From assembly GCA_035506195.1 (NCBI GenBank), contig DATJPV010000048.1, positions 2,011-66,010 of the forward strand: a DNA stretch of 64,000 bases. The letters run 5' to 3'. Below are positions 1 through 64,000 of the stretch, piece by piece. Below the pieces are notes generated by a model. The model was not told the origin of the DNA and ran no database searches. It worked only from the letters and a program-made list of their open reading frames with translations. Each line of letters opens with the position of its first letter. Position 1 is the first letter of the stretch. The DNA is from Patescibacteria group bacterium. GTDB taxonomy: Bacteria; Omnitrophota; Gorgyraeia; Gygaellales; Profunditerraquicolaceae. The translations under genes were made by a program, and so were the position numbers.

Positions 1-519
1 GGCAGGCTTGCTCAGGTCGAAAGTTTATTCACCCGGTCCATTATCCCGGACCCCAAGGGCAGCCGCGCAAACGCGTTGAGCCCTAAGAATGAACGTGCGT
101 ATAGGACGCTTGCGGTAGTATGCGAGGAAATGGGCAAGCCCGAGCTGGCCAAAGAGTATGCGCAGAAGGCCGGCAAGTTAAGGTCATTGTATTGCGATCC
201 TCTCACGGCCAAAAATTACCGCAGGCTCAAAGAGGTTCTGGACAGAAAGGGCATACGCCTGGTATGCGTGCAGTACCCTCTGCGCAGTATCGAGCCGTTC
301 AGGAGGATCTTCGAAGGCGACGGAGAAGGGGTTATTTTCGTGGACAATGAAAAGATCTTCCGCGACGCCGTTAAGAAAGACGGCTATACCGCATATTTCG
401 TAGATATGTTCGGCGGCGACTTCGGCCACTGCACCCCGAGAGGAAACAGGCTTTTGGCTGAAAACATCGCAAACGCCATTTTGAAAGAGGCGTTTCATAT
501 GCAGAAGGCAGTATTTTAA
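1..519 (+). CDS. C-terminal fragment (5' truncated by window edge) of a TPR-split SGNH hydrolase paralog
   Basis: Frame 1 is open from nt 1. The C-terminal ~145 aa are near-identical to the C-termini of the ORFs at 3190-4623, 4665-6089 and 7901-9520 (GIRLVCVQYP...FGGDFGHCT...GNRLLAENIA). DFGH is an SGNH block V D-x-x-H. Confidence 0.6.
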   Translation, partial: GRLAQVESLFTRSIIPDPKGSRANALSPKNERAYRTLAVVCEEMGKPELAKEYAQKAGKLRSLYCDPLTAKNYRRLKEVLDRKGIRLVCVQYPLRSIEPFRRIFEGDGEGVIFVDNEKIFRDAVKKDGYTAYFVDMFGGDFGHCTPRGNRLLAENIANAILKEAFHMQKAVF

Positions 520-522
520 TCT

Positions 523-1566
523 ATGCGCGGCAAAACAAAAACCGTCCTTTTCTCAATACTATTAGCGGGCCTTGCGTCTGCTTTGGCTTTTCTTTTTTCG
601 GAATACGCATACCGCAGCTACTTGCGTTACCGCTACGAGAAAGAAGCGGCAGCCTTCAGCAGCCCTCTTTATATCATTAAGCCGCACACCCTGATCGAGT
701 TTAGCATGAGGCCTAACAGCAGTAGAGAAAACAGGCTGAGCCTCGCGCAGCCAGACAAAAAGTGGAGTTATTCTATTAATGCTGACGGTTTCCGCGGCAG
801 GAATATCGTGCATACAAGAGCAAAGAATAAAAGGATACTGTTCCTGGGGGATTCCTACACGTTCGGCTGGTCTGTGAATGATGACCAGGCATATCCGCAT
901 CAGCTGGAAAACTTACTGCTTCAAAATAACTACGACGCCGAAATTGTCAACCTTGGCGTCCCCGCGTATAACACGGTTCAGGAATATCAGTTATTATGCC
1001 AGAAGTTGGATGTGTACAATCCGGATGTAGTTATTTTGGCATATGTGATGAATGACGCCGAGCCGCAGAACATTGTTCCTCTTGCCCCGGAAATAAAGTA
1101 TCAATGTGCCTCCTCCTGGCTTTTTGAAGACTTTAAATTGCTTCTTTATAAGGTACATTTCCCTTTTCGCAAGACTTTTCTCAGGTCGAATACCTACTGC
1201 ATAGGGCGTAATTATCTTGAAGGATTCGAGCCCGGGAGTCCGAAATGGAAACTCTCGAAGAATGCGTTGAAGGATATCGTGTCTTTTTGCAGGAAAAAGA
1301 ATATTACATTCTTTGTAGCCATCCTGCCGGATGTTACGCAGGATTTCGTCGGGTGCTACCGTTGGCGCCCAATACATCAGGTTGTCTCGAAATGGTGCGA
1401 AGAGTTTGGGGTCGGCTATATAGATCTCTTGCCTTATTTTGCGGGGATTGACCACAAAGATTTCTGGGTTGCCGGAGAAGGGCACCCTAACCCGCACGCG
1501 CATATGAGATTTGCGCAGATTTTGTTTGACTGCATAAGGAGGAACGCCCTTGCCGGCCCTGGATAA
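523..1566 (+). CDS. GDSL/SGNH-family hydrolase with N-terminal TM anchor
   Basis: Block I LFLGDSYTFGW, block II VNLGVPAYNT, block III VMNDAEP and a C-terminal D..GEGHPN are consistent with an SGNH esterase/acyl-hydrolase. There is an N-terminal hydrophobic helix. Confidence 0.65.
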   Translation: MRGKTKTVLFSILLAGLASALAFLFSEYAYRSYLRYRYEKEAAAFSSPLYIIKPHTLIEFSMRPNSSRENRLSLAQPDKKWSYSINADGFRGRNIVHTRAKNKRILFLGDSYTFGWSVNDDQAYPHQLENLLLQNNYDAEIVNLGVPAYNTVQEYQLLCQKLDVYNPDVVILAYVMNDAEPQNIVPLAPEIKYQCASSWLFEDFKLLLYKVHFPFRKTFLRSNTYCIGRNYLEGFEPGSPKWKLSKNALKDIVSFCRKKNITFFVAILPDVTQDFVGCYRWRPIHQVVSKWCEEFGVGYIDLLPYFAGIDHKDFWVAGEGHPNPHAHMRFAQILFDCIRRNALAGPG

Positions 1567-2071
1567 CTCCCTTTTTTATTTCATCAACAATGGTTTAAGC
1601 AACGGTTTTCTGAATACCGTCATGCCGTGGCTCAGCAACATGGGAACCCGGGAATTTCTCATCGTCGCCGGCATTGCCCTGCTTTTCGGCAAAGATAGGA
1701 AATTCAAAATAGCCGGCATCACGTTGATCGTAGGGTTGTTTATCTGCCGCAGCGCCGTGTATTCATTAAAAATGTGGATTGCCAGGCCGCGCCCCTTTCT
1801 CGTCCTTGCACACGTACACGTGCTGGCAAAGGAAATGAGCTTTTCTTTCCCCTCCGGGCACAGCACGAACATCTTCATGGCCGCGGCCCTGCTATCGGCG
1901 TATTCCCGGAAATGCCGCTATTTCTATATACTGGCTTTCGTGGTCGGTATTTCCAGGATCTACCTGGGCGTTCACTACCCTTCGGATGTCCTGGGAGGGG
2001 CATTGTTGGGTATTGCATTAGGAGCAGGCCTGGGATGGATAAGCAGAATTGCGCTAAAACAGGAAAGTTGA
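1550..2071 (+). CDS. PAP2-family phosphatase (undecaprenyl-PP/phosphatidate phosphatase-like)
   Basis: The three PAP2 signature motifs are present: KMWIARPRP, PSGHS and SRIYLGVHYPSD. It is a multi-TM protein. Confidence 0.8.
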   Translation: MPALDNSLFYFINNGLSNGFLNTVMPWLSNMGTREFLIVAGIALLFGKDRKFKIAGITLIVGLFICRSAVYSLKMWIARPRPFLVLAHVHVLAKEMSFSFPSGHSTNIFMAAALLSAYSRKCRYFYILAFVVGISRIYLGVHYPSDVLGGALLGIALGAGLGWISRIALKQES

Positions 2072-2074
2072 TCT

Positions 2075-3190
2075 ATGGAAAGAATAGAGATCACTATCGC
2101 AGGGGCGGGGATTATCGGCCTGGCTGTTGCCTTGGAGCTTTCCCGCAACCATCAGGATATCTTCGTGATAGAGCGGGAATATTCTTTCGGGCAGGGGGTA
2201 AGCTCAAGGAACAGCGAAGTGATCCATGCCGGGATCTATTACCCCAAGGATTCCCTTAAGACGCAAGTATGCGTCGAGGGCAGGCGGATGCTGTATGATT
2301 TTTGCGCAGAGAACCGCATCCCCCACAAAAAAACAGGCAAGCTTATCGTCGCCATCAACGAAACCGAAGCCGGGGACCTGATGGACCTTTTTACGCAAGG
2401 ACAGGCCAACGGCGTAGAGGACCTGCGTTTGCTTTCCAGGGATGAAATAAGAGCGCTAGAACCCCGCGTGCAGGCGCAAGCCGCGATCTATTCTCCTTCC
2501 ACGGGCATCATCGATTCCCACGGCCTGATGAAAAATCTGGCTTCGCAATTCCAGGACAACAAGGGCAACATTACATACAATACAGAAGTCGTGGGGATCG
2601 AAAAAGCCAAAGGCGGTTTCCAGGTTACGGTCAGGGATAAAAGCAAAGAGGCCTTCACATTCTTTACCCGCATTTTTATCAACTCGGCAGGATTATTCTC
2701 GGATAAGATCGCCGTGATGGCCGGCCTGTCGAAGGGTGAATACAAATTGAAATACTGCAAAGGAGACTATTTCCGGGCCCATCCGGCTAAGGCAGGCCTG
2801 ATCAACAGGCTGGTATATCCCGTCCCTAAAAGGAAAGGCGCCGGACTGGGGATACATGCGACGTTGGATCTGGCGGGCGGCCTGCGTTTCGGCCCGGATG
2901 ACGAGTATGTAGAGAAGCTGGATTATAACGTTGACGCATCCAAGTCGAAGGCCTTTCATGAAGCGGTCAGGACGTTCTTGCCTTTCATTGACCGGCAAGA
3001 CCTAAGCCCGGACATGGCAGGTATCCGGCCCAAACTTCAGGGGCCGGGGGAGGGTTTCAGGGATTTTATCATTAAAGACGAAAGCGCCTGCGGCCTTGCC
3101 GGTTTTATAAACCTTATCGGCATCGAGTCCCCGGGGCTTACCGGCGCTTTGTCTATTGCCCGCAAAGTTAAAGGTATGGTCAGGAACTGA
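2075..3190 (+). CDS. lhgO: FAD-dependent oxidoreductase, L-2-hydroxyglutarate oxidase-like
   Basis: It has an N-terminal GAGIIGLAVALEL dinucleotide fold, plus SEVIHAGIYYP and CKGDYFR motifs that match LhgO-family enzymes. Confidence 0.7.
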   Translation: MERIEITIAGAGIIGLAVALELSRNHQDIFVIEREYSFGQGVSSRNSEVIHAGIYYPKDSLKTQVCVEGRRMLYDFCAENRIPHKKTGKLIVAINETEAGDLMDLFTQGQANGVEDLRLLSRDEIRALEPRVQAQAAIYSPSTGIIDSHGLMKNLASQFQDNKGNITYNTEVVGIEKAKGGFQVTVRDKSKEAFTFFTRIFINSAGLFSDKIAVMAGLSKGEYKLKYCKGDYFRAHPAKAGLINRLVYPVPKRKGAGLGIHATLDLAGGLRFGPDDEYVEKLDYNVDASKSKAFHEAVRTFLPFIDRQDLSPDMAGIRPKLQGPGEGFRDFIIKDESACGLAGFINLIGIESPGLTGALSIARKVKGMVRN

Positions 3191-4623
3191 TGCCGCTAAA
3201 GAAAAAGATATCCCTGGTTTTGCTAGGGTCATTTGTGTTTTTTATTTTCCTGGAAGCAGGTTTGCGCTTCGGCGGGTTTGTGTTTGTTTCTTTCCAGGAG
3301 TACCGCAACGCGCGTTCTCTGGCGAAAAAAGGTACGTATCGTATACTCTGCCTGGGGGAATCCACCACCGCCAACCAATACCCGCCTTTCCTTGAGCAGA
3401 TCCTGAACCAGCGCCACACGGGAGTACGCTTCAGCGTCATCGACAAGGGCGTCATCGCCACCGATACCCCGGCTATCCTGCGCCGGTTGAGAGAGAACCT
3501 GGCAGCCTACAAGCCGGATATGGTGGTGGCCATGATGGGGTTTAACGACCGGCGCGTTGCCTACTATGCCGATATACCCGAGGTTCGCATGCCTCTGTTC
3601 CAATATTGCAGAACCTACCGGTTGTTGCGGCTGCTTTACAGCCTCCTGATAAAGAAACGGCATCATGCCCCCCAGCCGCAGGATACTCATGCAGATACCG
3701 CGTTAACGGAGGACACGCGGGAACATAACGAGCTTCTTGCCAGAGAGACGGAATCAAAAAGGACGATCGAGTCAGACCCTCAGAACGAAGAAGCGTATAT
3801 AGAGCTGGGAGGCAGCTATCGCCAGCAGGGTAAATTCTCCCAGGCCGAAGAGTCGCTCAGGAAGGCTATTGAGCTGAATCCTCAAAACGAGCGCGCATAC
3901 GTCGAACTGGGGCGGTTGTATCGCGCCGCAGGCAGGTTCTCCCAAGCCGAGGATTTGTACCAGAAGGCCATCGTGCTAAACCCCAAGAATGAGCGGATCT
4001 ATATTGAGTTAGGATGGCTCTATAGGACTCGAGGCAAGCTTTCCCAGGCAGAAGCCGCGTTCAAAAAGGCCATCGAGGCAAACCCTCGCAACGAGCGCAT
4101 GTATGTCGAGTTGGGATGGAGTTATCGGACCCAGGGCAGGTTCTCTCAGGCGGAGGATTTGCTCAAGCAAGCCGTCGCGCTGAAGCCTCTCAACGATGAT
4201 ACTTATGGCGATCGCGCCTACGGAGCTCTCTCGGTCTTATACGAAGAAACGGGTAAACCGGGACTGGCCAGGGCATATGCCGAAAAGGCGGAAGGGTTGC
4301 GGTCGAAGACGCCCAATGCTCTTACGGCTCAGAGCTACCAGAGACTGAAAGATATTTTGGACACACAGGGCATACGCCTGGTATGCGTACAGTATCCCAT
4401 GCGTAACATAGGGCCGTTGAAGGCGATTTTCCGTAGCGGCCAGGAAGGGGTCGTGTTCGTAGACAACGAGAAGATATTCAGGGATGCCCTCAAGAAAGAC
4501 GGATACAACGCATATTTTAGAGACGCATTCGGCGGCGACTTCGGCCACTGCACCGATAAGGGTAATAAGCTCCTGGCGGAAAATATCGCCAACGCCATTC
4601 TTAAAAAGGTATTTCATAAATAG
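3190..4623 (+). CDS. TM-anchored SGNH hydrolase with a 5xTPR array inserted between catalytic blocks III and V (paralog A)
   Basis: There is an N-terminal TM helix. Block I is CLGESTT, block II DKGVIATDT and block III MMGFNDR. Then come ~5 TPR units (AYxELGxxYRxQGKFSQAE), then block V GGDFGHCT. The ATG overlaps the lhgO stop. Confidence 0.6.
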   Translation: MPLKKKISLVLLGSFVFFIFLEAGLRFGGFVFVSFQEYRNARSLAKKGTYRILCLGESTTANQYPPFLEQILNQRHTGVRFSVIDKGVIATDTPAILRRLRENLAAYKPDMVVAMMGFNDRRVAYYADIPEVRMPLFQYCRTYRLLRLLYSLLIKKRHHAPQPQDTHADTALTEDTREHNELLARETESKRTIESDPQNEEAYIELGGSYRQQGKFSQAEESLRKAIELNPQNERAYVELGRLYRAAGRFSQAEDLYQKAIVLNPKNERIYIELGWLYRTRGKLSQAEAAFKKAIEANPRNERMYVELGWSYRTQGRFSQAEDLLKQAVALKPLNDDTYGDRAYGALSVLYEETGKPGLARAYAEKAEGLRSKTPNALTAQSYQRLKDILDTQGIRLVCVQYPMRNIGPLKAIFRSGQEGVVFVDNEKIFRDALKKDGYNAYFRDAFGGDFGHCTDKGNKLLAENIANAILKKVFHK

Positions 4624-4664
4624 AGCGCCTATCATTTCGCAGGGGGCATGGTATAATTTAACAA

Positions 4665-6089
4665 ATGAAACCGCTCAGAACGGAAATATCTCTGCTCATA
4701 TTCGGGCTGTTCTTGTTCCTTCTGCTCCTTGAGGCGGCCTTGCGCCTGGCCGGCTTTGCCTTTTGGTCTTTACAGGAATACAGGAACCTGCAGTCTATGC
4801 GGCAGAAGGGGACCCGGCGTATCATGTGTGTAGGAGAATCTACTACCGCAGGCCAGTACCCTCCTTTTCTGGAAGAAATACTTAATCAGCGCAGCGGCAT
4901 AAAGTTCAGCGTAATCGATAAAGGCGTAGTCGGCACGACAACGTCGGTCATATTGGCTGAATTGGAAGCAAACCTCGATCGCTACCGTCCCGATATGGTA
5001 GTTGCCATGATGGGGATAAACGACTGGGGGCCGCATATCCCTTATGAAGCGGCTACCGCTTCAAAGGCCGCGCTTTTCTTCAGGTCTTTGCGTACGTACA
5101 AGTTGGCCAGGCTCCTGTGGCTGCACATCGTGACTAAAACCAGAGAGGCCGCCGGAACGCCTTCGTATATCGCGCAGGGAATGTGCTATCGCAGCCAGGG
5201 GAAATTTGCTCAGGCCGAAGAGGCCTTCAGGAAGGCCTTGGAAGCGGATCCTAAAAACCGCGATGCGTATCTTATACTCGGGCACCTGTACCGGGAACAA
5301 AGCAAGTTCTCTCAATCGGAAGAGGCCTTCAAGAAGGTCATCGCGCTGAACTATCAGGACGACGGTTTATATATCGGGTTGGGATGGACCTATGAGGGCC
5401 AGGGCAGTTTTGCTCAGGCCGAAGAGGCCTTCAGGAAGGCCATCGAGTTAAACCCCCAAAACGAGGGCGCATACATCGGGCTGGGATGGAGCTATCGCCA
5501 GCAGGGTAAATTCTCCCGGGCGGAGGATGCCTTCAAAAAGGCCGTCGAGTTGAGTCCCAAAAACGACGGCGCGTATGTTGAACTAGGGCTGTCTTATCGA
5601 GCCGAAGGAAAGATTTCCCAGGCCGAAGGCTCGTACAGAAAGGCTATCGAGCTGAACTCTTACAACGACCGCGCGTACGCAGCGCTGGCGGTGGTCTATG
5701 AAGAGACAGGCAGGCCCGCGTTGGCAAAGGAATACGCCAAGAAGGCGGAAGAATTACGATATGCGTATTATGATCCCCGCACGGCGGCCAACTACCGCAA
5801 GCTCAAGGAGATCCTGGATAAAAGAGGCATACGATTTGTATGCGCCCAGTACCCCATGCGCAGCATCGGGCCGCTGAGAAGGATATTCAAGGACCAGGAA
5901 GGCACCATATTCTTTGTGGACAACGAAAAAATATTCAGGGATGCGGTTAAGAAAGACGGCTACAATGCCTATTTCGTAGATATGCTTGGCGGCGATTTCG
6001 GCCATTGCACCCCTAAGGGCAACAGGCTCTTGGCTGAAAATATCGCCGATGCCGTCATGCAAGGCTCATGCGTACATAAAACGCCTTAA
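4665..6089 (+). CDS. TM-anchored SGNH hydrolase with internal TPR array (paralog B)
   Basis: It has the same architecture and near-identical motifs (CVGESTT, MMGINDW, GGDFGHCT) and 5-6 TPR units. Confidence 0.6.
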   Translation: MKPLRTEISLLIFGLFLFLLLLEAALRLAGFAFWSLQEYRNLQSMRQKGTRRIMCVGESTTAGQYPPFLEEILNQRSGIKFSVIDKGVVGTTTSVILAELEANLDRYRPDMVVAMMGINDWGPHIPYEAATASKAALFFRSLRTYKLARLLWLHIVTKTREAAGTPSYIAQGMCYRSQGKFAQAEEAFRKALEADPKNRDAYLILGHLYREQSKFSQSEEAFKKVIALNYQDDGLYIGLGWTYEGQGSFAQAEEAFRKAIELNPQNEGAYIGLGWSYRQQGKFSRAEDAFKKAVELSPKNDGAYVELGLSYRAEGKISQAEGSYRKAIELNSYNDRAYAALAVVYEETGRPALAKEYAKKAEELRYAYYDPRTAANYRKLKEILDKRGIRFVCAQYPMRSIGPLRRIFKDQEGTIFFVDNEKIFRDAVKKDGYNAYFVDMLGGDFGHCTPKGNRLLAENIADAVMQGSCVHKTP

Positions 6090-6102
6090 GCCGAACTTCC
6101 TT

Positions 6103-7035
6103 ATGAAGACAAAATTCCATCAGAGATATCCTCGCTATCTGCCTTTTTATTATATCGTCTTTTTGATCTTGCGAAAGATCATCCGGCAGCGTGCGTTGCG
6201 GCGCTTGGAGGCAAGGACCGCCAAGAGCCCTCTTGCCGGGGAATGCGAGGATGGGCCGGGCCATTGGGCCCGGGAAGATAAACCAAAGAACCCTGTCGGC
6301 GCCATAAATAAAGCCGCATTCTGGATCGACGATGATTTTAAGGAGCCGGCGATCAGGGAGTGTATAGATAACATTGCCGCCTTGAGGGCATCGTTGAATG
6401 CAAGGCGCCTGCGTTATTGCAGCCCGGCCGGGACATTCATTCCGGGAACCTATCTGCCACGCACGTCAAAAACAAAAATGTGGGAAAATGCCTGGGCTAT
6501 CCGTCATCTGGGCGTCAGCCCGACCGATGCAGTGCTTGACCTGGGGGGCGCCTCAACCCTTTTTAGCTTTTATTTAGCCGGTATGGGATGCAGCGTGCGC
6601 GTGATCGATAATGATTGGGGAAACTGCGGGACGATCTATAATACGAATTACGTAGGCAAGAAAATGCATTGGGATATCAGGGCCTACGATCATGACCTGG
6701 CCAGGCCCCTGCCTTTTAAAGACGCTTCTTTCGATGCGGTATTCTCCATATGCGTTTTTGAACATCTTTTCTGCGGGACGAGGCGGCAGGTAATGCGGGA
6801 GATCGGACGGGTGCTCAAACCCGCGGGGAGGCTCGCCCTGACGTTTGATTATGACCCTCCCCGCGCCTGCGGGTTATCCGACAAGGGTTTGCGTTTTGCC
6901 TACAGGGATAAGATCGAGCGCGATATCATTCAGCCTTCCGGCCTAGAGGTCATGGGCAACCAGCAGTGGCTCGACGCCTTTCCTGAGAAGCCATTCTTGG
7001 GAGCGCTGTTTCTCAAAAAGAGGCCCGCGGCATGA
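6103..7035 (+). CDS. class I SAM-dependent methyltransferase
   Basis: Motif I is VLDLGGASTLFSFYLAGMGCSVRVID, and post-motif II/III are AVFSICVFEHL and LKPAGRLALT. The start is placed at the ATG at 6103, after the paralog B stop. The track ORF 5986-7035 extends upstream through the overlap and is not supported. Confidence 0.7.
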   Translation: MKTKFHQRYPRYLPFYYIVFLILRKIIRQRALRRLEARTAKSPLAGECEDGPGHWAREDKPKNPVGAINKAAFWIDDDFKEPAIRECIDNIAALRASLNARRLRYCSPAGTFIPGTYLPRTSKTKMWENAWAIRHLGVSPTDAVLDLGGASTLFSFYLAGMGCSVRVIDNDWGNCGTIYNTNYVGKKMHWDIRAYDHDLARPLPFKDASFDAVFSICVFEHLFCGTRRQVMREIGRVLKPAGRLALTFDYDPPRACGLSDKGLRFAYRDKIERDIIQPSGLEVMGNQQWLDAFPEKPFLGALFLKKRPAA

Positions 7036-7904
7036 ATAATAAAGAGCTGCCGTTTGCTTCGGTTATTATCTGTACACAGAACAGGAAAGAATACCTCCAG
7101 AATTACTCTCTGCGCACCGCCCTGGAATTGGCATATCCCCGTTACGAGGTGATCGTTGTCGTTGACGGCTCGCAGGATAGCACCGATGATTTTCTTGCTT
7201 CTCTCCAGGGCCGGACAGCTAACCTTAAGGTTGTGCGTCACCCTATTCCCAGAGGGGTAGCGTACGCAAGGCAGGCAGGGGTCCAGCGGGCAGCGGGCCA
7301 GATCATCGCGTTTACCGATGACGACTGTATGTTGGAAAAAAACTGGTTAAAGGAACTGGTGCTTATGTATCTGGAAGATAACGAGCTGATGGCCGCCGGA
7401 GGCCTTACGTATGAGGCGGATACGGATAAGCCCTGCTCATCGCCCGAAGACATATTCGGTTTTAATATGTCTTTTCGCAGGGCCGTTTTCGACAGGTTTT
7501 CCTTTGACGCCAATTTATTTTTCCACAGGGCCCCTATGCACGAAGAGACGGATCTTATCGCAAGGATGCGGCATCACGGCTATAAGACAGGGTATACGAG
7601 AAAGGCGATAGTAAGGCATTTCCCCGCTTCCGCATCATACCGCAGGATCAACAAAAGGATCGGCGATCACCTGAACTGGATTTACATGAAAGCAAAGGCA
7701 ACGTCTTTGCCGCGTTACTACTGCGCGTTTTTCAAGAGATCCCGCCAGATGTATTCCAAGATCAAGGACCTGCATCGGGACGGGGTTATTTCTTTTCTGG
7801 ATACATGGCGCAAGTTAGCTTGGGTTAATTACGTGTTGCTTTTTGAGCTGCCCGTTAAGGCAAAGATTGCCCACAGGCAAGAAGAAAAAAAGCTCAAGAC
7901 ATGA
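7032..7904 (+). CDS. glycosyltransferase family 2
   Basis: It has a GT-A fold N-terminus (ASVIICTQNRKEYL, VIVVVDGSQDST) and a DxD-like TDDDC motif. Start and stop overlap the neighbouring genes. Confidence 0.75.
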   Translation: MNNKELPFASVIICTQNRKEYLQNYSLRTALELAYPRYEVIVVVDGSQDSTDDFLASLQGRTANLKVVRHPIPRGVAYARQAGVQRAAGQIIAFTDDDCMLEKNWLKELVLMYLEDNELMAAGGLTYEADTDKPCSSPEDIFGFNMSFRRAVFDRFSFDANLFFHRAPMHEETDLIARMRHHGYKTGYTRKAIVRHFPASASYRRINKRIGDHLNWIYMKAKATSLPRYYCAFFKRSRQMYSKIKDLHRDGVISFLDTWRKLAWVNYVLLFELPVKAKIAHRQEEKKLKT

Positions 7905-9520
7905 CGCCGCTGAAAACGAAAATATCACTGATCCTGTTCGGATTCTTGGTGTTTGTCCTTCTTCTTGAGGCAGCCTTGCGCCTGGCAGGGTTTACCTTAT
8001 TGTCTATTCAGGAGCACCGTAACCTGCAATCCCTCAAACATAAGGGATCCTACCGCATCGTGTGTTTGGGCGAGTCTACCACTGTAGGCCAGTATCCGTC
8101 CCTGCTCGAAGAGATCCTCAACCGGCGCAACATCGGCATGCGGTTCAGTGTCATTGACAAGGGGGTAGTGGGCACTACGACCGACGCTATCATGTCTAGG
8201 CTCCTGCCGAACCTTGCCGCTTATACCCCGGATATGGTAATTGCGATGATGGGGGTTAATGATCGGCAGTTGATGTGCTATAAAGGCATTTCTGCTGTAT
8301 ACACAAGGCTATTCTTGCGTTCAAGGGTTTTCCGCCTCATGTTTTTTGTGTATGAGCGTGTTTCCGAAAAAATAAAGGAAGTCGCGGAATCCGGCCGTGG
8401 TTTTAACTATGGCCAGCTGGAGCTATCCGGCCTGCAACAGAGCCCCTTGCCGTATGACGCAGACCCTCAGCCTCAAGATGTCGATACCTGCCTTCGTTTA
8501 GCGCAGGCCTTTTTAAGCCGGGGCAACTTCTCCAGGGCCGAAGGCGCCTTCAGGAAAGCCATAGAGCTTGAATCGCAAAGCGGGCGTGCGCACCGTCAAT
8601 TCGAGCGGTTCCGTCAGAACTATCCGCGCATTGAGGATACGCTCAAGAAAGCCATCACAGCACATCCGCAGGAGGAGGCTGCGTATATAGAACTGGAGTG
8701 GTTGTATGGTAAGCCGGCAGGCCTGGCCCGGGCCGAAGATACGTTTAAAAAACTTATCGCGCTAAACCCCCGAAACGAACACGCCTATATTATGTTAGGT
8801 TCACTGTATGGGAAAGCGCACCAGCTCTCTGGGGCCCAAGAGTTGTTGGAAAAGGCCGTTGCGCTGGCGCCTCAAAACGAGCGCGCATATGTTCCGCTGG
8901 GGCGGAACTACCGAACCCAGGGCAAGTTTGCTTTGGCCGAGGAGGCATTTCAAAAGGCCATCGCACTGAAACCCCAAAACGAGCGCGCATATACGGAGTT
9001 GGGGTGGAGCTACCAGGCCCAGGGCAAGTTCTCGCAAGCCGAGGAGGCATTTCAAAAGGCCGTCGCGCTGAACCCTCAAGACGAGCGTCCGTATGAAGCG
9101 CTCTCGAAAGTATACGAAAATATAAACAAGCCGGAGTTAGGAAGAGCGTATGCTGAAAAAGCGGCTAACTTGAGGGCAAGAAGATTCGAAGCCGGTACCA
9201 TTCAGAACTACCGGAGGCTTAAGGATATCTTAAGCAAAAAGGGTATACGCCTGGTTTGCGTCCAGTATCCCCTGCGTCCCGTGGGGGCATTACAAGAAAT
9301 ATTCCAGGGCCGCGCAGAAGGGATCGTTTTTGTAGATAATGAGCGGATATTTAAAGACGCCGTTGAAAAAGACGGCTATGATGTGTATTTCGATGATACG
9401 TTCGCAGGCGATTTCGGCCACTGCACCGCTAAGGGCAACCGGCTTTTAGCTGAAAATATCGCCGATACGATCGTGCGTCGGGTATTTACTCCTGATCATG
9501 CATCCCATGCCGCGTTTTAA
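7901..9520 (+). CDS. TM-anchored SGNH hydrolase with internal TPR array (paralog C, longer TPR insert)
   Basis: It has CLGESTT, MMGVNDR, ~7 TPR units and AGDFGHCT. Confidence 0.6.
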   Translation: MTPLKTKISLILFGFLVFVLLLEAALRLAGFTLLSIQEHRNLQSLKHKGSYRIVCLGESTTVGQYPSLLEEILNRRNIGMRFSVIDKGVVGTTTDAIMSRLLPNLAAYTPDMVIAMMGVNDRQLMCYKGISAVYTRLFLRSRVFRLMFFVYERVSEKIKEVAESGRGFNYGQLELSGLQQSPLPYDADPQPQDVDTCLRLAQAFLSRGNFSRAEGAFRKAIELESQSGRAHRQFERFRQNYPRIEDTLKKAITAHPQEEAAYIELEWLYGKPAGLARAEDTFKKLIALNPRNEHAYIMLGSLYGKAHQLSGAQELLEKAVALAPQNERAYVPLGRNYRTQGKFALAEEAFQKAIALKPQNERAYTELGWSYQAQGKFSQAEEAFQKAVALNPQDERPYEALSKVYENINKPELGRAYAEKAANLRARRFEAGTIQNYRRLKDILSKKGIRLVCVQYPLRPVGALQEIFQGRAEGIVFVDNERIFKDAVEKDGYDVYFDDTFAGDFGHCTAKGNRLLAENIADTIVRRVFTPDHASHAAF

Positions 9521-11234
9521 GAATATTCTAAGCGTCAGCATCTTTGTGTTTCTGGTGCTACTTACCTGTGCGGCCAGTTATGTGTGGCTGGCGCGCGATA
9601 ATACCCCTCCGTACGGAATCACCCCTCCTTTGCAAAGCATGCGCTTTTACCTGGCCTGGCAAGATCATGGTTTCAGGTTCTCCGATTTCGCCGCGGTTTT
9701 TGAACCGCAATACCCTCCGTTGACGCACCTTCTGTACACCGGGTACTTTCTTATCTGGGGGCTGCACACCGGCAAAGAGATGCTTGTCAATACCCTGTTT
9801 CTGGTTATCGCTCTCATCGCGCTCTATGGATTGGCCAGGGCCTTGTATGGCGAGCTTGTTGCGGTCGCAGCGGTGGCGCTCTTTTTGTCTTTCCCCGGCA
9901 CGCTTGCCTATTCCCGGCGCGGCTTCACTGAATTTGCCGTTATGGGCATGGTAACTTTAAGCATCTGGCTGCTTGTGAGAACCGAATATTTTTCGCGTCG
10001 CGCATACGCGGTGCTTTTTGGGCTGGCTTTGGGCCTGACCGCACTGACCAAATGGAGTTTCCTTCCGTTTGTCGCCGGGCCGCTGCTGGTGGTTTCCGGA
10101 TACGGATGCCTGCGCAAAGATCCTTCCCGGGCGAAACGGTACTTTCTTCTGTCTATCCTCATCGCGCTTGCCCTAAGCCTGCCATGGTACATTCCTCATA
10201 TGCGGGATGCGTGGATGCGTTTCCATATCGATAAACTCGACGCCTCACCCAGGGATTTCCTATTCACCAAAGCAAACCTTGCGGCATTCCTGCATAACTG
10301 CCGGTCTTATTTTCGGGAAAGCATTGCGGTGCCCTCGGTAAAAGCGCACATGGACCTCAATTACCTGCTTATCTTCCTGTGCGCCGGATCTTGGCGCCTT
10401 GCGTACCGCTGTTTCCATCGGGCAGGCCGCGCTGCCGTTTCCCCTGGGGCATTGGTACTTTTTTTATGGATATCCGTACCTTTCGTTACGCTCTGCCTGC
10501 CCGTTTTTACGGGAATACGCCATCCTTCGCACCTGCTGGCTGTCCTGCCCGCCTGTGCGCTTGCCTTAAGCGTTACGCTCTTACGTATCCGGCCCGCCAG
10601 CGCCAGGATTCTATTTCTTTGCGCTACCGCCGCCGTTGCATTACCCTACTGGTACATTAATCTCTGTGCGCCTTTCCTGCGGCAGCCTGCGCAAAAGAGC
10701 CTGCCCTTACAGATAGAGACGTCTTTTTCGCTGCGCCATCCGTTGTCCAGCAGGCTTCGGCTGGCAAGAGTCCTCCTTACGGACCTCCAGAGGGTTTCCC
10801 TGTTGCCTAGCCAGGAAAACTGGCGGCATAAGGACATACTGGATTTTATAGTCGAGGATCGCGCCAAAGACGCGCGCAAAGAAAAACCCGCGGTATTGCT
10901 GGTAGGGACCTCTCAGTTGTTTCGCTATCGCCAATTTGAGTATTGCAATCTGCGGATGCACGATAAGGTCATGCTTGTCGATGCCTTCCATACCCGCCTT
11001 GAGTTTTACGCGAATCTAGCCGCTTTGCATGACGCTATCTTTGACTCTCCCTTTGATTATATTGTGGTAAGGGACGGGGTGCGCTTAAATCCTCTCACGA
11101 GGGAAGCCTTTGCCCAGCAAGCCACGCTTGCCGTCCTGGAGCGCCGGCAAGAAGAGTTCCGCCGCCTCTATGTAGCGGCGATGCAGTTTGGCCTTCCGGA
11201 CGGAAGCCGGGCAATAGTCTACAGGAGGCTTTAG
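9498..11234 (+). CDS. GT-C-fold membrane glycosyltransferase, ArnT/PMT (GT39/GT83)-like
   Basis: It has ~10-12 predicted TM helices. The N-terminal region (YTGYFLIWGL...LTKWSFLPF) resembles 4-amino-arabinose/mannosyl transferase family proteins. There is a soluble C-terminal domain. Confidence 0.5.
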   Translation: MHPMPRFKNILSVSIFVFLVLLTCAASYVWLARDNTPPYGITPPLQSMRFYLAWQDHGFRFSDFAAVFEPQYPPLTHLLYTGYFLIWGLHTGKEMLVNTLFLVIALIALYGLARALYGELVAVAAVALFLSFPGTLAYSRRGFTEFAVMGMVTLSIWLLVRTEYFSRRAYAVLFGLALGLTALTKWSFLPFVAGPLLVVSGYGCLRKDPSRAKRYFLLSILIALALSLPWYIPHMRDAWMRFHIDKLDASPRDFLFTKANLAAFLHNCRSYFRESIAVPSVKAHMDLNYLLIFLCAGSWRLAYRCFHRAGRAAVSPGALVLFLWISVPFVTLCLPVFTGIRHPSHLLAVLPACALALSVTLLRIRPASARILFLCATAAVALPYWYINLCAPFLRQPAQKSLPLQIETSFSLRHPLSSRLRLARVLLTDLQRVSLLPSQENWRHKDILDFIVEDRAKDARKEKPAVLLVGTSQLFRYRQFEYCNLRMHDKVMLVDAFHTRLEFYANLAALHDAIFDSPFDYIVVRDGVRLNPLTREAFAQQATLAVLERRQEEFRRLYVAAMQFGLPDGSRAIVYRRL

Positions 11235-11324
11235 GCGCCCGTAATAAAATGTATTGCGCAAGGTCGTATTTAGACTATACTTGAACAAAGAGAAAGGTTT
11301 TAGCAAGGGATCAGGAAGGGCTCC

Positions 11325-12365
11325 GTGCAAATGAAAAGGTATGCATATCTGTTGGTGTTCTGCGCGCTGGCCTTGGCGGTATTCATCTTGGCGCCTCATC
11401 ATAAAAGACCGCGCAATATTATTCTTATAGGATGGGATGCCGCCTCGCGGGGCACTGTCCGAAGCCTCCTGGCGCAGGGCAGGCTCCCCAACCTTAAGGC
11501 ATTGGTCTCCCGGGGGGCATTAGTCGATATCGACGCGCAGAGAAGGACGGATACCGCAGCCGGCTGGGCGGAGATATTAACCGGCTATCCGCCCGAAGAT
11601 ACCGGTGTCTGTTGCAATGCGCATTATCAGGCGATACCTCAGGGATACACCGTTTTTGAGCGCCTGAAAGATTTTTTCGGGAAAGAGAATTTTGTGACCC
11701 TGGCGGCCATCAGCAAAAAACACCACATGGATTGCACTCCTGCGCAGAAATATGACAGGATGGAGGATGTGCCGCAAGAACACCAGGGTGTCGTAAGGCC
11801 TGACGGCCGGGGCGTATATTTTCCCGGCGCGCCGTTTGCCAATGCGAAGGGCACAATGGATGTGTTCGCCAATGACCTGCGCAGTAATGACAGAGTACTG
11901 AAGGTAGCGCTGAAGCTGTTGGAGCAGTATCGTAACAAGCCGTTCTTTTTCTTTATACATTTCGGCGATATCGATGGTGCGGGGCATCAGTACGGAGGCA
12001 TCTCTCCGCAGGTAAACGACGCGATTATTTCATGCGATACTTGCTTGGGTGCGTTAATGCAGAAATTAAAAGAATATGGGATATACGACAAGACGCTGCT
12101 GTATATCACCGCCGACCATGGGCTTGATAAGGATGTAGTCTGTCCCGGGCATCACAACGCCGCCCTTATTTTCCTGGCAACCAATAATGCACGGGTCATC
12201 CGGCGCGGCACCAGGATCGACATTACCCCTACCATACTCGATGATTTCGGCATAGACCTAGGAAAGATCAGGCCGGAACTTCCAGGCAGGGCCTTGACCA
12301 ATTTGAAGCGATGCAGGTATTGCATAAGGGTGCATGAGGGCTCCGGCGGCGAGGAAGGGCAATAG
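11325..12365 (+). CDS. alkaline-phosphatase-superfamily enzyme, type I phosphodiesterase/nucleotide pyrophosphatase (PF01663)-like, membrane anchored
   Basis: It has an N-terminal TM and the metal-ligand motifs GWDAASRGT (Asp + Ser/Thr nucleophile region), FGDIDGAGHQYG (D..GH.YG) and TADHGLD. Confidence 0.65.
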   Translation: MQMKRYAYLLVFCALALAVFILAPHHKRPRNIILIGWDAASRGTVRSLLAQGRLPNLKALVSRGALVDIDAQRRTDTAAGWAEILTGYPPEDTGVCCNAHYQAIPQGYTVFERLKDFFGKENFVTLAAISKKHHMDCTPAQKYDRMEDVPQEHQGVVRPDGRGVYFPGAPFANAKGTMDVFANDLRSNDRVLKVALKLLEQYRNKPFFFFIHFGDIDGAGHQYGGISPQVNDAIISCDTCLGALMQKLKEYGIYDKTLLYITADHGLDKDVVCPGHHNAALIFLATNNARVIRRGTRIDITPTILDDFGIDLGKIRPELPGRALTNLKRCRYCIRVHEGSGGEEGQ

Positions 12366-13974
12366 CGTGGATGTCTTTTTGGCGGCCATATGCCTGGTTA
12401 TGCTGGTTCTCATCGGATCAAGAGAGGGCTGGGGGAAGGTATTAAAGATTACAGCTGCCTGGTTCCTGTTTTCGGTCGGTATGATGGAGATCTTCCTGCT
12501 TTCCGGCCACCAAAGGCACTTCCGTATTTGGCTCCCCAGTTATTTCAGCGTGTTCGGCCCTCTGCAATGGTGCGCCTGGGGCATCGGGCTTATTACTTAT
12601 TATGTAATAGGGGCAAAGACCAGGATAGCCTGCTGGATCAGGAGGCTCGCCTTGCTGTTGCTTGTGTGCATACCCATCCCCGTAATTTTCTTGTTCATCT
12701 TTCGGTTTGGGGTAAATGTGCTATATTGGGACCAGTGGCGGATAGTCCCTATCCTGGCGAGGTATCTTAACGGCACCCTGCAGTTCTCCCACCTTTTTGA
12801 AGGCATTGTTGAGCAGCGCGAATTTTTTGGCACGGTGATCACGCTTGTCACGGCCCGCCTGACTCACTACAATACCTGCGTTGAGATGTATGTGAATGCG
12901 TGCATATTATTGTTGTCATTCTGCGTAGTCTTGGCGTCTCTCAAAGAGCGCGCTCCCCTTGTTGGGAACCTGTTTTTTCTTGCGCCGATCTCCTATTTGA
13001 TGCTGGGCCCGAATCAAATCGCCAATATTTTGTATGGGGCCGGGCTTAGCTGGGTTTTGGTCCATACCTGCGCCATCGCCAGCCTCTATTTTCTTTATTC
13101 GGCCACGAAGCAGCCCGCCAGGCGCAAGGCGACCTGTACCCTCATCGTAGCCATGCTCTTGGCTACCGTCGCCACCTTTTCCTTGTCGATGGGCATGTGC
13201 GTATGGTTTGCGGGGTGTTTTTTAGCAGGCCGCCGGCCTCGGCCCGTCATCGGTAGCTGGGCGGCCCTGGGCTTGTTGGAATCGCTGTTCTATTTTCATA
13301 CCCCGGCGTTCCTTGCGCAGATGCTCGCAAAACCGCTTGCCGGCGCAGCCTCCCTGCCCGCCGCCAACCACGTTGGCTACCTAAGTTTTTTCCCTTTATT
13401 CCTTGGTTCTGCGGTAACCGGAAGATTCAATTCTTTGGCTTGGGGCATCTCGTTGTTGTCATTGTCGGCCGTTTGTCTGGCCTTGCTATATGCATATGGC
13501 CAATGGAGGCAGAACGCGCTGTGGTTAAGTATCCTGCTATTCGCGACCTGCGCAACCCTGTTGATCTTTGTAGGAAGGGTTTGCGCAAGGGCAGACCTGG
13601 CGGAAGGGCTTGCGCACAGGTATAAGATCTTTGCAATCCTTATCGTTGCCTCGCTGTATATGCTGATGTTGAATTTGCGCTTCGCCGTGAGGGGCAATTT
13701 TGTCGTTACCGGCTCATACGCCGTGCTTACCTGCCTGATCGTTATCGGCGCTCCCGTTTCTTTTTTCAATAACCTTGCCTATGCGCAAGTACAAAAAAGC
13801 CTTTACCAAAAAGCCGCGTCTGTGCTGGTTGACTACGAGGTTCAATCAGACGATGTCTTGCAGGCCCTTTACAAAGAACCGCAGTTTGTCAGAAAGAACG
13901 CGGCAGTGCTCAAGAAACTCAAATATAACGTTTTCAGCGTGCAACCGCAAAACATGCCGAAAGGAGCCCCATGA
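12334..13974 (+). CDS. polytopic integral membrane protein (>=12 TM), unknown function
   Basis: It has a long run of hydrophobic helices and no soluble catalytic motif that I recognise. It is bracketed by two NPP-family paralogs. Confidence 0.4.
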   Translation: MRAPAARKGNSVDVFLAAICLVMLVLIGSREGWGKVLKITAAWFLFSVGMMEIFLLSGHQRHFRIWLPSYFSVFGPLQWCAWGIGLITYYVIGAKTRIACWIRRLALLLLVCIPIPVIFLFIFRFGVNVLYWDQWRIVPILARYLNGTLQFSHLFEGIVEQREFFGTVITLVTARLTHYNTCVEMYVNACILLLSFCVVLASLKERAPLVGNLFFLAPISYLMLGPNQIANILYGAGLSWVLVHTCAIASLYFLYSATKQPARRKATCTLIVAMLLATVATFSLSMGMCVWFAGCFLAGRRPRPVIGSWAALGLLESLFYFHTPAFLAQMLAKPLAGAASLPAANHVGYLSFFPLFLGSAVTGRFNSLAWGISLLSLSAVCLALLYAYGQWRQNALWLSILLFATCATLLIFVGRVCARADLAEGLAHRYKIFAILIVASLYMLMLNLRFAVRGNFVVTGSYAVLTCLIVIGAPVSFFNNLAYAQVQKSLYQKAASVLVDYEVQSDDVLQALYKEPQFVRKNAAVLKKLKYNVFSVQPQNMPKGAP

Positions 13975-15011
13975 TGAAACGTACATATGTGTATATACTG
14001 GCTGTCTGCGTATCGATCGCTGCGGCATGCGCCTTGGCGGTTACGTGTGTTACCGCGGGTATCGGCAAGAGGCCGCGCAGCATCATTCTTGTGGGCTGGG
14101 ACGCTGCCTCCCGGGACACCGTCCAGGGGCTCATGGCTCAAGGCAGGCTTCCGAACCTTGCGGCGCTGGTTTCCGGCGGCGCGTTCGTCGATATCGATGT
14201 CCAGAGAATAACCGATACTAAAGCCGGCTGGACGGAGATATTGACCGGCTATCCTCCGGAGATAACGGGTACGCACGACAATCACATGTATCAGCAGATA
14301 CCGCAGGGGTATACCGTTTTCGAGCGCCTGCAGGATTTTTTCGGGAAAGGCAATTTCATTACCGTAGCAGTGATCAGTAAGAAGCTCCACATGGATTGCT
14401 TTCCTCCGCAGAGATATGACAGGATCGAGGATGTGCCGGAAGATTATCAAAGCACCGTCAGGACCGAGCTTAATCCGGATGGCCAGGGATGCGTATATTT
14501 TCCCGGCGAGCCGTTCGCCGGCATAAAAGACAAGATAGACGTATTTGTGAATGACCTGCGTTCCAATAGTAACACCCTGCAGGAGGCGTTGCGGCTCCTT
14601 GAGAAGTACCGCCAGAAGCCGTTTTTCTTCTTCGTGCATTTTGGCGATATCGACGGCGCCGGGCACAAATTTGGAGTAAACGCCCCGCAGGTGGCTAATG
14701 CGGTTATCTCATGCGACGCCTGTTTAGGCGCCCTGGTGCAGAAGCTGAAGGAATACAAGATATACGATACGACGAGGATCTATGTCACTGCCGATCACGG
14801 GCTTGATACAATAGGCAATAGCCATCGCGACGCGCCTTTTATTTTTCTGGCGACCAATAATCGCAAGGTTATACGGGACGGCAGGAGGATAGATATCGCC
14901 CCTACCATACTTGAAGATTTCGGCGTAGACTTAAGCAAGATCAAGCCGGCGCTTCCCGGCTGGTCTTTGACCAAGATCAAAAGGTGCAAATATTGCGTAA
15001 GAAAGCGGTAA
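13971..15011 (+). CDS. alkaline-phosphatase-superfamily enzyme (NPP/PF01663-like), paralog of 11325-12365
   Basis: It aligns colinearly with the upstream paralog (VGWDAASRDT, FGDIDGAGHKFG, TADHGLD). It has an N-terminal TM. Confidence 0.65.
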   Translation: MMKRTYVYILAVCVSIAAACALAVTCVTAGIGKRPRSIILVGWDAASRDTVQGLMAQGRLPNLAALVSGGAFVDIDVQRITDTKAGWTEILTGYPPEITGTHDNHMYQQIPQGYTVFERLQDFFGKGNFITVAVISKKLHMDCFPPQRYDRIEDVPEDYQSTVRTELNPDGQGCVYFPGEPFAGIKDKIDVFVNDLRSNSNTLQEALRLLEKYRQKPFFFFVHFGDIDGAGHKFGVNAPQVANAVISCDACLGALVQKLKEYKIYDTTRIYVTADHGLDTIGNSHRDAPFIFLATNNRKVIRDGRRIDIAPTILEDFGVDLSKIKPALPGWSLTKIKRCKYCVRKR

Positions 15012-15820
15012 GAATAATAACCGGCAGCTACGGCTGCCTGTGCGCATTGTTGCTGGTGGCCGGCTGTGCGGGATTGCCCAGCATAAGGGTACCGCAGAAG
15101 GCATACGATGCCGCTATCCCCATACCGGACGCGCGCCTGCCGGATTACGAAAAACTGACCTATGAAATCAGGTGGCTCGGCCTGCGCGTGGGCACGCTTA
15201 CTGCCTCCATAGTCGAAAGGAAACAGTTCCGGGACAGGGAAGTATATGTCCTTGAGGCCACCGTGAAGACAAGCGCGTTCTTTTCGAGCATCTACAAGAT
15301 AGAGGACCGTTTTGTTTCCTATGTGGACGCGCAAAAGTTGTATACCATACGGCACGAGGTATACCGCAGGGACGGCGCATACAAAAAGGACGCCGTCACC
15401 GAGTTCGACCAGGAAAGCCATAAGGCCCATTTCAAGAATTCCCTGGATATGTCGGAGAAAACCTTTGATATACCCGCGGGGGTCCACGATATCTTGAGCG
15501 CCTGTTATTATTTCATGCTTTTGCCGCTGAAGGTAGGGGATAAGATCGAGTATTCCGTATGCAATAACGAGACCAATTACCAGTTCCTCGGCCTTATCCA
15601 GCCTAAGGTATTGATACGGGTGCCTGCTTTGGGCAGGAAGGAGAGCGAGGCGTTTCTCATTCAGCCTTACGCCAAGCTTAAAGGGGAGAAGGTGGATAAA
15701 GGCAACGTAAGCGCGTATTTCAGCTGCGAAAAAAGAAGGCTGCCCTTATTGGCTACCGTGAAGGGCCCGGTATTCACGGAGGTTACTATCGTGCTTTCCA
15801 AGATAGAGAACCGGCAGTGA
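14984..15820 (+). CDS. putative lipoprotein (possibly DUF3108-like)
   Basis: There is a lipobox LLVAGCAG after a signal peptide and no enzymatic motifs. The DUF3108 resemblance is only suggested by an N-terminal YEIRWLGLRVG motif. Confidence 0.4.
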   Translation: MQILRKKAVRIITGSYGCLCALLLVAGCAGLPSIRVPQKAYDAAIPIPDARLPDYEKLTYEIRWLGLRVGTLTASIVERKQFRDREVYVLEATVKTSAFFSSIYKIEDRFVSYVDAQKLYTIRHEVYRRDGAYKKDAVTEFDQESHKAHFKNSLDMSEKTFDIPAGVHDILSACYYFMLLPLKVGDKIEYSVCNNETNYQFLGLIQPKVLIRVPALGRKESEAFLIQPYAKLKGEKVDKGNVSAYFSCEKRRLPLLATVKGPVFTEVTIVLSKIENRQ

Positions 15821-15885
15821 CGCACGGCTGAATTGTATACTATTTTTGGAAGAAAGTGGTATAATAGGCAAAAAGGAGACCCGGA

Positions 15886-16056
15886 ATGATCGAGAGAAGC
15901 GAATACAAAGGTAAGCCGTTGATCGTCCTCAAGAGAGGCGAAGACGATAAGTTCCCTTTTTCTTTTGGCGTCACCAAGGCAAAGCTCATACTCGAGAATA
16001 TCGAGGAGATCAAGAAATTCGTGGAAGAGAACGCTCAGGACGCCCCGCAGGGATGA
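15886..16056 (+). CDS. small conserved-looking ORF (56 aa), unknown function
   Basis: This ORF is not in the track (<60 aa). A good SD AAAGGAGA lies 7 nt upstream, and an extended -10 GTGGTATAAT sits at 15857-15865. The sequence is MIERSEYKGKPLIVLKRGEDDKFPFSFGVTKAKLILENIEEIKKFVEENAQDAPQG. Confidence 0.4.
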   Translation: MIERSEYKGKPLIVLKRGEDDKFPFSFGVTKAKLILENIEEIKKFVEENAQDAPQG

Positions 16057-16132
16057 TTCGGCTTTAAAAAGCATCCGGGATGTGGTATGCTTTGAATAGT
16101 GGGGGAGCGTAGCTGCGCACAGGGAGGATGTC

Positions 16133-16570
16133 ATGAAAAAAGGTTTTACGCTGCTGGAATTGATCGTAGTTGTCATCATTCTGGGCGTATTGGCAATCCT
16201 TGGCTTCACCCAATATGCGACGATCATCGAGAAGTCGCGCGGCGCTGAGGCAAAGATCATCTTAGGCACTATCCGCACGCTGGGCATAGGGTATTACCTG
16301 GAATACGGCAGTTGCGTGGGGTTTGCGCCGATAGCCATGCTTGCCCACATCGGTAATGACCTAGGACAAATTCCCGGCGTCTGCCGGGAATCGCACTGGT
16401 TCAGCTATTCGGTCGTTTCGCCTTCTTTGGGCGTGATAATAGGGACGGCGACGCGTTGTGCCAGCGGCGGCAAGCCCCCTCAAGGAATAAGCGCTGCCGG
16501 AGCGACTATTATTCTCACGTCAGACCTGCTCAATAACCTCGATACCTGGGGAGGCACCGGCGGATATTAA
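16133..16570 (+). CDS. prepilin-type N-terminal cleavage/methylation domain protein (type IV pilin/pseudopilin-like)
   Basis: The N-terminus MKKGFTLLELIVVVIILGVLA is a class III signal peptide with the conserved G-F-T-L-L-E motif. Confidence 0.7.
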   Translation: MKKGFTLLELIVVVIILGVLAILGFTQYATIIEKSRGAEAKIILGTIRTLGIGYYLEYGSCVGFAPIAMLAHIGNDLGQIPGVCRESHWFSYSVVSPSLGVIIGTATRCASGGKPPQGISAAGATIILTSDLLNNLDTWGGTGGY

Positions 16571-16596
16571 GCCTGCCGCCTGCCATCTCGGCCTAC

Positions 16597-17283
16597 ATGA
16601 AAAAAATCCCCGTCATTTTTCTTTTCGTTTTTGCCGTTGTCTGCGTGCTCTTCGTCTCCCAGTATGTTATCCGGCGCGTACAAGAGAATAAGGTCTTGAA
16701 AGAAATAATCGCCAGGCTCCAGGCAGATTCGCGGATTGCGGAAGTCCTGGTCACCGATGTCCGGCCGGATGCAACAACCGGCAAAGAACTGACCACGATC
16801 AAATTCCTGGAATACGACACCAAGGGCAGGCCCCTTGCTCCGCGCTATTTTACCTTTCCCGGCAACATCATCCAGTTCCAGTCACTGGTCATACGGTTCA
16901 ACGACCTGTATATCGCGACCAACGACCCCTTGCGAGGCAAAAGCGTATATCTTTTCTGGAAGGTCTTTATGCTTGACGGAGCCAATACCAGGGAGTTCGA
17001 AATAACCAGGATGGACCAGATCCCTCAAGGGTATAAGATAGACAGGCAGGTCCGGCCTTTCGAAAGAAGATTCTGGAAGCGATTCTGGGAGTACGCGTTG
17101 AATGCGGCAGAAGCCAAGAAAATGGGGATCAAAAATGCTCAGATCGAGGCTCCGGGAACCATGTTCGTTCCGGGCACCCTCTATACCATAAAGATAGAAC
17201 ACGACGGCGGCATGAGGATCGATACCCAGTCTCTCCCTGCGATATTACGCGGCGAGCGTATACCGAAAACAGCTGTCGAATAA
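16597..17283 (+). CDS. secreted/membrane-anchored hypothetical protein
   Basis: It has an N-terminal signal/TM segment and no recognisable catalytic motif. Confidence 0.4.
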   Translation: MKKIPVIFLFVFAVVCVLFVSQYVIRRVQENKVLKEIIARLQADSRIAEVLVTDVRPDATTGKELTTIKFLEYDTKGRPLAPRYFTFPGNIIQFQSLVIRFNDLYIATNDPLRGKSVYLFWKVFMLDGANTREFEITRMDQIPQGYKIDRQVRPFERRFWKRFWEYALNAAEAKKMGIKNAQIEAPGTMFVPGTLYTIKIEHDGGMRIDTQSLPAILRGERIPKTAVE

Positions 17284-17346
17284 ACAAGGCCTGCCCAGGC
17301 AGGGAACTTTTTCCTCCTTTTGATTGTCTAATACTACAGAGGATAC

Positions 17347-17898
17347 ATGCAGGATATCCCCAGAGATATTTTGATCCGGGCATCCCGGGGCAACATCGAA
17401 GCCTTCGAACATATATACAAGGCTGTTTCGGGATTTGTGTACAATGTGGCCCTGAGGATAACCAACAGCAGCCATGATGCCGAGGAGGTCACCCAGGACG
17501 TGTTCATGAAGGTGTACCGGAGCCTTCCCGGATTCCAGTTCCGCTCTTCTCTGCGGACGTGGATATACCGGATCACCGTTAATACCGCGCTCAACAGTTG
17601 TAAGAAGGCGATTAAGGAAACAAGCCGGCGCGGCGATTACGATACGGCGGTCAGGACCCAGAGCGCCCCTGAAACCGCAGATGCGCGCGCTACGCAGGCC
17701 GACCATGAGAGGGCCGTTGCGTCGCTGTTAAGCGCGCTTAACCCGGACCAGCGCGCCTGCGTCGTATTAAGGGAGATCGAAGGGTTTAGCTACAAACAGA
17801 TATCCGAGGCTTTAAAGATCAATATCAATACCGTTCGCTCAAGGCTTAAGAGGGCCAGGGAAACCCTCCTGGCTTCAAGGAAAAGCGAGGTAGGCTAA
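17347..17898 (+). CDS. ECF-type RNA polymerase sigma-70 factor
   Basis: Region 2 is VTQDVFMKVYRSLPGFQ...RTWIYRITVNTALN and region 4 HTH is QISEALKININTVRSRLKRARE. Confidence 0.85.
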   Translation: MQDIPRDILIRASRGNIEAFEHIYKAVSGFVYNVALRITNSSHDAEEVTQDVFMKVYRSLPGFQFRSSLRTWIYRITVNTALNSCKKAIKETSRRGDYDTAVRTQSAPETADARATQADHERAVASLLSALNPDQRACVVLREIEGFSYKQISEALKININTVRSRLKRARETLLASRKSEVG

Positions 17899-17899
17899 G

Positions 17900-18391
17900 A
17901 TGGATTGCGCACACATAAAAGAACTCATTCTGACCGGTTACACCGACGGCCAGATCGACGCCAGGCTCCAGGAACAGGTCCGGGCGCATCTGGCCGCCTG
18001 CGTTGCCTGCCGGCAGCTGGCAGACGCCGTACGCAAAACCGCCGTTGAGCCGTTTAAGAAGGCAGAGCGGATCGGGCCGCCGGATGCCGTATGGCAGCGG
18101 ATAAAACAGGCCCTCATCCTGGAAGAAGAGCGCCGGCCGGCCGGCGTGCTTGAACGCCTGCGCGACTTCCTGCAGGGCGCCTATTCCCTTCCCCGGCCCG
18201 TATATGCCACTGCCGCAGCGATGCTGGTGCTTCTGGCCGCAGCTGCCTTCGCAAGGCTTCCGGCACAACAGCAAAGGACGGTAAACAGGTATTTGCAGGA
18301 GGAAGTAGAGTTCATTACCGATCTTAAAGTAGAGCCCAGGACGGCTGCGTATGATTCTCTTTCCACGAAGATCGAAAAAAGTTTTCTCTAA
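17900..18391 (+). CDS. anti-sigma factor, zf-HC2 type, with C-terminal TM
   Basis: It lies 2 nt after the ECF sigma stop. It has the HLAACVACRQ zinc-finger motif typical of zf-HC2 anti-sigma factors and a central hydrophobic helix. Confidence 0.7.
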   Translation: MDCAHIKELILTGYTDGQIDARLQEQVRAHLAACVACRQLADAVRKTAVEPFKKAERIGPPDAVWQRIKQALILEEERRPAGVLERLRDFLQGAYSLPRPVYATAAAMLVLLAAAAFARLPAQQQRTVNRYLQEEVEFITDLKVEPRTAAYDSLSTKIEKSFL

Positions 18392-18441
18392 AGGGGAACT
18401 TTTTCCCTGATGCGCATGTCTAAGATGACGGGAGGAAAAAA

Positions 18442-18903
18442 ATGAAGACCATGGTGAAACGGTTATGCATATATGCGACTGCGGCGGCTTTTGTATCCTG
18501 GGCGCCGCTTGCGCACGCGCAGCAGGCCGCCGGCCGTCAGGGGCCGCAAGCGGACAGGGGCCAAGAACTGGATAATTTTATCAAAGACCTGAATCTTACC
18601 CCTCAACAGCAGGAACAGATCAAGAAACAGCGTAACGAGCACTTTGAGAAGAACAGGGGAGCAGGCGATGAATTGCGGCAGAAAAGGCTGAAGCTGAAGC
18701 AGGAGCTGGAAAAAGAGGTCCCCGACAGGAAGCTGATCAATGCGCTTGTTGCCGATATCAACACGTTGACCGCAAGAAAACTCCAGGACCGGGTCGACAG
18801 CATCCTTGCGATAAAAGAGATATTGACGCCGCAGCAGTATAAAGCATTCCAGGAGAAGATCAGGAGCCATGCCGGGCCGCGAAGAGAAGGGCCGTGGCAG
18901 TAA
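18442..18903 (+). CDS. periplasmic Spy/CpxP-family (LTxxQ) protein
   Basis: It has a signal peptide and two LTPQQ motifs (LNLTPQQQEQIKKQ and ILTPQQYKAFQEK) within helical Lys/Glu-rich segments. Confidence 0.6.
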   Translation: MKTMVKRLCIYATAAAFVSWAPLAHAQQAAGRQGPQADRGQELDNFIKDLNLTPQQQEQIKKQRNEHFEKNRGAGDELRQKRLKLKQELEKEVPDRKLINALVADINTLTARKLQDRVDSILAIKEILTPQQYKAFQEKIRSHAGPRREGPWQ

Positions 18904-18925
18904 ACACCGAGAGGAGGGTGTGTAT

Positions 18926-19519
18926 ATGTCAAAATTGCTATTAGTCATGGTGTTGGGGGCATTGTTGTTGGTGACGGGCAGCCGAGCTTCTGCCGCGGAA
19001 ACGGTATTGTTCGGCTTTGAAAAAGACGTCTCCGGATGGGAGATCCCGGATTGGGCGATGGAAAAAGAAGATTATGTGGCCAAGAAGATCGCGGTGGATT
19101 CGACGTATGCCGACGAAGGCAAATCTTCCCTCAAGATGGACGTGAAGTTCCCGGGCGGTAAATGGACGGCCGCCTATGTCGAGATACAGCAGTACTTTGA
19201 CTGGAGTGCGTATAGCGCAGTTTCCGTAGATGTCTATCTGCCTCCCACTGCGCCGACAGGCCTGAAATCAAAGCTTATTCTAACCGTTGGGGAATCATGG
19301 CTTTGGGTAGAGATGGCGCGCAGCACTCCCTTGGAGCCCGGTAAGTGGACGACCGTTACCGCTAATCTATTGTCGGGGAGTACCGATTTTCGGGCTACCG
19401 TTGACGAGGCATTCCGGAAAGACGTCCGTAAGCTCGGGGTGAGGATCGAATCGAATATGAAACCGGCGTATGAAGGCCAGGTATTTATCGACAATCTCAG
19501 ATTGGCCGGGAAATCATAA
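18926..19519 (+). CDS. secreted hypothetical protein (beta-rich, possible carbohydrate-binding module)
   Basis: The ATG at 18926 is preceded by GAGGAGGG and followed by a signal peptide (MSKLLLVMVLGALLLVTGSRASA). No catalytic motifs are present. The track ORF 18869-19519 is the same frame extended upstream. Confidence 0.45.
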   Translation: MSKLLLVMVLGALLLVTGSRASAAETVLFGFEKDVSGWEIPDWAMEKEDYVAKKIAVDSTYADEGKSSLKMDVKFPGGKWTAAYVEIQQYFDWSAYSAVSVDVYLPPTAPTGLKSKLILTVGESWLWVEMARSTPLEPGKWTTVTANLLSGSTDFRATVDEAFRKDVRKLGVRIESNMKPAYEGQVFIDNLRLAGKS

Positions 19520-19534
19520 TTAACGGGAGGGTCC

Positions 19535-20023
19535 TTAGAATTTTATCTTGAAGGTATACCGTACCTTATTTTTCCCTTCCACATTCAGGCGGCCCTTTAT
19601 GTGGAATATCTCTACCTTAGTTTTGTCGCATATTTTATTTTCGATTTCCTTGGCCTGGAAGTAAGGCCTAAAGATGTCTACCCCCAGGAATTCTTGCCAC
19701 TGCTGCCTTGATATCCTTCTTTCCTCTTTTATCGGCATAGTGTCATCGTATACCTTCTTGTCGATGTAACCGAGAAAAGAACGGTATTTTTTCACCTTCG
19801 CAGGCTGCGCAGGGGCGGCTCGAGAGGGCAGCGGCAGCGAGACGTCTTTTTCATACTCTTGTTCCGGTATCAGCTGCGTTTCGCCTGGCAGCGCTGAGGG
19901 AGAGAAGAACAGTTTGCTTTGGGCGCAAAGAGGGGGCGCGGTAAAGTGCAATGCGCAGGCAAGGATCAGTATTCTTCTGCCCAGGGTACACATGTCATCC
20001 CTCCTACATAAAGTATAACACAT
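19535..20023 (-). CDS. secreted hypothetical protein (only convincing minus-strand gene in the window)
   Basis: It is the only long ORF in a region with no + strand coding. It has a signal-peptide-like LILACALHFTAPPLCAQ; the probable start is the second Met (~19993). Its position is divergent to the GT2 synthase. Confidence 0.4.
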   Translation of the reverse strand: MCYTLCRRDDMCTLGRRILILACALHFTAPPLCAQSKLFFSPSALPGETQLIPEQEYEKDVSLPLPSRAAPAQPAKVKKYRSFLGYIDKKVYDDTMPIKEERRISRQQWQEFLGVDIFRPYFQAKEIENKICDKTKVEIFHIKGRLNVEGKNKVRYTFKIKF

Positions 20024-20207
20024 TTACGGCCTGTTTTATTGCGCGTATGACCATTAATTTCAATATGTTACGCTTCTCCTGAACAAGGTTTTTCCCCGGA
20101 ATGGCATGCGCTTAAAAATTTCCCTTGAAATTTTCTCTGTTTGTAGTATACTATATCTAATACGAAGGCCAGTTATAGCTTACGGTTAATTTAAAAAGTG
20201 ATTACTT

Positions 20208-20238
20208 AATCCGTATGATATAAATACGGATTTTTTTT
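20208..20238 (+). terminator. hairpin (9-bp AT-rich stem AATCCGTAT/ATACGGATT, 7-nt loop) followed by T8, immediately abutting the ATG at 20239
   Basis: The sequence reads aatccgtat gatataa atacggatt tttttt ATG. It may be an intrinsic terminator or a leader attenuator. Confidence 0.4.
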
Positions 20239-21288
20239 ATGGAGTCCCGCATGCACCCCCAACGCAAAAGCAACCTTACCGTTATCATCCCTGCGTACAA
20301 CGAGGCCAAGACTGTGGGCGATACCATCCGCAGCATTCAGGCTCAGACGATCGCCGCCGATGAGATCATTGTCATCGACGACTGCTCTCAGGATGCGACC
20401 GCCGAGGTCGCGCGCAGCCTGGGGGCAAGGGTGATCTCACCCGCCTGCAATACCGGTTCCAAGGCAGGAGCGCAGAATTTTGCCTTGCAGTTCGTGGAGA
20501 CGGAATTCGTCATGGCGGTTGATGCCGATACGACGCTTGCTCCGGATGCCATCGAGAAGCTGCTGGCTGCCTTATCCGAACAGGGGATGGCTGCGGCCTG
20601 CGGCTTTGTGGTGCCGCGGTACGTCAAGACGGTCTGGGAGCGGGGCCGCTATATCGAATACCTGTTTGCCTTTTCGTTCTTCAAGGAGATACAGGATTAT
20701 TACGAAAAGCCGCTGATCTCTTCCGGTTGTTTCTCTATCTACCGCACCCACATCCTGAAGCTGCATAAGGGTTGGTCCACGCGCACCCTGGCAGAAGACA
20801 TGGACCTGACCTGGACATTCTATCAGATGGGCCACGGCGTCCGTTTTGTGCCCGAGGCATTCTGCTATCCCATCGAACCCCATAATTTCCTCTTTATGCG
20901 CAGGCAGCTGAAACGCTGGTCGCACGGTTTTATGCAGAACGTGCGCCTGCACTGGTGGAAGGTCATGGAAGTCTCGTATTTGCGTTCCATCATTGCCGTG
21001 GCATTATGGGACGCGACGGTCGCGTCTCTGGCCTATCTTTTCCTGCTTCCGTTGCTGGCTCTGTGGTTCAGGAATCCCTTGTTCCTTTTAGGTTACGTCA
21101 TTGACGCTCCCGTAGTGCTGGTGCCTATCCTTTTGAACATCAAGAAAAGAAAGGAGATCCCCCGCATCCTTTCGAGCGTTCCTTCGTTTTTCTTCCTCAG
21201 GGCCGTCAACAGCATTTTTATGCTCGAAGCTTTTTGGAATGAGCTGGTCATGAAGCACACATTCTCCACCTATGAGAAAGGCCACTAA
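20239..21288 (+). CDS. processive family-2 glycosyltransferase (polysaccharide synthase; NodC/IcaA/cellulose-synthase-like) with C-terminal TM helices
   Basis: It has a GT-A N-terminus (LTVIIPAYNE, IIVIDDCSQD), a DAD motif and the Q-x-x-R-W motif (RRQLKRWSHG) followed by several TM helices. Confidence 0.75.
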   Translation: MESRMHPQRKSNLTVIIPAYNEAKTVGDTIRSIQAQTIAADEIIVIDDCSQDATAEVARSLGARVISPACNTGSKAGAQNFALQFVETEFVMAVDADTTLAPDAIEKLLAALSEQGMAAACGFVVPRYVKTVWERGRYIEYLFAFSFFKEIQDYYEKPLISSGCFSIYRTHILKLHKGWSTRTLAEDMDLTWTFYQMGHGVRFVPEAFCYPIEPHNFLFMRRQLKRWSHGFMQNVRLHWWKVMEVSYLRSIIAVALWDATVASLAYLFLLPLLALWFRNPLFLLGYVIDAPVVLVPILLNIKKRKEIPRILSSVPSFFFLRAVNSIFMLEAFWNELVMKHTFSTYEKGH

Positions 21289-21291
21289 CGC

Positions 21292-21645
21292 ATGACTGCG
21301 GGACTTCCCGGAACCGGTATCGGCGGATTCTTTTACCTGCTCAGCGCCCTGCTGATGCCGGTGAATGAGTGCATCTATACGGTCCTGGGGCGCAGCAGGC
21401 CTGCGCGTTGGCGTAAGGTTTCCCGCCAGACCCTCTGCTCGCTGGGCATCTTGGCCGGCATATGGTGTACCGCATGGATCCTGGCCCATATCCTGCACTG
21501 CGCGCATCAGCTGTCTTCCTCCGCACCCTCTGAAGTGCCCCAACTTTTGCGCATCGCTGCGCTTACTTTCGGCCTGGCGACACTGCTGGCCGTGATCCTG
21601 GTGACGGAGATCTTCGGGATCATCGCCGCCTTGCGCAAGCGCTAA
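21292..21645 (+). CDS. small 3-4 TM membrane protein, unknown (possible synthase accessory subunit)
   Basis: It starts 4 nt after the synthase stop and is hydrophobic throughout. Confidence 0.4.
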   Translation: MTAGLPGTGIGGFFYLLSALLMPVNECIYTVLGRSRPARWRKVSRQTLCSLGILAGIWCTAWILAHILHCAHQLSSSAPSEVPQLLRIAALTFGLATLLAVILVTEIFGIIAALRKR

Positions 21646-21740
21646 CCCCTTAGCTGGCCCGCATCTTTCCGGCATTACATCCTTACAAGTTTGGATTGAC
21701 TTATCCCGCCGCAAATAGTATTATGGGGTATGAAAAGGAG

Positions 21741-22472
21741 ATGCCGATGGATAAACTGCTGCTAAGGATAAAAAGGCTGTTGCAATATTTTGCCGTCTCC
21801 TTTGCGGCGATCGAGCTTTGGTATCTTGCCAGCGACCCTCCCGTAAACCCGAATATCCTGCGTATCCAGTTGACCGTCTCCGCAATATATGCGCTTACCG
21901 CCATGGGGTTGATGCTCTGCGTTAGATTCTATATCGATTACAAGAAACAACAGCGCCAGCTGTCGGCAAAGATGGCAGAAGAGGATCTGGCCAGGCGCCA
22001 CGAAGCGCATGCGCAAGAGAAGCAGCAGGAGGCCCAGCGCAGGGAAAAGCTCAAGGCGCAATACGGCAATCTTGACGTTGACGAGATTGTCTTTCACGGC
22101 GCGCTCAACGCGGTTGACAAGAGGTTCTTGCTGACGGATATCCACAAGTTTTCCTGGAGCGAAGCAGAAGGCCTCTTAAAGATCTCGGAGGACGGCCTTC
22201 AGAAGACAAAGCTCCAGCATGTCATAGGAAAGATAATCAAAAAAGCGGACCAGATGTACGGGGATATTCCTTCCGACGATGCGCGAAGCCCCATCCCCGA
22301 TAACGTAAGGATGCTGGTATGGCAGAGGGACGGCGGCAAATGCATCGTCTGCGGCGCGCAGGAGAACCTTGTATTTGATCATATCACGCCGGTTGCAAAA
22401 GGCGGCAGCACCGCCGAGATAAACATCCAGCTGCTTTGTGAGAGGTGTCACCGGGAGAAGCGGGAGCCTTGA
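21741..22472 (+). CDS. membrane-anchored coiled-coil HNH endonuclease-domain protein
   Basis: An AGGAG lies 4 nt before the ATG at 21741. It has two N-terminal TM helices, a charged coiled-coil (QEKQQEAQRREKLKAQ), and a C-terminal HNH/Zn-ribbon (CIVCGAQENLVFDHITPVAKGG...NIQLLCERCHREK). The track ORF 21696-22472 is the same frame extended upstream. Confidence 0.7.
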   Translation: MPMDKLLLRIKRLLQYFAVSFAAIELWYLASDPPVNPNILRIQLTVSAIYALTAMGLMLCVRFYIDYKKQQRQLSAKMAEEDLARRHEAHAQEKQQEAQRREKLKAQYGNLDVDEIVFHGALNAVDKRFLLTDIHKFSWSEAEGLLKISEDGLQKTKLQHVIGKIIKKADQMYGDIPSDDARSPIPDNVRMLVWQRDGGKCIVCGAQENLVFDHITPVAKGGSTAEINIQLLCERCHREKREP

Positions 22473-22480
22473 ACTGCGCA

Positions 22481-24496
22481 ATGAAGAAAGCCATTCTTAT
22501 CCTATCCGCAGCCGCCCTGTTTTTGTGTTGTTCCGGCGGCATATCTTTTGCCGCTAAAGCGCAAGCCACTGCCGCTACAAATGTAGTCCTCCAGCCGGCG
22601 GCTTTGCAGAATGTTTGGCTGTGGGTAGTCGACCCGCAGGAAAAGGAGCGCCGCGTATATATCCGGGTAGCCGCAGGCAGCCTATCGGTTAGCGCCTTTA
22701 GCCCCGAAGACCCCCGCCGTTGCTCATTCGCGCAGCTTGACTTGAATTCGGGAAAGATCCTGCTCATCGACCCGAAAGCACTGGAAGATGTCATACAGCG
22801 CATCCAGCCTTCCCAGGCCCAGGATTATTTAGAAGCGATACGCCTGATGCTCGGGGCGGTCAATACCGCCTATGATATCGGCACCAGCCTCCAGAAGGGC
22901 CAGATCGAGCCGATCCGGGGTTATTTGCAGGCGATCGAATCGCGCTTCGTGACACCCATTCCCGCCAGCGCTCATTGGCAGGTCCGAACGGCGGATCAAC
23001 CCTGGAATGATTCCCGCGGGATCACTTCAAGCTCGGTCGATACCGGCAAAAACGAGCTCGTCCTGCAGGCGGATCTTGACGCCTCCCGGGCTCTTTACGG
23101 TAAAGGCGAGGTCTATATCTATCCCGGCGACATACCCGAGCTGGGGCAGCCAGAGCTGGACATGAAGGCCAAGAGGTTGGCGATGGAGGTGTTCATACCC
23201 GCAGGGTTCGTCGGCGACCCCAAGAACCCGGAACATCTGCGCCTCTTCGCCAAGAGCGGTGATAATTGGCAATCCTGCTACGGCATCTGGAGAAAAATCG
23301 GCTATGCAGACGAAGGCACCTGGGTGGCCGTGGAGTTAAACCCCGCCCGGGATCCGGCCAGCTGGAGGGATGCGGATTTTAATCCCGTCAGGATCTGGGA
23401 GTTCGGCCTTGCCTTTAATAAGGGAAGCGGCCGCTACCAGGGGGATGGCCTGAGGATACGCAATGTCATGATCGAAGCCGGCAGAGAATCCGATATGCAG
23501 CCGCCGGTAGTTACCGATACCCCTCCGGTCGATATTCTGCAATTCGTTGGTTCTTCCGGCCGCAATCTTAATTTCGACGAATATAATTACGGCTGGTGCG
23601 TGGGGGAATTTCCTTCTATCTGGGGGACGGGCCAGGCCCAAGGGTTCAGCACTCCCGCAGGCAGTCAAAAGCTTAGGCAGGGGCTGCTTGATCTTAAAAG
23701 CAAGGGCATCAAGACCGTCAGGCTCATGGCATTGTTTGGGGACCTGCGCACGGGGATACTCCAGGATTCAAACGGCAACTTTATCTTTGACAGGCGGGGC
23801 AACCTGCAGTTTGACGGCAAGGTATACGCCGACGTGAAAGCGTTTTTTGACCTGCTCCATGAAACGGGCATGAAGGCGGCAGTCGGCTTGTTCGACTTTC
23901 GCATCGCCGACGATATCAGCCGGGAAGGCACGCGCGACGCAAGCTGGGCAGTCGGAGAACATCCCGAACTACTCACCGACCGCAAGGCTCAGAACGCGCT
24001 GGTGCGGCTGTTCAGCGGTTTCTTTGCCAAAATATACGCGAAAGGATTCCTGGCGTATAGCCCCAACGAAGTCGTTTCATTCTGGGAGGTTATGAATGAG
24101 CCGGAGGCCGTCTGCGCGGCGGATTTTGCGCGGGTAGCCAGTTTTCATGACCGGTTTTTTGACTTGATCCGCAGGAATGCCCCCGGCGCAAAAGTTACTA
24201 CCAGCAGCCTCAGCGTAGATAGCGCGTTCCGTTTTTGGAAAGACAAGGTTGACGTCATTTCCGTCCACCGCTATCCGAATATCGAACGCCTGGACCCGTC
24301 TAAACCGGTAGGCGCTTACGGCTTCGGCAGCAAACCGGTAGTCTTCACGGAGTTTGGGGACGTCGATATGCGCATCGACGATGCCTTAAGCGACATATAT
24401 GCTTCAGGCGCAGGAGGGCTCTTGTTCTGGGAGGACAGCTATTATCAGTTTTCCGAAGACGAGTATCAGGCCTGGCTTGCTGCGCACCTTCCTTAG
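22481..24496 (+). CDS. secreted glycoside hydrolase, clan GH-A (GH5-like)
   Basis: It has a signal peptide (MKKAILILSAAALFLCCSGG). The catalytic acid/base context is FWEVMNEPE and the nucleophile context is VVFTEFGD, both typical of (beta/alpha)8 clan A hydrolases. Confidence 0.55.
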   Translation: MKKAILILSAAALFLCCSGGISFAAKAQATAATNVVLQPAALQNVWLWVVDPQEKERRVYIRVAAGSLSVSAFSPEDPRRCSFAQLDLNSGKILLIDPKALEDVIQRIQPSQAQDYLEAIRLMLGAVNTAYDIGTSLQKGQIEPIRGYLQAIESRFVTPIPASAHWQVRTADQPWNDSRGITSSSVDTGKNELVLQADLDASRALYGKGEVYIYPGDIPELGQPELDMKAKRLAMEVFIPAGFVGDPKNPEHLRLFAKSGDNWQSCYGIWRKIGYADEGTWVAVELNPARDPASWRDADFNPVRIWEFGLAFNKGSGRYQGDGLRIRNVMIEAGRESDMQPPVVTDTPPVDILQFVGSSGRNLNFDEYNYGWCVGEFPSIWGTGQAQGFSTPAGSQKLRQGLLDLKSKGIKTVRLMALFGDLRTGILQDSNGNFIFDRRGNLQFDGKVYADVKAFFDLLHETGMKAAVGLFDFRIADDISREGTRDASWAVGEHPELLTDRKAQNALVRLFSGFFAKIYAKGFLAYSPNEVVSFWEVMNEPEAVCAADFARVASFHDRFFDLIRRNAPGAKVTTSSLSVDSAFRFWKDKVDVISVHRYPNIERLDPSKPVGAYGFGSKPVVFTEFGDVDMRIDDALSDIYASGAGGLLFWEDSYYQFSEDEYQAWLAAHLP

Positions 24497-24517
24497 GAAC
24501 CTGCGCCGGGGAATTGT

Positions 24518-26866
24518 ATGATAGCCAGAATGTTCAATCAAAAATATAACGCATTCGTCCTGGGCGCGCTGCTGTTATCGGGCGCCCTTGTCTATTCCGG
24601 CACTTTTTACAGTTCTTTCCATTTCGACGACGTTGCCTCCATCATCGAGAATCCCGCCATAAGGAACATCTTGGATCTGCGGGCTATCTGGAATTTCTGC
24701 CCGGCCCGTTTTATAACCTACCTGTCGATAGCTCTCAATTACCGCTTCAACCATCTGCACGTATTCGGTTATCACCTCCTGAACCTGGCTATCCACCTGG
24801 GTTCGGCAGTCCTGACCTGGCGGCTTATGCTGCTTACCCTGTCTACCCCGGCAATGAGGGGGCGCAAGATCGCCGCGCATGCCAGGCTTATCGCTTTTTT
24901 TGCGGGGTTGGTTTTTGTGACGCACCCCCTCCAGACCCAGGCCGTCACCTACATCATCCAGCGAGCGGCTTCTCTGGCAACCCTGTTTTATCTGGCGTCG
25001 CTGAACTTCTATGTTGCCTCAAGGCTCTTACGGCAACAAGGGCAAAACCCCGCAGCCTCAAGGCTCTTTTATTCCGGTTCGTTGATCGCCGCGGTCATCG
25101 CCATGTTCACGAAAGAGACGGCAGCAACCATCCCTTTTGCGGTTTTATTGTACGAGGCCTGTTTCTTAAAAACCAAAGAAAGGCTGGACTGGAAGCATCT
25201 GGCTCCTTTTTTCGCGGCCCTGTCGATCATTCCCCTGACGATGCTTATTACCGGATCGGTAGATGTCATGGGGATCCGCCTGGTCCAGAGATCCGCCCCT
25301 ACCAGCATTTCCCCCTGGCAGTATCTTTGTACGCAGTTCCAGGTCATGGCCACCTACCTCAGGCTTCTGCTGATACCGATACGCCAGAACCTTGACTATG
25401 ATTATCGCGTTGCAAAAGGCCTGCTGGAATTGCCCGTTTTGTCCAGCCTCGTTCTTTTAGCCGCGCTCCTGGCCGCCGCGATCCGCATGCGCTCTAAATA
25501 CAGATTGCTCTCCTTCGGCATTTTCTGGTTTTTCCTGACGCTGTCGGTTGAATCAAGCATTATCCCGATCAGGGATATCATTTTCGAACACCGGCTTTAT
25601 CTGCCGATGGTGGGTTTTAGTTTTTTTGCGGTAGGCGGCATATATTACCTCTTTGAGAACAGGGCCCTGAAGCCGGCGGTCATAGCGCTCTTCATCATAA
25701 CTTCGTGTTACGGGGTCCTTTCTTACAGAAGGAACATGGTTTGGAGAAACGATTTTACCTTATGGAATGATACGGTGCAGAAATCGCCCGGGAAGGCAAG
25801 GCCCTACAATAACCGCGGGGTTGCCTATGGGGATCAGGGCAATTTCGCTCAGGCCATCTCCGACTACACCCGGGCCATCGCCATAAGCCCCGATTACGCG
25901 GAGGCCTATTATAACCGCGCAAACGCCTATGATAAGCAAGGCAATCTTTCCCAGGCCATCGCCGACTACACCCGGGCCATCGCCATAAGCCCCGCTTACG
26001 CAGCGGCCTACAATAACCGCGCGAACGTCTACAATAAGCAGGGCAATTTCGCTCAGGCCATCGCCGATTGCATCCGCGCCATTGAAATAAACCCCGATTA
26101 CGCAGAGGCCTATTATAACCGCGGCCTTGCGTATGATAAACAGGGCGACCTCCCGCAGGCCGTCGCCGACTACGCCAAAGCCATTTCCCTGAACCCCAAC
26201 CTTGAGAAAGCCCACAACAACCGCGGGGTTATCTATGGTAAGCAGGCTAACCTCGCCCAGGCCATCGCCGACTACAGCAAGGCCATTGAAATAAATCCGG
26301 ATTACGCAGAGGCTTATTATAACCGCGCAAACGCCTATGATAAGCAAGGCAATTTTACCCAGGCCATCGCCGACTATACCAAAGCCGTTGCCTTAAACCC
26401 CAACTACGCAGCGGCCTACAATAACCGCGGCGTTGCCTATGGCGCGCGAGGCAAGTTTGCGCAAGCCATTGCCGACTGCACCAGGGCCATTGAGATAAAC
26501 CCCAACCTCGAACAGGCCTATAACAACCGCGGCCTTGCCTATGATAAGCAGGGCGACCTTCCGCAGGCCGTCGCCGACTACACCAAAGCTATTGCCGTCA
26601 ACCCCGTGTATACCGAGGCCTATTATAACCGCGGCCTTGCCTATCATAAACAAGGCAATTTCACCCAGGCCGTCGCCGACTATACCAAGGTCATTGAAAT
26701 GGCTCCTCGTTTTGCCCCTGCCTACAACAACCGAGGCGCTGCGTATTATCGCACGGCAGAGTATGGCAAAGCCTGGGCGGATGTGCACCAGGCAGAGGCA
26801 TTAGGGGCCGTGGTTGACCCCCGGTTCCTTGAATCCCTGAAAAAGGCCTCCGGAACGGATAAATAG
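24518..26866 (+). CDS. GT-C/PMT-TMTC-like polytopic membrane domain fused to a ~13-unit TPR array
   Basis: The N-terminal ~420 aa contain ~10 TM helices (DUF1736/PMT_2-like). The C-terminal region has 13 tandem 34-aa TPRs with the consensus AxAYYNRGxAYxKQGNFxQAIADYTKAIxINP. Confidence 0.6.
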   Translation: MIARMFNQKYNAFVLGALLLSGALVYSGTFYSSFHFDDVASIIENPAIRNILDLRAIWNFCPARFITYLSIALNYRFNHLHVFGYHLLNLAIHLGSAVLTWRLMLLTLSTPAMRGRKIAAHARLIAFFAGLVFVTHPLQTQAVTYIIQRAASLATLFYLASLNFYVASRLLRQQGQNPAASRLFYSGSLIAAVIAMFTKETAATIPFAVLLYEACFLKTKERLDWKHLAPFFAALSIIPLTMLITGSVDVMGIRLVQRSAPTSISPWQYLCTQFQVMATYLRLLLIPIRQNLDYDYRVAKGLLELPVLSSLVLLAALLAAAIRMRSKYRLLSFGIFWFFLTLSVESSIIPIRDIIFEHRLYLPMVGFSFFAVGGIYYLFENRALKPAVIALFIITSCYGVLSYRRNMVWRNDFTLWNDTVQKSPGKARPYNNRGVAYGDQGNFAQAISDYTRAIAISPDYAEAYYNRANAYDKQGNLSQAIADYTRAIAISPAYAAAYNNRANVYNKQGNFAQAIADCIRAIEINPDYAEAYYNRGLAYDKQGDLPQAVADYAKAISLNPNLEKAHNNRGVIYGKQANLAQAIADYSKAIEINPDYAEAYYNRANAYDKQGNFTQAIADYTKAVALNPNYAAAYNNRGVAYGARGKFAQAIADCTRAIEINPNLEQAYNNRGLAYDKQGDLPQAVADYTKAIAVNPVYTEAYYNRGLAYHKQGNFTQAVADYTKVIEMAPRFAPAYNNRGAAYYRTAEYGKAWADVHQAEALGAVVDPRFLESLKKASGTDK
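25790..26720 (+). repeat. nucleotide-level tandem repeat (~102-nt period) encoding the TPR array
   Basis: Near-identical DNA strings (gccatcgccgactacacc..., aaccgcg..gcctatgataagcagggc) recur every 102 nt. Confidence 0.7.
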
Positions 26867-26876
26867 TGGTATAATA
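26866..26876 (+). promoter_or_regulatory. extended -10 element GTGGTATAAT predicting a leaderless transcript for the 26884 gene
   Basis: A TGnTATAAT lies at 26867-26875 and the ATG at 26884, so a TSS at ~26882 is expected. There is no SD. Confidence 0.35.
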
Positions 26877-26883
26877 TAAGAAT

Positions 26884-27822
26884 ATGGAATCTGCTCATAT
26901 ACAACCTGACCGGTTCGCGTTTAGGATGGTGGCATTGATCCTGGTATGCAATGCCGCCGGCAGCACCTTGTACTTTCTGTGGAGTCTATACGCCAGGGCC
27001 GTGGGGCCGACTACCGGCAGGAGCATGGCGTTCATCCTGGTAGATTTGTTTTTTGCTTTTGCGCTTTTTCGGCAGAAGCTATGGGCGCGGCCGTGGGTTA
27101 TTGCGCGCTCTGTCCTGGGAGCGCTTCTATGGGTGGGAGTTTCCGTCTACCAGAGGAACCCCTTTGGCGCGGTCACGCAGGTGGTCTTCTTCGGCGCGAT
27201 CATCGCCCTTCTGAGCGGCTGGGTCGCAAAGCCGGTCGCCAGGGTCCTGGGAGTGGCGGCGATAGGTTTGATCGCCGCCATCGGTTTCAATAATCTCCAG
27301 GCGATTGCCAACTACAACAAGATCGCCGCCCAGGTTATCAATGCGGGAGCCCGTGAGTATGTAAGCGAAAAATTCGGTTACCGCATTACTACGCCGGAGA
27401 ACTGGAAGATCATCAAACGCAGCGATTTTGGCAAGGTAGACAAGTCCCTGCTTACTACCGATGCCGAGATCGCCATGATCAATAAAGAAGGGACCGGGTA
27501 TTGCCTGCTCATCCCGGAAGAGCTTAAAGGTTACGGCACGGCTTATGACCTTCAAATGGTGCGTAACGCGGTACTGGAAAATGCCAAGCGCATAAAAGGA
27601 GTGGAGGTCCTGGAGAATAATCTTGCCTCGCCGTATGGAGAGGCCGGATTCCAGATCAAATACGGCGTTTGGTCGGAAGGGTTCCATTACCGCTACCTTG
27701 TGCTTTACAGCGTGTATCAAAGAACAGGCATACAGTTGCTGGTGTGGGCTTTTGATTCTAATGCCGACAGCGTGTTCAGCGATGTCGTCAAGAACGTCGC
27801 CGGCAAAGTTACCTTTAAATAA
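26884..27822 (+). CDS. membrane protein (4-5 TM) with C-terminal periplasmic/soluble domain, unknown
   Basis: Hydrophobic helices span the N-terminal 140 aa. There are no motifs. Confidence 0.4.
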   Translation: MESAHIQPDRFAFRMVALILVCNAAGSTLYFLWSLYARAVGPTTGRSMAFILVDLFFAFALFRQKLWARPWVIARSVLGALLWVGVSVYQRNPFGAVTQVVFFGAIIALLSGWVAKPVARVLGVAAIGLIAAIGFNNLQAIANYNKIAAQVINAGAREYVSEKFGYRITTPENWKIIKRSDFGKVDKSLLTTDAEIAMINKEGTGYCLLIPEELKGYGTAYDLQMVRNAVLENAKRIKGVEVLENNLASPYGEAGFQIKYGVWSEGFHYRYLVLYSVYQRTGIQLLVWAFDSNADSVFSDVVKNVAGKVTFK

Positions 27823-27839
27823 GAACGGAGGGCCCCGGG

Positions 27840-28172
27840 ATGAAAAAGACCGTTTTCTTTATAGTGGTGTGCCTGGTTCTTTGCGGCAGCCTGTTCGTGC
27901 TCGCCCAGAATAACCAGGAGCAGGCAGCGCCGGATGGCATGGAGTATATCCAGGTAAGTAATGGCTATAAGATCCTTGTCCCCAAGGGCATGAAATTGAT
28001 ACCGGTAGGCTCGTACGAGAGGGTCGAGAAGCTCGATACGTATGTAGCCCGCAGGTTCGAAGAGATGGACAAGCGTTTAAAAGAGATCGAAACCGGCCAG
28101 GCCCAGATGCAGGGAGAGCTTGCGCAGTTAAAGGCGGCGGTAGCCGAGTTGCGCACTAAGATCAAGGAGTAA
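27840..28172 (+). CDS. small secreted coiled-coil protein
   Basis: It has a signal peptide and a C-terminal heptad-like LKEIETGQAQMQGELAQLKAAVAELRTKIKE. Confidence 0.4.
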   Translation: MKKTVFFIVVCLVLCGSLFVLAQNNQEQAAPDGMEYIQVSNGYKILVPKGMKLIPVGSYERVEKLDTYVARRFEEMDKRLKEIETGQAQMQGELAQLKAAVAELRTKIKE

Positions 28173-28193
28173 GCCTTACAAAGGAGGGCAAGA

Positions 28194-28562
28194 ATGAAGG
28201 CTAAAGGCATATTTTTACTCGCGTGCGGCATAGCGGGAGGGGTTTTTGTGTATTTTTTTGATATCATCATGAAAAGGCCTCTTAATTACCTCGGCCCCAA
28301 ATCTATGGTGGCGATGGCGATCTGCGCGATCCTGGCGATCGCCGGGTTTCGCATACTGCAGAAGGGCTCCCAAAGGGCGCACTTGAACAAAAGACAGGTC
28401 ATTATCTCATGGCTGGTAGCGGCTGTCTTCTGTCTCTTGTATGCCTGGGCCGTGTTTGCGATACCTGATCCTCTGGAGGCCTGGTGGTTTATGGTCTCTT
28501 GCACTGCCCCCGCCATGATCGTAGGGGCGCTGCTGCTTTATCTGTTCGGACGCAAGAAGTAA
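28194..28562 (+). CDS. small 4-TM membrane protein
   Basis: Hydrophobic segments are present, and a terminator follows. Confidence 0.4.
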   Translation: MKAKGIFLLACGIAGGVFVYFFDIIMKRPLNYLGPKSMVAMAICAILAIAGFRILQKGSQRAHLNKRQVIISWLVAAVFCLLYAWAVFAIPDPLEAWWFMVSCTAPAMIVGALLLYLFGRKK

Positions 28563-28591
28563 GGCGTTTTAGGGGCAGCCCGCTACACGTA

Positions 28592-28620
28592 AAAACCCGT
28601 CTTTTTTGGCGGGTTTTTAT
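28592..28620 (+). terminator. rho-independent terminator
   Basis: The sequence is aaAACCCGtcttttttggCGGGTTtttat, a GC stem plus T-run, after the 28194 gene. Confidence 0.6.
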
Positions 28621-28648
28621 TTGCCAAAACCGGTATTTTTGATATAAT
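28621..28648 (+). promoter_or_regulatory. sigma70-like promoter for purB (TTGCCA-N16-TATAAT)
   Basis: TTGCCA is at 28621-28626 and TATAAT at 28643-28648. The SD AAGGAGA is at 28661 and the ATG at 28672. Confidence 0.5.
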
Positions 28649-28671
28649 AGATTTTCTTACAAGGAGAACCT

Positions 28672-29964
28672 ATGATCGAACGCTACAGCCTACCCCGCAT
28701 GACCGGCCTCTGGCAGGACGAATTCAAATTCAAGACTATGCTGGACATCGAGATATATGTCCTGGAGGCGCTTGCCAGAAAAAAGAAGGTCCCGGCTCAG
28801 GCAGTGCAAAGGATCCGCAAGAAGGCGCGCTTCAGCGTTGCTGCGATCAGGGCCATAGAAGAGAAGACGCAACATGATGTAGTGGCCTTTGTCAGCAATA
28901 TAGCACAAAATATTGGGGATGACGCCAAGTACCTGCACATCGGCCTTACTTCTTCCGACCTCCTGGATACCACCCTAGGAGTGCAGTTGAAGGAGGCAAC
29001 CGCCATCCTTATCGATGACCTGAAACGGCTGCAGCAGTTGTTGGCGGCAAAGGCGAAAAAATACAAGGATATGGTGTGTATCGGCCGTACGCACGGCATC
29101 CACGCCGAGCCGACTACCTTCGGCTTAAAAATGGCCCTTTGGTTTGATGAAACCGGCCGGTCCCTGGAGCGCCTGCGCCAGGCCGGAGAAGCCGCCGCAG
29201 TGGGTAAGATATCCGGCGCGGTAGGGACGTATTCCAATATCGAGCCGGAAGTCGAAGCCTATGTGTGCAAGAAGCTGGGGCTTAAGCCCGCCGGCATCTC
29301 GACGCAGATCATCCAGCGGGACGTGTATGCCCAGTATCTGGCGGCGCTGGCGATCATCGGCTCAAGCCTGGAGAAATGCGCCACCGAGATAAGGCACCTG
29401 CAAAGGACGGAAGTGTTGGAGGCCGAAGAGCCGTTCGGCAAAGGGCAAAAAGGCTCTTCCGCCATGCCGCATAAACGTAATCCGGTCATCTGCGAGCGCA
29501 TCTGCGGCCTCAGCCGGCTCTTGCGCGGGAATGCCCTGGTGGCCATAGAGAACGTTTCCCTCTGGCACGAGCGCGACATCAGCCACTCTTCCGCCGAAAG
29601 GGTGATCATGCCGGATTCTACGATTACGCTTGATTACATGCTGCACAAGTTTACCGACGTCATCGCGGGCCTGACGGTATATCCGGATAATATGCTGGCC
29701 AATCTCGTCAAGACACAGGGGCTCATTTTTTCGCAGCGGGTCCTTTTGAAGCTTATGTCCAAGGGCCTCAGCCGGACGCGCGCCTACGACATGGTACAGC
29801 GTGCGGCCATGCGCACCTGGAAGGAAAAAATAGATTTTCAGCGGGCACTGCTGGAAGACAAGGAAACATCCGGGTATGTGAGCGCCCGGGAACTGGAAAC
29901 GCTGTTTGACCTGACGTATTATTTGCGCAATATCCATAAGATCTATAAACGCCTGGGTCTTTGA
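28672..29964 (+). CDS. purB: adenylosuccinate lyase
   Basis: It carries the fumarate-lyase signature GSSAMPHKRNPV and HGIHAEPTTFGLK. Confidence 0.9.
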   Translation: MIERYSLPRMTGLWQDEFKFKTMLDIEIYVLEALARKKKVPAQAVQRIRKKARFSVAAIRAIEEKTQHDVVAFVSNIAQNIGDDAKYLHIGLTSSDLLDTTLGVQLKEATAILIDDLKRLQQLLAAKAKKYKDMVCIGRTHGIHAEPTTFGLKMALWFDETGRSLERLRQAGEAAAVGKISGAVGTYSNIEPEVEAYVCKKLGLKPAGISTQIIQRDVYAQYLAALAIIGSSLEKCATEIRHLQRTEVLEAEEPFGKGQKGSSAMPHKRNPVICERICGLSRLLRGNALVAIENVSLWHERDISHSSAERVIMPDSTITLDYMLHKFTDVIAGLTVYPDNMLANLVKTQGLIFSQRVLLKLMSKGLSRTRAYDMVQRAAMRTWKEKIDFQRALLEDKETSGYVSARELETLFDLTYYLRNIHKIYKRLGL

Positions 29965-30019
29965 TAGATCTTGCCTAAAAACGCATTGCGCCTTTCCTGC
30001 CGTTACCTTTGGGGTATCG

Positions 30020-32920
30020 ATGGTCTGGAAGATCGAAATAAAGGATAAACAGGGTATTTTTGATTCCGTCGGAGAGGGGATCAAAAAAGATATCCTGGAC
30101 TTAGGCATCAAAACCGTCCAGGAAGTCCGCTTTGCCCAGGTCTACCTGCTTGAGGGGGACCTTTCCGGCGATCAGCTCAAGAAGATCTGCGAAGAGCTCA
30201 TTACCGACAATATCGTCCAGGAATACGCCGTCAATCCCCGCCTTGAACCTTCCGGCCGCGCCGCAAAGGAACAAGTGGTCGAAGTCGCCTATAACCCCGG
30301 CGTGATGGACCCGGCCGAGGAATCGGTGCGCAAAGGCATCAAAGACCTTGGGATAGAAGGGGCCGTGCGCGTCAGGACTGCCAAGAAATATTTCATCCGC
30401 GGCTCGCTTACCGCCTCGCAGCTGGCGACCATCTCCGAAAAACTGCTTTACAACAAGCTCATCCAGCATATCGTTAAAGACGCCGGGTATGCGCCTTTCG
30501 GCGCTCAACAGCCCGCCTATGTTTTTAAGTTGATCACCGTGGAGCTGCTGAATGCCTCCGCCGCGCAATTGGCCAAGATCAGCCGGCAGGGCCAGCTTTT
30601 TTTGAATGCGGCGGAGATGATGCAGATCAAGGCGCATTTCAGGAAACTCGGCCGTAACCCTACCGATTGCGAATTGGAGACCATCGCCCAGACCTGGTCG
30701 GAACACTGCTGGCACAAGACCTTCAGGGGCAAGATCGACTACCGGGAAAAATTGTTCCGTTCCAAGCCCAGGCGGCTCAAGATCGACAACCTCCTAAAAT
30801 CTACCGTGATGCAGGTGACCCGGCAATTGAACAAGCCCTGGTGCGTGTCGGTTTTCAAGGACAACTCCGGGGTCATCGCGTTCGACGACCGGCACAACGT
30901 ATGCTTCAAAGTAGAAACGCACAATCACCCTTCGGCCCTGGAGCCGTTTGGCGGCGCCAATACCGGCATCGGCGGCGTCATCCGCGACCCGTTGGGCACC
31001 GGCCTGGGCGCCAAGCCCATACTCAACACCGATGTATTCTGTTTCGGCCTTCCGGATTATCCTTTCAGCAAGCTGCCCAAGGGCACGCTGCACCCCAAGA
31101 GGATCATGAAGGGGGTTGTTTCCGGCGTGCGCGATTACGGCAACAAGATGGGCATCCCTACCGTAAACGGCGCCGTCCTGTTCCACGAACGCTTTACCGG
31201 CAATCCCCTGGTGTATTGCGGCACGGTAGGGATCATGCCGAAAGATAAATCCTTTAAACAGGCCCGTACCGGTGACCTGGTCGTGGTGGTAGGAGGCAGG
31301 ACCGGCAGGGACGGGATACACGGCGCGACATTCTCCTCCGGAGAGCTCACTCACGAATCCGAAACTATTTCCAGCGGCGCGGTGCAGATCGGCAACCCCA
31401 TCCAGGAAAAGAAAATGCTGGATACCATCCTGCAGGCGCGCGACCAGAACCTGTACAGCGCCATTACCGACTGCGGCGCCGGGGGGCTGTCCAGCGCGGT
31501 AGGCGAGATGGGCGAAGGCCTGGGCGCGCAGGTCTGCCTGGAAAAAGTCCCCCTTAAATACCAGGGGCTTTCTTATACCGAGATCTGGATCTCGGAATCC
31601 CAGGAGCGCATGGTCCTGGCGGTGCCTGCGCAGAATATCGAGCGGCTGCTGGAGGTCTTTGCCGCGGAGAACGTTGAGGCCACGGTCATCGGCGAATTTA
31701 CTTCCGACAAAAGGCTGAAGCTGTTGTATAACGGCAATCCGGTCTGCGATCTGGATATGCGGTTCTTGCATCACGGCTTGCCCCAGACAGAGAAAAAGGC
31801 GGTTTTCATACAGGCGCATCACCAGGAGCCAAAGGACAGGTCCGCCAAGAACCTGACCCCTGCGCTGTTGCGGTTGCTCTCCCATTACGATATCTGTTCC
31901 AAGGAGTGGATTATCAGGCAATATGACCACGAGGTCCAGGGCGGCTCGGTCCTGAAGCCCCTGGTCGGCTGCGCCAACGACGGCCCCTCCGACGCCAGTA
32001 TCGTCAGGCCGTTGCCGGATTCCGACAAGGGCCTGATCATCGCCAACGGCATCAATTTCCGTTTCGGTTTCATCGACCCCTATTGGATGGCTGCCGGCTG
32101 TATCGACGAGGTGCTTCGGCAGATAATCGCCTCGGGAGGCTCCCTGCAGGAAGTGGCCATACTGGATAACTTCTGCTGGGGCAATCCCGATAAACCCGAC
32201 CGGTTGGGCGGCGTGGTCAGGGCTGCCTACGGCTGTTATGATATTGCCAAGGCCTTTGGCGTTCCGTTCATTTCCGGCAAGGACAGTTTTTATAACGAAT
32301 ATACCGTTAAGCACAACTCGATCGCCATTCCCGGAACGCTATTAATCTCGGGTATGGCGGTGATGGAAGATGTCGGCAAGGCGGTTTCCATGTATGCCAA
32401 GAAAGAAGGGGACCTGGTGTACGTCGTCGGCCAGACCTTCAATGAGCTGGGCGGTTCGCATTATTACGACATCCTCGGTTTCACGGGCAACAGCGTCCCG
32501 CGCGTCGATCCGAAACAGGCCAAGCATACTTTCAATGCCTTAAGCAGGGCCTGCGGCCAGAGGCTGGTCAAGGCCATGCACGATTGTTCGGAGGGCGGGA
32601 TCGCGGTCGCTGCCGCCGAGATGGCCTTTAGCGGCGGCCTGGGCATGGAGCTGTTCATTTCCGAGGTCCCTTATAAAGATAATCAGGCAGGCCGCAATGA
32701 GTGCGTCCTCTTTTCGGAGTCCCATTCCCGCTTCATCGTTTCGATAGACAAGAAGGCCCAGAAGGCATTCGAGGCGATGCTCAAGGGGGTAGCCTTTGGC
32801 CTGGTGGGCTGCGTTTCGCATGATAAAGAATTCAAGGTATACGGCTTGGATGGCAAGCCTTGCATCAAGGCAGGAATCGACGAGCTCAAGCGGCACTGGC
32901 AGGAGACGTTACGTTGGTAG
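30020..32920 (+). CDS. purL: phosphoribosylformylglycinamidine synthase subunit PurL with two N-terminal PurS-like domains (PurS-PurS-PurL fusion)
   Basis: It is 966 aa. The first ~170 aa form two ~80-aa PurS-like units. The remainder is small-PurL (AIR-synthase-related domains; NHPSALEPFGGA..GIGGVIRD). Confidence 0.85.
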   Translation: MVWKIEIKDKQGIFDSVGEGIKKDILDLGIKTVQEVRFAQVYLLEGDLSGDQLKKICEELITDNIVQEYAVNPRLEPSGRAAKEQVVEVAYNPGVMDPAEESVRKGIKDLGIEGAVRVRTAKKYFIRGSLTASQLATISEKLLYNKLIQHIVKDAGYAPFGAQQPAYVFKLITVELLNASAAQLAKISRQGQLFLNAAEMMQIKAHFRKLGRNPTDCELETIAQTWSEHCWHKTFRGKIDYREKLFRSKPRRLKIDNLLKSTVMQVTRQLNKPWCVSVFKDNSGVIAFDDRHNVCFKVETHNHPSALEPFGGANTGIGGVIRDPLGTGLGAKPILNTDVFCFGLPDYPFSKLPKGTLHPKRIMKGVVSGVRDYGNKMGIPTVNGAVLFHERFTGNPLVYCGTVGIMPKDKSFKQARTGDLVVVVGGRTGRDGIHGATFSSGELTHESETISSGAVQIGNPIQEKKMLDTILQARDQNLYSAITDCGAGGLSSAVGEMGEGLGAQVCLEKVPLKYQGLSYTEIWISESQERMVLAVPAQNIERLLEVFAAENVEATVIGEFTSDKRLKLLYNGNPVCDLDMRFLHHGLPQTEKKAVFIQAHHQEPKDRSAKNLTPALLRLLSHYDICSKEWIIRQYDHEVQGGSVLKPLVGCANDGPSDASIVRPLPDSDKGLIIANGINFRFGFIDPYWMAAGCIDEVLRQIIASGGSLQEVAILDNFCWGNPDKPDRLGGVVRAAYGCYDIAKAFGVPFISGKDSFYNEYTVKHNSIAIPGTLLISGMAVMEDVGKAVSMYAKKEGDLVYVVGQTFNELGGSHYYDILGFTGNSVPRVDPKQAKHTFNALSRACGQRLVKAMHDCSEGGIAVAAAEMAFSGGLGMELFISEVPYKDNQAGRNECVLFSESHSRFIVSIDKKAQKAFEAMLKGVAFGLVGCVSHDKEFKVYGLDGKPCIKAGIDELKRHWQETLRW

Positions 32921-32940
32921 CGCTAGCCCGGGGAGGCAGA

Positions 32941-33603
32941 ATGGAAAAAGTTAAAAGAACCATCAGGGACGATTTTACCCAGGAAGATACCTGGCGGATG
33001 TTCCGTATCATGGCGGAGTTTGTCGAGGGGTTTGAGGTCCTTTCCAAGGTGGAAAAGGCGGTTTCCATATTCGGTTCGGCCCGCAGCAAGCCCGACAATA
33101 AATATTATAAACTGACCGAAGAGATCGCCTACCTTTTAGCCAAGGAAGGTTATGCGATCATTACCGGCAGCGGCCCCGGCATCATGGAGGCTGCCAATAA
33201 AGGCGCGCGCCGCGCAAAAGGGCATTCCATCGGGCTTAATATTCAACTGCCCATGGAACAGAAGGCCAACTCGTACGTGGATACGCTGTTGAACTTTCAT
33301 TATTTCTTTGTGCGCAAGGTCATGTTCGTAAAATACGCCAAGGCCTTCGTGATCATCCCCGGAGGCTACGGTACTCTGGATGAGCTCACCGAAGCGCTCA
33401 ACCTTATCCAGACCCACAGGATCCCGTCGTTCCCCGTGGTCCTGTTCGGCAGCGCATACTGGAAAGGGTTCACCGATTGGCTGCGTAGCGAAGTGCTCAG
33501 GGAAAAGAACATCAGCCCCGACGATATGTTCCTTTTCAAGACCACCGATAGCCCCAAAGAAGTGGTCAAGATCATCAACAGATTCTATAATCACAAGCGT
33601 TGA
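32941..33603 (+). CDS. LOG-family/TIGR00730 Rossmann-fold protein (cytokinin riboside 5'-monophosphate phosphoribohydrolase-like)
   Basis: It has the GGYGTLDELTEAL (GGxGTxxE) and PGGYG motifs. The start is set at the ATG at 32941 after the purL stop. The track ORF 32860-33603 is the same frame extended upstream. Confidence 0.8.
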   Translation: MEKVKRTIRDDFTQEDTWRMFRIMAEFVEGFEVLSKVEKAVSIFGSARSKPDNKYYKLTEEIAYLLAKEGYAIITGSGPGIMEAANKGARRAKGHSIGLNIQLPMEQKANSYVDTLLNFHYFFVRKVMFVKYAKAFVIIPGGYGTLDELTEALNLIQTHRIPSFPVVLFGSAYWKGFTDWLRSEVLREKNISPDDMFLFKTTDSPKEVVKIINRFYNHKR

Positions 33604-33607
33604 AGCG

Positions 33608-34390
33608 ATGAAGAAAGTCAAAGTCTGCGTATTGCGCACCGCCGGCACGAACTGCGATCAGGAAACAGCCGCCGCCTTCAAGAAGGCCGACTCAGACCCG
33701 GAGCTGGTGCATGTGAATAGCCTGGTAAGCGGCCAAAAAGACCTGGCGGCCTATCATATCCTGGCAATACCCGGAGGCTTCAGCTACGGCGACGATATCG
33801 CCTCGGGAAAGGTATTTGCCAACGAATTACGCTGTAAGCTGTTCGACCAGATAAAAAAGTTCGTCCAGGAAGGCAAGGCCATCATCGGCATCTGTAACGG
33901 ATTTCAGGTATTGGTCAAAAGCGGGCTCCTGCCGGGCAACCCCGAACTCAAACAGGAGGCCAGCCTCATCATCAATGATTCCGGCAAGTTCGAAGACCGC
34001 TGGGCGTATCTGAAGGCAAGCCAGTCCCGGTGCGTCTGGAGCAAGGGGCTGCCCGAAGTCATCTACCTCCCGGTAGCTCACGGAGAGGGCAAATTTGTCG
34101 CAAAGGATAAGAAGACCCTGGAGAAGCTCAAACAGAACGGCCAGGTGGTCTTACGGTATTGTACGCCCAAAGGAGAGCCGGACGGCTACTCTTGGAATCC
34201 CAACGGCTCAGTCGACAACATCGCCGGCATCTGCGATGAGTCCGGAAGGATCCTCGGGCTTATGCCGCACCCGGAAAGGCACGTCGATATTACGCATCAC
34301 CCCCGCTGGACCGGCCAGAAAACAGGCAAAGACGGCGACGGCATTCTTATTATCAGAAACGGAGTGGAATATGCACGAAGAAACCTGTAA
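33608..34390 (+). CDS. purQ: phosphoribosylformylglycinamidine synthase I (glutamine amidotransferase subunit)
   Basis: MKKVKVCVLRTAGTNCDQE, and the catalytic Cys is in IIGICNGFQVL (class I GATase). Confidence 0.85.
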   Translation: MKKVKVCVLRTAGTNCDQETAAAFKKADSDPELVHVNSLVSGQKDLAAYHILAIPGGFSYGDDIASGKVFANELRCKLFDQIKKFVQEGKAIIGICNGFQVLVKSGLLPGNPELKQEASLIINDSGKFEDRWAYLKASQSRCVWSKGLPEVIYLPVAHGEGKFVAKDKKTLEKLKQNGQVVLRYCTPKGEPDGYSWNPNGSVDNIAGICDESGRILGLMPHPERHVDITHHPRWTGQKTGKDGDGILIIRNGVEYARRNL

Positions 34391-35819
34391 CGACCACCCG
34401 AAAGAGTACTGCGGCTTGTTTGGGATATACGGCCATGCGCAGGCCAGCTGGCTTACCTATTTGGGGCTGTACGCCCAGCAGCACCGGGGGCAGGAAGCCT
34501 GCGGTATCACCGTCAATGAAGACGGCACGTTGTATATTTATAAAGGGATGGGTCTGGTCAGCGACGTATTCACCGGCCAGGTGCTGAATAAGCTCAAAGG
34601 CCATGCGGCGGTCGGGCACGTCCGTTACTCGACGACCGGCTCAAGCGTCCTGAAGAACGCCCAGCCCCTGCTTATCGATTACGCCAAGGGTTCGATATGC
34701 ATCGCCCATAACGGCAACCTGGTAAACTCTTTGGAGCTGCGCCAGTACCTGGAACAGACCGGCTCGATCTTCCAGACTACCACGGATTCCGAACTGATTA
34801 TCCATCTGATGGCCAGGGCCAAGACGCAGAGCCTGGAGGACAGCCTCGTGTACGCGCTCAAAAGGATCAAGGGCGCCTATTCGCTGGTGATGATGGATAC
34901 CAAAAGCCTTATCGGCGTACGCGACCCCTTCGGGTTCCGTCCGCTGTGCCTGGGCAGGCTGGGCAAGGCCTGGTGCCTGGCCTCGGAGACCTGCGCGTTC
35001 GACCTCATCGGCGCAAAGCTTGTCAGAGAGATCAAACCGGGCGAGATCGTTTTCATCAACAAGGACGGCGTGCGTTCAAGCAGCCTTTTAAACGGCCATG
35101 CAAATCACCGGCGCGCCTTTTGTACCTTTGAGCACGTATACTTTTCCCGCCCCGACTCCGTGGTGTTCGGCGAAACGGTGCATCTGGTCAGGCGCAAGCT
35201 GGGGGAGCAGTTGTCCTGCGAGCACCCGGTAAAGGCCGACTTTGTCGTGCCGGTCCCGGATTCGGGGTTCTCCGCGGCGATGGGGTATTCGCACGCTTCG
35301 GGGATACCTCTGGAGATGGGGATCATCCGTAACCATTACGTCGGCAGGACCTTTATCCAGCCGGCGCAGGATTCCCGGGACCTGGGCGTGCGGGTCAAGT
35401 TCAACCTCCTCAAAGACGTCTTAAAAGGCAAGCGCATCGTTATTGTCGATGATTCCATCGTCCGGGGGACTACCTCCAAGATCCGCGTGCGCAACTTGCG
35501 CGCCGCCGGAGTAAAGCAGGTGCACCTGCGTATATCCTGTCCGCCGCACCGGTTCCCTTGTTTTTACGGGATCGACTTTCACCGTTCTTCGGAGCTGATC
35601 GCCAACAAGTATGCGTGTTTGGATGATATACGCAAATATCTGGAGGTAGACAGCCTCGGGTACCTGAGCCTGGAGGGGATGCTGCGTTGCCTCAGGCACG
35701 ACAAGAACAGCTACTGCGCCGCCTGCTGGACAGGCAGATACCCGATCAGGGCGGAGAAAAAGCACGGCAAGTTCTCCCTGGAAACGCACTGCTGCGGGCA
35801 AGGAGATATCACGGTGTAG
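34371..35819 (+). CDS. purF: amidophosphoribosyltransferase
   Basis: It has an N-terminal propeptide then CGLFGIYGH (the Ntn Cys), a PRTase motif VIVDDSIVRGTT, and a C-terminal Cys cluster. It overlaps the purQ 3' end by 20 nt. Confidence 0.9.
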   Translation: MHEETCNDHPKEYCGLFGIYGHAQASWLTYLGLYAQQHRGQEACGITVNEDGTLYIYKGMGLVSDVFTGQVLNKLKGHAAVGHVRYSTTGSSVLKNAQPLLIDYAKGSICIAHNGNLVNSLELRQYLEQTGSIFQTTTDSELIIHLMARAKTQSLEDSLVYALKRIKGAYSLVMMDTKSLIGVRDPFGFRPLCLGRLGKAWCLASETCAFDLIGAKLVREIKPGEIVFINKDGVRSSSLLNGHANHRRAFCTFEHVYFSRPDSVVFGETVHLVRRKLGEQLSCEHPVKADFVVPVPDSGFSAAMGYSHASGIPLEMGIIRNHYVGRTFIQPAQDSRDLGVRVKFNLLKDVLKGKRIVIVDDSIVRGTTSKIRVRNLRAAGVKQVHLRISCPPHRFPCFYGIDFHRSSELIANKYACLDDIRKYLEVDSLGYLSLEGMLRCLRHDKNSYCAACWTGRYPIRAEKKHGKFSLETHCCGQGDITV

Positions 35820-35916
35820 CGGCTGCTAGCGTTGATCAAGTGCGATACGTATATATGCAGCTGAAGTTGATTTTTACAGGCAGGGGGACATAACGATTTA
35901 GCTTGAGGAGCCAGTT

Positions 35917-36915
35917 ATGAAGAATATGACCTACAAGAAGGCCGGCGTGGATATCGAGAAAGCCAGCCTCTTTAAGAAAAAGATTGCTGCCCTGGTCAAG
36001 ACATCCTGCGGCCCCCTGGTATTGAAAGGGGTCGGCGGTTTCGGCAGCCTCTTTAACTTTCCCGGGCAGGAGTACCGCCATCCGGTGCTGGTGTCTTCTA
36101 CCGACGGGGTCGGGACAAAATTGAAGATCGCCCTCCTTGCCCGCTCGCACGATACCATCGGCATCGACCTGGTTGCCATGAACGTTAATGATATCCTGTG
36201 CATGGGCGCACGGCCCCTGTTCTTCCTTGATTATATCGCTACCGGCAAGCTCGACCCGCAGGTCCTTTTAGACGTGGTCAAGGGGATCAACCGCGGCTGC
36301 CTTCAGGCAGGCTGCGCCCTTATCGGCGGGGAGACCGCCGAGATGCCCGGGATGTACCCGGACGGCGAATACGATGTGGCGGGATTCTGCGTGGGCGTAG
36401 TGGATAGAGAGCGCATCATCGACGGATCCCGGATAAGGCCGGGCAATGTCGTCATCGGCCTGGAGTCAAGCGGCATTCACTCCAACGGCTATGCCCTGGT
36501 GCGCAAGGTCCTTTCCCGGAACGAATTGCTGCGCATGAGCGATGAGCTGCTTAAGCCTACCCGGATATACGTCAAGCCGGTGCTGTCCATTTTGCGCGAA
36601 TATGACGTCAAGGGGATATCCCATATTACCGGAGGAGCCTTCTATGACAAGATCGCAAGGATCCTGCCCGGCGATACGGATGTCCTGATCCGCAAGCACG
36701 CCTGGGCTGTGCCTAAGATATTCCGGCTCATTCAAAACAAGGGCGGCATCGACGAAAAGCAAATGTACCATACGTTCAACATGGGTATCGGGATGGTCTT
36801 GATCGCCGACGCCGGGGATGTCTCCGGCATCAGAAAAAGCCTTTTGGGATCGGGCCTGAAAAGCTGGGTCATCGGGGAGGCGGCCAAGGGCAGCAAGGCA
36901 GTAACGGTCGCCTAA
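35917..36915 (+). CDS. purM: phosphoribosylformylglycinamidine cyclo-ligase (AIR synthetase)
   Basis: MTYKKAGVDIEKA..., an AIRS N/C domain organisation. Confidence 0.9.
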   Translation: MKNMTYKKAGVDIEKASLFKKKIAALVKTSCGPLVLKGVGGFGSLFNFPGQEYRHPVLVSSTDGVGTKLKIALLARSHDTIGIDLVAMNVNDILCMGARPLFFLDYIATGKLDPQVLLDVVKGINRGCLQAGCALIGGETAEMPGMYPDGEYDVAGFCVGVVDRERIIDGSRIRPGNVVIGLESSGIHSNGYALVRKVLSRNELLRMSDELLKPTRIYVKPVLSILREYDVKGISHITGGAFYDKIARILPGDTDVLIRKHAWAVPKIFRLIQNKGGIDEKQMYHTFNMGIGMVLIADAGDVSGIRKSLLGSGLKSWVIGEAAKGSKAVTVA

Positions 36916-36929
36916 AAGAGGAGGGTATC

Positions 36930-37802
36930 ATGGATACGCTGTATGTCGTCATCGTCGCGATAGTCGCAATATTCCTTATGGGGATCAGGATCGTCAGGCC
37001 CACGCACCGGGGGCTCATCGAGAGGCTGGGTAGGTACCACCGCTTTGCCGCGCCGGGTTTCAACTGGATCATCCCCTTTATCGACAAGATGTATCAGATC
37101 AATATCACCGAGCAGATGGTGGATGCCGAGCCGCAGGAGATCATCACCTTTGACAACCTCAATGCCAGGGTCGACGCCCAGGTGTATTTCAAGGTCAAGA
37201 CCGACGAACAGAGCGCCAAAAGCTGCATCTATAACGTCAACAATTATCAGTATCAGATCGTCAATCTTGCCCGGACCACGCTCAGGAACATCATCGGCAC
37301 GCTCACCTTGAAGTCCGCCAACAGCGAGCGCGGCAAGATCAACGATGAACTGCATAATACCCTGATGAACGAGACCTCCAGCTGGGGCATCGAGATCGTC
37401 AGGACCGAATTAAAGGAGATCGATCCTCCCAAGGACGTCCAGGAGACCATGAACAAGGTCGTCAAGGCCGAGAACGAAAAGATCGCGGCGGTCGATTTCG
37501 CAACCGCCACCGAGACGGCGGCGGACGGCCAGAAGCGGGCGGAGATCAAGAAGGCCGAAGGCATCAAGCAAGCCAGGATCCTGCAGGCGGAAGGAGAGGC
37601 CGAGGCGATCCGGCTGGTCAACGAGGCCGCGGAAAGATACTTCGTAGGCAATGCCCAGGTCTTAAGGAAGTTGGAAGCCGTAGAGAGGTCTCTTGAACAG
37701 AACGCCAAAGTCGTCATTCCGACCAACAGCGAGCTGGTCAACGTGATCGGCGAGCTTGCGGGCGTGTTGCCCTTGAAAAAAGAGGACAAAGAAAAGAAAT
37801 AA
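36930..37802 (+). CDS. SPFH/band-7 (stomatin/prohibitin-like) membrane protein
   Basis: It has an N-terminal TM, an SPFH core (RGLIERLGRYHRFAAPGFNWIIPFID) and a C-terminal Ala/Glu-rich coiled coil. Confidence 0.8.
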   Translation: MDTLYVVIVAIVAIFLMGIRIVRPTHRGLIERLGRYHRFAAPGFNWIIPFIDKMYQINITEQMVDAEPQEIITFDNLNARVDAQVYFKVKTDEQSAKSCIYNVNNYQYQIVNLARTTLRNIIGTLTLKSANSERGKINDELHNTLMNETSSWGIEIVRTELKEIDPPKDVQETMNKVVKAENEKIAAVDFATATETAADGQKRAEIKKAEGIKQARILQAEGEAEAIRLVNEAAERYFVGNAQVLRKLEAVERSLEQNAKVVIPTNSELVNVIGELAGVLPLKKEDKEKK

Positions 37803-37803
37803 T

Positions 37804-39087
37804 ATGCGCATCCTGGTTGTTGGCTCAGGCGGCAGGGAACATGCGCTGGTCTGGAAGATCGCGCAGTCAAAATTGACTGACAAGATCTTCTGCGCGCCGG
37901 GTAACGGCGGCATCGCGCAACAGGCAGACTGCCTCGATATAAAAGCCGAAGACATCCCCGGGTTGCTTGAGTTTGCCCGTAAGGAGAAGATCGGGCTGAC
38001 CGTGGTCGGGCCGGAGGCCCCGCTTGCCGCCGGCATTGTCGATGAATTCAAAAAATACGGCTTAAGAATATTCGGACCGGACAAAAAGGCCTCCCAAATG
38101 GAGGCCAGTAAGATCTTTGCCAAGGAGTTGATGGCAAAATACGGCATTCCTACCGCCGCATTCAAGGTCTTTGACGATCCCGGCGAAGCCAAGCGCTACA
38201 TTGAAAAAAGAAATACCCCTTGTGTGGTAAAAGCAGACGGCCTTGCCGCAGGCAAGGGCGTAGTTGTTGCCAAGGATGCCGGGGAGGCGCTTAAGGCAAC
38301 AGAGGCAATGATGCAACAGAAGGCCTTCGGCCAGGCAGGCTCCCGGATAGTGGTTGAGGATTGCCTGCAAGGGCCCGAGGCCTCCATACTGGTGTTGGTG
38401 GACCACAAGACCATTATTCCCCTTGCCTCCAGCCAGGACCACAAGCGTATCTTTGATAACGATGCCGGGCCGAATACCGGCGGGATGGGTGCGTATTCGC
38501 CGGCTCCGGTAGTCACCCGGGAATTATTCGCCGACATCCTTGACCGTGTCATATACCGTACTATCGACGGCCTGGCCAAAGAGGGCATCGGCTACCGCGG
38601 CGTCTTGTATGCCGGGATCATGCTTACTGCCGACGGCCCCAAGGTCCTTGAGTTCAACGTGCGTTTCGGCGACCCCGAAACCGAAGCGGTCCTGCCGCGG
38701 CTGACATACGATTTGGTGGAAGTGATGGCGGCGGCAAGCGAAGATAAGCTGTACCGGATCATCCAGGCCGGCGGCTTAAGCTGGGATGACCGTTTCTGCG
38801 TATGCGTCGTAGTCGCCTCCGGAGGCTATCCCGGGGATTATCAGAAGGGCAAAGAGATCATCGGCCTTGCGGATGCCGCCGGGATGAAGGACGTGGTGGT
38901 ATTCCACGCCGGCACGGCGCTGGCAGCTCAGCCGTCGCGTTTCGTCACCAGCGGCGGCCGGGTATTGGGCGTTACCGGCCTGGGCTCGACGGTCAAAGAG
39001 GCGATCGGTCGGACATACCAGGCAGTGGACAAAATAAAATTTGAAGGCATGCAGTACCGGCACGACATTGCGGCGCGGGCATTATAA
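37804..39087 (+). CDS. purD: phosphoribosylamine--glycine ligase
   Basis: MRILVVGSGGREHAL..., an ATP-grasp architecture. Confidence 0.9.
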   Translation: MRILVVGSGGREHALVWKIAQSKLTDKIFCAPGNGGIAQQADCLDIKAEDIPGLLEFARKEKIGLTVVGPEAPLAAGIVDEFKKYGLRIFGPDKKASQMEASKIFAKELMAKYGIPTAAFKVFDDPGEAKRYIEKRNTPCVVKADGLAAGKGVVVAKDAGEALKATEAMMQQKAFGQAGSRIVVEDCLQGPEASILVLVDHKTIIPLASSQDHKRIFDNDAGPNTGGMGAYSPAPVVTRELFADILDRVIYRTIDGLAKEGIGYRGVLYAGIMLTADGPKVLEFNVRFGDPETEAVLPRLTYDLVEVMAAASEDKLYRIIQAGGLSWDDRFCVCVVVASGGYPGDYQKGKEIIGLADAAGMKDVVVFHAGTALAAQPSRFVTSGGRVLGVTGLGSTVKEAIGRTYQAVDKIKFEGMQYRHDIAARAL

Positions 39088-39103
39088 ACAAAAAGGGGTG
39101 TAT

Positions 39104-39592
39104 ATGAAATATCCGGCGGTAAGCGTGATCATGGGCAGTCAATCCGATCTGGAAATAGTCAACGAAGCAATAAGCGTCCTTAAGGAATTCGGCGTTTCCT
39201 TCGAGGCAAAAGTTTTATCCGCGCACCGCAGCCCCAAAGAGCTGGCCGCCTACGTGGAGGCATCTTCTGCCAAAGGGGCCAGGGTGTTTATCGCCGCTGC
39301 CGGCGGCTCGGCAGCCCTGGCAGGCGTGGTTGCCGCGCACACGACCGTGCCGGTTATCGGCATCCCTATCGAGACCCGCAGCCTCAAAGGCCTGGATTCG
39401 TTATTGTCGACCGTGCAGATGCCTGCGGGCATCCCGGTTGCCTGCATGGCGATCGGCAAGGCAGGGGCGAAAAATGCGGGGCTTTTCGCTCTGGCGATAT
39501 TAGGGGCTACCGATACGAAGATAAGGGCAAAATTGGCGGCGCATAAAAAGGCAATGCGTCTTAAGGTCGCCCGGACAAAACTCGCCATATGA
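39104..39592 (+). CDS. purE: N5-carboxyaminoimidazole ribonucleotide mutase / AIR carboxylase
   Basis: MKYPAVSVIMGSQSDL...AGGSAALAGVVAAHTTVPVIGIP (PurE fold). The track ORF 39041-39592 is the same frame extended upstream. Confidence 0.85.
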   Translation: MKYPAVSVIMGSQSDLEIVNEAISVLKEFGVSFEAKVLSAHRSPKELAAYVEASSAKGARVFIAAAGGSAALAGVVAAHTTVPVIGIPIETRSLKGLDSLLSTVQMPAGIPVACMAIGKAGAKNAGLFALAILGATDTKIRAKLAAHKKAMRLKVARTKLAI

Positions 39593-40650
39593 TAAAGACT
39601 CGGATTGTTTCAGTCGATGCGATCAACCCCCGGGAAGAATATTTAAAAGAGGCGGCGGACGTCTTGAGGGAGGGAGGCCTGGTGGTCATTCCTACGGAGA
39701 CCGTCTACGGCGTCTGCGCAAACCTCTTGCACAAAAAAGCGGTGGCGCGGTTGTCCGAGATAAAGGCCCGGCCCAAGGATAAGCCATTCTCCCAGCACAT
39801 CGATAGGAAGGAAAAGATCGAGGCCCTGGCTAGGGATATACCCATCCAGGCCTATAAACTCATGGATGCTTTTTGGCCGGGGCCGCTGACGCTGGTATTC
39901 AAAGCGCGCGATAACGGCACGGTGGGCCTGCGTCTGCCGGATAACGAGATCGCGCAAAAAGTGATCGCGTTTGCGGATGTGCCGGTCGTCTGTCCGTCGG
40001 CAAACTTAAACGGTAAGCCCGCGCCGACGTGTTTCCGGGAAGCGCTGCAGGACCTTGAGGGGCTGGTCGAGTATGCCATAGATGCCGGGCCCACGAAACT
40101 CGGGCTCGAATCGACGGTAGTGGACGTCAGCTCCGATACCGTGGCGGTCCTGCGCGAAGGCGCGATCAAGAAGGAAGAGATCGAAAGGGTTGTCCGGACC
40201 AAGACCGTGCTTTTTATCTGCACGGGAAACTCCTGCCGTTCGGTCATGGCCCAGGCGCTGCTTCAGAAAAAGCTCAAGGAAGCCGGCCGCACCGACGTAG
40301 AGGTCCTTTCGGCGGGCATCATGATGCTCTCCGGCCTGGGGGCAAGCGAACCGACCAAGGAGGTCCTGCGGGAAGAAGGCATCGATGTCTCCGCTCACCG
40401 CTCGCAGCGGGTAACCAAGGAGCTGGCCCTGAAGTCCGATATCATCCTGGTCATGGAAAAGCTGCATGAAGAAAGGCTCTTGCAACTGGTCCCCGGGATA
40501 AAAAATAGGGTTTTTTTACTCAAAGAATTTGCTAAAATAAAGGATAACAATCTCAATATCGATGACCCCATCGGCACGACTCTTGAATTTTACCGGCAGA
40601 CCTGCGCCGTCATCAAGGAATCCGTAGAAAGGGTAAGCAATATCATATGA
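39589..40650 (+). CDS. tsaC: L-threonylcarbamoyladenylate synthase (TsaC/YrdC/YwlC) fused to a low-molecular-weight protein (Tyr/Arg) phosphatase (YwlE-like)
   Basis: The N-terminus has the YrdC motif GGLVVIPTETVYGVCANL. The C-terminus has the LMW-PTP P-loop VLFICTGNSCRSVMAQ (CX5R) and a DP loop near DDPIGT. Confidence 0.8.
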   Translation: MIKTRIVSVDAINPREEYLKEAADVLREGGLVVIPTETVYGVCANLLHKKAVARLSEIKARPKDKPFSQHIDRKEKIEALARDIPIQAYKLMDAFWPGPLTLVFKARDNGTVGLRLPDNEIAQKVIAFADVPVVCPSANLNGKPAPTCFREALQDLEGLVEYAIDAGPTKLGLESTVVDVSSDTVAVLREGAIKKEEIERVVRTKTVLFICTGNSCRSVMAQALLQKKLKEAGRTDVEVLSAGIMMLSGLGASEPTKEVLREEGIDVSAHRSQRVTKELALKSDIILVMEKLHEERLLQLVPGIKNRVFLLKEFAKIKDNNLNIDDPIGTTLEFYRQTCAVIKESVERVSNII

Positions 40651-41108
40651 AAAACGTACTTATCGCTTCCGATCACGCGGGGTTCAGGATGAAGGAGAAG
40701 CTGAAGCCCTACCTTCAGAAAAAAGGGTATGCGGTTAAAGACCTAGGTACCTACTCGACGCAGCGCTGCGACTATCCGGCTACCGCCTATGCCCTGGCAA
40801 AAGAGATCTCGCAAAAACGCTATGCGCGCGGGGTGTTGATCTGCAAGACCGGCATCGGCAATTCCATCGTGGCCAACCGGCTTCCGGGCGTGCGCGCCTC
40901 GCTGTGTTACAACTATTCGGCGGCAAAACTGACCCGCGAGCACAACGACAGCAATGTCCTGGTTCTAGCTTCCGCGTTCGTCACGCTCCCCCAGGCCAAA
41001 CGCATCGCAGGGGTATGGCTTGTGACGCCCTTTGCCGGTGGCAGGCACCAGAGGCGGCTCAACCAGATAAAGGCAATCGAAAAGGATATAAGAAAATGGA
41101 CAGTTTAA
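40647..41108 (+). CDS. rpiB: ribose-5-phosphate isomerase B
   Basis: [19 protein letters not shown]... (RpiB/LacAB family). Confidence 0.85.
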
Positions 41109-42358
41109 AACATCTTAAAGTAGTCGACCCGGATATCTACGCGTTGATCAACGCCGAAGTCAGAAGGCAGGAAGATAACCTGGAGCTGATCGCTTCGGAA
41201 AACTTTACGTCGCTGGCGGTGCTGGAGGCGCAAGGCTCGGTGCTCACCAATAAATACGCCGAAGGCTATCCCCATGCGCGCTGGTACGGCGGCTGCGACA
41301 ACGTCGACGAGGTCGAAGCCCTGGCGGTGGAGCGCGCAAAGAAATTGTTCAATGCCGAGCACGTCAACGTCCAGGCCCACTCCGGCTCGCAGGCGAACAT
41401 GGCGGTCTACTTTGCGGCCCTGGAGCCCGGGGATACGGTCCTGGCCATGGACCTTGCCTGCGGCGGGCACCTGACGCACGGCCACCCGCATAATTTTTCC
41501 GGGATGTTCTACAACATAGTGACCTACGGGGTGGACAAGAAGACCGAGCTCCTTGATTACGACTATATCTTGAGCCTTGCCAAGAAGCATAAACCCAGGA
41601 TGATCCTGGCGGGTGCATCGGCCTATCCGCGCAGGATCGATTTCAAGGCTTTCCGCGGCATCTGCGATAAGGTCGGCGCATACCTGTTCGTCGATATGGC
41701 CCATATCGCAGGCCTGGTAGCCGCAGGCATCCATCCTTCGCCTGTGCCTTACGCCGAATTCGTGAGCTCCACCACGCATAAGACCTTGCGCGGCCCCCGG
41801 GGAGGGTTCGTCATCTGCCGCAAGGACTTTGCCAAAAAGATCGATTCCCGCGTATTCCCCGGGATGCAGGGCGGCCCCCTGATGCACGTCATCGCCGCCA
41901 AGGCCGTCGTCTTTAAAGAGGCGATGACCCCGCGCTTTAAAAGTTACCAGAAACAGATCGTGGCAAACAGCAAGGAGCTTGCCCGCGCATTATCGAAGAA
42001 GGCCTTTCGGATCGTCTCATCGGGCACGGATACGCACCTGATGCTGGTAGACCTGACCGCCAAAGGCATCACCGGCGCGGATGCCTCGGCAGTGCTGGAA
42101 AAAGCCGGCATTACCGTCAATAAGAACCTGATCCCCTATGACCGTAAGAGCCCGGCGACCACCAGCGGCATACGGCTGGGGACCCCGGCAGTGACTACCC
42201 GCGGCATGAAACAGGCCCAGATGCGCCAGATCGCCCAATACATCGATGAGGCGATAGAAGCAAGCAACTACCCGGAGAGCGCCCAAGCCATCAGAAAGAA
42301 AGTCCTGGCCTTGACCGGGAGGTTCCCTCTCTATCCGGAATTGTGGGTGAAAAAATGA
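41096..42358 (+). CDS. glyA: serine hydroxymethyltransferase
   Basis: It has the PLP site [14 protein letters not shown]. The ATG at 41096 overlaps the rpiB stop. The track ORF 40904-42358 is the same frame extended upstream. Confidence 0.9.
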
Positions 42359-42816
42359 GCGCACGCACACAACCGCATAAACGCCCCAGCTGGGATGAAT
42401 ATTTTCTCGAGGTAGCCTGCCTTGTTGCCAAAAGATCGACCTGCCTGCGCAGGCACGTGGGGGCGGTCCTGGTAAAAGACAAAAAGATCCTGGCTACCGG
42501 CTATAACGGCGCGCCGTCGGGGGTCAGGCACTGCACGCAAACCGGATGCCTGCGCGACAGGCTCAAGATCCCCTCGGGCCAGCGCCATGAGCTCTGCCGC
42601 GGGTTGCACGCCGAACAGAACGTGCTCCTGCAGGCCGCGCTCTACGGCGTCAGCACCAAAGACAGCATTCTCTATGTGACCAATCAACCCTGCGTGATCT
42701 GCGCCAAGATGCTCATCAACGCCGGAGTTTGCGAGATCGTCATCTCCGACGGTTACCCCGACGAGCTGGCCAGGAAATTCCTGAAAGAAGCCGGCATCAA
42801 GGTGAGGAAATGTTGA
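42355..42816 (+). CDS. dCMP/cytidine deaminase-family zinc enzyme (ComEB-like)
   Basis: It has the HAEQN and PCVICAKML (H-x-E ... PC-x-x-C) zinc motifs. The track ORF 42343-42816 starts at a non-ATG codon in the same frame. Confidence 0.8.
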
Positions 42817-42817
42817 T

Positions 42818-43291
42818 ATGAGGTGCCCCTTTTGCAACCACAAGGAAGATAAGGTCGTCGATTCGCGCTCCACGCAGGAGGAGTCGGCGATCCGCCGCCG
42901 CCGCGAATGTTTAAAGTGCGGCAAGCGTTTTACCACCTACGAGTATATCGAAGAAGTATCGCTGATGGTCATCAAGAAGGACGGCAGGCGCCAGCCCTTC
43001 GACCGCAAGAAGATCCTCTCCGGCATTATTAAGGCATGCGAAAAGAGGCCCATCAGCATGGAAAAGATGGGAGAGATCGTCACGCAGGTCGAGCGTGCCA
43101 TACAGAAGAGGTCCGACCGCCAGATACCTTCCTCGCGGATCGGGGAACTGGTGATCGAACGCCTGAAGCTTTTGGATGAAGTGGCCTACGTGCGGTTTGC
43201 CTCGGTATACCGGCAGTTCAAGGATATCGGCCAGTTCATGACGGAACTTAAAGACATACTCAAGACCGACACCGGCAAGAAGTCAAAATAG
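42818..43291 (+). CDS. nrdR: transcriptional repressor NrdR
   Basis: MRCPFCNHKEDKVVDSRS...CLKCGKRFTTYE, a Zn-ribbon plus ATP-cone. Confidence 0.9.
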   Translation: MRCPFCNHKEDKVVDSRSTQEESAIRRRRECLKCGKRFTTYEYIEEVSLMVIKKDGRRQPFDRKKILSGIIKACEKRPISMEKMGEIVTQVERAIQKRSDRQIPSSRIGELVIERLKLLDEVAYVRFASVYRQFKDIGQFMTELKDILKTDTGKKSK

Positions 43292-43308
43292 AAAGGGAAG
43301 TTTTCGCG

Positions 43309-43728
43309 ATGGTAGAAATGGAACTGAGCAAGATCGTCATCGACGAGAAGAGGCATGACCAGCTCATCGTCCTGAAAGAAAAGGGGGGCAGCCGCATCCT
43401 GCCCATCGTCATCGGCCTCAACGAAGCCTCGGCGATAAAACTGAAGATCAGCGGTTTCAACCCTCCGCGGCCGATGACGCACGACCTGCTGTTTTCCGCC
43501 ATCGAAAGCCTGGAAGCCAAGATCGAGAAGGTCATCGTCGACAAGCTCGAAGAGAATACCTTTCACGCAAAACTGGTCGTCAGGACCGAATCCGGCAAGA
43601 CCAAGATCATCGATGCCCGGCCTTCGGACAGCATCGCCCTGGCGGTCAGGGCGCACGTATCCATATTCGTGGAAGACGATGTGGTCAAGCAATCGGAGAC
43701 CTTCAATCAGAACAATAAAACCCTATGA
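43309..43728 (+). CDS. bifunctional nuclease family protein (DUF151/BFN)
   Basis: ELSKIVIDEKRHDQLIVLKEKGGSRILPIVIGLNEASAI matches the BFN-domain consensus. Confidence 0.75.
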   Translation: MVEMELSKIVIDEKRHDQLIVLKEKGGSRILPIVIGLNEASAIKLKISGFNPPRPMTHDLLFSAIESLEAKIEKVIVDKLEENTFHAKLVVRTESGKTKIIDARPSDSIALAVRAHVSIFVEDDVVKQSETFNQNNKTL

Positions 43729-44198
43729 AGGTGGGCATACTTTCCGATACGCACGACAACCTCCCCCAGATCGAAAAGGCAATCGCGCTGTTTAACCGCC
43801 AACAGGTTGATCTTGTCCTGCATGCCGGGGATTTCGTCGCTCCTTTTGCCATCGCCAAATTCCAGGAGCTCTCCTGCCCCTGGGCCGGGGTGTTCGGCAA
43901 TAATGACGGCGAGAAGAAAGGCCTGGCTGCCGCTTCGGAAGGCCGGATACAGGAAGGCCCCTTAAGGACTACGCTCGGCGGCCGCAAGATTACCGTTGTC
44001 CACGACATCGCTTCGATCAACCCCCAGACCGAGGAAGCGGACCTGATCGTCTTCGGGCACACGCATAGGCAGGCGGCGCTGAAGCAGCAGGATAAATTGC
44101 TCATCAATCCGGGTGAATGCGGCGGCTGGCTCAGCGGTAAATCGACGGTTGCGGTCGTGGACCTGGAAACGATGTCCGGAAAGCACACTACCTTATAA
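43725..44198 (+). CDS. metallophosphoesterase, YfcE/MJ0936 family
   Basis: It has the motifs GILSDTHDN, VLHAGD and VFGHTH. Confidence 0.8.
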   Translation: MKVGILSDTHDNLPQIEKAIALFNRQQVDLVLHAGDFVAPFAIAKFQELSCPWAGVFGNNDGEKKGLAAASEGRIQEGPLRTTLGGRKITVVHDIASINPQTEEADLIVFGHTHRQAALKQQDKLLINPGECGGWLSGKSTVAVVDLETMSGKHTTL

Positions 44199-44209
44199 GA
44201 TACCTCCAC

Positions 44210-45673
44210 ATGAAATTATCCCCCGAAATTTTTACGCTCCTGAAAGGCACCGCTTCTTTTGCCGCGAAGAAAAAGGCCGCCGTCTACGTGGTGGGCGGGT
44301 TCCTGCGGGATATGCTCCTGAAACGGGAAAAAGAAAATCCCGACATCGATTTTTCCATTGCGCAGGGGGCCATCCGCTTCGGCAGGCAGCTGTCCAGGGA
44401 GCTTTCCTGCGGCTACGTGGTTTTGGATAAAGAGCACGGCTGTTGCCGGCTGGTCAAAAAGATAGACGGCAGCCTTTGTACCCTTGATTTTACGGACTTT
44501 CGCGGGCCGAGCCTTGAAGATGACCTGTTGCACCGCGATTTTACCATCAATGCCATGGCCGCGGAACTGAATACCGTCTTAGGCAGCCGTTGCCTTGACG
44601 GGGGGCTCATCGATCCTTTCGGCGCCAGGCATGACCTCGGCCGCAAGTTGATCCGCATGGTCAACCCCAAGGCCTTCCAGGAGGACCCCTTAAGGATGCT
44701 GCGGGCCTTTAGCCTGGCCTGCACGTTCGGCTTCAAGATCCATCCGCAGACCCTGCGCTGCATACGGGCGACTGCGCCGAAATTATCCCGTGTTTCCTTC
44801 GAGCGCATACGCGAAGAATTGTTCAAGATATTGGAGAGCCCCCAGGCCGGCGTATCCCTTACGCAGATGGATCGCCTGAAGCTGTTGCCGGTGGCCTTTC
44901 CGGAGATAGCGATGATGCGCGGAGTACGCCAAGGCCCGTATCACCACCTGGACGTCTGGAAACACAGCCTGGAAACCGTCAGACAGCTCGACATGCTCCT
45001 GCAACAGCTTCGCCGTAACAAGGATGTGAAGGAGTATCTGGACGAAGCCATTACTTCGACGAGAAAACGCCGGGGGTTGCTTAAATTAGGGGCGCTGCTG
45101 CACGATATCGGCAAACCCAAGGCATTGCGCCGCAGAGACGGCAAGACGATATTTCACGGCCACGAGCGGGTAGGAGTCGGGTTCACGCGCCAGATCAGCA
45201 GGCGCCTGAGGCTCTCTAACGACGAAACACAGGCGCTTGAGCGTATGGTGATGTGGCACCTGCGCCCCGGCTACCTTGCGGATAATGCGCAGATAAGCAG
45301 CCGCGCCAAGTTCAGGTATTTCCGGGACACGCAGAAAGAGGGGGCATCCGTGCTCTTGCTTTCTTTGGCAGACCAGCGCGCGACCTGCGGGCCGCTGACC
45401 ACCCGGGAATCCCGGCTTCAGCATGAGAAGGCATGCCTTCAGTTGATCAAGGAATATTTCCGCAGGCAGAAAGAGGCTTCTCCTGCGCGCCTGATCAACG
45501 GGGATCAGCTCATGCGCAGCCTCAAGATACCTCCTTCGCCGCTTGTCGGCAGGATACTGCTTCAGATCGAAGAGCTGCAGGCGATCGGCAAGGTCAAGAA
45601 TGCGCAGCAGGCGCTGGCGGCCGCGCGGAAGATAGAGAAAGAGATGTCTGCCCTGACTCGTAAACGACGCTAA
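44210..45673 (+). CDS. cca: CCA-adding tRNA nucleotidyltransferase / poly(A) polymerase family with HD domain
   Basis: The Pol-beta head motif is VVGGFLRDMLL..DIDF, and there is an HD domain (GALLHDIGK). Confidence 0.8.
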   Translation: MKLSPEIFTLLKGTASFAAKKKAAVYVVGGFLRDMLLKREKENPDIDFSIAQGAIRFGRQLSRELSCGYVVLDKEHGCCRLVKKIDGSLCTLDFTDFRGPSLEDDLLHRDFTINAMAAELNTVLGSRCLDGGLIDPFGARHDLGRKLIRMVNPKAFQEDPLRMLRAFSLACTFGFKIHPQTLRCIRATAPKLSRVSFERIREELFKILESPQAGVSLTQMDRLKLLPVAFPEIAMMRGVRQGPYHHLDVWKHSLETVRQLDMLLQQLRRNKDVKEYLDEAITSTRKRRGLLKLGALLHDIGKPKALRRRDGKTIFHGHERVGVGFTRQISRRLRLSNDETQALERMVMWHLRPGYLADNAQISSRAKFRYFRDTQKEGASVLLLSLADQRATCGPLTTRESRLQHEKACLQLIKEYFRRQKEASPARLINGDQLMRSLKIPPSPLVGRILLQIEELQAIGKVKNAQQALAAARKIEKEMSALTRKRR

Positions 45674-45737
45674 AATTCTCTACGAGAATTTTAGCGTACT
45701 CGTCAGGATTTCGCTAGATTTAAAATCAAGGAGCTCA
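45667..45737 (+). promoter_or_regulatory. repeated intergenic leader element, copy A: 14-bp perfect hairpin (ACGCTAAAATTCTC/GAGAATTTTAGCGT) + TCGTCAGGATTTCGCT box + SD
   Basis: The hairpin engulfs the cca stop codon. The conserved box lies at 45700-45715, and the ATG of the PilZ gene is at 45738. Confidence 0.45.
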
Positions 45738-46142
45738 ATGCTAAGCGGATATCGGAAATATTCGGGGAATGACCGGCGCAGGTTCCAGCGGCTTGATCTG
45801 AACGTGGTCGTCATGTACAGCGTCGCCGAGCCCCTGACCATCCGCGCCACCGTCGGAGACAGGGAGATAGAGGCGACGATGCTCAACTTGAGCCTCGGCG
45901 GCATGGGCCTGCTTACCGAATACAACCTTCCCGTCTGGACGCTTCTGGACATACGCTTCACCCTGACCAGGATCACCAAGGAAGGCACGGTAGGCATGTA
46001 CGGTCCGATGCGGATACGCGGGGAGGTCCGTTCCAACGTCCCGCTGGACGAAAAGGAATACCGCCTGGGGATCTCTTTTATCAGGATCGAAGACAAAGAC
46101 AAGGTGGGGTTGACGGAGTTCTTAAAAAGCATTATGAGGTGA
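45738..46142 (+). CDS. PilZ-domain protein (c-di-GMP receptor-like)
   Basis: It has an RRFQR N-terminal motif and a D..SLGGMGL motif (RxxxR ... DxSxxG). Confidence 0.7.
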   Translation: MLSGYRKYSGNDRRRFQRLDLNVVVMYSVAEPLTIRATVGDREIEATMLNLSLGGMGLLTEYNLPVWTLLDIRFTLTRITKEGTVGMYGPMRIRGEVRSNVPLDEKEYRLGISFIRIEDKDKVGLTEFLKSIMR

Positions 46143-46768
46143 TCATGGGTGCGTATAAAACCAGGACCATGGCAGGCATCGAGCAGAAGATGGAAGACAT
46201 GGATGAGTCGTCATTCCGGTACCACGTGTTGTCTACCGCAAAAAATTTCAAGACCTCCTGGGTAGAGCTGGGCAGGTCCCTGTACGCGGTATGGAAAGAC
46301 AAGATGTTCAAGGAATGGGGTTTCATTTCCTTTGACGCCTACACAGCCAAAGAGATCGGCATACGTAAACAGACCGCGCTGAAGCTGCTGCGTTCTTACT
46401 ACTTCCTGGAAAAGGAAGAGCCTGCGCACCTGGTTTCCGCTCCCGCCTACGAATCGGTGGACCTTTTACGCCTGGCCAAGAATAAGAAAGAACTGGACGC
46501 GCAGGATTACGACCATCTTAAAAAAGAAGTATTCGACAAGGGCAGGGACGCCCGCGAAATAAAGAAAGATCTGTCCGCGCTTATCCGGCAGAGGCAGGAG
46601 CTCGACCCTCAAGAGGCCTGGGAAAAAAAGAGGATGGCTACCGTCAAGAGGTTCCTGGGAGCGCTTAAGGGCCTTAAGCAGGAGATCGAAAGCGCAAAGC
46701 TGCTTCCTGCCTCGGTTATCAAGGACGCCGAAGCGCTCATAAAGAAACTGGAAGAGGAGATCGCCTAA
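46139..46768 (+). CDS. hypothetical cytoplasmic protein, Lys/Glu-rich C-terminus
   Basis: It is translationally coupled to the PilZ gene. There are no motifs. Confidence 0.4.
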   Translation: MIMGAYKTRTMAGIEQKMEDMDESSFRYHVLSTAKNFKTSWVELGRSLYAVWKDKMFKEWGFISFDAYTAKEIGIRKQTALKLLRSYYFLEKEEPAHLVSAPAYESVDLLRLAKNKKELDAQDYDHLKKEVFDKGRDAREIKKDLSALIRQRQELDPQEAWEKKRMATVKRFLGALKGLKQEIESAKLLPASVIKDAEALIKKLEEEIA

Positions 46769-46769
46769 G

Positions 46770-47312
46770 ATGGTAAAAAGGATCGCTACGGTTATCGCGT
46801 TGTGCGCATGCGTGCAGGCCTTTCCTCTCGGCATCGCCTGCCGCGCTTCGCAGGTCTCTTACGAAGAGTTAAGGCGTACCTATATCCCGCAGTCCAGCCC
46901 CGAGGCAAGTTACCGCCTGGAATATGAGTTGATGCTCAAGGGTATGTATTGTTATGACCTGCCGCTGTTTGACCCCGACTGGCGCAGGAAGGGCCGAGAA
47001 ATCATTTTTTCTTCGGCTTACCGCCAGACGGCACAGGGTTTTGACGCGCCTTTTATGAGCCGCATCGAGGGAAGCTACGCAGTCATCTATTATCCCGACA
47101 ATAAAGACCTGGGTCCGGTGTTCCTGTACCGCGACCGCTCAGGCTGGGTCGTCGACAGGACCAGCGTTATGGATAATATTACCTACAGTTCTTCGAATAA
47201 AGAATGGTTTGCCCAGGACGGCGACTATCCCTACCTTGCCATACTCAAACGGGCTTTTTCCATGGAAAAGGTCAGGCTTAATAGCGGAGCCTGGGCCTAT
47301 AGAGTAAGATAG
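46770..47312 (+). CDS. secreted hypothetical protein
   Basis: It has a signal peptide MVKRIATVIALCACVQA. Confidence 0.4.
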   Translation: MVKRIATVIALCACVQAFPLGIACRASQVSYEELRRTYIPQSSPEASYRLEYELMLKGMYCYDLPLFDPDWRRKGREIIFSSAYRQTAQGFDAPFMSRIEGSYAVIYYPDNKDLGPVFLYRDRSGWVVDRTSVMDNITYSSSNKEWFAQDGDYPYLAILKRAFSMEKVRLNSGAWAYRVR

Positions 47313-47328
47313 GGGCCGGGGATAATCC

Positions 47329-48483
47329 GTGAAACGGCTAAGCATTTTTTTCATTATCGTTGTATTGTGCGCAGGGGCTGTAGCGGTAGCGCTGCCGACG
47401 GTGGCGGCACACTATGCCTTGGGCCGGCTGCGGTCGGTTTTCCCCGGCGCCCAGGTAACCATAGGCGGCTGCCGTCATCGTTTCGCCGGATGGCTGGCGT
47501 TTTCGGATATCAACATCAAAAAAGGCCGCCTCTATGCGTTCTGCCTCAAGCAGCTGCGCATTGACTATAGCTTGCCCTTGCTGTTGCGCGGGGTCATCCC
47601 CGAGGTCGTCGTGCAGGGCGGCTCGGTCAATATTACTACCCCCGGTCAGCAACTCAGCCAGTTTTCCAAACAACTTGTCTTAGGCAGCGGCCGGGGCGCA
47701 AGCGTGCAGATCGCCTCCTGCCGGGTCTCGGATATCGATTGGGATATCGACACGCAGGATTGGCAGTGCAAGGGCAGTATTTCGGTAACAGCGCAACCGC
47801 TGGCATTGCGTCTGGTAGGTCTGCGGCTTGCCTGCGCCTACCTCCAAGGCCAGGGCCTGCGCCTGGATGATGTATTTCTCAAGGTTGACCGCGGCTCATC
47901 GCCGGGAGAAGTGCGCGTCGAGCGGCTGAAATACAACAAGGTCAAAATAGAACAGATCAAAGGCACGGTGGAGCTGACGGATAGACTCCTTTCCTTTAAA
48001 TCGGTAACCGGCCAGGCCCTCGGCGGCAGCCTGACCGCCGACCTTGACCTTCAGATCGACAAGAACCCGTCATACCGTGCCAGGCTATCCGCTTCCCAGG
48101 TGGCCCTGGAGCGGATCACCGGCGACCTCGAGCTGGGAGAAAAGGTCCAGATGCGCGGAAAATTTTCCGGCGCGCTGGAGCTGGCCGGCCAAAACCTTAC
48201 GATGCACAACGTCACGGGAGGTTTTTCCCTGACCGGCGGCGCAGGCAACCTTACCATTAAAGATACCGACATGCTGCAGCGCCTGGCCCAGAATAACCAG
48301 CAGTCCATGGATATCCTGGTGGAAAATTTTAAAGATTACAATTTCGATACGGGCGTGGTAAAATTATTCCTTGATACACAGGGCGATCTGGTGCTTGCGG
48401 TTGACCTTGAAGGCAAAGCCGGCAAGCGCAATCTTGAAGTAGTAGTACACGACATGCAGTTTATCGGAAAGGGGGCACGATGA
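47329..48483 (+). CDS. N-terminally anchored periplasmic hypothetical protein (beta-rich)
   Basis: It has a single N-terminal TM then a soluble domain. An AsmA/YdbH-like function is possible but unsupported. Confidence 0.4.
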   Translation: MKRLSIFFIIVVLCAGAVAVALPTVAAHYALGRLRSVFPGAQVTIGGCRHRFAGWLAFSDINIKKGRLYAFCLKQLRIDYSLPLLLRGVIPEVVVQGGSVNITTPGQQLSQFSKQLVLGSGRGASVQIASCRVSDIDWDIDTQDWQCKGSISVTAQPLALRLVGLRLACAYLQGQGLRLDDVFLKVDRGSSPGEVRVERLKYNKVKIEQIKGTVELTDRLLSFKSVTGQALGGSLTADLDLQIDKNPSYRARLSASQVALERITGDLELGEKVQMRGKFSGALELAGQNLTMHNVTGGFSLTGGAGNLTIKDTDMLQRLAQNNQQSMDILVENFKDYNFDTGVVKLFLDTQGDLVLAVDLEGKAGKRNLEVVVHDMQFIGKGAR

Positions 48484-49040
48484 GAGTCTATTCTTTCGTA
48501 GCGGTGGGTTTGCTTTTGCTGTGGGTAGGCTGTGCGCGGGTAAGGGTGGAGGCTCCGAAAGAGCCTATCAAGGTAGATATCTCCATGCGCCTGGATATCT
48601 ATCAGCACGTGCAGAACGACCTCAACGATATCGAAAACATGGTTTCCGGCAAAGACAAGCACAGTTTGCTTGAGTACATTACGGCTACCGCCTATGCCCA
48701 GGAAGGCTTCTCTTCCGAGGTGGAACAGGCAGCCGGCCGGCGCAAAGACAGAAAGGCCGAGATCGTCTCCTGGGAGAGCAAGAAGGTGATCGGCGAGAAC
48801 AGGATGGGACTGCTTGAGGTCAGGGATGCCGCTTCGGCGGATGCCGGCGTCAACAGCCTCGTCAGCAAAGAGAACAGCGACCGCATGGTCATCTACCGCG
48901 CCGTCGCCGCCAAGAACGGCGTTGCCGTCGACCAGGTCCAGAAGATGCACGCCAAACGCCTGCAGTCGGACGCTCCGGCAGGCACGCCCATCGAAGTGCT
49001 CGATGCATCAGGGGGCCAATACCAGTGGAAGTCCCGGTAG
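48480..49040 (+). CDS. putative lipoprotein
   Basis: It has a lipobox LLWVGCA and is translationally coupled to the upstream gene. Confidence 0.4.
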   Translation: MRVYSFVAVGLLLLWVGCARVRVEAPKEPIKVDISMRLDIYQHVQNDLNDIENMVSGKDKHSLLEYITATAYAQEGFSSEVEQAAGRRKDRKAEIVSWESKKVIGENRMGLLEVRDAASADAGVNSLVSKENSDRMVIYRAVAAKNGVAVDQVQKMHAKRLQSDAPAGTPIEVLDASGGQYQWKSR

Positions 49041-49063
49041 CGTTCCTGCGCGTAAAAAAGTAA

Positions 49064-49091
49064 TTGCAGAAACCTTTTTTTATTGTATAAT
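49064..49091 (+). promoter_or_regulatory. sigma70 consensus-like promoter TTGCAG-N16-TATAAT for the OmpA-LysM gene (near-leaderless)
   Basis: TTGCAG is at 49064-49069 and TATAAT at 49086-49091. The ATG at 49102 is ~4 nt after the predicted TSS. Confidence 0.45.
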
Positions 49092-49101
49092 GGAGAATAC
49101 T

Positions 49102-50064
49102 ATGTATACGAAAAGATATGCGACACTAGCGATCAGTTGTGCGGCGCTGTTGTGTGTTCTGTCGTCCTCCTGGGTATTGGCCGCTCAAGGCCCGGAGGAA
49201 AAGAAGAAGGAAGAACAGGCGCTGCAAGAGCGTTTTAAGTGGTGGCCCACCGATGCCCAGCCTGCTCCGGTAAAGGATCAGGAAAGGGGAGGATACTGGT
49301 GGTGGCCTCAGCAGCCCGGCCAGGTAGGCCCCCTGTGGGGCAACCGCGGTTACTGCTATGTGCGCAAGCTCATCTTCGATTATAAGGAAGAGGAGCTTCC
49401 TCCTCCCAAGCCGCAGGAACTCAGGCCTTCGCTTTTGATCAAAAAGATCATTAAGAACGTCAAGGTCTATTTCGACTACGATAAAGCCGACATCAGGGAC
49501 GATACTTCCTCTATTTTGAGGCAGGCGGCCAAGTCCTTAAAGAGCAATCCCGAAGCCAGCATCTTGATCACCGGCAATTGCGACGCGCGCGGCTCCGAGT
49601 CTTATAATCTAAAGCTCGGTAAACAGCGGGCCCAGGCAGTCAGGCAGTTCATTCTGGACCAGGGGATACCCGAAGAAAGGATACGCATCGTCAGCCGCGG
49701 CAAGCTTGACGCGGTAGCGCCGGTCAAAGACCTGGTGGGGATGCAGAAAGACCGCAATGCCCAATTCATGATCGCCGAGGTCGAAGAGGTCATGATCCCT
49801 TATACGGGACAACCGCCCACGCCCGAAGCCCAGCCGATCGAGGAGGGCAAGTACCTTCAGGAAACCAAAGAAGAGGTTACCGGCCAGATCAAGGTCTCGA
49901 CCAAAGATTACGTAGTGCAGAAAGGCGATACCTTATGGAAGATCGCGGAGAAGGAATACGGGAAGCCTTACCGCTGGAAATATCTTTACGAGCTCAATAA
50001 AGACAAGGTCAAAAATCCCAACAAGCTCAAGGTCGGTCAGACACTAACCATCCCGGTCGAATAA
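49102..50064 (+). CDS. OmpA-family peptidoglycan-binding protein with C-terminal LysM domain
   Basis: It has a signal peptide. The OmpA_C motif is ILITGNCDARGSESYNLKLGKQRAQAV, and the LysM domain is YVVQKGDTLWKIAEKEYG...L.ELN. The track ORF 48814-50064 is the same frame extended upstream. Confidence 0.75.
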   Translation: MYTKRYATLAISCAALLCVLSSSWVLAAQGPEEKKKEEQALQERFKWWPTDAQPAPVKDQERGGYWWWPQQPGQVGPLWGNRGYCYVRKLIFDYKEEELPPPKPQELRPSLLIKKIIKNVKVYFDYDKADIRDDTSSILRQAAKSLKSNPEASILITGNCDARGSESYNLKLGKQRAQAVRQFILDQGIPEERIRIVSRGKLDAVAPVKDLVGMQKDRNAQFMIAEVEEVMIPYTGQPPTPEAQPIEEGKYLQETKEEVTGQIKVSTKDYVVQKGDTLWKIAEKEYGKPYRWKYLYELNKDKVKNPNKLKVGQTLTIPVE

Positions 50065-50080
50065 TCTAACGACATTCTGT

Positions 50081-50572
50081 ATGAGTGCGCAGCGTGCGAG
50101 TGATATGACTCTGTCTCGGTTATTGAAAGAGAAGTTCATCAATTTAGAATTACAGGGTACCGACAAGAACGAAGTTATTACTGAATTGGTCGACCTTATC
50201 GCCAAATCCGGCAAGATCAAGAACAAGAAGGCGTGCGTGCGTTCGGTGCTGGAGCGCGAAAAGCTTGGCTCGACGGGGATAGGTAACGGGGTCGCCATAC
50301 CGCACGCAAAATCAAAGTCTGTACGCGACTTTATCCTGGCCTTTGCCCGCAAGGATGACGGTATCGATTTCGGGGCCCTGGACGGGGAGAAGTCTTATCT
50401 GTTTTTTACTCTCGCCTCTCCCGAAGACGAGGTCGGAGGGCACTTAAAGATACTGGCTGAAATATCCCGCCTGGTAAAGGATAAGTTCATCGTCGATCTT
50501 TTACGCAGGGCAAAGACCAAAAAAGAGATCCTGAAGATCGTTACCGGGATAAGCAGCCAGTCTACGCATTAA
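50081..50572 (+). CDS. ptsN: PTS EIIA(Ntr)-type (fructose/mannitol-family IIA) protein, PtsN-like
   Basis: It has the phospho-His region GIGNGVAIPHAK and an overall PtsN-like length and composition. Confidence 0.7.
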   Translation: MSAQRASDMTLSRLLKEKFINLELQGTDKNEVITELVDLIAKSGKIKNKKACVRSVLEREKLGSTGIGNGVAIPHAKSKSVRDFILAFARKDDGIDFGALDGEKSYLFFTLASPEDEVGGHLKILAEISRLVKDKFIVDLLRRAKTKKEILKIVTGISSQSTH

Positions 50573-50618
50573 GCATCCGCCTCGCGCCTTTTGCACCAGA
50601 CCAACAACATACACGGAT

Positions 50619-51806
50619 ATGTATAAAAAAATAGCGGTGTGCCTGTTTTTTACGCTGTTGGGCTCCTGCGGCCTGCCGTACGCATACGGGCAGCAACAGC
50701 AAGCAAAGCTGCCTACGCTCATGGTCTTCTATTCCTTAAGCTGCCATCGTTGCGAAGAGCTAAGGAGTCAGGTGCTCCCCGCGATCGAAAAGAAATTCGC
50801 CGGTAAGGTCAATGTCGCGTATTTTGAGATCGGAGATATCCAGAATTATAAATTATTGGTGGGCCTGAAAGAAAAACACGGCGTGAAGGGCTCTCAGGCC
50901 CTGCCGGTATTCTACTTCCAGGGGCACTTTCTGTCAGGAGAAGGGGATGTGCGGGCCGCCCTGGAGTGGCTGCTGAGCGCTTCTTCCGGCCAGGCCCAGG
51001 CTGCGCCGGATGCGGAAAATATCGACCTGGTCGCGCATTTTAAAAGTTTTGCGCCCCTGGCGGTAGTCAGCGCCGGCCTCATCGACGGGATAAACCCCTG
51101 CGCCTTTACGGTCATTGTCTTCTTTATCTCTTTTCTTGCCCTGCAGGGGTACCGCAGGAGGCAGCTGGCGGCGATCGGTTTGGTCTTTATCCTGGCGGTC
51201 TTCCTGACTTACCTGTTGATCGGGGTGGGGTTGTTCAGCTTTTTGTACCAGTTCCGGCATTTCTGGATTTTTGTGAAAGCGTTCAATCTTTCCGTGGGCG
51301 TTTTAAGCCTGCTGCTGGGCGTATTGGCTGTGTACGACCTCGTTAGGTTTAAGAAGACAAAGCAGACCGACGGCATGGCCCTGCAATTGCCGCAGGCGGT
51401 TAAAAATCAGATCCATGCGGTTATCGGCCGTTATTACCGCCGGGGCAAGGAAAACGGCCAGGTCATTCCTGTCGCCGACCGGCCTCTGGCCCCTTTACTG
51501 GCCAGCGCCCTGGTGACCGGCTTCCTGGTTTCTATCCTGGAGGCGGTATGCACCGGGCAGGTGTATCTGCCGACGATAACGTTTGTAATGAAGACCTCGT
51601 CCTTAAAAATACAAGCCCTGGGGTATCTGGTGCTGTATAATGCGATGTTCATTGCGCCGCTGGTGGCAATATTCCTCTTTGCGCTGTTAGGGGTTACTTC
51701 CGCCAAGTTCTCCGACGTGCTGCGCCGAAATTTCCTGGCGGTAAAGATCCTCATGGCGGTTTTATTTTTCAGCCTGGGAGCTTTCTTGCTTCTGGGGAAA
51801 GGGTAG
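50619..51806 (+). CDS. thioredoxin-like domain fused to DsbD/CcdA-type thiol:disulfide transporter membrane domain
   Basis: There is an N-terminal soluble part with CHRC (CxxC). The TM core has GINPCAF and a second conserved Cys in LEAVCTGQ. Confidence 0.55.
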   Translation: MYKKIAVCLFFTLLGSCGLPYAYGQQQQAKLPTLMVFYSLSCHRCEELRSQVLPAIEKKFAGKVNVAYFEIGDIQNYKLLVGLKEKHGVKGSQALPVFYFQGHFLSGEGDVRAALEWLLSASSGQAQAAPDAENIDLVAHFKSFAPLAVVSAGLIDGINPCAFTVIVFFISFLALQGYRRRQLAAIGLVFILAVFLTYLLIGVGLFSFLYQFRHFWIFVKAFNLSVGVLSLLLGVLAVYDLVRFKKTKQTDGMALQLPQAVKNQIHAVIGRYYRRGKENGQVIPVADRPLAPLLASALVTGFLVSILEAVCTGQVYLPTITFVMKTSSLKIQALGYLVLYNAMFIAPLVAIFLFALLGVTSAKFSDVLRRNFLAVKILMAVLFFSLGAFLLLGKG

Positions 51807-51808
51807 AC

Positions 51809-52186
51809 ATGAAAAGGAACGGTTTATTGGCCGCGGCATTCCTGGCGTGTATGCTCGTAAGCTCTTATGCGCAGTCAGAGGACCCCTACCTTTGGGATTT
51901 CGGCCGCGTCAGGCCGGCTCAAGTGCTGACGCATACTTTTATGCTGAAGAATGAAACGGGACAACCCCTGACGATCAAGGATATCAGCACTTCCTGCGGA
52001 TGCACCGCTTTCCGGGCGACCAAGACACTGCTTGCTCCCGGAGAAAGCACCGCGATCGAGGTCACCTTTAATACGAAAGGATACTCAGGGCATACTTCGC
52101 AGTTCGTCTATGTGTATACCGATGCGCTTAACAATTCGGTCATTAAATTCACCGTTACCGCGACGATAACGATGGAGGTACAGTAG
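51809..52186 (+). CDS. DUF1573-domain secreted protein
   Basis: It has a signal peptide, and the pair LWDFG...ISTSCGCT is typical of DUF1573 (PVC-abundant). Confidence 0.6.
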   Translation: MKRNGLLAAAFLACMLVSSYAQSEDPYLWDFGRVRPAQVLTHTFMLKNETGQPLTIKDISTSCGCTAFRATKTLLAPGESTAIEVTFNTKGYSGHTSQFVYVYTDALNNSVIKFTVTATITMEVQ

Positions 52187-52207
52187 ATTTGTCCTGGCTC
52201 GCACCAT

Positions 52208-52307
52208 GCGTCAAAATTTCCTACGGTCCCCTTACGAAGACAGGTAATTTTGACGCGTTCGCCAGGATTTCGCTAAACAAAAGCTTTAGGTGCTCAAGGA
52301 GGTCAGA
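52208..52307 (+). promoter_or_regulatory. repeated intergenic leader element, copy B: hairpin (GCGTCAAAATT/AATTTTGACGC, 27-nt loop) + TCGCCAGGATTTCGCT box + SD
   Basis: The box lies at 52259-52274, and the SD CAAGGAGG is followed by the htpX ATG at 52308. Confidence 0.45.
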
Positions 52308-53270
52308 ATGTTTTTTCTAAAACTAAGGATGTGGCTTCTGGTTACGGTACTTTTTGCGATCATCTATGCCGTTATCACGATGCTCGGCACGTCTATGGGT
52401 TTTGGCGGGTTCTATTTTTACCTGGCCATATCGCTGGCAATGATGCTGCTGCAGTATATGATCGGGCCAAAGATCGTGGAATGGACCATGCAGGTCAAGT
52501 ACGTGCGCCGGCAGGAATACCCGCGCCTGTTCCAGATGGTGGAAAGCCTGGCCAACAAGGCCGGGATCCCCGTGCCGAAGATCGGCATAGCCCAGATTGC
52601 CATCCCCAACGCCTTTGCTTTCGGCCGCGGCGTCAATGACGGTCGCGTCTGCGTCACCGAGGGCATCCTGCGGCTCCTGGATGAAAATGAGCTCAGGGCA
52701 GTGCTGGGCCACGAGCTTACGCACCTGAAAAACCGCGATGTCCTGACCATTACCCTGCTTTCGGTCATCCCGATGATCCTGTACCGCATCGCCTGGAATT
52801 TCCTGTTTTTCGGCCGCCGGCGCGATGAGCGGGGCAGCAATACCGTATTGATCGGCCTGGTCGCCTTTTTATTCTACTTTATCACCAATCTTCTGGTGCT
52901 GTACGCCTCGCGCATCCGCGAATATTTTGCCGATAGAGGCTCGGTATTGCTCGGCAACAGCCCTTCCGCCCTTGCCTCCAGCCTCTATAAACTGGTATAC
53001 GGTTCGGCGCGCATGGACCAGGAGACCCTGAAGGAGACCGAAGGGCTCAAAGCCTTCTTTGTCAACGATCCTTCTCAGGCGTTGAATGAGATCAAAGAGC
53101 TCAGGCAGCTTGACCTGGATAAAAGCGGGACCCTTGACCCGAATGAGCTGGCCCTTTTGCGCAGTAAAACCATACGTTTGAGCTTTGGAGACAAGATGCT
53201 TGAGCTTTTGAGCACCCATCCGAATATGCTTAAGCGCATCAAAAGGCTCTCTGAATATCCCAGAGCTTAA
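52308..53270 (+). CDS. htpX: M48-family zinc protease HtpX
   Basis: It has the HExxH motif LGHELTHLKNRD and 4 TM helices. The track ORF 52290-53270 is the same frame extended upstream. Confidence 0.85.
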   Translation: MFFLKLRMWLLVTVLFAIIYAVITMLGTSMGFGGFYFYLAISLAMMLLQYMIGPKIVEWTMQVKYVRRQEYPRLFQMVESLANKAGIPVPKIGIAQIAIPNAFAFGRGVNDGRVCVTEGILRLLDENELRAVLGHELTHLKNRDVLTITLLSVIPMILYRIAWNFLFFGRRRDERGSNTVLIGLVAFLFYFITNLLVLYASRIREYFADRGSVLLGNSPSALASSLYKLVYGSARMDQETLKETEGLKAFFVNDPSQALNEIKELRQLDLDKSGTLDPNELALLRSKTIRLSFGDKMLELLSTHPNMLKRIKRLSEYPRA

Positions 53271-53291
53271 ATCCGGAATGTAGGCCCTACA

Positions 53292-53328
53292 GGGGACGCT
53301 TTTCTCTCGGCAGAAGCGTCCCCTTTTC
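53292..53328 (+). terminator. rho-independent terminator after htpX
   Basis: A perfect 10-bp stem GGGGACGCTT/AAGCGTCCCC (53292-53301 and 53314-53323) is followed by TTTT. Confidence 0.6.
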
Positions 53329-53329
53329 A

Positions 53330-53358
53330 TTGACATAACCCGAATTCTACTATATAAT
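53330..53358 (+). promoter_or_regulatory. perfect sigma70 consensus promoter TTGACA-N17-TATAAT for lysS (leaderless)
   Basis: TTGACA is at 53330-53335 and TATAAT at 53353-53358. The ATG at 53368 is ~3 nt from the predicted TSS and there is no SD. Confidence 0.55.
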
Positions 53359-53367
53359 TATAAAACT

Positions 53368-54810
53368 ATGGATATAAGTGAAATTATCCAGCAAAGAAAG
53401 CATAAATTGGATACGCTGGTGGCTAAAGGCGTGCCGGTCCACGCCGGTCCCTTTGAGGCCAGGGTCGACATTGCCGCAGCTTTGGCCGAATTTCAGGAAG
53501 GCAAAAAGGTTAGCCTTTCCGGCAGGATTATGGCCCAGCGTTCGCACGGCAAGGTCGTCTTCGCGGACCTGCGCGACGCTACTGCCCGCATCCAGTTGTA
53601 TTTGAAAGCCGATTTTCTGGGCCAGGAAAAGTTTGGGCTGCTTGAGAACTTGGACATCGCCGATATTATCGCCGTCAAGGGAGAGCTTTTTAAGACGCAC
53701 ACCGGAGAATTCACGGTCAAGGTAGAAGATTTTGCCATACTTGCCAAGTCCTTAAGGCCCCTGCCGGAGAAGTGGCACGGCCTCAAGGATGTGGAGGTGC
53801 GCTATCGCCAGCGGTATCTGGACCTGGTAGCCAACGAAGAGGTCAAAAAGGTATTCGTCCTGCGTTCCCGGATCATCAAGGCCGTCAGGGATTTTCTGGA
53901 TAGCCGGGGGTTCCTGGAAGTAGAGACCCCGATGATGCACGATATCGCCGGAGGCGCGGCAGGCAGGCCTTTCGAGACCTTCCACAACGAATACAAACGG
54001 CGGCTGTACCTGCGCATCGCCCCCGAGCTTTACCTGAAGCGCCTTCTGGTGGCAGGCCTTGACCGCGTATACGAGATAAACCGCAGCTTCCGTAACGAAG
54101 GGGTCTCTACCCGGCATAACCCGGAGTTCACCATGCTTGAGGTGTACTGGGCGTATGCCGACTACCATAGCATGATGCAGTTGACCGAAGAACTTTTTTC
54201 GACGGTAGCCGCGCAGGTGCTGGGTAGCACCCAGATCGCCTACCAGGGCAAGTCCATTGACCTGACGCCGCCCTGGACCAGGCGCTCCTTTGCGCAGATG
54301 GTCAAAGAGAAGTTCGGGATATCTGCCGATGACGAAGCGGCTCAGATGTTGCAAAAACTGCAGGCCAAGGGTTTTGCCAAAGACAAAAGCCGGCTGACCC
54401 GTTCCCAGGTAGCCAAGATCATCGAAGACCTCCTGGAGCAGGACATGAGCATGAATCCGACCTTTGTGACGGATTATTTTACCAGCCTGTGCCCCTTAGC
54501 CAGGACCAGGAAAGACGACCCGTTGATCTCGGAGCGTTTCGAGCTTTATATCGCCGGCCTTGAAGTGGCGAATGCCTACTCCGAATTGAACGACCCCCTG
54601 GAACAGCGCCGGCGTTTTGAAGAAGAGATCAAAGACGCTCCGGCAGAAGAAAAAAAGTGCGTTGACGAAGAGTATGTGACCGCCCTGGAACACGGCATGC
54701 CTTGCGCAGGCGGCCTGGGGGTGGGCATCGACCGCCTGGTGATGCTGCTTGCGGACCAGGCCTCGATCAGGGACGTGATCCTTTTCCCGCTCCTGCGTCC
54801 CGAGGCTTAA
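53368..54810 (+). CDS. lysS: lysine--tRNA ligase (class II)
   Basis: It has an N-terminal OB anticodon-binding domain and class II motifs (FRNEGVSTRHNPEFTMLE, GGLGVGIDRLVMLL). Confidence 0.9.
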   Translation: MDISEIIQQRKHKLDTLVAKGVPVHAGPFEARVDIAAALAEFQEGKKVSLSGRIMAQRSHGKVVFADLRDATARIQLYLKADFLGQEKFGLLENLDIADIIAVKGELFKTHTGEFTVKVEDFAILAKSLRPLPEKWHGLKDVEVRYRQRYLDLVANEEVKKVFVLRSRIIKAVRDFLDSRGFLEVETPMMHDIAGGAAGRPFETFHNEYKRRLYLRIAPELYLKRLLVAGLDRVYEINRSFRNEGVSTRHNPEFTMLEVYWAYADYHSMMQLTEELFSTVAAQVLGSTQIAYQGKSIDLTPPWTRRSFAQMVKEKFGISADDEAAQMLQKLQAKGFAKDKSRLTRSQVAKIIEDLLEQDMSMNPTFVTDYFTSLCPLARTRKDDPLISERFELYIAGLEVANAYSELNDPLEQRRRFEEEIKDAPAEEKKCVDEEYVTALEHGMPCAGGLGVGIDRLVMLLADQASIRDVILFPLLRPEA

Positions 54811-54816
54811 AAAGAA

Positions 54817-56013
54817 ATGAAGACCGAACTTTTTATAGGGTGGCGTTATCTGTTCACCAGGAGAAAAGAGAAATTCATTTCCCTGATCAGCGTCATTTCG
54901 ATCCTGGGGATCGCCATCGGCGTCTGCGCGCTTATCGTCGTTATCGGCGTGATGACCGGCTTTGACCGTGACCTGCATGACAAGATCATCGGCAATTACT
55001 CCCATATTTCGATATCCGGTTACGGAGGCATAGGCGCAAAAGAATACGACCGCATCATCCTGCAGGTGGCCCCGAACCCGCACGTAAAAGGCATCAGCCC
55101 TTACGTGCTGGGGCAGGTCCTGATCAAGGCCGACGGCAAATTTTTTCCCGTGACCATCAAAGGGATAAAGCCATATACAGAAACGCAGGTCACCAAGCTC
55201 AAAGACTATCTCATCCAGGGGAATATCGACCAGCTGCAGGCTGACCCCGAAGCGGTCTTTATCGGGAAAGAGCTGGCGGTGTCCCTGGGGATGACAGTCG
55301 GCTCGACGTTGACGGTCTATTCGCCCGTGGGCAAGCAACATACCTTGCGCGTGGCGGGCATATTTTATTCCCGGATGTACGATTACGACATGAACCTTGT
55401 CTTTACCCCGCTTGAGACCGCGCAGGCGATCCTCGGTGCCGGCGACAAGGTCAGCGTGGTGGCGGTAAGGCTGGATAATGCCTATGCCGCGGATAAGGTC
55501 AGAAAAGAATTAAGCGCGGCGGTAGGCTCGGAATATGCCTTGAAGACCTGGATCGAGATGAACCCGAATTTCTTCGCGGCATTGAAGCTTGAGAAGCTGA
55601 CGATGTTCATCATCCTGACGCTGATCGTGCTGGTAGCATCCTTTAATATCATCAGCACTCTCATCGTCATGGTCGTCGAGAAGACCAAGGATATCGGGGT
55701 ATTGAAGGCAGTGGGGATGAAAGCCTCGGGTATCCGCAGGATCTTTACGTATGCGGGCCTGATCATGGGCGTCCTGGGGACGCTTCTGGGCACTGCCGCA
55801 GGCCTGGGCCTGTGTTTGCTGTTGCAGCGCTACCAGTTCATCAAGCTGCCGCAGGACATATATTATATCGACAGCCTGCCGGTTTCCGTGCAGCTGTGGC
55901 CGGATATTATCCTGATCGTGCTGGCGGCGATGTGCATTACGCTGGTCTCGACTATCTATCCAGCGATTAAAGCTGCAAGCCTGAAGCCGGTGGATGCCTT
56001 AAGATACGAGTAA
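54817..56013 (+). CDS. lolE: lipoprotein-releasing system permease (LolC/LolE, FtsX-like)
   Basis: It has the FtsX/MacB-type topology, a conserved N-terminus MKTELFIGWRYLFTRRKEKFIS, and a C-terminal FtsX domain. Confidence 0.8.
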   Translation: MKTELFIGWRYLFTRRKEKFISLISVISILGIAIGVCALIVVIGVMTGFDRDLHDKIIGNYSHISISGYGGIGAKEYDRIILQVAPNPHVKGISPYVLGQVLIKADGKFFPVTIKGIKPYTETQVTKLKDYLIQGNIDQLQADPEAVFIGKELAVSLGMTVGSTLTVYSPVGKQHTLRVAGIFYSRMYDYDMNLVFTPLETAQAILGAGDKVSVVAVRLDNAYAADKVRKELSAAVGSEYALKTWIEMNPNFFAALKLEKLTMFIILTLIVLVASFNIISTLIVMVVEKTKDIGVLKAVGMKASGIRRIFTYAGLIMGVLGTLLGTAAGLGLCLLLQRYQFIKLPQDIYYIDSLPVSVQLWPDIILIVLAAMCITLVSTIYPAIKAASLKPVDALRYE

Positions 56014-56015
56014 CG

Positions 56016-56696
56016 GTGATGCCGCTTATCGAAGCAAGAAATGTCCATAAGGTGTATAATCACAGCGTCAAGGCCTTGCACGTCTTGCGCGGAGTCGACC
56101 TAAAAATAGAGCAGGCGGCTTTCATTGCCTTGGTCGGCCCTTCGGGCGCGGGCAAGTCGACCCTGCTGCATATACTCGGCGGCCTGGATAATCCCAGCCG
56201 CGGAGAGGTCGTCTTTGAGGGCCGCAACCTGTATGGCCTGCAAGACGCCGAGATTTGCCGGATACGCAACGGCAGTATCGGGTTTGTATTCCAGTTCTAT
56301 CATCTGCTGCCCGAGTTTACGGTGTTGGAAAACGTACTCCTGCCGGGGCTCATCAACTCTCAGGAGCGCGGCAATAGCGCGCAAGCGCACCGCGGCGCCC
56401 TTGAGCTGTTGCAGCAAGTGGGACTGGCCGCCAGGGCCGGCCATTTTCCGGCGCAGCTTTCCGGAGGGGAAAAGCAGCGGGTTGCGATCGCCCGGGCCCT
56501 GGTCAACGGCCCGCAGCTGCTCTTATGCGACGAACCGACAGGCAACCTTGATTCCGCCAATGGCAACGAGATCATCGCGCTCATCAAGCGCTTGAATAAA
56601 GAGAACCGCATGACGGTAGTGCTGGTGACGCATAACCCGGAACTGGCAAAGGCAGCGGACCATATTTATAGATTAAACGACGGAGTATTGGCGTGA
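56016..56696 (+). CDS. lolD: lipoprotein-releasing system ATP-binding protein
   Basis: It has Walker A GPSGAGKST, the signature LSGGEKQRVAIARAL and Walker B LLLCDEPTGNLD. Confidence 0.85.
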   Translation: MMPLIEARNVHKVYNHSVKALHVLRGVDLKIEQAAFIALVGPSGAGKSTLLHILGGLDNPSRGEVVFEGRNLYGLQDAEICRIRNGSIGFVFQFYHLLPEFTVLENVLLPGLINSQERGNSAQAHRGALELLQQVGLAARAGHFPAQLSGGEKQRVAIARALVNGPQLLLCDEPTGNLDSANGNEIIALIKRLNKENRMTVVLVTHNPELAKAADHIYRLNDGVLA

Positions 56697-56716
56697 TGCT
56701 CAGCCTGACTCACGCG

Positions 56717-56797
56717 CAGCCCAAAATTCTCTGCGATAATTTTGGGCTGTTCGTCAGATTTCGCTGAATAAAAGCTTAAGGTTCTCAAGGAGGGTCT
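56717..56797 (+). promoter_or_regulatory. repeated intergenic leader element, copy C: hairpin (CAGCCCAAAATT/AATTTTGGGCTG, 9-nt loop) + TCGTCAGATTTCGCT box + SD
   Basis: The box lies at 56751-56765, and the SD CAAGGAGGG is followed by the ATG at 56798. Confidence 0.45.
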
Positions 56798-57667
56798 ATG
56801 AAAGTTTACATTAACGGCAAGATGTATGAGAAGAGCATGGCCAAGGTTTCCGTGTTTGACCACGGTCTTTTATACGGCGACGGGGTCTTCGAAGGCATCC
56901 GCGCCTATAACGGGCTGGTCTTTAAATTGAGAGAGCATATCGACCGGCTCTACGAGTCCGCCCATTCGATCATGCTGGATGTGTCGATGGCCAAGCAGGA
57001 GATGATCAATGCGGTGGTCAAGACCCTGAAGGCGAATAATCTCAAGGACGCCTATATCCGCCTTATCATTACCCGCGGCGAAGGCGACCTCGGGCTTGAC
57101 CCGCGCAAATGCAGGGGGAATGCGACCGTCATCATTATCGCCGACAAGGTGGCGTTGTACCCTGAACGGCTCTATAAAGAGGGGCTTTCCATCATCACCG
57201 TGCCTACGATCAGGAACCTTCCGGAGGCCCTGAACCCTCAGATCAAATCCCTGAATTACCTGAACAATATCCTGGCCAAGATCGAGGCGATCAATTCCGG
57301 CTCCGACGAGGCGATCATGCTCGATTCCCTCGGCTACGTGGCGGAATGCACCGGAGACAATATCTTTATCGTCAAATCGAACCACCTCTACACGCCGCCG
57401 CAATGCATGGGGACCCTGCGCGGTATCACCCGCGACACAGTGTTGGAGATCTCCAGGCGGGACAGGATCCCGGTGCACGAGCACGTGCTGACGCGCCATG
57501 AGGTGTTCATTTCCGACGAATGTTTCCTGACCGGTACCGCGGCGGAGATCATTCCCGTCGTCAAGGTCGACGGCCGGACGATCGGAAGCGGCAAGCCGGG
57601 CAAGATGACGTTGAGCCTCATCAAAAAGTTCCGGCAGGTCACCAAGACCGAAGGGGTCAAATATTGA
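56798..57667 (+). CDS. class IV aminotransferase (branched-chain amino acid / D-amino acid aminotransferase family)
   Basis: PLP fold-type IV; the N-terminal LLYGDGVFEGIRAY region and the ~290 aa length match the class. Confidence 0.75.
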   Translation: MKVYINGKMYEKSMAKVSVFDHGLLYGDGVFEGIRAYNGLVFKLREHIDRLYESAHSIMLDVSMAKQEMINAVVKTLKANNLKDAYIRLIITRGEGDLGLDPRKCRGNATVIIIADKVALYPERLYKEGLSIITVPTIRNLPEALNPQIKSLNYLNNILAKIEAINSGSDEAIMLDSLGYVAECTGDNIFIVKSNHLYTPPQCMGTLRGITRDTVLEISRRDRIPVHEHVLTRHEVFISDECFLTGTAAEIIPVVKVDGRTIGSGKPGKMTLSLIKKFRQVTKTEGVKY

Positions 57668-58194
57668 TGCTGTGCGATATCTGTAATAAAAACCAGGCCA
57701 CCGTGCATCTGACCGAGATCATCGATGATCAGATGAACGAACTGCATCTGTGCGAGGAATGCGCCCGTCAGAAGAGCGCCCAGATGGAGCAGCAGTTCGG
57801 CTTAAGCGACCTTTTGGCTGGGATGGCGCAGTCCGAAAAGCCCAACGCGGAAAAAGAGGCCTTGAACCTGAAATGCCCCAGCTGCAAGCTTACCTACGCG
57901 GATTTCAAAAAGATAGGCCGGCTCGGCTGCGGCGACTGTTATGTGACGTTCAAGAGGTTTTTAAGCCCCCTGTTAAAAAGGATCCACGGCTCAAGCCAAC
58001 ATTTCGGCAAGACCCCGTTTAAGACGGGCGGCAAGGCCGTCAGGAAAAAGGCCGACCTGCAGGAACTGCGCGCCGGGCTTCAGAAGGCTATCGAAGCCGA
58101 GGATTTCGAAGAGGCGGCAAGGCTGCGCGACCAGATCAGAGAAATGGAAAGGCAGCAGCATAACGAAGGAAAGGCGACGGAACATGACGCTTGA
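57667..58194 (+). CDS. mcsA: McsA-like protein-arginine kinase activator (2 Zn-finger pairs + UVR motif)
   Basis: It has CDICN...CEEC and CPSC...CGDC motifs, and a UVR domain FEEAARLRDQIREME. The ATG overlaps the upstream stop (TGATG). The track ORF 57520-58194 is the same frame extended upstream. Confidence 0.75.
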   Translation: MLCDICNKNQATVHLTEIIDDQMNELHLCEECARQKSAQMEQQFGLSDLLAGMAQSEKPNAEKEALNLKCPSCKLTYADFKKIGRLGCGDCYVTFKRFLSPLLKRIHGSSQHFGKTPFKTGGKAVRKKADLQELRAGLQKAIEAEDFEEAARLRDQIREMERQQHNEGKATEHDA

Positions 58195-59233
58195 TGAATT
58201 GCTGCATCATTCCAGCGAATGGCTGAAGAGTACCGGCCCCAATTCCGATATCGTTATCTCAAGCCGCATCCGGCTGGCCAGGAATCTCGATAAATTCCCT
58301 TTTCCGCACTGGGCGTCTAAAAAGCAGGGCGAAGAGGTCCTGCTTGCCATCGAAGGGGCGGTTTCGCGCGTAGAGTACCTGAAGAATACGACGGTATTCC
58401 ATCTGGCGGACTTAGACAGCGTGGATAAACAGTTCCTGGTCGAAAGGCACCTGATGTCGCATGAACACGCCCAGAAGACAAACCATAAAGCGGTCATCAT
58501 CGATAGCGAAGAGATCGTGGCGATCATGGTCAACGAAGAGGACCACCTGCGCATGCAGGTCATGCAGTCGGGCTTTAACCTGCGGGGGGCATGGGAGATC
58601 ATCAACAGCATAGACGATGCCTTGGCAAAGGAGCTGCCCATCGCGTTCCTTCCGGAGTGGGGGTACCTGACGGCCTGCCCCACCAATACCGGCACCGGGA
58701 TGCGCGGCTCCGTTATGCTGCACCTGCCGGCCCTGGTGATGACCCGTCAGATCAACCGCGTGTTGGCGGCGATCTCTAAATTAAGCTTTACTACCCGCGG
58801 CCTGTACGGCGAAGGCACGGAAGCAACGGGTAATTTCTTTCAGATCTCTAATCAGGTATCGCTGGGCCATAGCGAAGACGAGATCATCGAGAACATCAAC
58901 GGCCTGATCCGGCAGATCATCGAGCAGGAGAATCAGGCGCGGGAAATGCTGATGCTGCGCAGCAAGGCGATGCTGGAAGACAGGATCAGCCGCGGCTTCG
59001 GGATCCTCAAGAGCGCGCACATCATTTCCAGCCAGGAGACGATCGAGCTTTTGTCTATGGTAAGGCTGGGCAGCGACCTCGGCCTGCTCAAGGATATCGA
59101 CCGCCGGTCGATAAACGAGCTTTTCATCGTCACCCAGCCGGCGCACCTGCAGAAGATCGAGAACAAAAGATTGAATTCCCAGGAACGCGACTTAAAACGC
59201 GCGGAGATCATCCGCGATAAATTGAAAACCTAA
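58184..59233 (+). CDS. mcsB: protein arginine kinase (ATP:guanido phosphotransferase)
   Basis: It has the phosphagen-kinase active-site signature CPTNTGTGMR, and its length and domain order match McsB. Confidence 0.85.
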   Translation: MTLDELLHHSSEWLKSTGPNSDIVISSRIRLARNLDKFPFPHWASKKQGEEVLLAIEGAVSRVEYLKNTTVFHLADLDSVDKQFLVERHLMSHEHAQKTNHKAVIIDSEEIVAIMVNEEDHLRMQVMQSGFNLRGAWEIINSIDDALAKELPIAFLPEWGYLTACPTNTGTGMRGSVMLHLPALVMTRQINRVLAAISKLSFTTRGLYGEGTEATGNFFQISNQVSLGHSEDEIIENINGLIRQIIEQENQAREMLMLRSKAMLEDRISRGFGILKSAHIISSQETIELLSMVRLGSDLGLLKDIDRRSINELFIVTQPAHLQKIENKRLNSQERDLKRAEIIRDKLKT

Positions 59234-59248
59234 CCACGGAGGCACTGA

Positions 59249-61666
59249 ATGTTTAACCGTTTTACGGAAAGAGCGCGCAAGGTCATTATATTGGCAAAGG
59301 AAGAGGCACGGCGTTTCAACCACGACTACATCGGCACCGAGCACATCCTGCTGGGGCTTATCCGCGAAGGAGAGGGAGTGGCGGCGACCGTGTTGCAGAA
59401 GATGGGCGTATCCTTAGAGAACATCCGCCTGGAGGTCGAAAAGCTCGTCCAGCCCGGTCCTACGACCCAGATCATCGGAGACATCCCCTTTACTCCCCGG
59501 GCCAAAAAGGCGCTGGAGCTGGCGGCGGAGGAGGCCCGTTCCCTGGGGCATAATTACATCGGCACCGAGCACCTGCTGCTGGGGCTTATCCGCGAAGGAG
59601 AAGGCGTTGCTTCTCAGGTCCTTCTGAACCTGGGCTTGGATTTGAATACGGTCAGAAATGAGGTCATGGATATCCTCGGTTCGGCGCTCCCCGGCTTTGG
59701 CCAGACCGCGCAGAAAACCAAGACCCCCGCCCTGGATGCTTTCGGCAGGGACCTGACCGCCCTGGCAAAAGAGAATAAACTGGACCCGGTCATCAACCGC
59801 AAGATGGAGATCGAGCGGGTCATTCAGATATTAAGCCGCCGGACCAAGAACAATCCCGTGCTCCTCGGCGAGGCAGGGGTCGGCAAGACCGCCATCGTCG
59901 AAGGCCTGGCCCAGGCGATCATCGCCGGTAACGTCCCGGAGATCCTGCACGGCAAGCGCATCGTGGTCCTGGACCTGGCATTGATGATCGCCGGCACCAA
60001 ATACCGCGGCCAGTTCGAGGAAAGGATCAAGGCGGTCATGGAAGAGATCAAGCGCTCTCAGGAAGTGATCATCTTCGTCGATGAGCTGCATACGCTGGTG
60101 GGCGCGGGCGCTGCGGAAGGGGCGATCGACGCCTCCAATATCCTGAAGCCTTCGCTTTCCCGCGGAGAGATCCAGTGTATCGGCGCCACCACCCTGGATG
60201 AGTACAGGAAATACATCGAGAAAGACGCTGCCCTGGAACGCCGTTTCCAGACGATCATGGTTGAACCGCCTTCGGTCGAGCAGACCATCGATATCCTCAA
60301 GGGCCTGCGCGATAAATACGAGGCCCATCACCGCGTCACCTTCAAGGACGAAGCCCTGGAGGCCGCGGCGAAGATGTCCGACCGGTATATCTCGGGCAGG
60401 TTCCTGCCGGACAAGGCCATCGACCTGATCGATGAGGCGGGTTCCCGCGCAAGGCTCAACGTCCTCATCGTGCCTCCGGATATCAAGAAGCTGGAGGAGA
60501 AGGTTGAGTCTTTACGCAAGGAAAAAGAGGCATACATAAAGAGCCAGGATTTTGAAAAAGCGGCAGCCCTGCGCGACCAGGAAAGGACAGCGCGCCAGGA
60601 ATTGGAGCAGCTCAACAAGGAATGGTCCCAGGCAAAGGATAAGATGCGGCCGCAGGTAGGCGACGAAGAGATCGCCAAGATCGTTTCGCAGTGGACCGGC
60701 ATACCCATCTTCCGTCTCGAGGAGAAAGAAAGCGCCAAGCTTTTGAAGATCGAAGATGAGCTGCACGTGCGCGTTGTCGGCCAGGAAGAGGCCATCCGCG
60801 CCATCGCCTCGGCTATCCGCAGGTCCCGCGCGGGCATCAAGGATCCCCGCCGGCCTATCGGCTCCTTCATTTTCCTGGGGCCCACCGGCGTAGGAAAGAC
60901 CCTTTTGGCCAGGGCCCTGGCCGAGGTCATGTTCGGCGACGAGGACGCGCTCCTGCAGCTGGACATGTCCGAGTATATGGAGAAGTTCAACGTCTCCCGG
61001 CTCATCGGCGCGCCTCCCGGCTATGTAGGCTATGAAGAGGGGGGCCAGTTGACCGAACGGGTCAGGCGCAGGCCGTATTCGGTGGTGCTGTTGGATGAGA
61101 TCGAAAAGGCGCATCCCGACGTATTCAACCTCCTGTTACAGGTGTTTGAGGACGGTCGGCTCACCGACAGCTTTGCCAGAAAAGTGGATTTCCGCAACAC
61201 CCTGATGTTGATGACTTCTAACGTCGGCGCGGAATTGATCCGCAAGGCAAGCTCCCTGGGATTTGCCAACCGCAAAGAAGAGATCACCTACCAGGAGATG
61301 AAGGAAAAGCTCCTGGAAGAGGTAAAACGGACCTTCAAGCCGGAGTTCCTTAACCGTATCGACGACGTCATCGTGTTCAAGCCGTTGACTAAGGAAGACC
61401 TGCAGCGGATCGTCGATATCGAGATAGGCTACGTCGCTGACCGGCTCAAGGAACAGGGCATCAAGCTTGAGCTTACCCCGGAGGCAAGGGATTTTCTCAT
61501 CGAAAAAGGTTTTGATCCGGTTTTCGGCGCCAGGCCCCTGAAAAGGACCATTCAGCGCTTCGTCGAGGATTCTCTGGCTTCGGATATCATCTCCAAGAAA
61601 TTCCAGACCGGAGCAACGGTCAAGCTCTTGCGTAAAAACGAAGAGCTTACTTTTGAACAGGTATGA
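59249..61666 (+). CDS. clpC: ATP-dependent Clp protease ATP-binding subunit ClpC
   Basis: It has an N-terminal Clp_N repeat pair, two AAA+ modules (GEAGVGKTA; GPTGVGKT), a UVR linker and a ClpB_D2-small domain. It is 805 aa. Confidence 0.9.
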
Positions 61667-62466
61667 TTTTTAGTCGCAACCCCATATCGGCGTCGATTAT
61701 CTTGATCGGCAAAAGGGCGATAGCCTTCGGGTATTTTCTGGGAGGCTTAAGCCGGCTGTCCTTCGAGACGTTCTACTGGGCCTTCGTGCCTCCGTACAAG
61801 AAAGAACGGATATTCGAGCAGGCCAAGAGGGCAGGCGTCGACAGCTTGCCGCTCGTTTCGCTGATCGGTTTCTTTATGGGCGTGATCCTGGCGTTCCAGA
61901 CCGCATACCTGATGCAGAAACTCGGCTCTGAAATGTATATCGCCAGTATCGTCGCGCTTTCCCTGGTGCGGGAACTGGGGCCGGTGATCACCGCGCTGGT
62001 AGTGGCCGGCCGCGTAGGCGCGGCCATCGCCGCCGAGATCGGCTCCATGCAGGTGACCGAGCAGATAGACGCGCTGGAGACCATGGCCACCAACCCCATT
62101 AAATACCTGGTGGTGCCCAGGTTCCTGGCGTTAAGCCTGATGCTTCCGATCCTGGTTTTATACTCGGACATCATCGGTATTCTCGGCGGGTATATGATCT
62201 GCGTATACCGCCTGGGGATCCCCGGCAGCATGTACATGACCATAACCTTCGACTCCCTGTTGTATAAAGATGTCTTCACGGGCCTTGCCAAGACCGTGTT
62301 TTTCGGCATGATCATCGCCCTGGTCAGCTGTTATCAGGGCTTTAACGTCGAAGGCGGAGCGGTAGGCGTGGGAAGGGCGACCATGCGTGCGGTAGTCACT
62401 ACGTTCATTCTGATCCTGGCCGCCGACTGTTTCTTTACGGCCTTGTTCTATTTTATTTTCCCTTAG
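61663..62466 (+). CDS. mlaE: phospholipid ABC transporter permease MlaE
   Basis: LVRELGPVITALVVAGRVGAAIAAEIGSMQVTEQIDALETMA is the MlaE/Ttg2B signature. Confidence 0.85.
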   Translation: MIFSRNPISASIILIGKRAIAFGYFLGGLSRLSFETFYWAFVPPYKKERIFEQAKRAGVDSLPLVSLIGFFMGVILAFQTAYLMQKLGSEMYIASIVALSLVRELGPVITALVVAGRVGAAIAAEIGSMQVTEQIDALETMATNPIKYLVVPRFLALSLMLPILVLYSDIIGILGGYMICVYRLGIPGSMYMTITFDSLLYKDVFTGLAKTVFFGMIIALVSCYQGFNVEGGAVGVGRATMRAVVTTFILILAADCFFTALFYFIFP

Positions 62467-62467
62467 C

Positions 62468-63250
62468 ATGATCGACATAAAAAATCTATCGAAGGTATTC
62501 AATAGCCGCCAGGTCATAGACGGCCTCAACCTGAAGATCGAGACCGGCCAGACCCTGGTGATCATCGGTCGTTCCGGCTGCGGCAAGAGCGTCCTGTTAA
62601 AGCACATCATCGGCTTATTGAAGCCCGACCACGGGCACATCTATATTGACGGTAAAGACGTTACCGTCTTGAATACCGACGAAATGAACGCCTTGCGCAC
62701 AAGGGTAGGCATGGTGTTCCAGGGCGCGGCACTGTTCGATTATATGACCGTAGGCGAGAACGTCGGCTTTAGCCTCATCGAACACGGCCACGTGGACCGT
62801 ACGGAACTTTTGGAGCGGGTAGAGGAATCGCTGGCGATGGTCGACCTTCACGGCATAGGCAACCTTATGCCGTCGGAACTTAGCGGCGGGATGAAAAAAC
62901 GCGTCTCCCTTGCCCGGACGATATGCAATCGCCCGGAGATCATCCTGTATGACGAGCCGACGACGGGAGTGGACCCCATCACCGCGGATAGTATCAACGA
63001 GCTTATCAGGAGCCTGCACGATAAATTAAAGGTTACCTCGATCGTCGTGACGCACGATATGAAAAGCGCCTATAAGATCGCGGACAGGATCGCGATGATG
63101 TACCAGGGCAAGATCATCGCCGAAGGGGCGCCCGCGGAGATCGAGCACAGCCAGCACCCCGTGGTGCATCAGTTTGTTAACGGCCTGGCCCATGGTCCCA
63201 TCACCGAGACCATCGAACACTGCCGGCCGGGAGATATTTGTATTACCTGA
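62468..63250 (+). CDS. mlaF: phospholipid ABC transporter ATP-binding protein MlaF
   Basis: It has Walker A GRSGCGKS, the signature LSGGMKKRVSLAR and Walker B ILYDEPTTGVD. Confidence 0.85.
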   Translation: MIDIKNLSKVFNSRQVIDGLNLKIETGQTLVIIGRSGCGKSVLLKHIIGLLKPDHGHIYIDGKDVTVLNTDEMNALRTRVGMVFQGAALFDYMTVGENVGFSLIEHGHVDRTELLERVEESLAMVDLHGIGNLMPSELSGGMKKRVSLARTICNRPEIILYDEPTTGVDPITADSINELIRSLHDKLKVTSIVVTHDMKSAYKIADRIAMMYQGKIIAEGAPAEIEHSQHPVVHQFVNGLAHGPITETIEHCRPGDICIT

Positions 63251-63277
63251 CATATTCATTACAACTGGAGGTTCGAA

Positions 63278-63967
63278 ATGATATTCGGACAAACTAAACT
63301 CGAGTTGAAGGTAGGTATCTTTGTGTTTGTGGGCCTCATCATACTTACCATCTTCATCCTGAAGATCGGCGATTTCCGGACCGCCGCTATGGGGCACCCG
63401 GTGAATTTCGTGTTCCATTTTACCAACGGCGTCAAGACCGGAGCGCCGGTGCGATTTGCCGGAGTGGACATCGGAGAGATCAAAGATATTGTTTTTATAA
63501 CCTCCAAAGACCAGGATAAGACCCAGGTCAGGCTCACCGGTTGGATCAGGAAGGACGTCAAGATCCCCCGGGATTCGACGGTCTGGGTCAACACGCTGGG
63601 CCTGTTGGGGGAGAAGTATATCGAGATCATGCCCGGCAAGAATTACGCGGACTGCGTCGTCGATAATGATACCCTGGTCGGCAACGACCCGCTGGCGATG
63701 CACGAGTTAGGAGAGATCGCCAAGAATGTCGTCATGGACCTGGATGCGGTCATCGTCAAGATCAAGAACAACGAGGGCACGATCGGCAAACTCCTGTCTG
63801 ACGAGTCCCTCTACAAAGAACTGGAAGCTTCTATCGTTGCCTTGCGCCAGCAATTGCAGGCTACCATCGGCAACGTCGGTACCAACTTAGACGGCCTGAT
63901 TAGCGATGTCAGGGCCAACCCTTGGAAGCTCTTTTGGAAGACCAAAGAAAAGCCGCCTAAAAAATAA
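63278..63967 (+). CDS. mlaD: MCE-domain protein MlaD
   Basis: It has an N-terminal TM and an MCE core (VKTGAPVRFAGVDIGEIKDI). Confidence 0.8.
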   Translation: MIFGQTKLELKVGIFVFVGLIILTIFILKIGDFRTAAMGHPVNFVFHFTNGVKTGAPVRFAGVDIGEIKDIVFITSKDQDKTQVRLTGWIRKDVKIPRDSTVWVNTLGLLGEKYIEIMPGKNYADCVVDNDTLVGNDPLAMHELGEIAKNVVMDLDAVIVKIKNNEGTIGKLLSDESLYKELEASIVALRQQLQATIGNVGTNLDGLISDVRANPWKLFWKTKEKPPKK

Positions 63968-64000
63968 ATGAAGTCCGCTAAATCCAAGACTGTTTTCAGT

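Follow-up and report, generated by a model that had tools for sequence, protein, structure and literature searches.

A probable lineage-restricted small interspersed repeat between operon genes of Candidatus Omnitrophota

Three intercistronic spacers in a 64-kb stretch of DNA (the whole stretch analyzed, referred to as the window) are probably copies of one lineage-restricted family of small interspersed repeats of the uncultured phylum Candidatus Omnitrophota. The family is previously undescribed, and no earlier small interspersed repeat was found for Omnitrophota in literature searches or in Rfam. Comparison of orthologous junctions showed gain, loss, tandem duplication, and inter-locus exchange of units on a species-divergence time scale.

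Unit architecture and statistical support

Each window copy comprises four parts: an outer stem (P1, CCTGRC/GYCAGG) that encloses an inner palindrome (P2) with an AAAATT/AATTTT core, a conserved 8-base box (ATTTCGCT), and an A-rich tail finishing in the Shine-Dalgarno (SD)-like AGGWKCTCA. The features were located as follows.

45652..45737, + strand: long-form copy A, in the spacer from the CCA-adding enzyme gene to pilZ
45652-45657 / 45702-45707, + strand: P1 of copy A
45667-45680 / 45684-45697, + strand: P2 of copy A, a perfect 14-bp inverted repeat
45708-45715, + strand: box ATTTCGCT of copy A
45716-45737, + strand: tail of copy A, with AAGGAG at 45728-45733
45738, + strand: ATG of pilZ, downstream of copy A
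52193..52307, + strand: long-form copy B (apical loop of 19 nt), in the spacer from the DUF1573 gene to htpX
52193-52198 / 52261-52266, + strand: P1 of copy B
52208-52222 / 52242-52256, + strand: P2 of copy B, an inverted repeat
52267-52274, + strand: box of copy B
52288-52296, + strand: tail AGGTGCTCA of copy B, abutting the SD of htpX itself (AAGGAGG, 52296-52302)
52308, + strand: ATG of htpX, downstream of copy B
56697..56797, + strand: long-form copy C, in the spacer from lolD to the class IV aminotransferase gene
56697-56703, + strand: 5' flank TGCTCAG of copy C
56704-56709 / 56753-56757, + strand: P1 of copy C
within 56709-56731 / 56735-56757, + strand: P2 of copy C, an inverted repeat
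56758-56765, + strand: box of copy C
56778-56787, + strand: tail AAGGTTCTCA of copy C, abutting the SD AAGGAGGG (56787-56794)
56798, + strand: ATG of the class IV aminotransferase gene, downstream of copy C

The copies are spaced by 4.5-6.5 kb of housekeeping operons. They follow genes for the CCA-adding enzyme, a DUF1573 protein, and a LolD-like ABC ATPase, and precede genes for PilZ, HtpX (M48 peptidase), and the class IV aminotransferase, which are functionally unrelated, as an earlier note on this DNA had stated. All sequence strings quoted in that note were found where it had placed them: AAAATTCTCTrCGAkAATTTT is common to copies A and C, AAAAGCTTwAGGTkCTCAAGGAGG to copies B and C, and GATTTCGCT, 13-14 nt 3' of AATTTT, to all three. 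The hairpin it described is present, but the element starts earlier than proposed, with the outer stem enclosing this hairpin. A start at or over the upstream stop codon applies to copy A only, which contains the last codons of the preceding gene and its TAA stop (45671-45673, in the inner stem); the stop codon precedes copies B and C by 7-8 nt.

The family-wide unit is a 6-8-bp hairpin (CCYGRC / GYCRGG) with the loop UCGYAAAC...ACUCG, followed on its 3' side by the box AUUUCRCU, approximately 15 A-rich bases, and the SD-like UUAAGGUGYUCAA. The long form, to which copies A, B, and C belong, carries a second palindrome inside the loop of the outer hairpin; this palindrome has a variable 4-6-bp base and a conserved RAAATTYYC-loop-GRRAATTTY top with a loop of 3-19 nt. 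The short form has no inner palindrome.

The composite pattern AATTTT-N5-10-TCGYCAG-N0-1-ATTTCGCT matched the window three times, exactly at copies A, B, and C, versus no match in 100 dinucleotide-preserving shuffles. The sense-strand folds of the three copies were more stable than those of shuffled sequences (z = -4.9, -2.4, and -3.0), and covariance model R1 scored copies A, B, and C with 104, 98, and 86 bits, respectively (E-values 1e-15 to 1e-20). An ordinary SD, AAGGAGG, closes copies B and C, as a chance resemblance due to SD-proximal sequence bias would predict. However, the shuffles, the model scores, and the presence of homologous copies in other genomes speak against such a coincidence, which the earlier note had allowed for; we regard its probability as practically negligible. 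No fourth copy was found in the 64-kb window by a covariance-model scan with filters off. Viral contigs totaling 754 kb contained no R1 match at E<0.1, and 48 kb of the Omnitrophota loci L024, L026, and L028 contained none at E<1. Rfam 15 gave no match for the whole window at gathering thresholds; in E-value mode, copy A and L019:6450-6680 yielded only noise (13-20 bits, miRNA and CRISPR-DR models).

Distribution, gain, loss, and exchange of units

A covariance-model scan as proposed in the earlier note, run on related contigs, retrieved approximately 25 further units, located in loci L008, L018, L019, L029, L155, L156, L157, and L158, which are Omnitrophota by protein naming. Some are short forms and some form tandem arrays. 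They are most dense within ribosomal-protein operons, the S10, spc, and alpha clusters being colonized, with up to eight units at five junctions in one 20.7-kb stretch; the stretches available per genome were approximately 20 kb, and the window holds three copies in 64 kb. Units are almost always found between co-directional genes of one operon, beginning just past or over the upstream stop and finishing at the downstream start. At 10 of 12 distinct junctions the unit lies in the sense of the flanking genes; L008 contains two copies antisense to the operon, with a well-preserved antisense copy scoring 89 bits. The junctions occupied are mutually unrelated, in line with the earlier proposal of a dispersed motif and not a pathway-specific riboswitch. 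Several lineages carry units with covarying stems at the recurrent junctions S3|L16, S4|rpoA, and S14|S8. The boxes are approximately 80-90% identical between lineages that differ by 12 points in G+C content, a sequence identity that could reflect a host function, such as a trans-acting binding partner, and not only the needs of mobility.

L029 (HtpX 94% identical) carries a unit at each of the three window junctions, L029:3257-3358 being the orthologue of copy A. In L024, L026, and L028 (HtpX approximately 80-84% identical), the corresponding junctions measure 10-72 nt and have a plain SD or lack a copy. At the copy B junction, 16-48 nt with a plain SD are present in L028, L026, and L024, one copy in L029, and two tandem long copies in L157 (HtpX 95% identical). 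The copy C (ilvE) junction is devoid of a copy in L026 (18 nt) and L024 (72 nt); in L029 it carries a long form whose P2 differs, and in L157 it carries a short form. The first tandem copy at the htpX junction of L157 has the inner palindrome of window copy C, and the second has that of copy C in L029; whole palindromes are replaced at a fixed point of the loop with no visible duplication.

Further junctions vary in the same manner. rplO and secY overlap in L019, and an insert of approximately 150 nt occupies this junction in L018. The map|infA junction spans 2-6 nt in L152-L156 and 96 nt in L158/L019. Three units lie between leuC and pilT in L019 versus two in L158, and both loci encode an identical Map protein. 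Contigs L031, L164, L018, and L163 terminate in or at the element. In a comparison of filled and empty sites, a TGCTCA-like/SD-like string was found on both sides of the unit in window copy C, copies B and C of L029, L008, and S3|L16 of L158, and was absent in other copies; these flanking strings may be the remnant of a tandem tail and not a duplication.

We infer mobility only from presence/absence patterns and module swapping. Candidates for the mobilization route are a transposase, or recombination or gene conversion between copies; no transposase, no terminal inverted repeats, and no clear duplication of a target site were found in the sequence available. The REP/MITE-like element named among the earlier candidates fits the unrelated junctions, the filled and empty sites, the exchange of hairpin modules, and the variable tandem arrays. 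A MITE with terminal inverted repeats was rejected, as only internal stems are present and the 3' part of approximately 45 nt (box and tail) has no inverted partner at the 5' end.

Tail, hairpin, and alternative readings

The start codon lies 0-4 nt past the tail at pilZ, infA, and rplP, and that of pilT lies 4 nt past the AAGGAGG of the last unit in its tandem array. Judged from sequence, the unit would be transcribed within the operon mRNA, and its tail would supply or double the ribosome-binding site of the downstream gene, a substitute for the tight translational coupling lost on insertion. Sense insertions may survive inside essential operons because the site in the tail replaces the coupling destroyed; a unit that brings its own ribosome-binding site would thus be tolerated. 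The hairpin probably forms in the mRNA and could serve as a decay barrier or a processing site. In the antisense copy of L008, the tail persists where its use as an SD is impossible.

Pairing was found in 91.5% of cells over 17 copies, and 19 of 24 pairs showed double changes versus at most six in slid controls, both counts being inflated because alignment A3 was fitted to the model. Between the window copies and their L029 orthologues, 17 double changes preserve pairing and three to four changes break it. The covariation for which the earlier note suggested a check is numerically strong, but it is not proof of RNA function because it stems in part from the replacement of whole palindromes and not from stepwise compensation. 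The core pairs are Watson-Crick in 248 of 264 cases, with only three G-U and three A-C; this near-exclusive Watson-Crick pairing suggests that the palindrome matters to the repeat mainly at the level of DNA. Identity in paired columns was only 67% versus 71.5% at four-fold degenerate sites, whereas the tail reached 82% (p = 0.016), and tail plus unpaired core 81-82%.

The conservation of tail and unpaired core is also expected if the unit is a cis-regulatory or processing RNA of the host. In that case, the hairpin and the AUUUCRCU box would be recognized in the polycistronic mRNA by a trans-acting protein, be it an endoribonuclease (for example, RNase III or RNase E/G) or an RNA-binding regulator; cutting or binding would uncouple the stability and translation of the flanking cistrons, as RNase III sites do among the early genes of phage T7, and the repeats would arise because a single standard punctuation signal was recruited again and again. 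Stacked on each other, the two stems reach roughly 22-27 bp, interrupted by small internal loops, and the single-stranded box, starting where the hairpin ends on its 3' side, has the sequence RN|AUUU, which we take to resemble the RNase E preference and treat as a lead only. The recurrently filled ribosomal-protein junctions with covarying stems and the strong sense bias point in the same direction. However, the same junctions in close relatives have a plain SD and no element, the 6-bp stem of short forms makes no substrate for RNase III, antisense copies occur in L008, G-U pairs are nearly absent, and no Rfam family matches. Tandem arrays and module swapping are moreover typical of repeats and not of fixed regulatory sites, and we consider a host RNA element rather unlikely. 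The scarcity of pairs other than Watson-Crick would suit a DNA-level site for a protein acting on hairpins or cruciforms, be it of the integron attC type, of the HUH/Y1 (REP-RAYT) type, or a nucleoid protein or gyrase, with the SD-like tail being incidental. Conserved bases flank and cap a stem whose base varies freely, palindromes are replaced whole, and both orientations relative to genes occur; yet the tail, part of a conserved non-palindromic 3' region of approximately 45 nt that belongs to the unit, is conserved along with the hairpin in every copy and appears to serve as an SD at several genes. Pfam scans of about 38 of roughly 60 window genes revealed no integrase domain, no RAYT (Y1 transposase), and no other transposase. 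The window copies show neither the attC R'/R'' boxes (GTTRRRY / RYYYAAC; the sequence after the stem is TTCGYCAG) nor a REP GTAG head, and the 'cassettes' between them would be the 4.5-6.5 kb of housekeeping genes. An integron attC site was thus rejected, and a DNA-level site in general appears unlikely. We attach a similarly low probability to two more far-reaching readings: a domesticated, phylum-wide punctuation of operon mRNAs, in which a dedicated protein recognizes the loop, the box, and the top of the nested palindrome and processes or insulates mRNAs including those of ribosomal-protein operons, or an inner palindrome that is itself a tiny mobile hairpin targeting one exact position of the outer loop. 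The former would give every downstream cistron the same standard leader and ribosome site; the latter would be a nested self-targeting element of an undescribed kind.

The earlier note had also listed a terminator-promoter cassette and an operator for a global regulator. In a variant of the former, the hairpin would end the upstream transcript, and ATTTCRCT and AGGTGY, 15-17 nt apart, would act as -35/-10-like sites of an alternative sigma factor for a new one. The ATTTCG-to-AGGTGC spacing is indeed near-constant among copies, a start codon invariably follows the element closely, and the genes behind copies B and C (htpX and the ilvE-mcsAB-clpC cluster) are stress-related. Nevertheless, no copy was flagged in a terminator scan of 45000-57500, the sequence after the stem (ATTTCGCT) having three T only, and no copy contains a TTGACA-like/TATAAT-like pair 16-18 nt apart; a canonical terminator (53291-53324, flagged in the same scan) and a perfect 12/12 sigma-70 promoter (53330-53358) lie together elsewhere in the window (53291-53358). 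By inspection, box and tail are unlike the sigma-54, sigma-28, sigma-32, and ECF consensus sequences. With AGGTGY as -10 site, starts 0-4 nt past the tail leave no room for an SD-bearing leader in several copies; relatives express the same genes from 16-28-nt junctions, too small for a promoter, and units lie within ribosomal-protein operons. Promoter and cassette are hence very unlikely. An operator for a dimeric repressor, and with it the global-regulator proposal, was rejected since the half-site spacing of the two palindromes ranges from 3 to ~65 nt: the AAAATT/AATTTT halves are 9-25 nt apart and missing in short forms, and the CCTGRC/GYCAGG halves are 10 to ~65 nt apart with no fixed spacing.

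Significance and comparison with known repeats

To our knowledge, small interspersed repeats have been characterized almost only in cultured Proteobacteria, Firmicutes, and Actinobacteria. The Omnitrophota repeat is unusual in apparently carrying its own ribosome-binding site and in colonizing operons that rank as the cell's most tightly packed and most conserved. Should it be purely parasitic, it illustrates how essential operons can be invaded by a repeat and yet stay intact; it also explains assembly breaks and mis-called starts in Omnitrophota MAGs. Should the host make use of it, it would be a natural insulator between cistrons. In either case, it provides a practical strain-typing marker and an annotation rule for Omnitrophota genomes.

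Among early genes of phage T7, RNase III hairpins lie between cistrons, two-tiered with internal loops and directly upstream of the next ribosome-binding site. The two-tier intercistronic hairpin described here may be a functional analogue; it differs in that its short forms are too short for RNase III and in being a repeat gained and lost in a cellular genome.

By analogy, the lifestyle of the family is best read as resembling that of BOX, MIRU, and REP repeats and of the Correia repeat enclosed elements (CREE) of Neisseria. CREE are intergenic, approximately 100-150 bp long, and co-transcribed, with a hairpin that RNase III can bind or cut, and they alter the expression of adjacent genes (PMC2649163). 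The Omnitrophota unit is likewise an intergenic repeat with a hairpin. CREE end in 26-bp terminal inverted repeats with a TA target duplication and contain an IHF site and outward promoters, whereas the window copies have no terminal repeats or promoter-like sites, and identity with a Correia element was rejected. Like REP/BIME sequences, the units are extragenic palindromes after stop codons in operons, with Watson-Crick stems and family-specific variants per genome, and in this the three window inverted repeats agree with the imperfect extragenic palindromes (20-40 nt) that typify REP. They differ in having no GTAG at either foot (window copies), in forming direct tandems and never the inverted pairs of REPIN/BIME, and in their conserved ~45-nt non-palindromic tail.

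The pneumococcal BOX repeats, as well as RUP and SPRITE, are small interspersed repeats of modular build that fold extensively and differ in how many internal modules they contain; BOX is confined to a narrow lineage, co-transcribed with neighboring genes, and judged largely parasitic with slow turnover (PMC3049150). The Omnitrophota unit is likewise modular (hairpin, optional nested palindrome, box, and tail) with tandemly duplicated modules, but the sequences are unrelated, and BOX has no built-in ribosome-binding site and is not concentrated in ribosomal-protein operons. MIRU (mycobacterial interspersed repetitive units) are short, intergenic within operons, often tandem, and variable in number, and are thought to insert at start codons with downstream translation kept (PMC12548453). 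They carry a small ORF coupled to the downstream start by a -4 overlap, whereas the Omnitrophota unit has stops in its frames and an SD-like sequence instead; MIRU are also not built on a conserved hairpin, share no sequence similarity with it, and belong to another phylum. By inspection, a MIRU-type ORF was rejected, as copies A and B have none and the ATG of copy C, which overlaps the upstream TGA, opens an ORF that ends in the box and is absent from the L029 orthologue. With MIRU, the repeat nevertheless shares its intercistronic position, its sense orientation at 10 of 12 junctions, a strain-variable tandem number (three versus two units), and the apparent provision of a ribosome site to the downstream gene.

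Architecture and setting of the window copies

The three stretches reported in the earlier note were present as described there, and the composite pattern AATTTT-N5-10-TCGYCAG-N0-1-ATTTCGCT gave exactly three matches in the 64-kb window, all on the forward strand, versus none in 100 dinucleotide-preserving shuffles. Chance similarity was excluded. R1, a covariance model of the repeat built from six copies, scored the window copies at 86-104 bits and found no fourth copy in the 64 kb. The flanking genes were assigned by Pfam.

45652-45737 (+), copy A: CCA-adding enzyme upstream, PilZ downstream
52193-52307 (+), copy B: DUF1573 upstream, HtpX downstream
56697-56797 (+), copy C: LolD-like ATPase upstream, class IV aminotransferase and then McsA-McsB-ClpC downstream

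Alignment and folding of the copies revealed that the hairpin noticed earlier is enclosed by an outer stem, P1, with the arms CCTGRC and GYCAGG, in which copy B has G-C where copies A and C have A-U. P2, an inner palindrome, has the AAAATT/AATTTT core at its middle, and its basal 4-6 bp are wholly different among the copies and still complementary (CGCT/AGCG, GCGTC/GACGC, and CAGCCC/GGGCTG). The box ATTTCGCT follows 3' of P1, then approximately 15 A-rich bases and AGGWKCTCA. No small conserved ORF was found within the element on either strand.

The final ~7 codons and the TAA stop (45652-45673) of the CCA-adding enzyme gene (44210-45673) are encoded by copy A. The homologue in locus L029, from a close relative, also ends inside the element, whereas that in L026 has a different C-terminus, indicating that insertion rewrote the end of the protein. 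Downstream of copy C, mcsA-mcsB-clpC directly follows the class IV aminotransferase gene (56798-61666), an order shared by every syntenic Omnitrophota locus inspected (L024, L026, L029, L157); the mcsA-mcsB-clpC cluster is best known from Firmicutes. Elsewhere in the window, a run of paralogous genes (523-9520), with a glycosyltransferase interspersed, codes for proteins in which TPR repeats are joined to a GDSL-like lipase region at the N-terminus.

A consensus scan of 45000-57500 identified neither a sigma-70-like promoter nor a hairpin with T-run in any of the three copies. The gap between htpX and lysS (53291-53358) contains a textbook intrinsic terminator (13-bp stem and T run) directly followed by a perfect TTGACA-17-TATAAT promoter, so that a genuine operon boundary separates copies B and C, and canonical promoters and terminators also occur in other intergenic regions of the window. 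Ordinary signals are thus in use in this organism, and copies A, B, and C lie inside transcription units. The interpretation in the earlier note is partly supported: of its readings, the REP/MITE-like element fits, whereas the terminator-promoter cassette and the operator for a global regulator do not.

Searches against Rfam 15 gave no match at gathering thresholds and only noise in E-value mode. Box and tail resemble, by eye and to our knowledge, neither the sigma-54 (GG-N10-GC), sigma-28, sigma-32, ECF, or SigB-type consensus nor those of CIRCE, CtsR, parS, boxA, or IHF; these comparisons serve as leads only. A CsrA site was rejected because the GGA 3' of the stem is missing from copy C and from L008, an Omnitrophota MAG locus. 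A separate region of the window (20100-20238) has a promoter-like TTGAAA...TAGTATACT and then a leader of ~80 nt that ends in the hairpin AATCCGTAT...ATACGGAT and eight T, adjoining the ATG of a family-2 glycosyltransferase gene (20239). This leader, which had no Rfam match, could function in attenuation or represent a small leader RNA.

Distribution and exchange in related Omnitrophota

The nearest HtpX homologues carry the names Candidatus Omnitrophota/Omnitrophica; the window itself comes from an NCBI MAG record labelled 'Patescibacteria group'. When the genome and metagenome collections were scanned with the exact pattern, 11 loci were retrieved from each, of which one and two, respectively, were real and the others chance matches; the species-representative genome set was scanned without the source genome itself. 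The real matches were L008 and the ribosomal-protein operon contigs L018 and L019. R1 detected ~25 further units in other Omnitrophota loci (L008, L018, L019, L029, L155, L156, L157, and L158). It had no match in 48 kb of the Omnitrophota loci L024, L026, and L028 or in 754 kb of viral contigs, where a looser tail pattern gave chance matches only. Full-text literature searches retrieved no paper connecting Omnitrophota with such repeats.

Many of these units are of a short form, comprising P1 of 6-8 bp, the loop UCGYAAAC...ACUCG, AUUUCRCU, an A-rich stretch, and UUAAGGUGYUCAA. The long form differs by an inserted P2, whose position is fixed between TCGYAAAC and (A/G)CTCG, as seen at the ilvE junction with TCGCAAC-G-CTCG in L157 versus TCGCAAC-C[45-nt palindrome]G-CTCG in L029. 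In P2 itself the top, RAAATTYYC-loop-GRRAATTTY, is conserved and the base is free to vary. Units arranged in tandem, with their tails duplicated, were observed at leuC|pilT and S4|rpoA (L019/L158) and at the htpX junction of L157. The elements have the sense of the flanking genes at 10 of 12 distinct junctions. GC skew in these short loci tracks the coding strand, so that orientation to replication is not separable from that to transcription. Two copies in L008, one of them well preserved (89 bits) and the other decayed, run antisense to the guaB-guaA-dnaE operon.

Presence of the element varied among relatives. All three window junctions are filled in L029 (HtpX 94% identical), whereas the corresponding junctions of L028, L026, and L024 (HtpX ~80-84%) are 10-72 nt long, with a plain Shine-Dalgarno (SD) site and no R1 match. 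The rplO and secY genes overlap in L019 and are ~150 nt apart with an element in L018; map|infA spacing is 2-6 nt in L152-L156 versus 96 nt in L018/L019/L158. At leuC|pilT, three units are found in L019 and two in L158, the Map protein being identical in both loci.

Modules were also exchanged. The htpX junction of L157 (HtpX 95%) carries two tandem long copies, the first with the P2 of window copy C (GCAGCCCAAAATTCTCTkCGATAATTTTGGGCTG) and the second with the P2 type of L029 copy C, and its ilvE junction has the short form only. GAAATT/AATTTC is present in 3/3 L029 copies versus AAAATT/AATTTT in 3/3 window copies, a concerted difference that exchange between loci would explain. Such swaps could arise by recombination or gene conversion between copies, the conserved flanks providing the homology. 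The ends of four independent metagenome contigs fall within the element or at its border (L031:1-85, L164:1-85, L018:1-88, and L163:1-48), as expected of repeated or hypervariable sequence; this suggests that it breaks assemblies, being multi-copy or strain-variable.

Other small repeats were encountered in the same surroundings. Ribosomal-protein operon junctions of L155 (616-683, 1811-1854, 4550-4617) contain an unrelated GTATGTAG/ATATAG-type direct repeat, and those of L156 (5570-5628, 6025-6085, 11079-11126, 16639-16743) and L158 (5904-6009) contain unrelated REP-like hairpins CACCCCGCGC...GCGCGGGTG. Colonization of operon junctions by small repeats seems general in these Omnitrophota. In several lineages, a second conserved module, ATTCGCG..AACTTAC..hairpin..GTAAGTTAAGCGC..TTAAATG (L018:2838-2878, L155:7960-8006, L158:6570-6629), comes after the repeat tail or is found by itself upstream of secY and rplR.

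Pairing conservation and the nature of the element

Across 17 aligned copies, in an alignment that was fitted to the model, 91.5% of cells were paired, both sides had changed in 19 of 24 pairs versus at most six with the partner column slid, and the observed pairing score was reached by no shuffle. Between the window copies and their L029 orthologues, paired columns were 67% identical, compared with 71.5% at four-fold degenerate sites of the flanking genes; pairing was kept in 17 double changes and broken in only 3-4 changes, and the tail was 82% identical (p = 0.016). Thus, the hairpin persists despite drift in its sequence, and the tail is under mild constraint.

The compensatory stem changes sought in the earlier note were abundant, but their value as proof of an RNA structure by stepwise evolution is weakened: because whole palindromes move between loci, many of them represent replacement of a self-complementary module. 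Watson-Crick pairs accounted for 248 of 264 pairs in the core helices, with only three G-U and three A-C, so that the comparison of G-U with A-C was uninformative about the strand of action. Such core-helix pairing looks more like a DNA palindrome than an RNA-only helix. This bias, together with the site-specific position of P2, is consistent with a hairpin in the DNA that serves a recombinase or HUH enzyme as its site, a reading we nevertheless regard as rather improbable. A dedicated regulatory or processing RNA recognized by a host protein would agree with boxes conserved across lineages 12 points apart in G+C and with the recurrent filling of some ribosomal-protein junctions; it is considered unlikely as well. 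An alternative-sigma promoter is highly unlikely, given that the start codon directly follows the tail in several copies and that relatives express the corresponding genes from junctions of 16-28 nt. Two further readings, operon punctuation by the host and a nested hairpin element that targets itself, are assigned a low probability even when taken jointly. A selfish or lightly domesticated repeat is the most likely reading. No transposase was seen, with Pfam scans covering about 38 of the roughly 60 window genes, nor were terminal inverted repeats or a convincing target duplication.

Persistence in operons and relation to known repeats

The elements sit inside operons, from a stop codon to the next start, and in relatives lacking them the two genes are 10-72 nt apart or overlap. 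Several downstream genes start 0-4 nt after the element's AAGGWG, among them pilZ (window, L029), infA (L019/L158), and rplP (L155/L156/L158). In the pilT array, 4 nt separate the AAGGAGG of the final unit from the start codon, and the tails of window copies B and C adjoin the gene's own AAGGAGG. At L029:3345-3413, and likewise in L163, the gene caller places the pilZ start at a downstream GTG; the ATG right after the repeat tail gives an N-terminus that is conserved in the protein of the window (MLSGYRKYSGNDRRR / MLGGYHRYSGNDRRR), and the annotated version has therefore probably been started too far downstream.

The AAGGUGYUC of the tail could pair with ...GAUCACCUCCUUA at the 3' end of 16S rRNA, which we take to be the universal anti-SD. 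The repeat unit is presumably transcribed together with the operon, and its tail would act as a portable ribosome-binding site: insertion would break the close coupling of two cistrons, and the site brought along would restore translation of the downstream one. Such a rescue would account for the persistence of sense-oriented copies, those in the S10, spc, and alpha ribosomal-protein operons included. In the mRNA the hairpin would be expected to fold, where it may hinder decay or direct processing; comparable roles are documented for BOX elements (PMC3049150) and Correia repeats (PMC2649163). MIRUs follow the same rescue logic, but via a coupled small ORF (PMC12548453, review).

The element is a new, undescribed family of small interspersed repeats. 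In behavior it is like MIRU, BOX/RUP/SPRITE, REP/BIME, and Correia repeats, although it departs from each of them in the defining sequence features. What sets it apart is the SD that it carries, the nested palindrome that may or may not be present at one set position of the loop, and its heavy colonization of ribosomal-protein operons.

Follow-up and report, generated by a model that had tools for sequence, protein, structure and literature searches.

Organization of the locus

The window, that is, the whole stretch of 64,000 nucleotides that was analysed, stems from a member of Candidatus Omnitrophota (PVC group) and carries mcsA, mcsB and clpC as three intact, closely linked open reading frames. 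The relevant features are as follows.

39589..40650, + strand: fusion of TsaC (Sua5/YrdC) and an LMW-PTP domain, candidate pArg phosphatase; followed by rpiB and glyA
45709..45741, + strand: third copy of the leader, 5′ of an operon whose last genes encode AsmA-like and OmpA/LysM proteins
52268..53270, + strand: second leader copy (motif from 52268) and gene for an htpX-like M48 membrane protease (52308-53270)
53368..54810, + strand: lysS (lysyl-tRNA synthetase), which opens the conserved string
54817..56013, + strand: lolC/E-like lipoprotein-release ABC permease (MacB_PCD and FtsX; TIGR02212, 340.8 bits, slightly under the cutoff of 362)
56016..56696, + strand: lolD-like ABC ATPase (best family TIGR02211, 268 bits, below its cutoff); colinear in related loci of sufficient length
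56717..56749, no strand assigned: hairpin with a 12-bp stem (CAGCCCAAAATT / AATTTTGGGCTG) between lolD and ilvE
56759..56793, + strand: repeated leader, motif TTTCGC-N18-TCTCAA and then GGAGG, its end 5 nt 5′ of the ilvE start ATG; present three times in the window
56798..57667, + strand: ilvE, class-IV (branched-chain) aminotransferase (BCAT subfamily NF006185, 460 bits, cutoff 363)
57667..58194, + strand: mcsA, 175 aa; two 4-Cys zinc fingers and a UVR/coiled-coil domain
58184..59233, + strand: mcsB, 349 aa; protein arginine kinase; kinase domain and dimerisation domain with pArg receptor site
59249..61666, + strand: clpC, 805 aa; AAA+ unfoldase; two Clp_N repeats with GTEH motifs, short UVR middle domain, LGF ClpP-docking loop
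61663..62466, + strand: mlaE (MlaE family TIGR00056, 246 bits, above the cutoff of 212)
62468..63250, + strand: mlaF, ABC ATPase
63278..63967, + strand: mlaD

The stop codon of ilvE and the start codon of mcsA share a base (TGATG), the mcsA and mcsB frames have 11 nt in common, a spacer of 15 nt separates mcsB from clpC, and the end of clpC runs 4 nt into mlaE (ATGA); the operon boundaries are predicted from such overlaps and gaps only. Beyond mlaD the source contig continues with radA (TIGR00416, 601 bits), a PIN/TRAM gene, ispD, ispF, cysE, cysS, tmk, holB, ricT, metG and tatD. A first-pass annotation, made from the sequence without database searches, had named the three genes and their tight linkage, an upstream class-IV aminotransferase preceded by a copy of a repeated leader, and a diderm context, all of which agree with the reading frames, overlaps, and profile and PDB matches, the last point through LolC/E, LolD, MlaE, MlaF, MlaD and an OmpA/Pal-LysM protein also encoded in the window; of the two junctions it gave, the 15-nt spacer holds, while the 10-nt one between mcsA and mcsB is in fact the 11-nt overlap.

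Properties of McsA, McsB and ClpC

All defining residues tested in the three proteins are present. The eight zinc-binding Cys of McsA (C3/C6/C29/C32 and C70/C73/C88/C91) are invariant in 70 of 70 sequences, Pfam recognizes the UVR domain, and B. subtilis McsA (PDB 8wtb_B) matches over the full length (E=1.5e-32); the score with the Bacillus-type NCBIfam equivalog, 169.7, lies below its cutoff of 210.

McsB passes the NCBIfam equivalog for protein arginine kinase (NF002194; 458.7 bits, cutoff 385), matches McsB structures in the PDB at E~1e-94, and contains both the CPTNTGTGMR motif and the C-terminal, McsB-specific dimerisation domain McsB_C (PF27454). Judged by published residue roles (PMC8370763, PMC11046695), the catalytic residues, whose integrity the first-pass annotation had made a test of its proposal, are intact: R29, the NEEDH motif (E120/E121/D122/H123), C167-P-T-N and E212 are invariant in 81/81 Omnitrophota sequences, and so are S285/R337/D338/R341 of the pArg receptor site. 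Of these 81 sequences, 66 retain R190 and 65 retain R194; because neither residue is universal in the phylum, octamer gating by McsB may not be general in Omnitrophota.

ClpC aligns end to end with its B. subtilis counterpart (1062 bits), and the best PDB matches of its N-domain are ClpC1 N-domains (E~3e-56). Two GTEH motifs occur in 65 of 66 ClpC sequences and the ClpP-docking loop, (L/I/M)GF, in all 66. Searches for ClpP, CtsR and HrcA covered the window together with related loci totalling about 1.4 Mb, and ClpP was not found in the 64-kb window or in any related locus fetched. It is conceivable, though rather unlikely, that the system is mainly non-proteolytic, with McsB, McsA and ClpC (plus a phosphatase, for which a candidate exists) serving as a disaggregase or chaperone, or as a regulatory switch on a target other than CtsR, such as another repressor. 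However, ClpP is near-universal in bacteria, and its absence from 64 kb is uninformative about the genome; ClpC presumably partners with a ClpP encoded elsewhere. A chaperone mode of ClpC/McsB/McsA/YwlE is described for B. subtilis in a preprint (bioRxiv 10.1101/2022.09.15.508104), and heat-shock repressors are reported as major McsB targets in Firmicutes (PMC11046695); on the other side stand the conserved docking loop and the chlamydial ClpC, which with ClpP1P2 makes an active pArg-dependent protease, arginine-phosphorylated casein alone being degraded by ClpCP2P1 in vitro (PMC10128030).

A candidate eraser

The TsaC-LMW-PTP fusion, found where the first-pass annotation had placed it, is phylum-wide in Omnitrophota. 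Its P-loop reads CTGNSCRS, and phosphoarginine specificity is unproven because Ser takes the place of Thr11, which determines specificity in YwlE. The full writer, eraser and reader set proposed for the window is therefore borne out as far as McsA, McsB, ClpC and the fusion are present, but not beyond, given this Ser and a ClpP encountered neither in the window nor in the fetched loci.

Regulation

A terminator (53291-53324) and then a perfect sigma-70 consensus promoter (53330-53358) lie 5′ of lysS; scanning for promoters gave no sigma-70 consensus match immediately 5′ of ilvE. The four genes upstream of mcsA are all identified (lysS, lolC, lolD, ilvE), which agrees with the earlier remark that no ctsR adjoins the module. 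A validated CtsR query gave no match in the window (tblastn), and neither ctsR nor CtsR boxes nor CIRCE elements were found in the window or adjoining the module in any related locus; CtsR is probably absent from the entire genome.

Distribution and descent

The string lysS-lolC-lolD-ilvE-mcsA-mcsB-clpC-mlaEFD-radA-PIN/TRAM-ispD-ispF-cysE-cysS is colinear in the 80 closest Omnitrophota genomes (species-level genomes), wherever the contig is long enough, and its core recurs in two deep lineages of the phylum; the linkage is far beyond chance, as 80 related genomes show the identical arrangement. One Verrucomicrobiota genome has lolD-ilvE-mcsA-mcsB-clpC, ilvE being a conserved partner of the module in both phyla, and beyond Omnitrophota the module occurs in Verrucomicrobiota, Planctomycetota and Dependentiae. 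What the first-pass annotation implied to be an oddity in a diderm genome is thus the norm in Candidatus Omnitrophota, nor is a diderm host new: Chlamydia has ClpC and McsAB (PMC10128030), and homologues have been reported in "some gram-negative bacteria" (PMC11046695) and in "some Proteobacteria".

Likeness to B. subtilis extends from the order mcsA-mcsB-clpC to the zinc-finger and coiled-coil architecture of McsA, the catalytic, autophosphorylation and pArg receptor residues of McsB, the GTEH motifs, short M-domain and ClpP loop of ClpC, and the order tsaC-ywlE-rpiB-glyA at a second locus. The flanks are also shared, with lysS upstream and radA, a yacL-type PIN/TRAM gene, ispD, ispF, cysE and cysS downstream. 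In contrast to B. subtilis, the host is a diderm, the module has neither ctsR nor a CtsR operator, lolC-lolD-ilvE take the ctsR position with ilvE translationally coupled to mcsA, mlaEFD lie between clpC and radA, disA and gltX are missing from the block, and the phosphatase is fused to TsaC with Ser for Thr11. The mycobacterial ClpC1 region, which reads lysS-lsr2-clpC1 ... radA-disA ... ispD-ispF-cysS, shows the same ancient neighbourhood, but there McsA and McsB are not known to be encoded beside clpC1.

Since the flanks follow the B. subtilis clpC region, ancient vertical descent is more likely than recent transfer. Recent horizontal acquisition of the three genes from a Firmicute, ctsR being left behind, is very improbable: the system is classically Gram-positive, the identity of McsB to that of B. 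subtilis (44.5%) is similar to that with other diderm homologues (45-52%), and horizontal transfer was suggested for the tRNA-flanked mcsAB of Chlamydia (PMC10128030), but here module and flanks recur together across the phylum and in the Verrucomicrobiota genome, the flanks are themselves colinear with Bacillus, GC (0.55-0.58) and GC3 (0.72-0.76) are indistinguishable from those of flanking genes, and no mobile-element genes or tRNAs were found at the borders. A McsB tree, proposed earlier as a way to decide the matter, places the Omnitrophota sequences in a clade of their own apart from Bacillota and does not point to a recent transfer out of Firmicutes, although it is a rough, star-like neighbour-joining tree without support values.

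A probable phosphoarginine system without CtsR

Taken together, the module is most probably (about 0.78) a canonical, functional McsA/McsB/ClpC phosphoarginine system of a PVC-group diderm, vertically inherited rather than recently imported, and independent of CtsR. It is real, yet only modestly novel, as it is inherited, phylum-standard equipment in Omnitrophota that lacks CtsR.

The enzymatic activities are predicted by analogy. By homology to B. subtilis, McsA with its two zinc fingers and coiled coil would activate McsB, which would phosphorylate arginines of misfolded or aberrant proteins and probably gate itself, autophosphorylated R190/R194 docking in its own pArg receptor pocket; the N-domain of ClpC would capture the tagged proteins at its two pArg-binding sites, and ClpC would unfold them and pass them via the LGF loop to ClpP. 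Expression would be independent of CtsR, translational coupling placing the genes in a long housekeeping and envelope operon, with a local leader motif ahead of ilvE, as ahead of htpX, in this genome. The ancient neighbourhood lysS ... clpC-radA-yacL-ispDF-cysES, common to Bacillus, houses the module, lolCD and ilvE filling the slot held by ctsR in Firmicutes, and mlaEFD is a lineage-variable insertion 3′ of clpC.

That McsB is instead a phosphagen kinase, acting on free arginine for energy buffering, is scarcely tenable: the ATP:guanido phosphotransferase catalytic domain (PF00217, 227 bits) is common to both, and arginine and creatine kinases are among its weaker PDB matches, but PF00217 is the sole Pfam-A match, an N-terminal phosphagen-kinase domain is lacking, all 349 aa align with McsB, the equivalog threshold is passed, PF27454 carries the invariant receptor site, and the gene overlaps a bona fide mcsA ahead of clpC.

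For the canonical phosphoarginine system, a close described parallel is Chlamydia trachomatis, likewise a PVC-group diderm with no CtsR described and with conserved pArg-type features in ClpC; there, mcsAB lie apart from clpC, flanked by tRNAs, whereas in the window the three genes are contiguous in a conserved operon (PMC10128030). One Planctomycetota MAG has mcsA-mcsB alone, resembling the chlamydial arrangement.

The mcsA-mcsB-clpC module

Between 53.3 and 64.0 kb of the window every gene lies on the + strand with minimal spacing, and the genes for a putative phosphoarginine (pArg) tagging system, mcsA-mcsB-clpC, are embedded in this string.

Genes of the 53.3-64.0 kb string
53368-54810, +, lysS
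54817-56013, +, LolC/E-type permease
56016-56696, +, lolD (101 nt to the aminotransferase gene)
56798-57667, +, class-IV aminotransferase (ilvE)
57667-58194, +, mcsA
58184-59233, +, mcsB
59249-61666, +, clpC
61663-62466, +, mlaE
62468-63250, +, mlaF
63278-63967, +, mlaD

The coordinates and the CPTNTGTGMR motif reported in the first-pass annotation agree with the open reading frames of the window, and the class-IV aminotransferase it placed ahead of mcsA passes the BCAT subfamily model with 460 bits (cutoff 363). Its 15-nt junction between mcsB and clpC is exact; the "10-nt junction" is slightly off, being an 11-nt overlap of mcsA and mcsB. The stop codon of ilvE overlaps the start of mcsA (TGATG), and clpC overlaps mlaE by 4 nt.

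The sole Pfam-A match of McsB is PF00217, the phosphagen-kinase-type catalytic domain; PF27454 (McsB_C), the C-terminal dimerisation domain, is precomputed for the exact window protein. That McsB might be a phosphagen kinase can be dismissed, as the N-terminal phosphagen-kinase domain is absent and the threshold of the NCBIfam protein arginine kinase equivalog NF002194 is passed (458.7 bits; cutoff 385). Residues 10-347 match the solved McsB structures from B. subtilis and Geobacillus in the PDB with E~1e-94. Experiments on B. subtilis McsB have defined the NEEDH motif and the catalytic Cys (PMC11046695), and also the autophosphorylated residues R190 and R194 and a pArg receptor site made up of S285, R337, D338, and R341 (PMC8370763). 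When 81 Omnitrophota McsB sequences were aligned to the B. subtilis protein, R29, E120, E121, D122, H123, C167, P168, T169, N170, and E212 were invariant in all 81, as were the receptor residues; R190 is found in 66 and R194 in 65 of them, the window protein having both. The catalytic residues, whose mutation had been named as a finding that would refute the observation, are thus intact: NEEDH, with Glu121, and C167 of CPTNxGTG are kept in the window protein and throughout its 81 homologues. McsB of the window is a member of the protein arginine kinase family, predicted from its sequence to phosphorylate arginine in proteins, and "protein arginine kinase" is also the name that the NCBI and JGI pipelines already give to Omnitrophota proteins.

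McsA, encoded directly upstream of McsB, matches B. subtilis McsA from end to end (8wtb_B, E=1.5e-32) and consists of two Cys4 zinc-coordination domains and, after them, a coiled-coil/UVR region (UVR, 33.4 bits); the eight zinc-binding cysteines align with those of the B. subtilis protein, and none of them varies among all 70 sequences compared. Because its score of 169.7 bits lies below the cutoff (210) of the NCBIfam equivalog NF053706, a Bacillus-centred model, it is regarded as a divergent member. ClpC aligns end-to-end and gap-free with B. subtilis ClpC (1062 bits), and its middle domain (residues 416-448) is of the short UVR type, unlike the long ClpB M-domain. Both N-domain GTEH motifs of the pArg-binding type, whose glutamates are E32 and E106 in B. 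subtilis numbering, are present, and two such motifs occur in 65 of 66 Omnitrophota ClpC proteins. In the D2 domain an LGF sequence is aligned with the ClpP-docking VGF of B. subtilis, and an (L/I/M)GF loop is found in all 66. The three sequences bear no sign of decay, and mcsA, mcsB, and clpC are almost certainly functional.

A search of protein representatives also returned natural McsA-McsB fusions of 502-544 aa from metagenomes (P0207, P0232, P0231, and P0135), the N-terminal 100-180 residues of which match the window McsA with E values of 1e-15 to 1e-30; they lend Rosetta-stone support to a McsA-McsB partnership outside the model organisms.

Distribution of the module

A scan of one genome per species yielded more than 561 relatives of the window McsB, of which the best 80 (69-81% identity) are all from metagenome-assembled genomes (MAGs) of Candidatus Omnitrophota, some still carrying the old label "Planctomycetales". 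Since the best 120 protein homologues were likewise all close Omnitrophota (at least 78% identical), they were replaced for the tree by 50%-identity representatives with their cluster names. By tblastn of ten window proteins against the mcsB neighbourhoods of the 80 genomes, the order lysS-lolC-lolD-ilvE-mcsA-mcsB-clpC-mlaE-mlaF-mlaD is colinear in essentially every locus that is long enough. Two deep Omnitrophota lineages, with McsB about 48-50% identical, retain lysS through clpC in this order; one has an extra gene before mlaEFD, and the other, without mlaEFD, continues from clpC through one unassigned gene to radA. The gene directly 3' of clpC has no Pfam match in either lineage (L088, 12615-14540, 641 aa; L089, 8627-9481, 284 aa); it precedes mlaE in one and radA in the other.

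According to the labels of the nearest 50%-identity representatives, McsB also occurs in Planctomycetota, Verrucomicrobiota, Dependentiae, and Bacillota. A Verrucomicrobiota MAG has lolD-like (48% identity)-ilvE (50%)-mcsA-mcsB-clpC (60%), a Planctomycetota MAG mcsA-mcsB alone, and a Dependentiae MAG (GCA_017999075.1; L087, 6699-8643) mcsB with neither mcsA nor clpC adjacent. In the latter, mcsB directly follows a gene for an HDOD/HD-domain protein, which may point to a different regulatory partner.

From the recurring loci it follows that the module is standard in Omnitrophota, and at least three further diderm phyla have it too. The first-pass description of a Gram-positive-type module in a diderm without ctsR is therefore accurate, but not its presentation as an oddity: the arrangement is the norm of the phylum, and diderm precedents have been published. 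Chlamydia trachomatis possesses both ClpC and McsAB, and its ClpCP2P1 breaks down casein only if this is arginine-phosphorylated (PMC10128030); mcsAB lies apart from clpC there, whereas mcsA-mcsB-clpC is contiguous in Omnitrophota. According to PMC11046695, no Gram-negative homologue of McsA or McsB has ever been characterised, and a 2026 preprint still gives it as the general view that pArg machinery is missing from Gram-negatives. Searches combining McsB with the names of PVC phyla found no publication on the system in Omnitrophota, Planctomycetota, or Verrucomicrobiota. The module as such has precedent in diderms and is not unusual for this lineage; what is added here is a whole diderm phylum with a complete, residue-perfect mcsA-mcsB-clpC operon, the same block in one Verrucomicrobiota genome, the lack of CtsR in the operon, and a neighbourhood colinear with that of Bacillus. 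No new mechanism is revealed; natural CtsR-free variants are now available for biochemistry.

Regulation, probably without CtsR

The genes upstream of mcsA are all identified (lysS, lolC, lolD, and ilvE) and none is ctsR, the repressor gene heading the B. subtilis operon. Using B. subtilis CtsR as query (checked against PDB 3h0d, E=1e-67), tblastn gave no match in the window, the 80 Omnitrophota loci, or the Verrucomicrobiota, Planctomycetota, and Dependentiae loci (L085-L087), which bears out the claim that no ctsR adjoins the module. With up to 2 mismatches allowed for the CtsR operator RGTCAAA-NAN-RGTCAAA and up to 4 for CIRCE, neither occurs in the window; matches to either in the related loci are scattered, of low quality, and unrelated to the operon, none lying upstream of it. 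From the 64 kb of the window, about 10 kb more of its contig, and the related loci we infer that CtsR is absent genome-wide, in keeping with its being known only from Gram-positives. ClpP, for which a search had been proposed, gave no tblastn match in the window and the related loci, nor did HrcA, MecA, or ClpS, a result that concerns these regions and says nothing of the whole genome.

Two textbook signals adjoin each other at 53291-53358: a strong intrinsic terminator behind htpX, with a stem of 13 bp, and directly after it a perfect sigma-70 promoter (TTGACA-17-TATAAT), which lies 10 nt upstream of lysS. The sigma-70 scan found no site upstream of ilvE, and because the gap between lolD and ilvE is only about 20 nt in most relatives, the string is probably read through from lysS.

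The 101-nt gap in the window contains a 12-bp hairpin followed by a repeated leader; the copy that had been reported ahead of the operon is indeed there, before ilvE, its motif starting at 56759.

Copies of the repeated leader in the window
45709-45741, before an operon whose last genes encode AsmA-like and OmpA/LysM proteins
52268-52307, before an htpX-like M48 protease gene
56759-56797, before the ilvE-mcsAB-clpC unit

The leader is linear and has two blocks, TTTCGC-N17/18-(G/T)CTCAA, after which GGAGG and a start codon usually come; in its fuller form it reads GGATTTCGCT-RRAYAAAAG-...-GTGCTCAA(GGAGG) and lies immediately 5' of start codons. A hairpin usually precedes it, and the three window hairpins have a common AAAATTCTC...GAATTTT core. 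Among relatives its occurrence is patchy: before ilvE at L049:8469 and L054:8569, before mcsA at L060:9449, and elsewhere at L034:27 and 2031 and at L058:3899; the operon does not carry it throughout the phylum. A riboswitch or attenuator was dropped as an explanation because the predicted consensus RNA structure has 0 pairs; no Rfam family was found at gathering thresholds in the whole window. As a sigma-70, sigma-E, or sigma-54 site the leader is unconvincing by eye, and the sigma-70 scan placed no site upstream of ilvE. It is a candidate promoter or operator, and a mobile leader is a further possible reading.

The TsaC-phosphatase fusion

The reading frame at 39589-40650 (P0365) combines a TsaC/Sua5 domain (TIGR00057, 192 bits) with a low-molecular-weight phosphatase (LMW-PTP) domain (PF01451, 109.8 bits) and is followed by rpiB and glyA, the run as a whole lying at 39589-42358. 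The order mirrors ywlC-ywlE-ywlF(rpiB)-glyA of B. subtilis, except that the first two genes are fused in the window. YwlE-type structures are among the best PDB matches of the phosphatase domain: the Geobacillus arginine phosphatase 4pic (4.5e-21) and B. subtilis YwlE (9e-17) come ahead of pTyr phosphatases such as Wzb, and 1zgg and 4kk3 are among the YwlE-type matches. The top match, 4egs (6e-23), is an LMW-PTP-type chain with a CTGNTCRS loop that was deposited as RpiB.

Both the CX5R(S/T) P-loop and the DPIG motif with the Asp general acid are present. The P-loop Thr confers pArg specificity in YwlE and in Drosophila DARP, and its change to Ile shifts the specificity to pTyr (PMC7772506). 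The window P-loop, CTGNSCRS, has Ser at position 5, the site of YwlE Thr11, so the Thr itself is missing; Ser is likewise found in 119 of the 120 best Omnitrophota homologues (117 CTGNSCRS, 2 CSGNSCRS). All of the best 120 fusion homologues contain PF01300 and PF01451 in about 353 aa, and those labelled with an organism are Omnitrophota apart from the exact match; fusion and Ser P-loop are therefore phylum-wide. With Ser the hydroxyl is retained, and the Ile typical of pTyr phosphatases is not there either, so the domain may act as a pArg phosphatase; the fusion is a plausible candidate eraser as judged from its sequence. The thioredoxin-coupled arsenate reductase ArsC uses the same CTGNSCRS-type P-loop, with Cys82/Cys89 as redox pair; an ArsC reading is rejected since the YwlE-type match is far better (1e-21 versus 5e-9) and no counterpart of that pair is visible in the domain. 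The full writer/eraser/reader set announced for the window is thus only partly borne out: the TsaC-phosphatase fusion is confirmed, but the putative eraser has Ser instead of Thr, and ClpP has no match in the window and loci.

The identical fusion protein has an NCBI entry titled 'MAG TPA: ... [Patescibacteria group bacterium]'. The assignment of the source MAG to Patescibacteria is probably an error; the relatives of the window's genes are all Omnitrophota, and the Lol, Mla, and OmpA-type functions earlier pointed out as hallmarks of an outer membrane are encoded in the window.

Descent of the module and synteny with Bacillus

The module could in principle have been imported recently as three genes. 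The GC content of mcsA, mcsB, and clpC (0.55-0.58; GC3 0.72-0.76) is the same as that of the flanking genes. A neighbour-joining McsB tree of 144 sequences, the phylogeny that had been called for, sets Omnitrophota as their own clade apart from Bacillota, with Dependentiae as neighbour; as it is star-like and unsupported, it is weak evidence only.

The strongest argument comes from gene context. Past mlaD the source contig (L083, 10691-20690) continues with radA (TIGR00416, 601 bits), PIN/TRAM, ispD, ispF, cysE, and cysS, and then with tmk, holB, ricT, metG, and tatD; the radA-to-cysS order is colinear in the related loci that reach that far (from 53 for radA down to 31 for cysS). In B. subtilis, yacL (PIN/TRAM)-ispD-ispF-gltX-cysE-cysS continues the clpC region, lysS lies just upstream of ctsR, and gene order is also conserved in the run tmk...holB-yaaT(ricT)...metS-yabD(tatD). 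The block of about 20 genes, lysS-[lolCD-ilvE]-mcsA-mcsB-clpC-[mlaEFD]-radA...tatD (window 53368-63967 plus L083 10691-20690), is thus colinear with two B. subtilis regions, lysS...ctsR-mcsAB-clpC-radA-disA-yacL-ispDF-gltX-cysES and tmk...holB-yaaT...metS-yabD, the colinearity with the clpC region extending over about a dozen genes. The slot of ctsR in B. subtilis is occupied in Omnitrophota by lolCD and ilvE, and mlaEFD forms a variable insertion. This amounts to deep conservation of gene order between Firmicutes and a diderm of the PVC group, and because of it an ancient shared neighbourhood accounts for the module far better than a recent three-gene import; it also provides a data point for debates on gene-order shared ancestry of monoderm and diderm lineages. 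The most interesting aspect of the module is evolutionary and contextual, namely the deep colinearity with the clpC region of Bacillus and the inclusion of Lol, IlvE, and Mla genes in the same translationally coupled string.

Taken together, the phylum-wide operon, the absence of CtsR, and the Bacillus colinearity suggest that the degradation tag is older and wider than its heat-shock role in Firmicutes. A more far-reaching reading, to which we give a probability of only about 15%, is that pArg tagging is ancestral and vertically inherited in PVC diderms, that CtsR is a later addition in Firmicutes, and that in Omnitrophota and Verrucomicrobiota the module is wired into envelope biogenesis. 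It would then be co-transcribed and translationally coupled with LolCD, the branched-chain aminotransferase, and, in many lineages, MlaEFD, and in this genome the leader motif common to the module and htpX would belong to the same wiring. If so, McsB and ClpC(P) would police mislocalised precursors of lipoproteins, outer-membrane proteins, or secretory proteins in the cytoplasm, a role unknown for the Gram-positive system. Gene order is the only pointer to a possible functional link between pArg quality control and envelope biogenesis.

Elsewhere in the window, at 3766-9087 and 25694-26809, several paralogous genes contain extended series of direct repeats of 102 nt (34 codons), as is typical of TPR proteins. 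Other paralogous segments are located at 197-496, 4316-4615, 5773-6072, and 9189-9488, and a gene block of about 1 kb is duplicated at 11403-12328 and 14067-15001.
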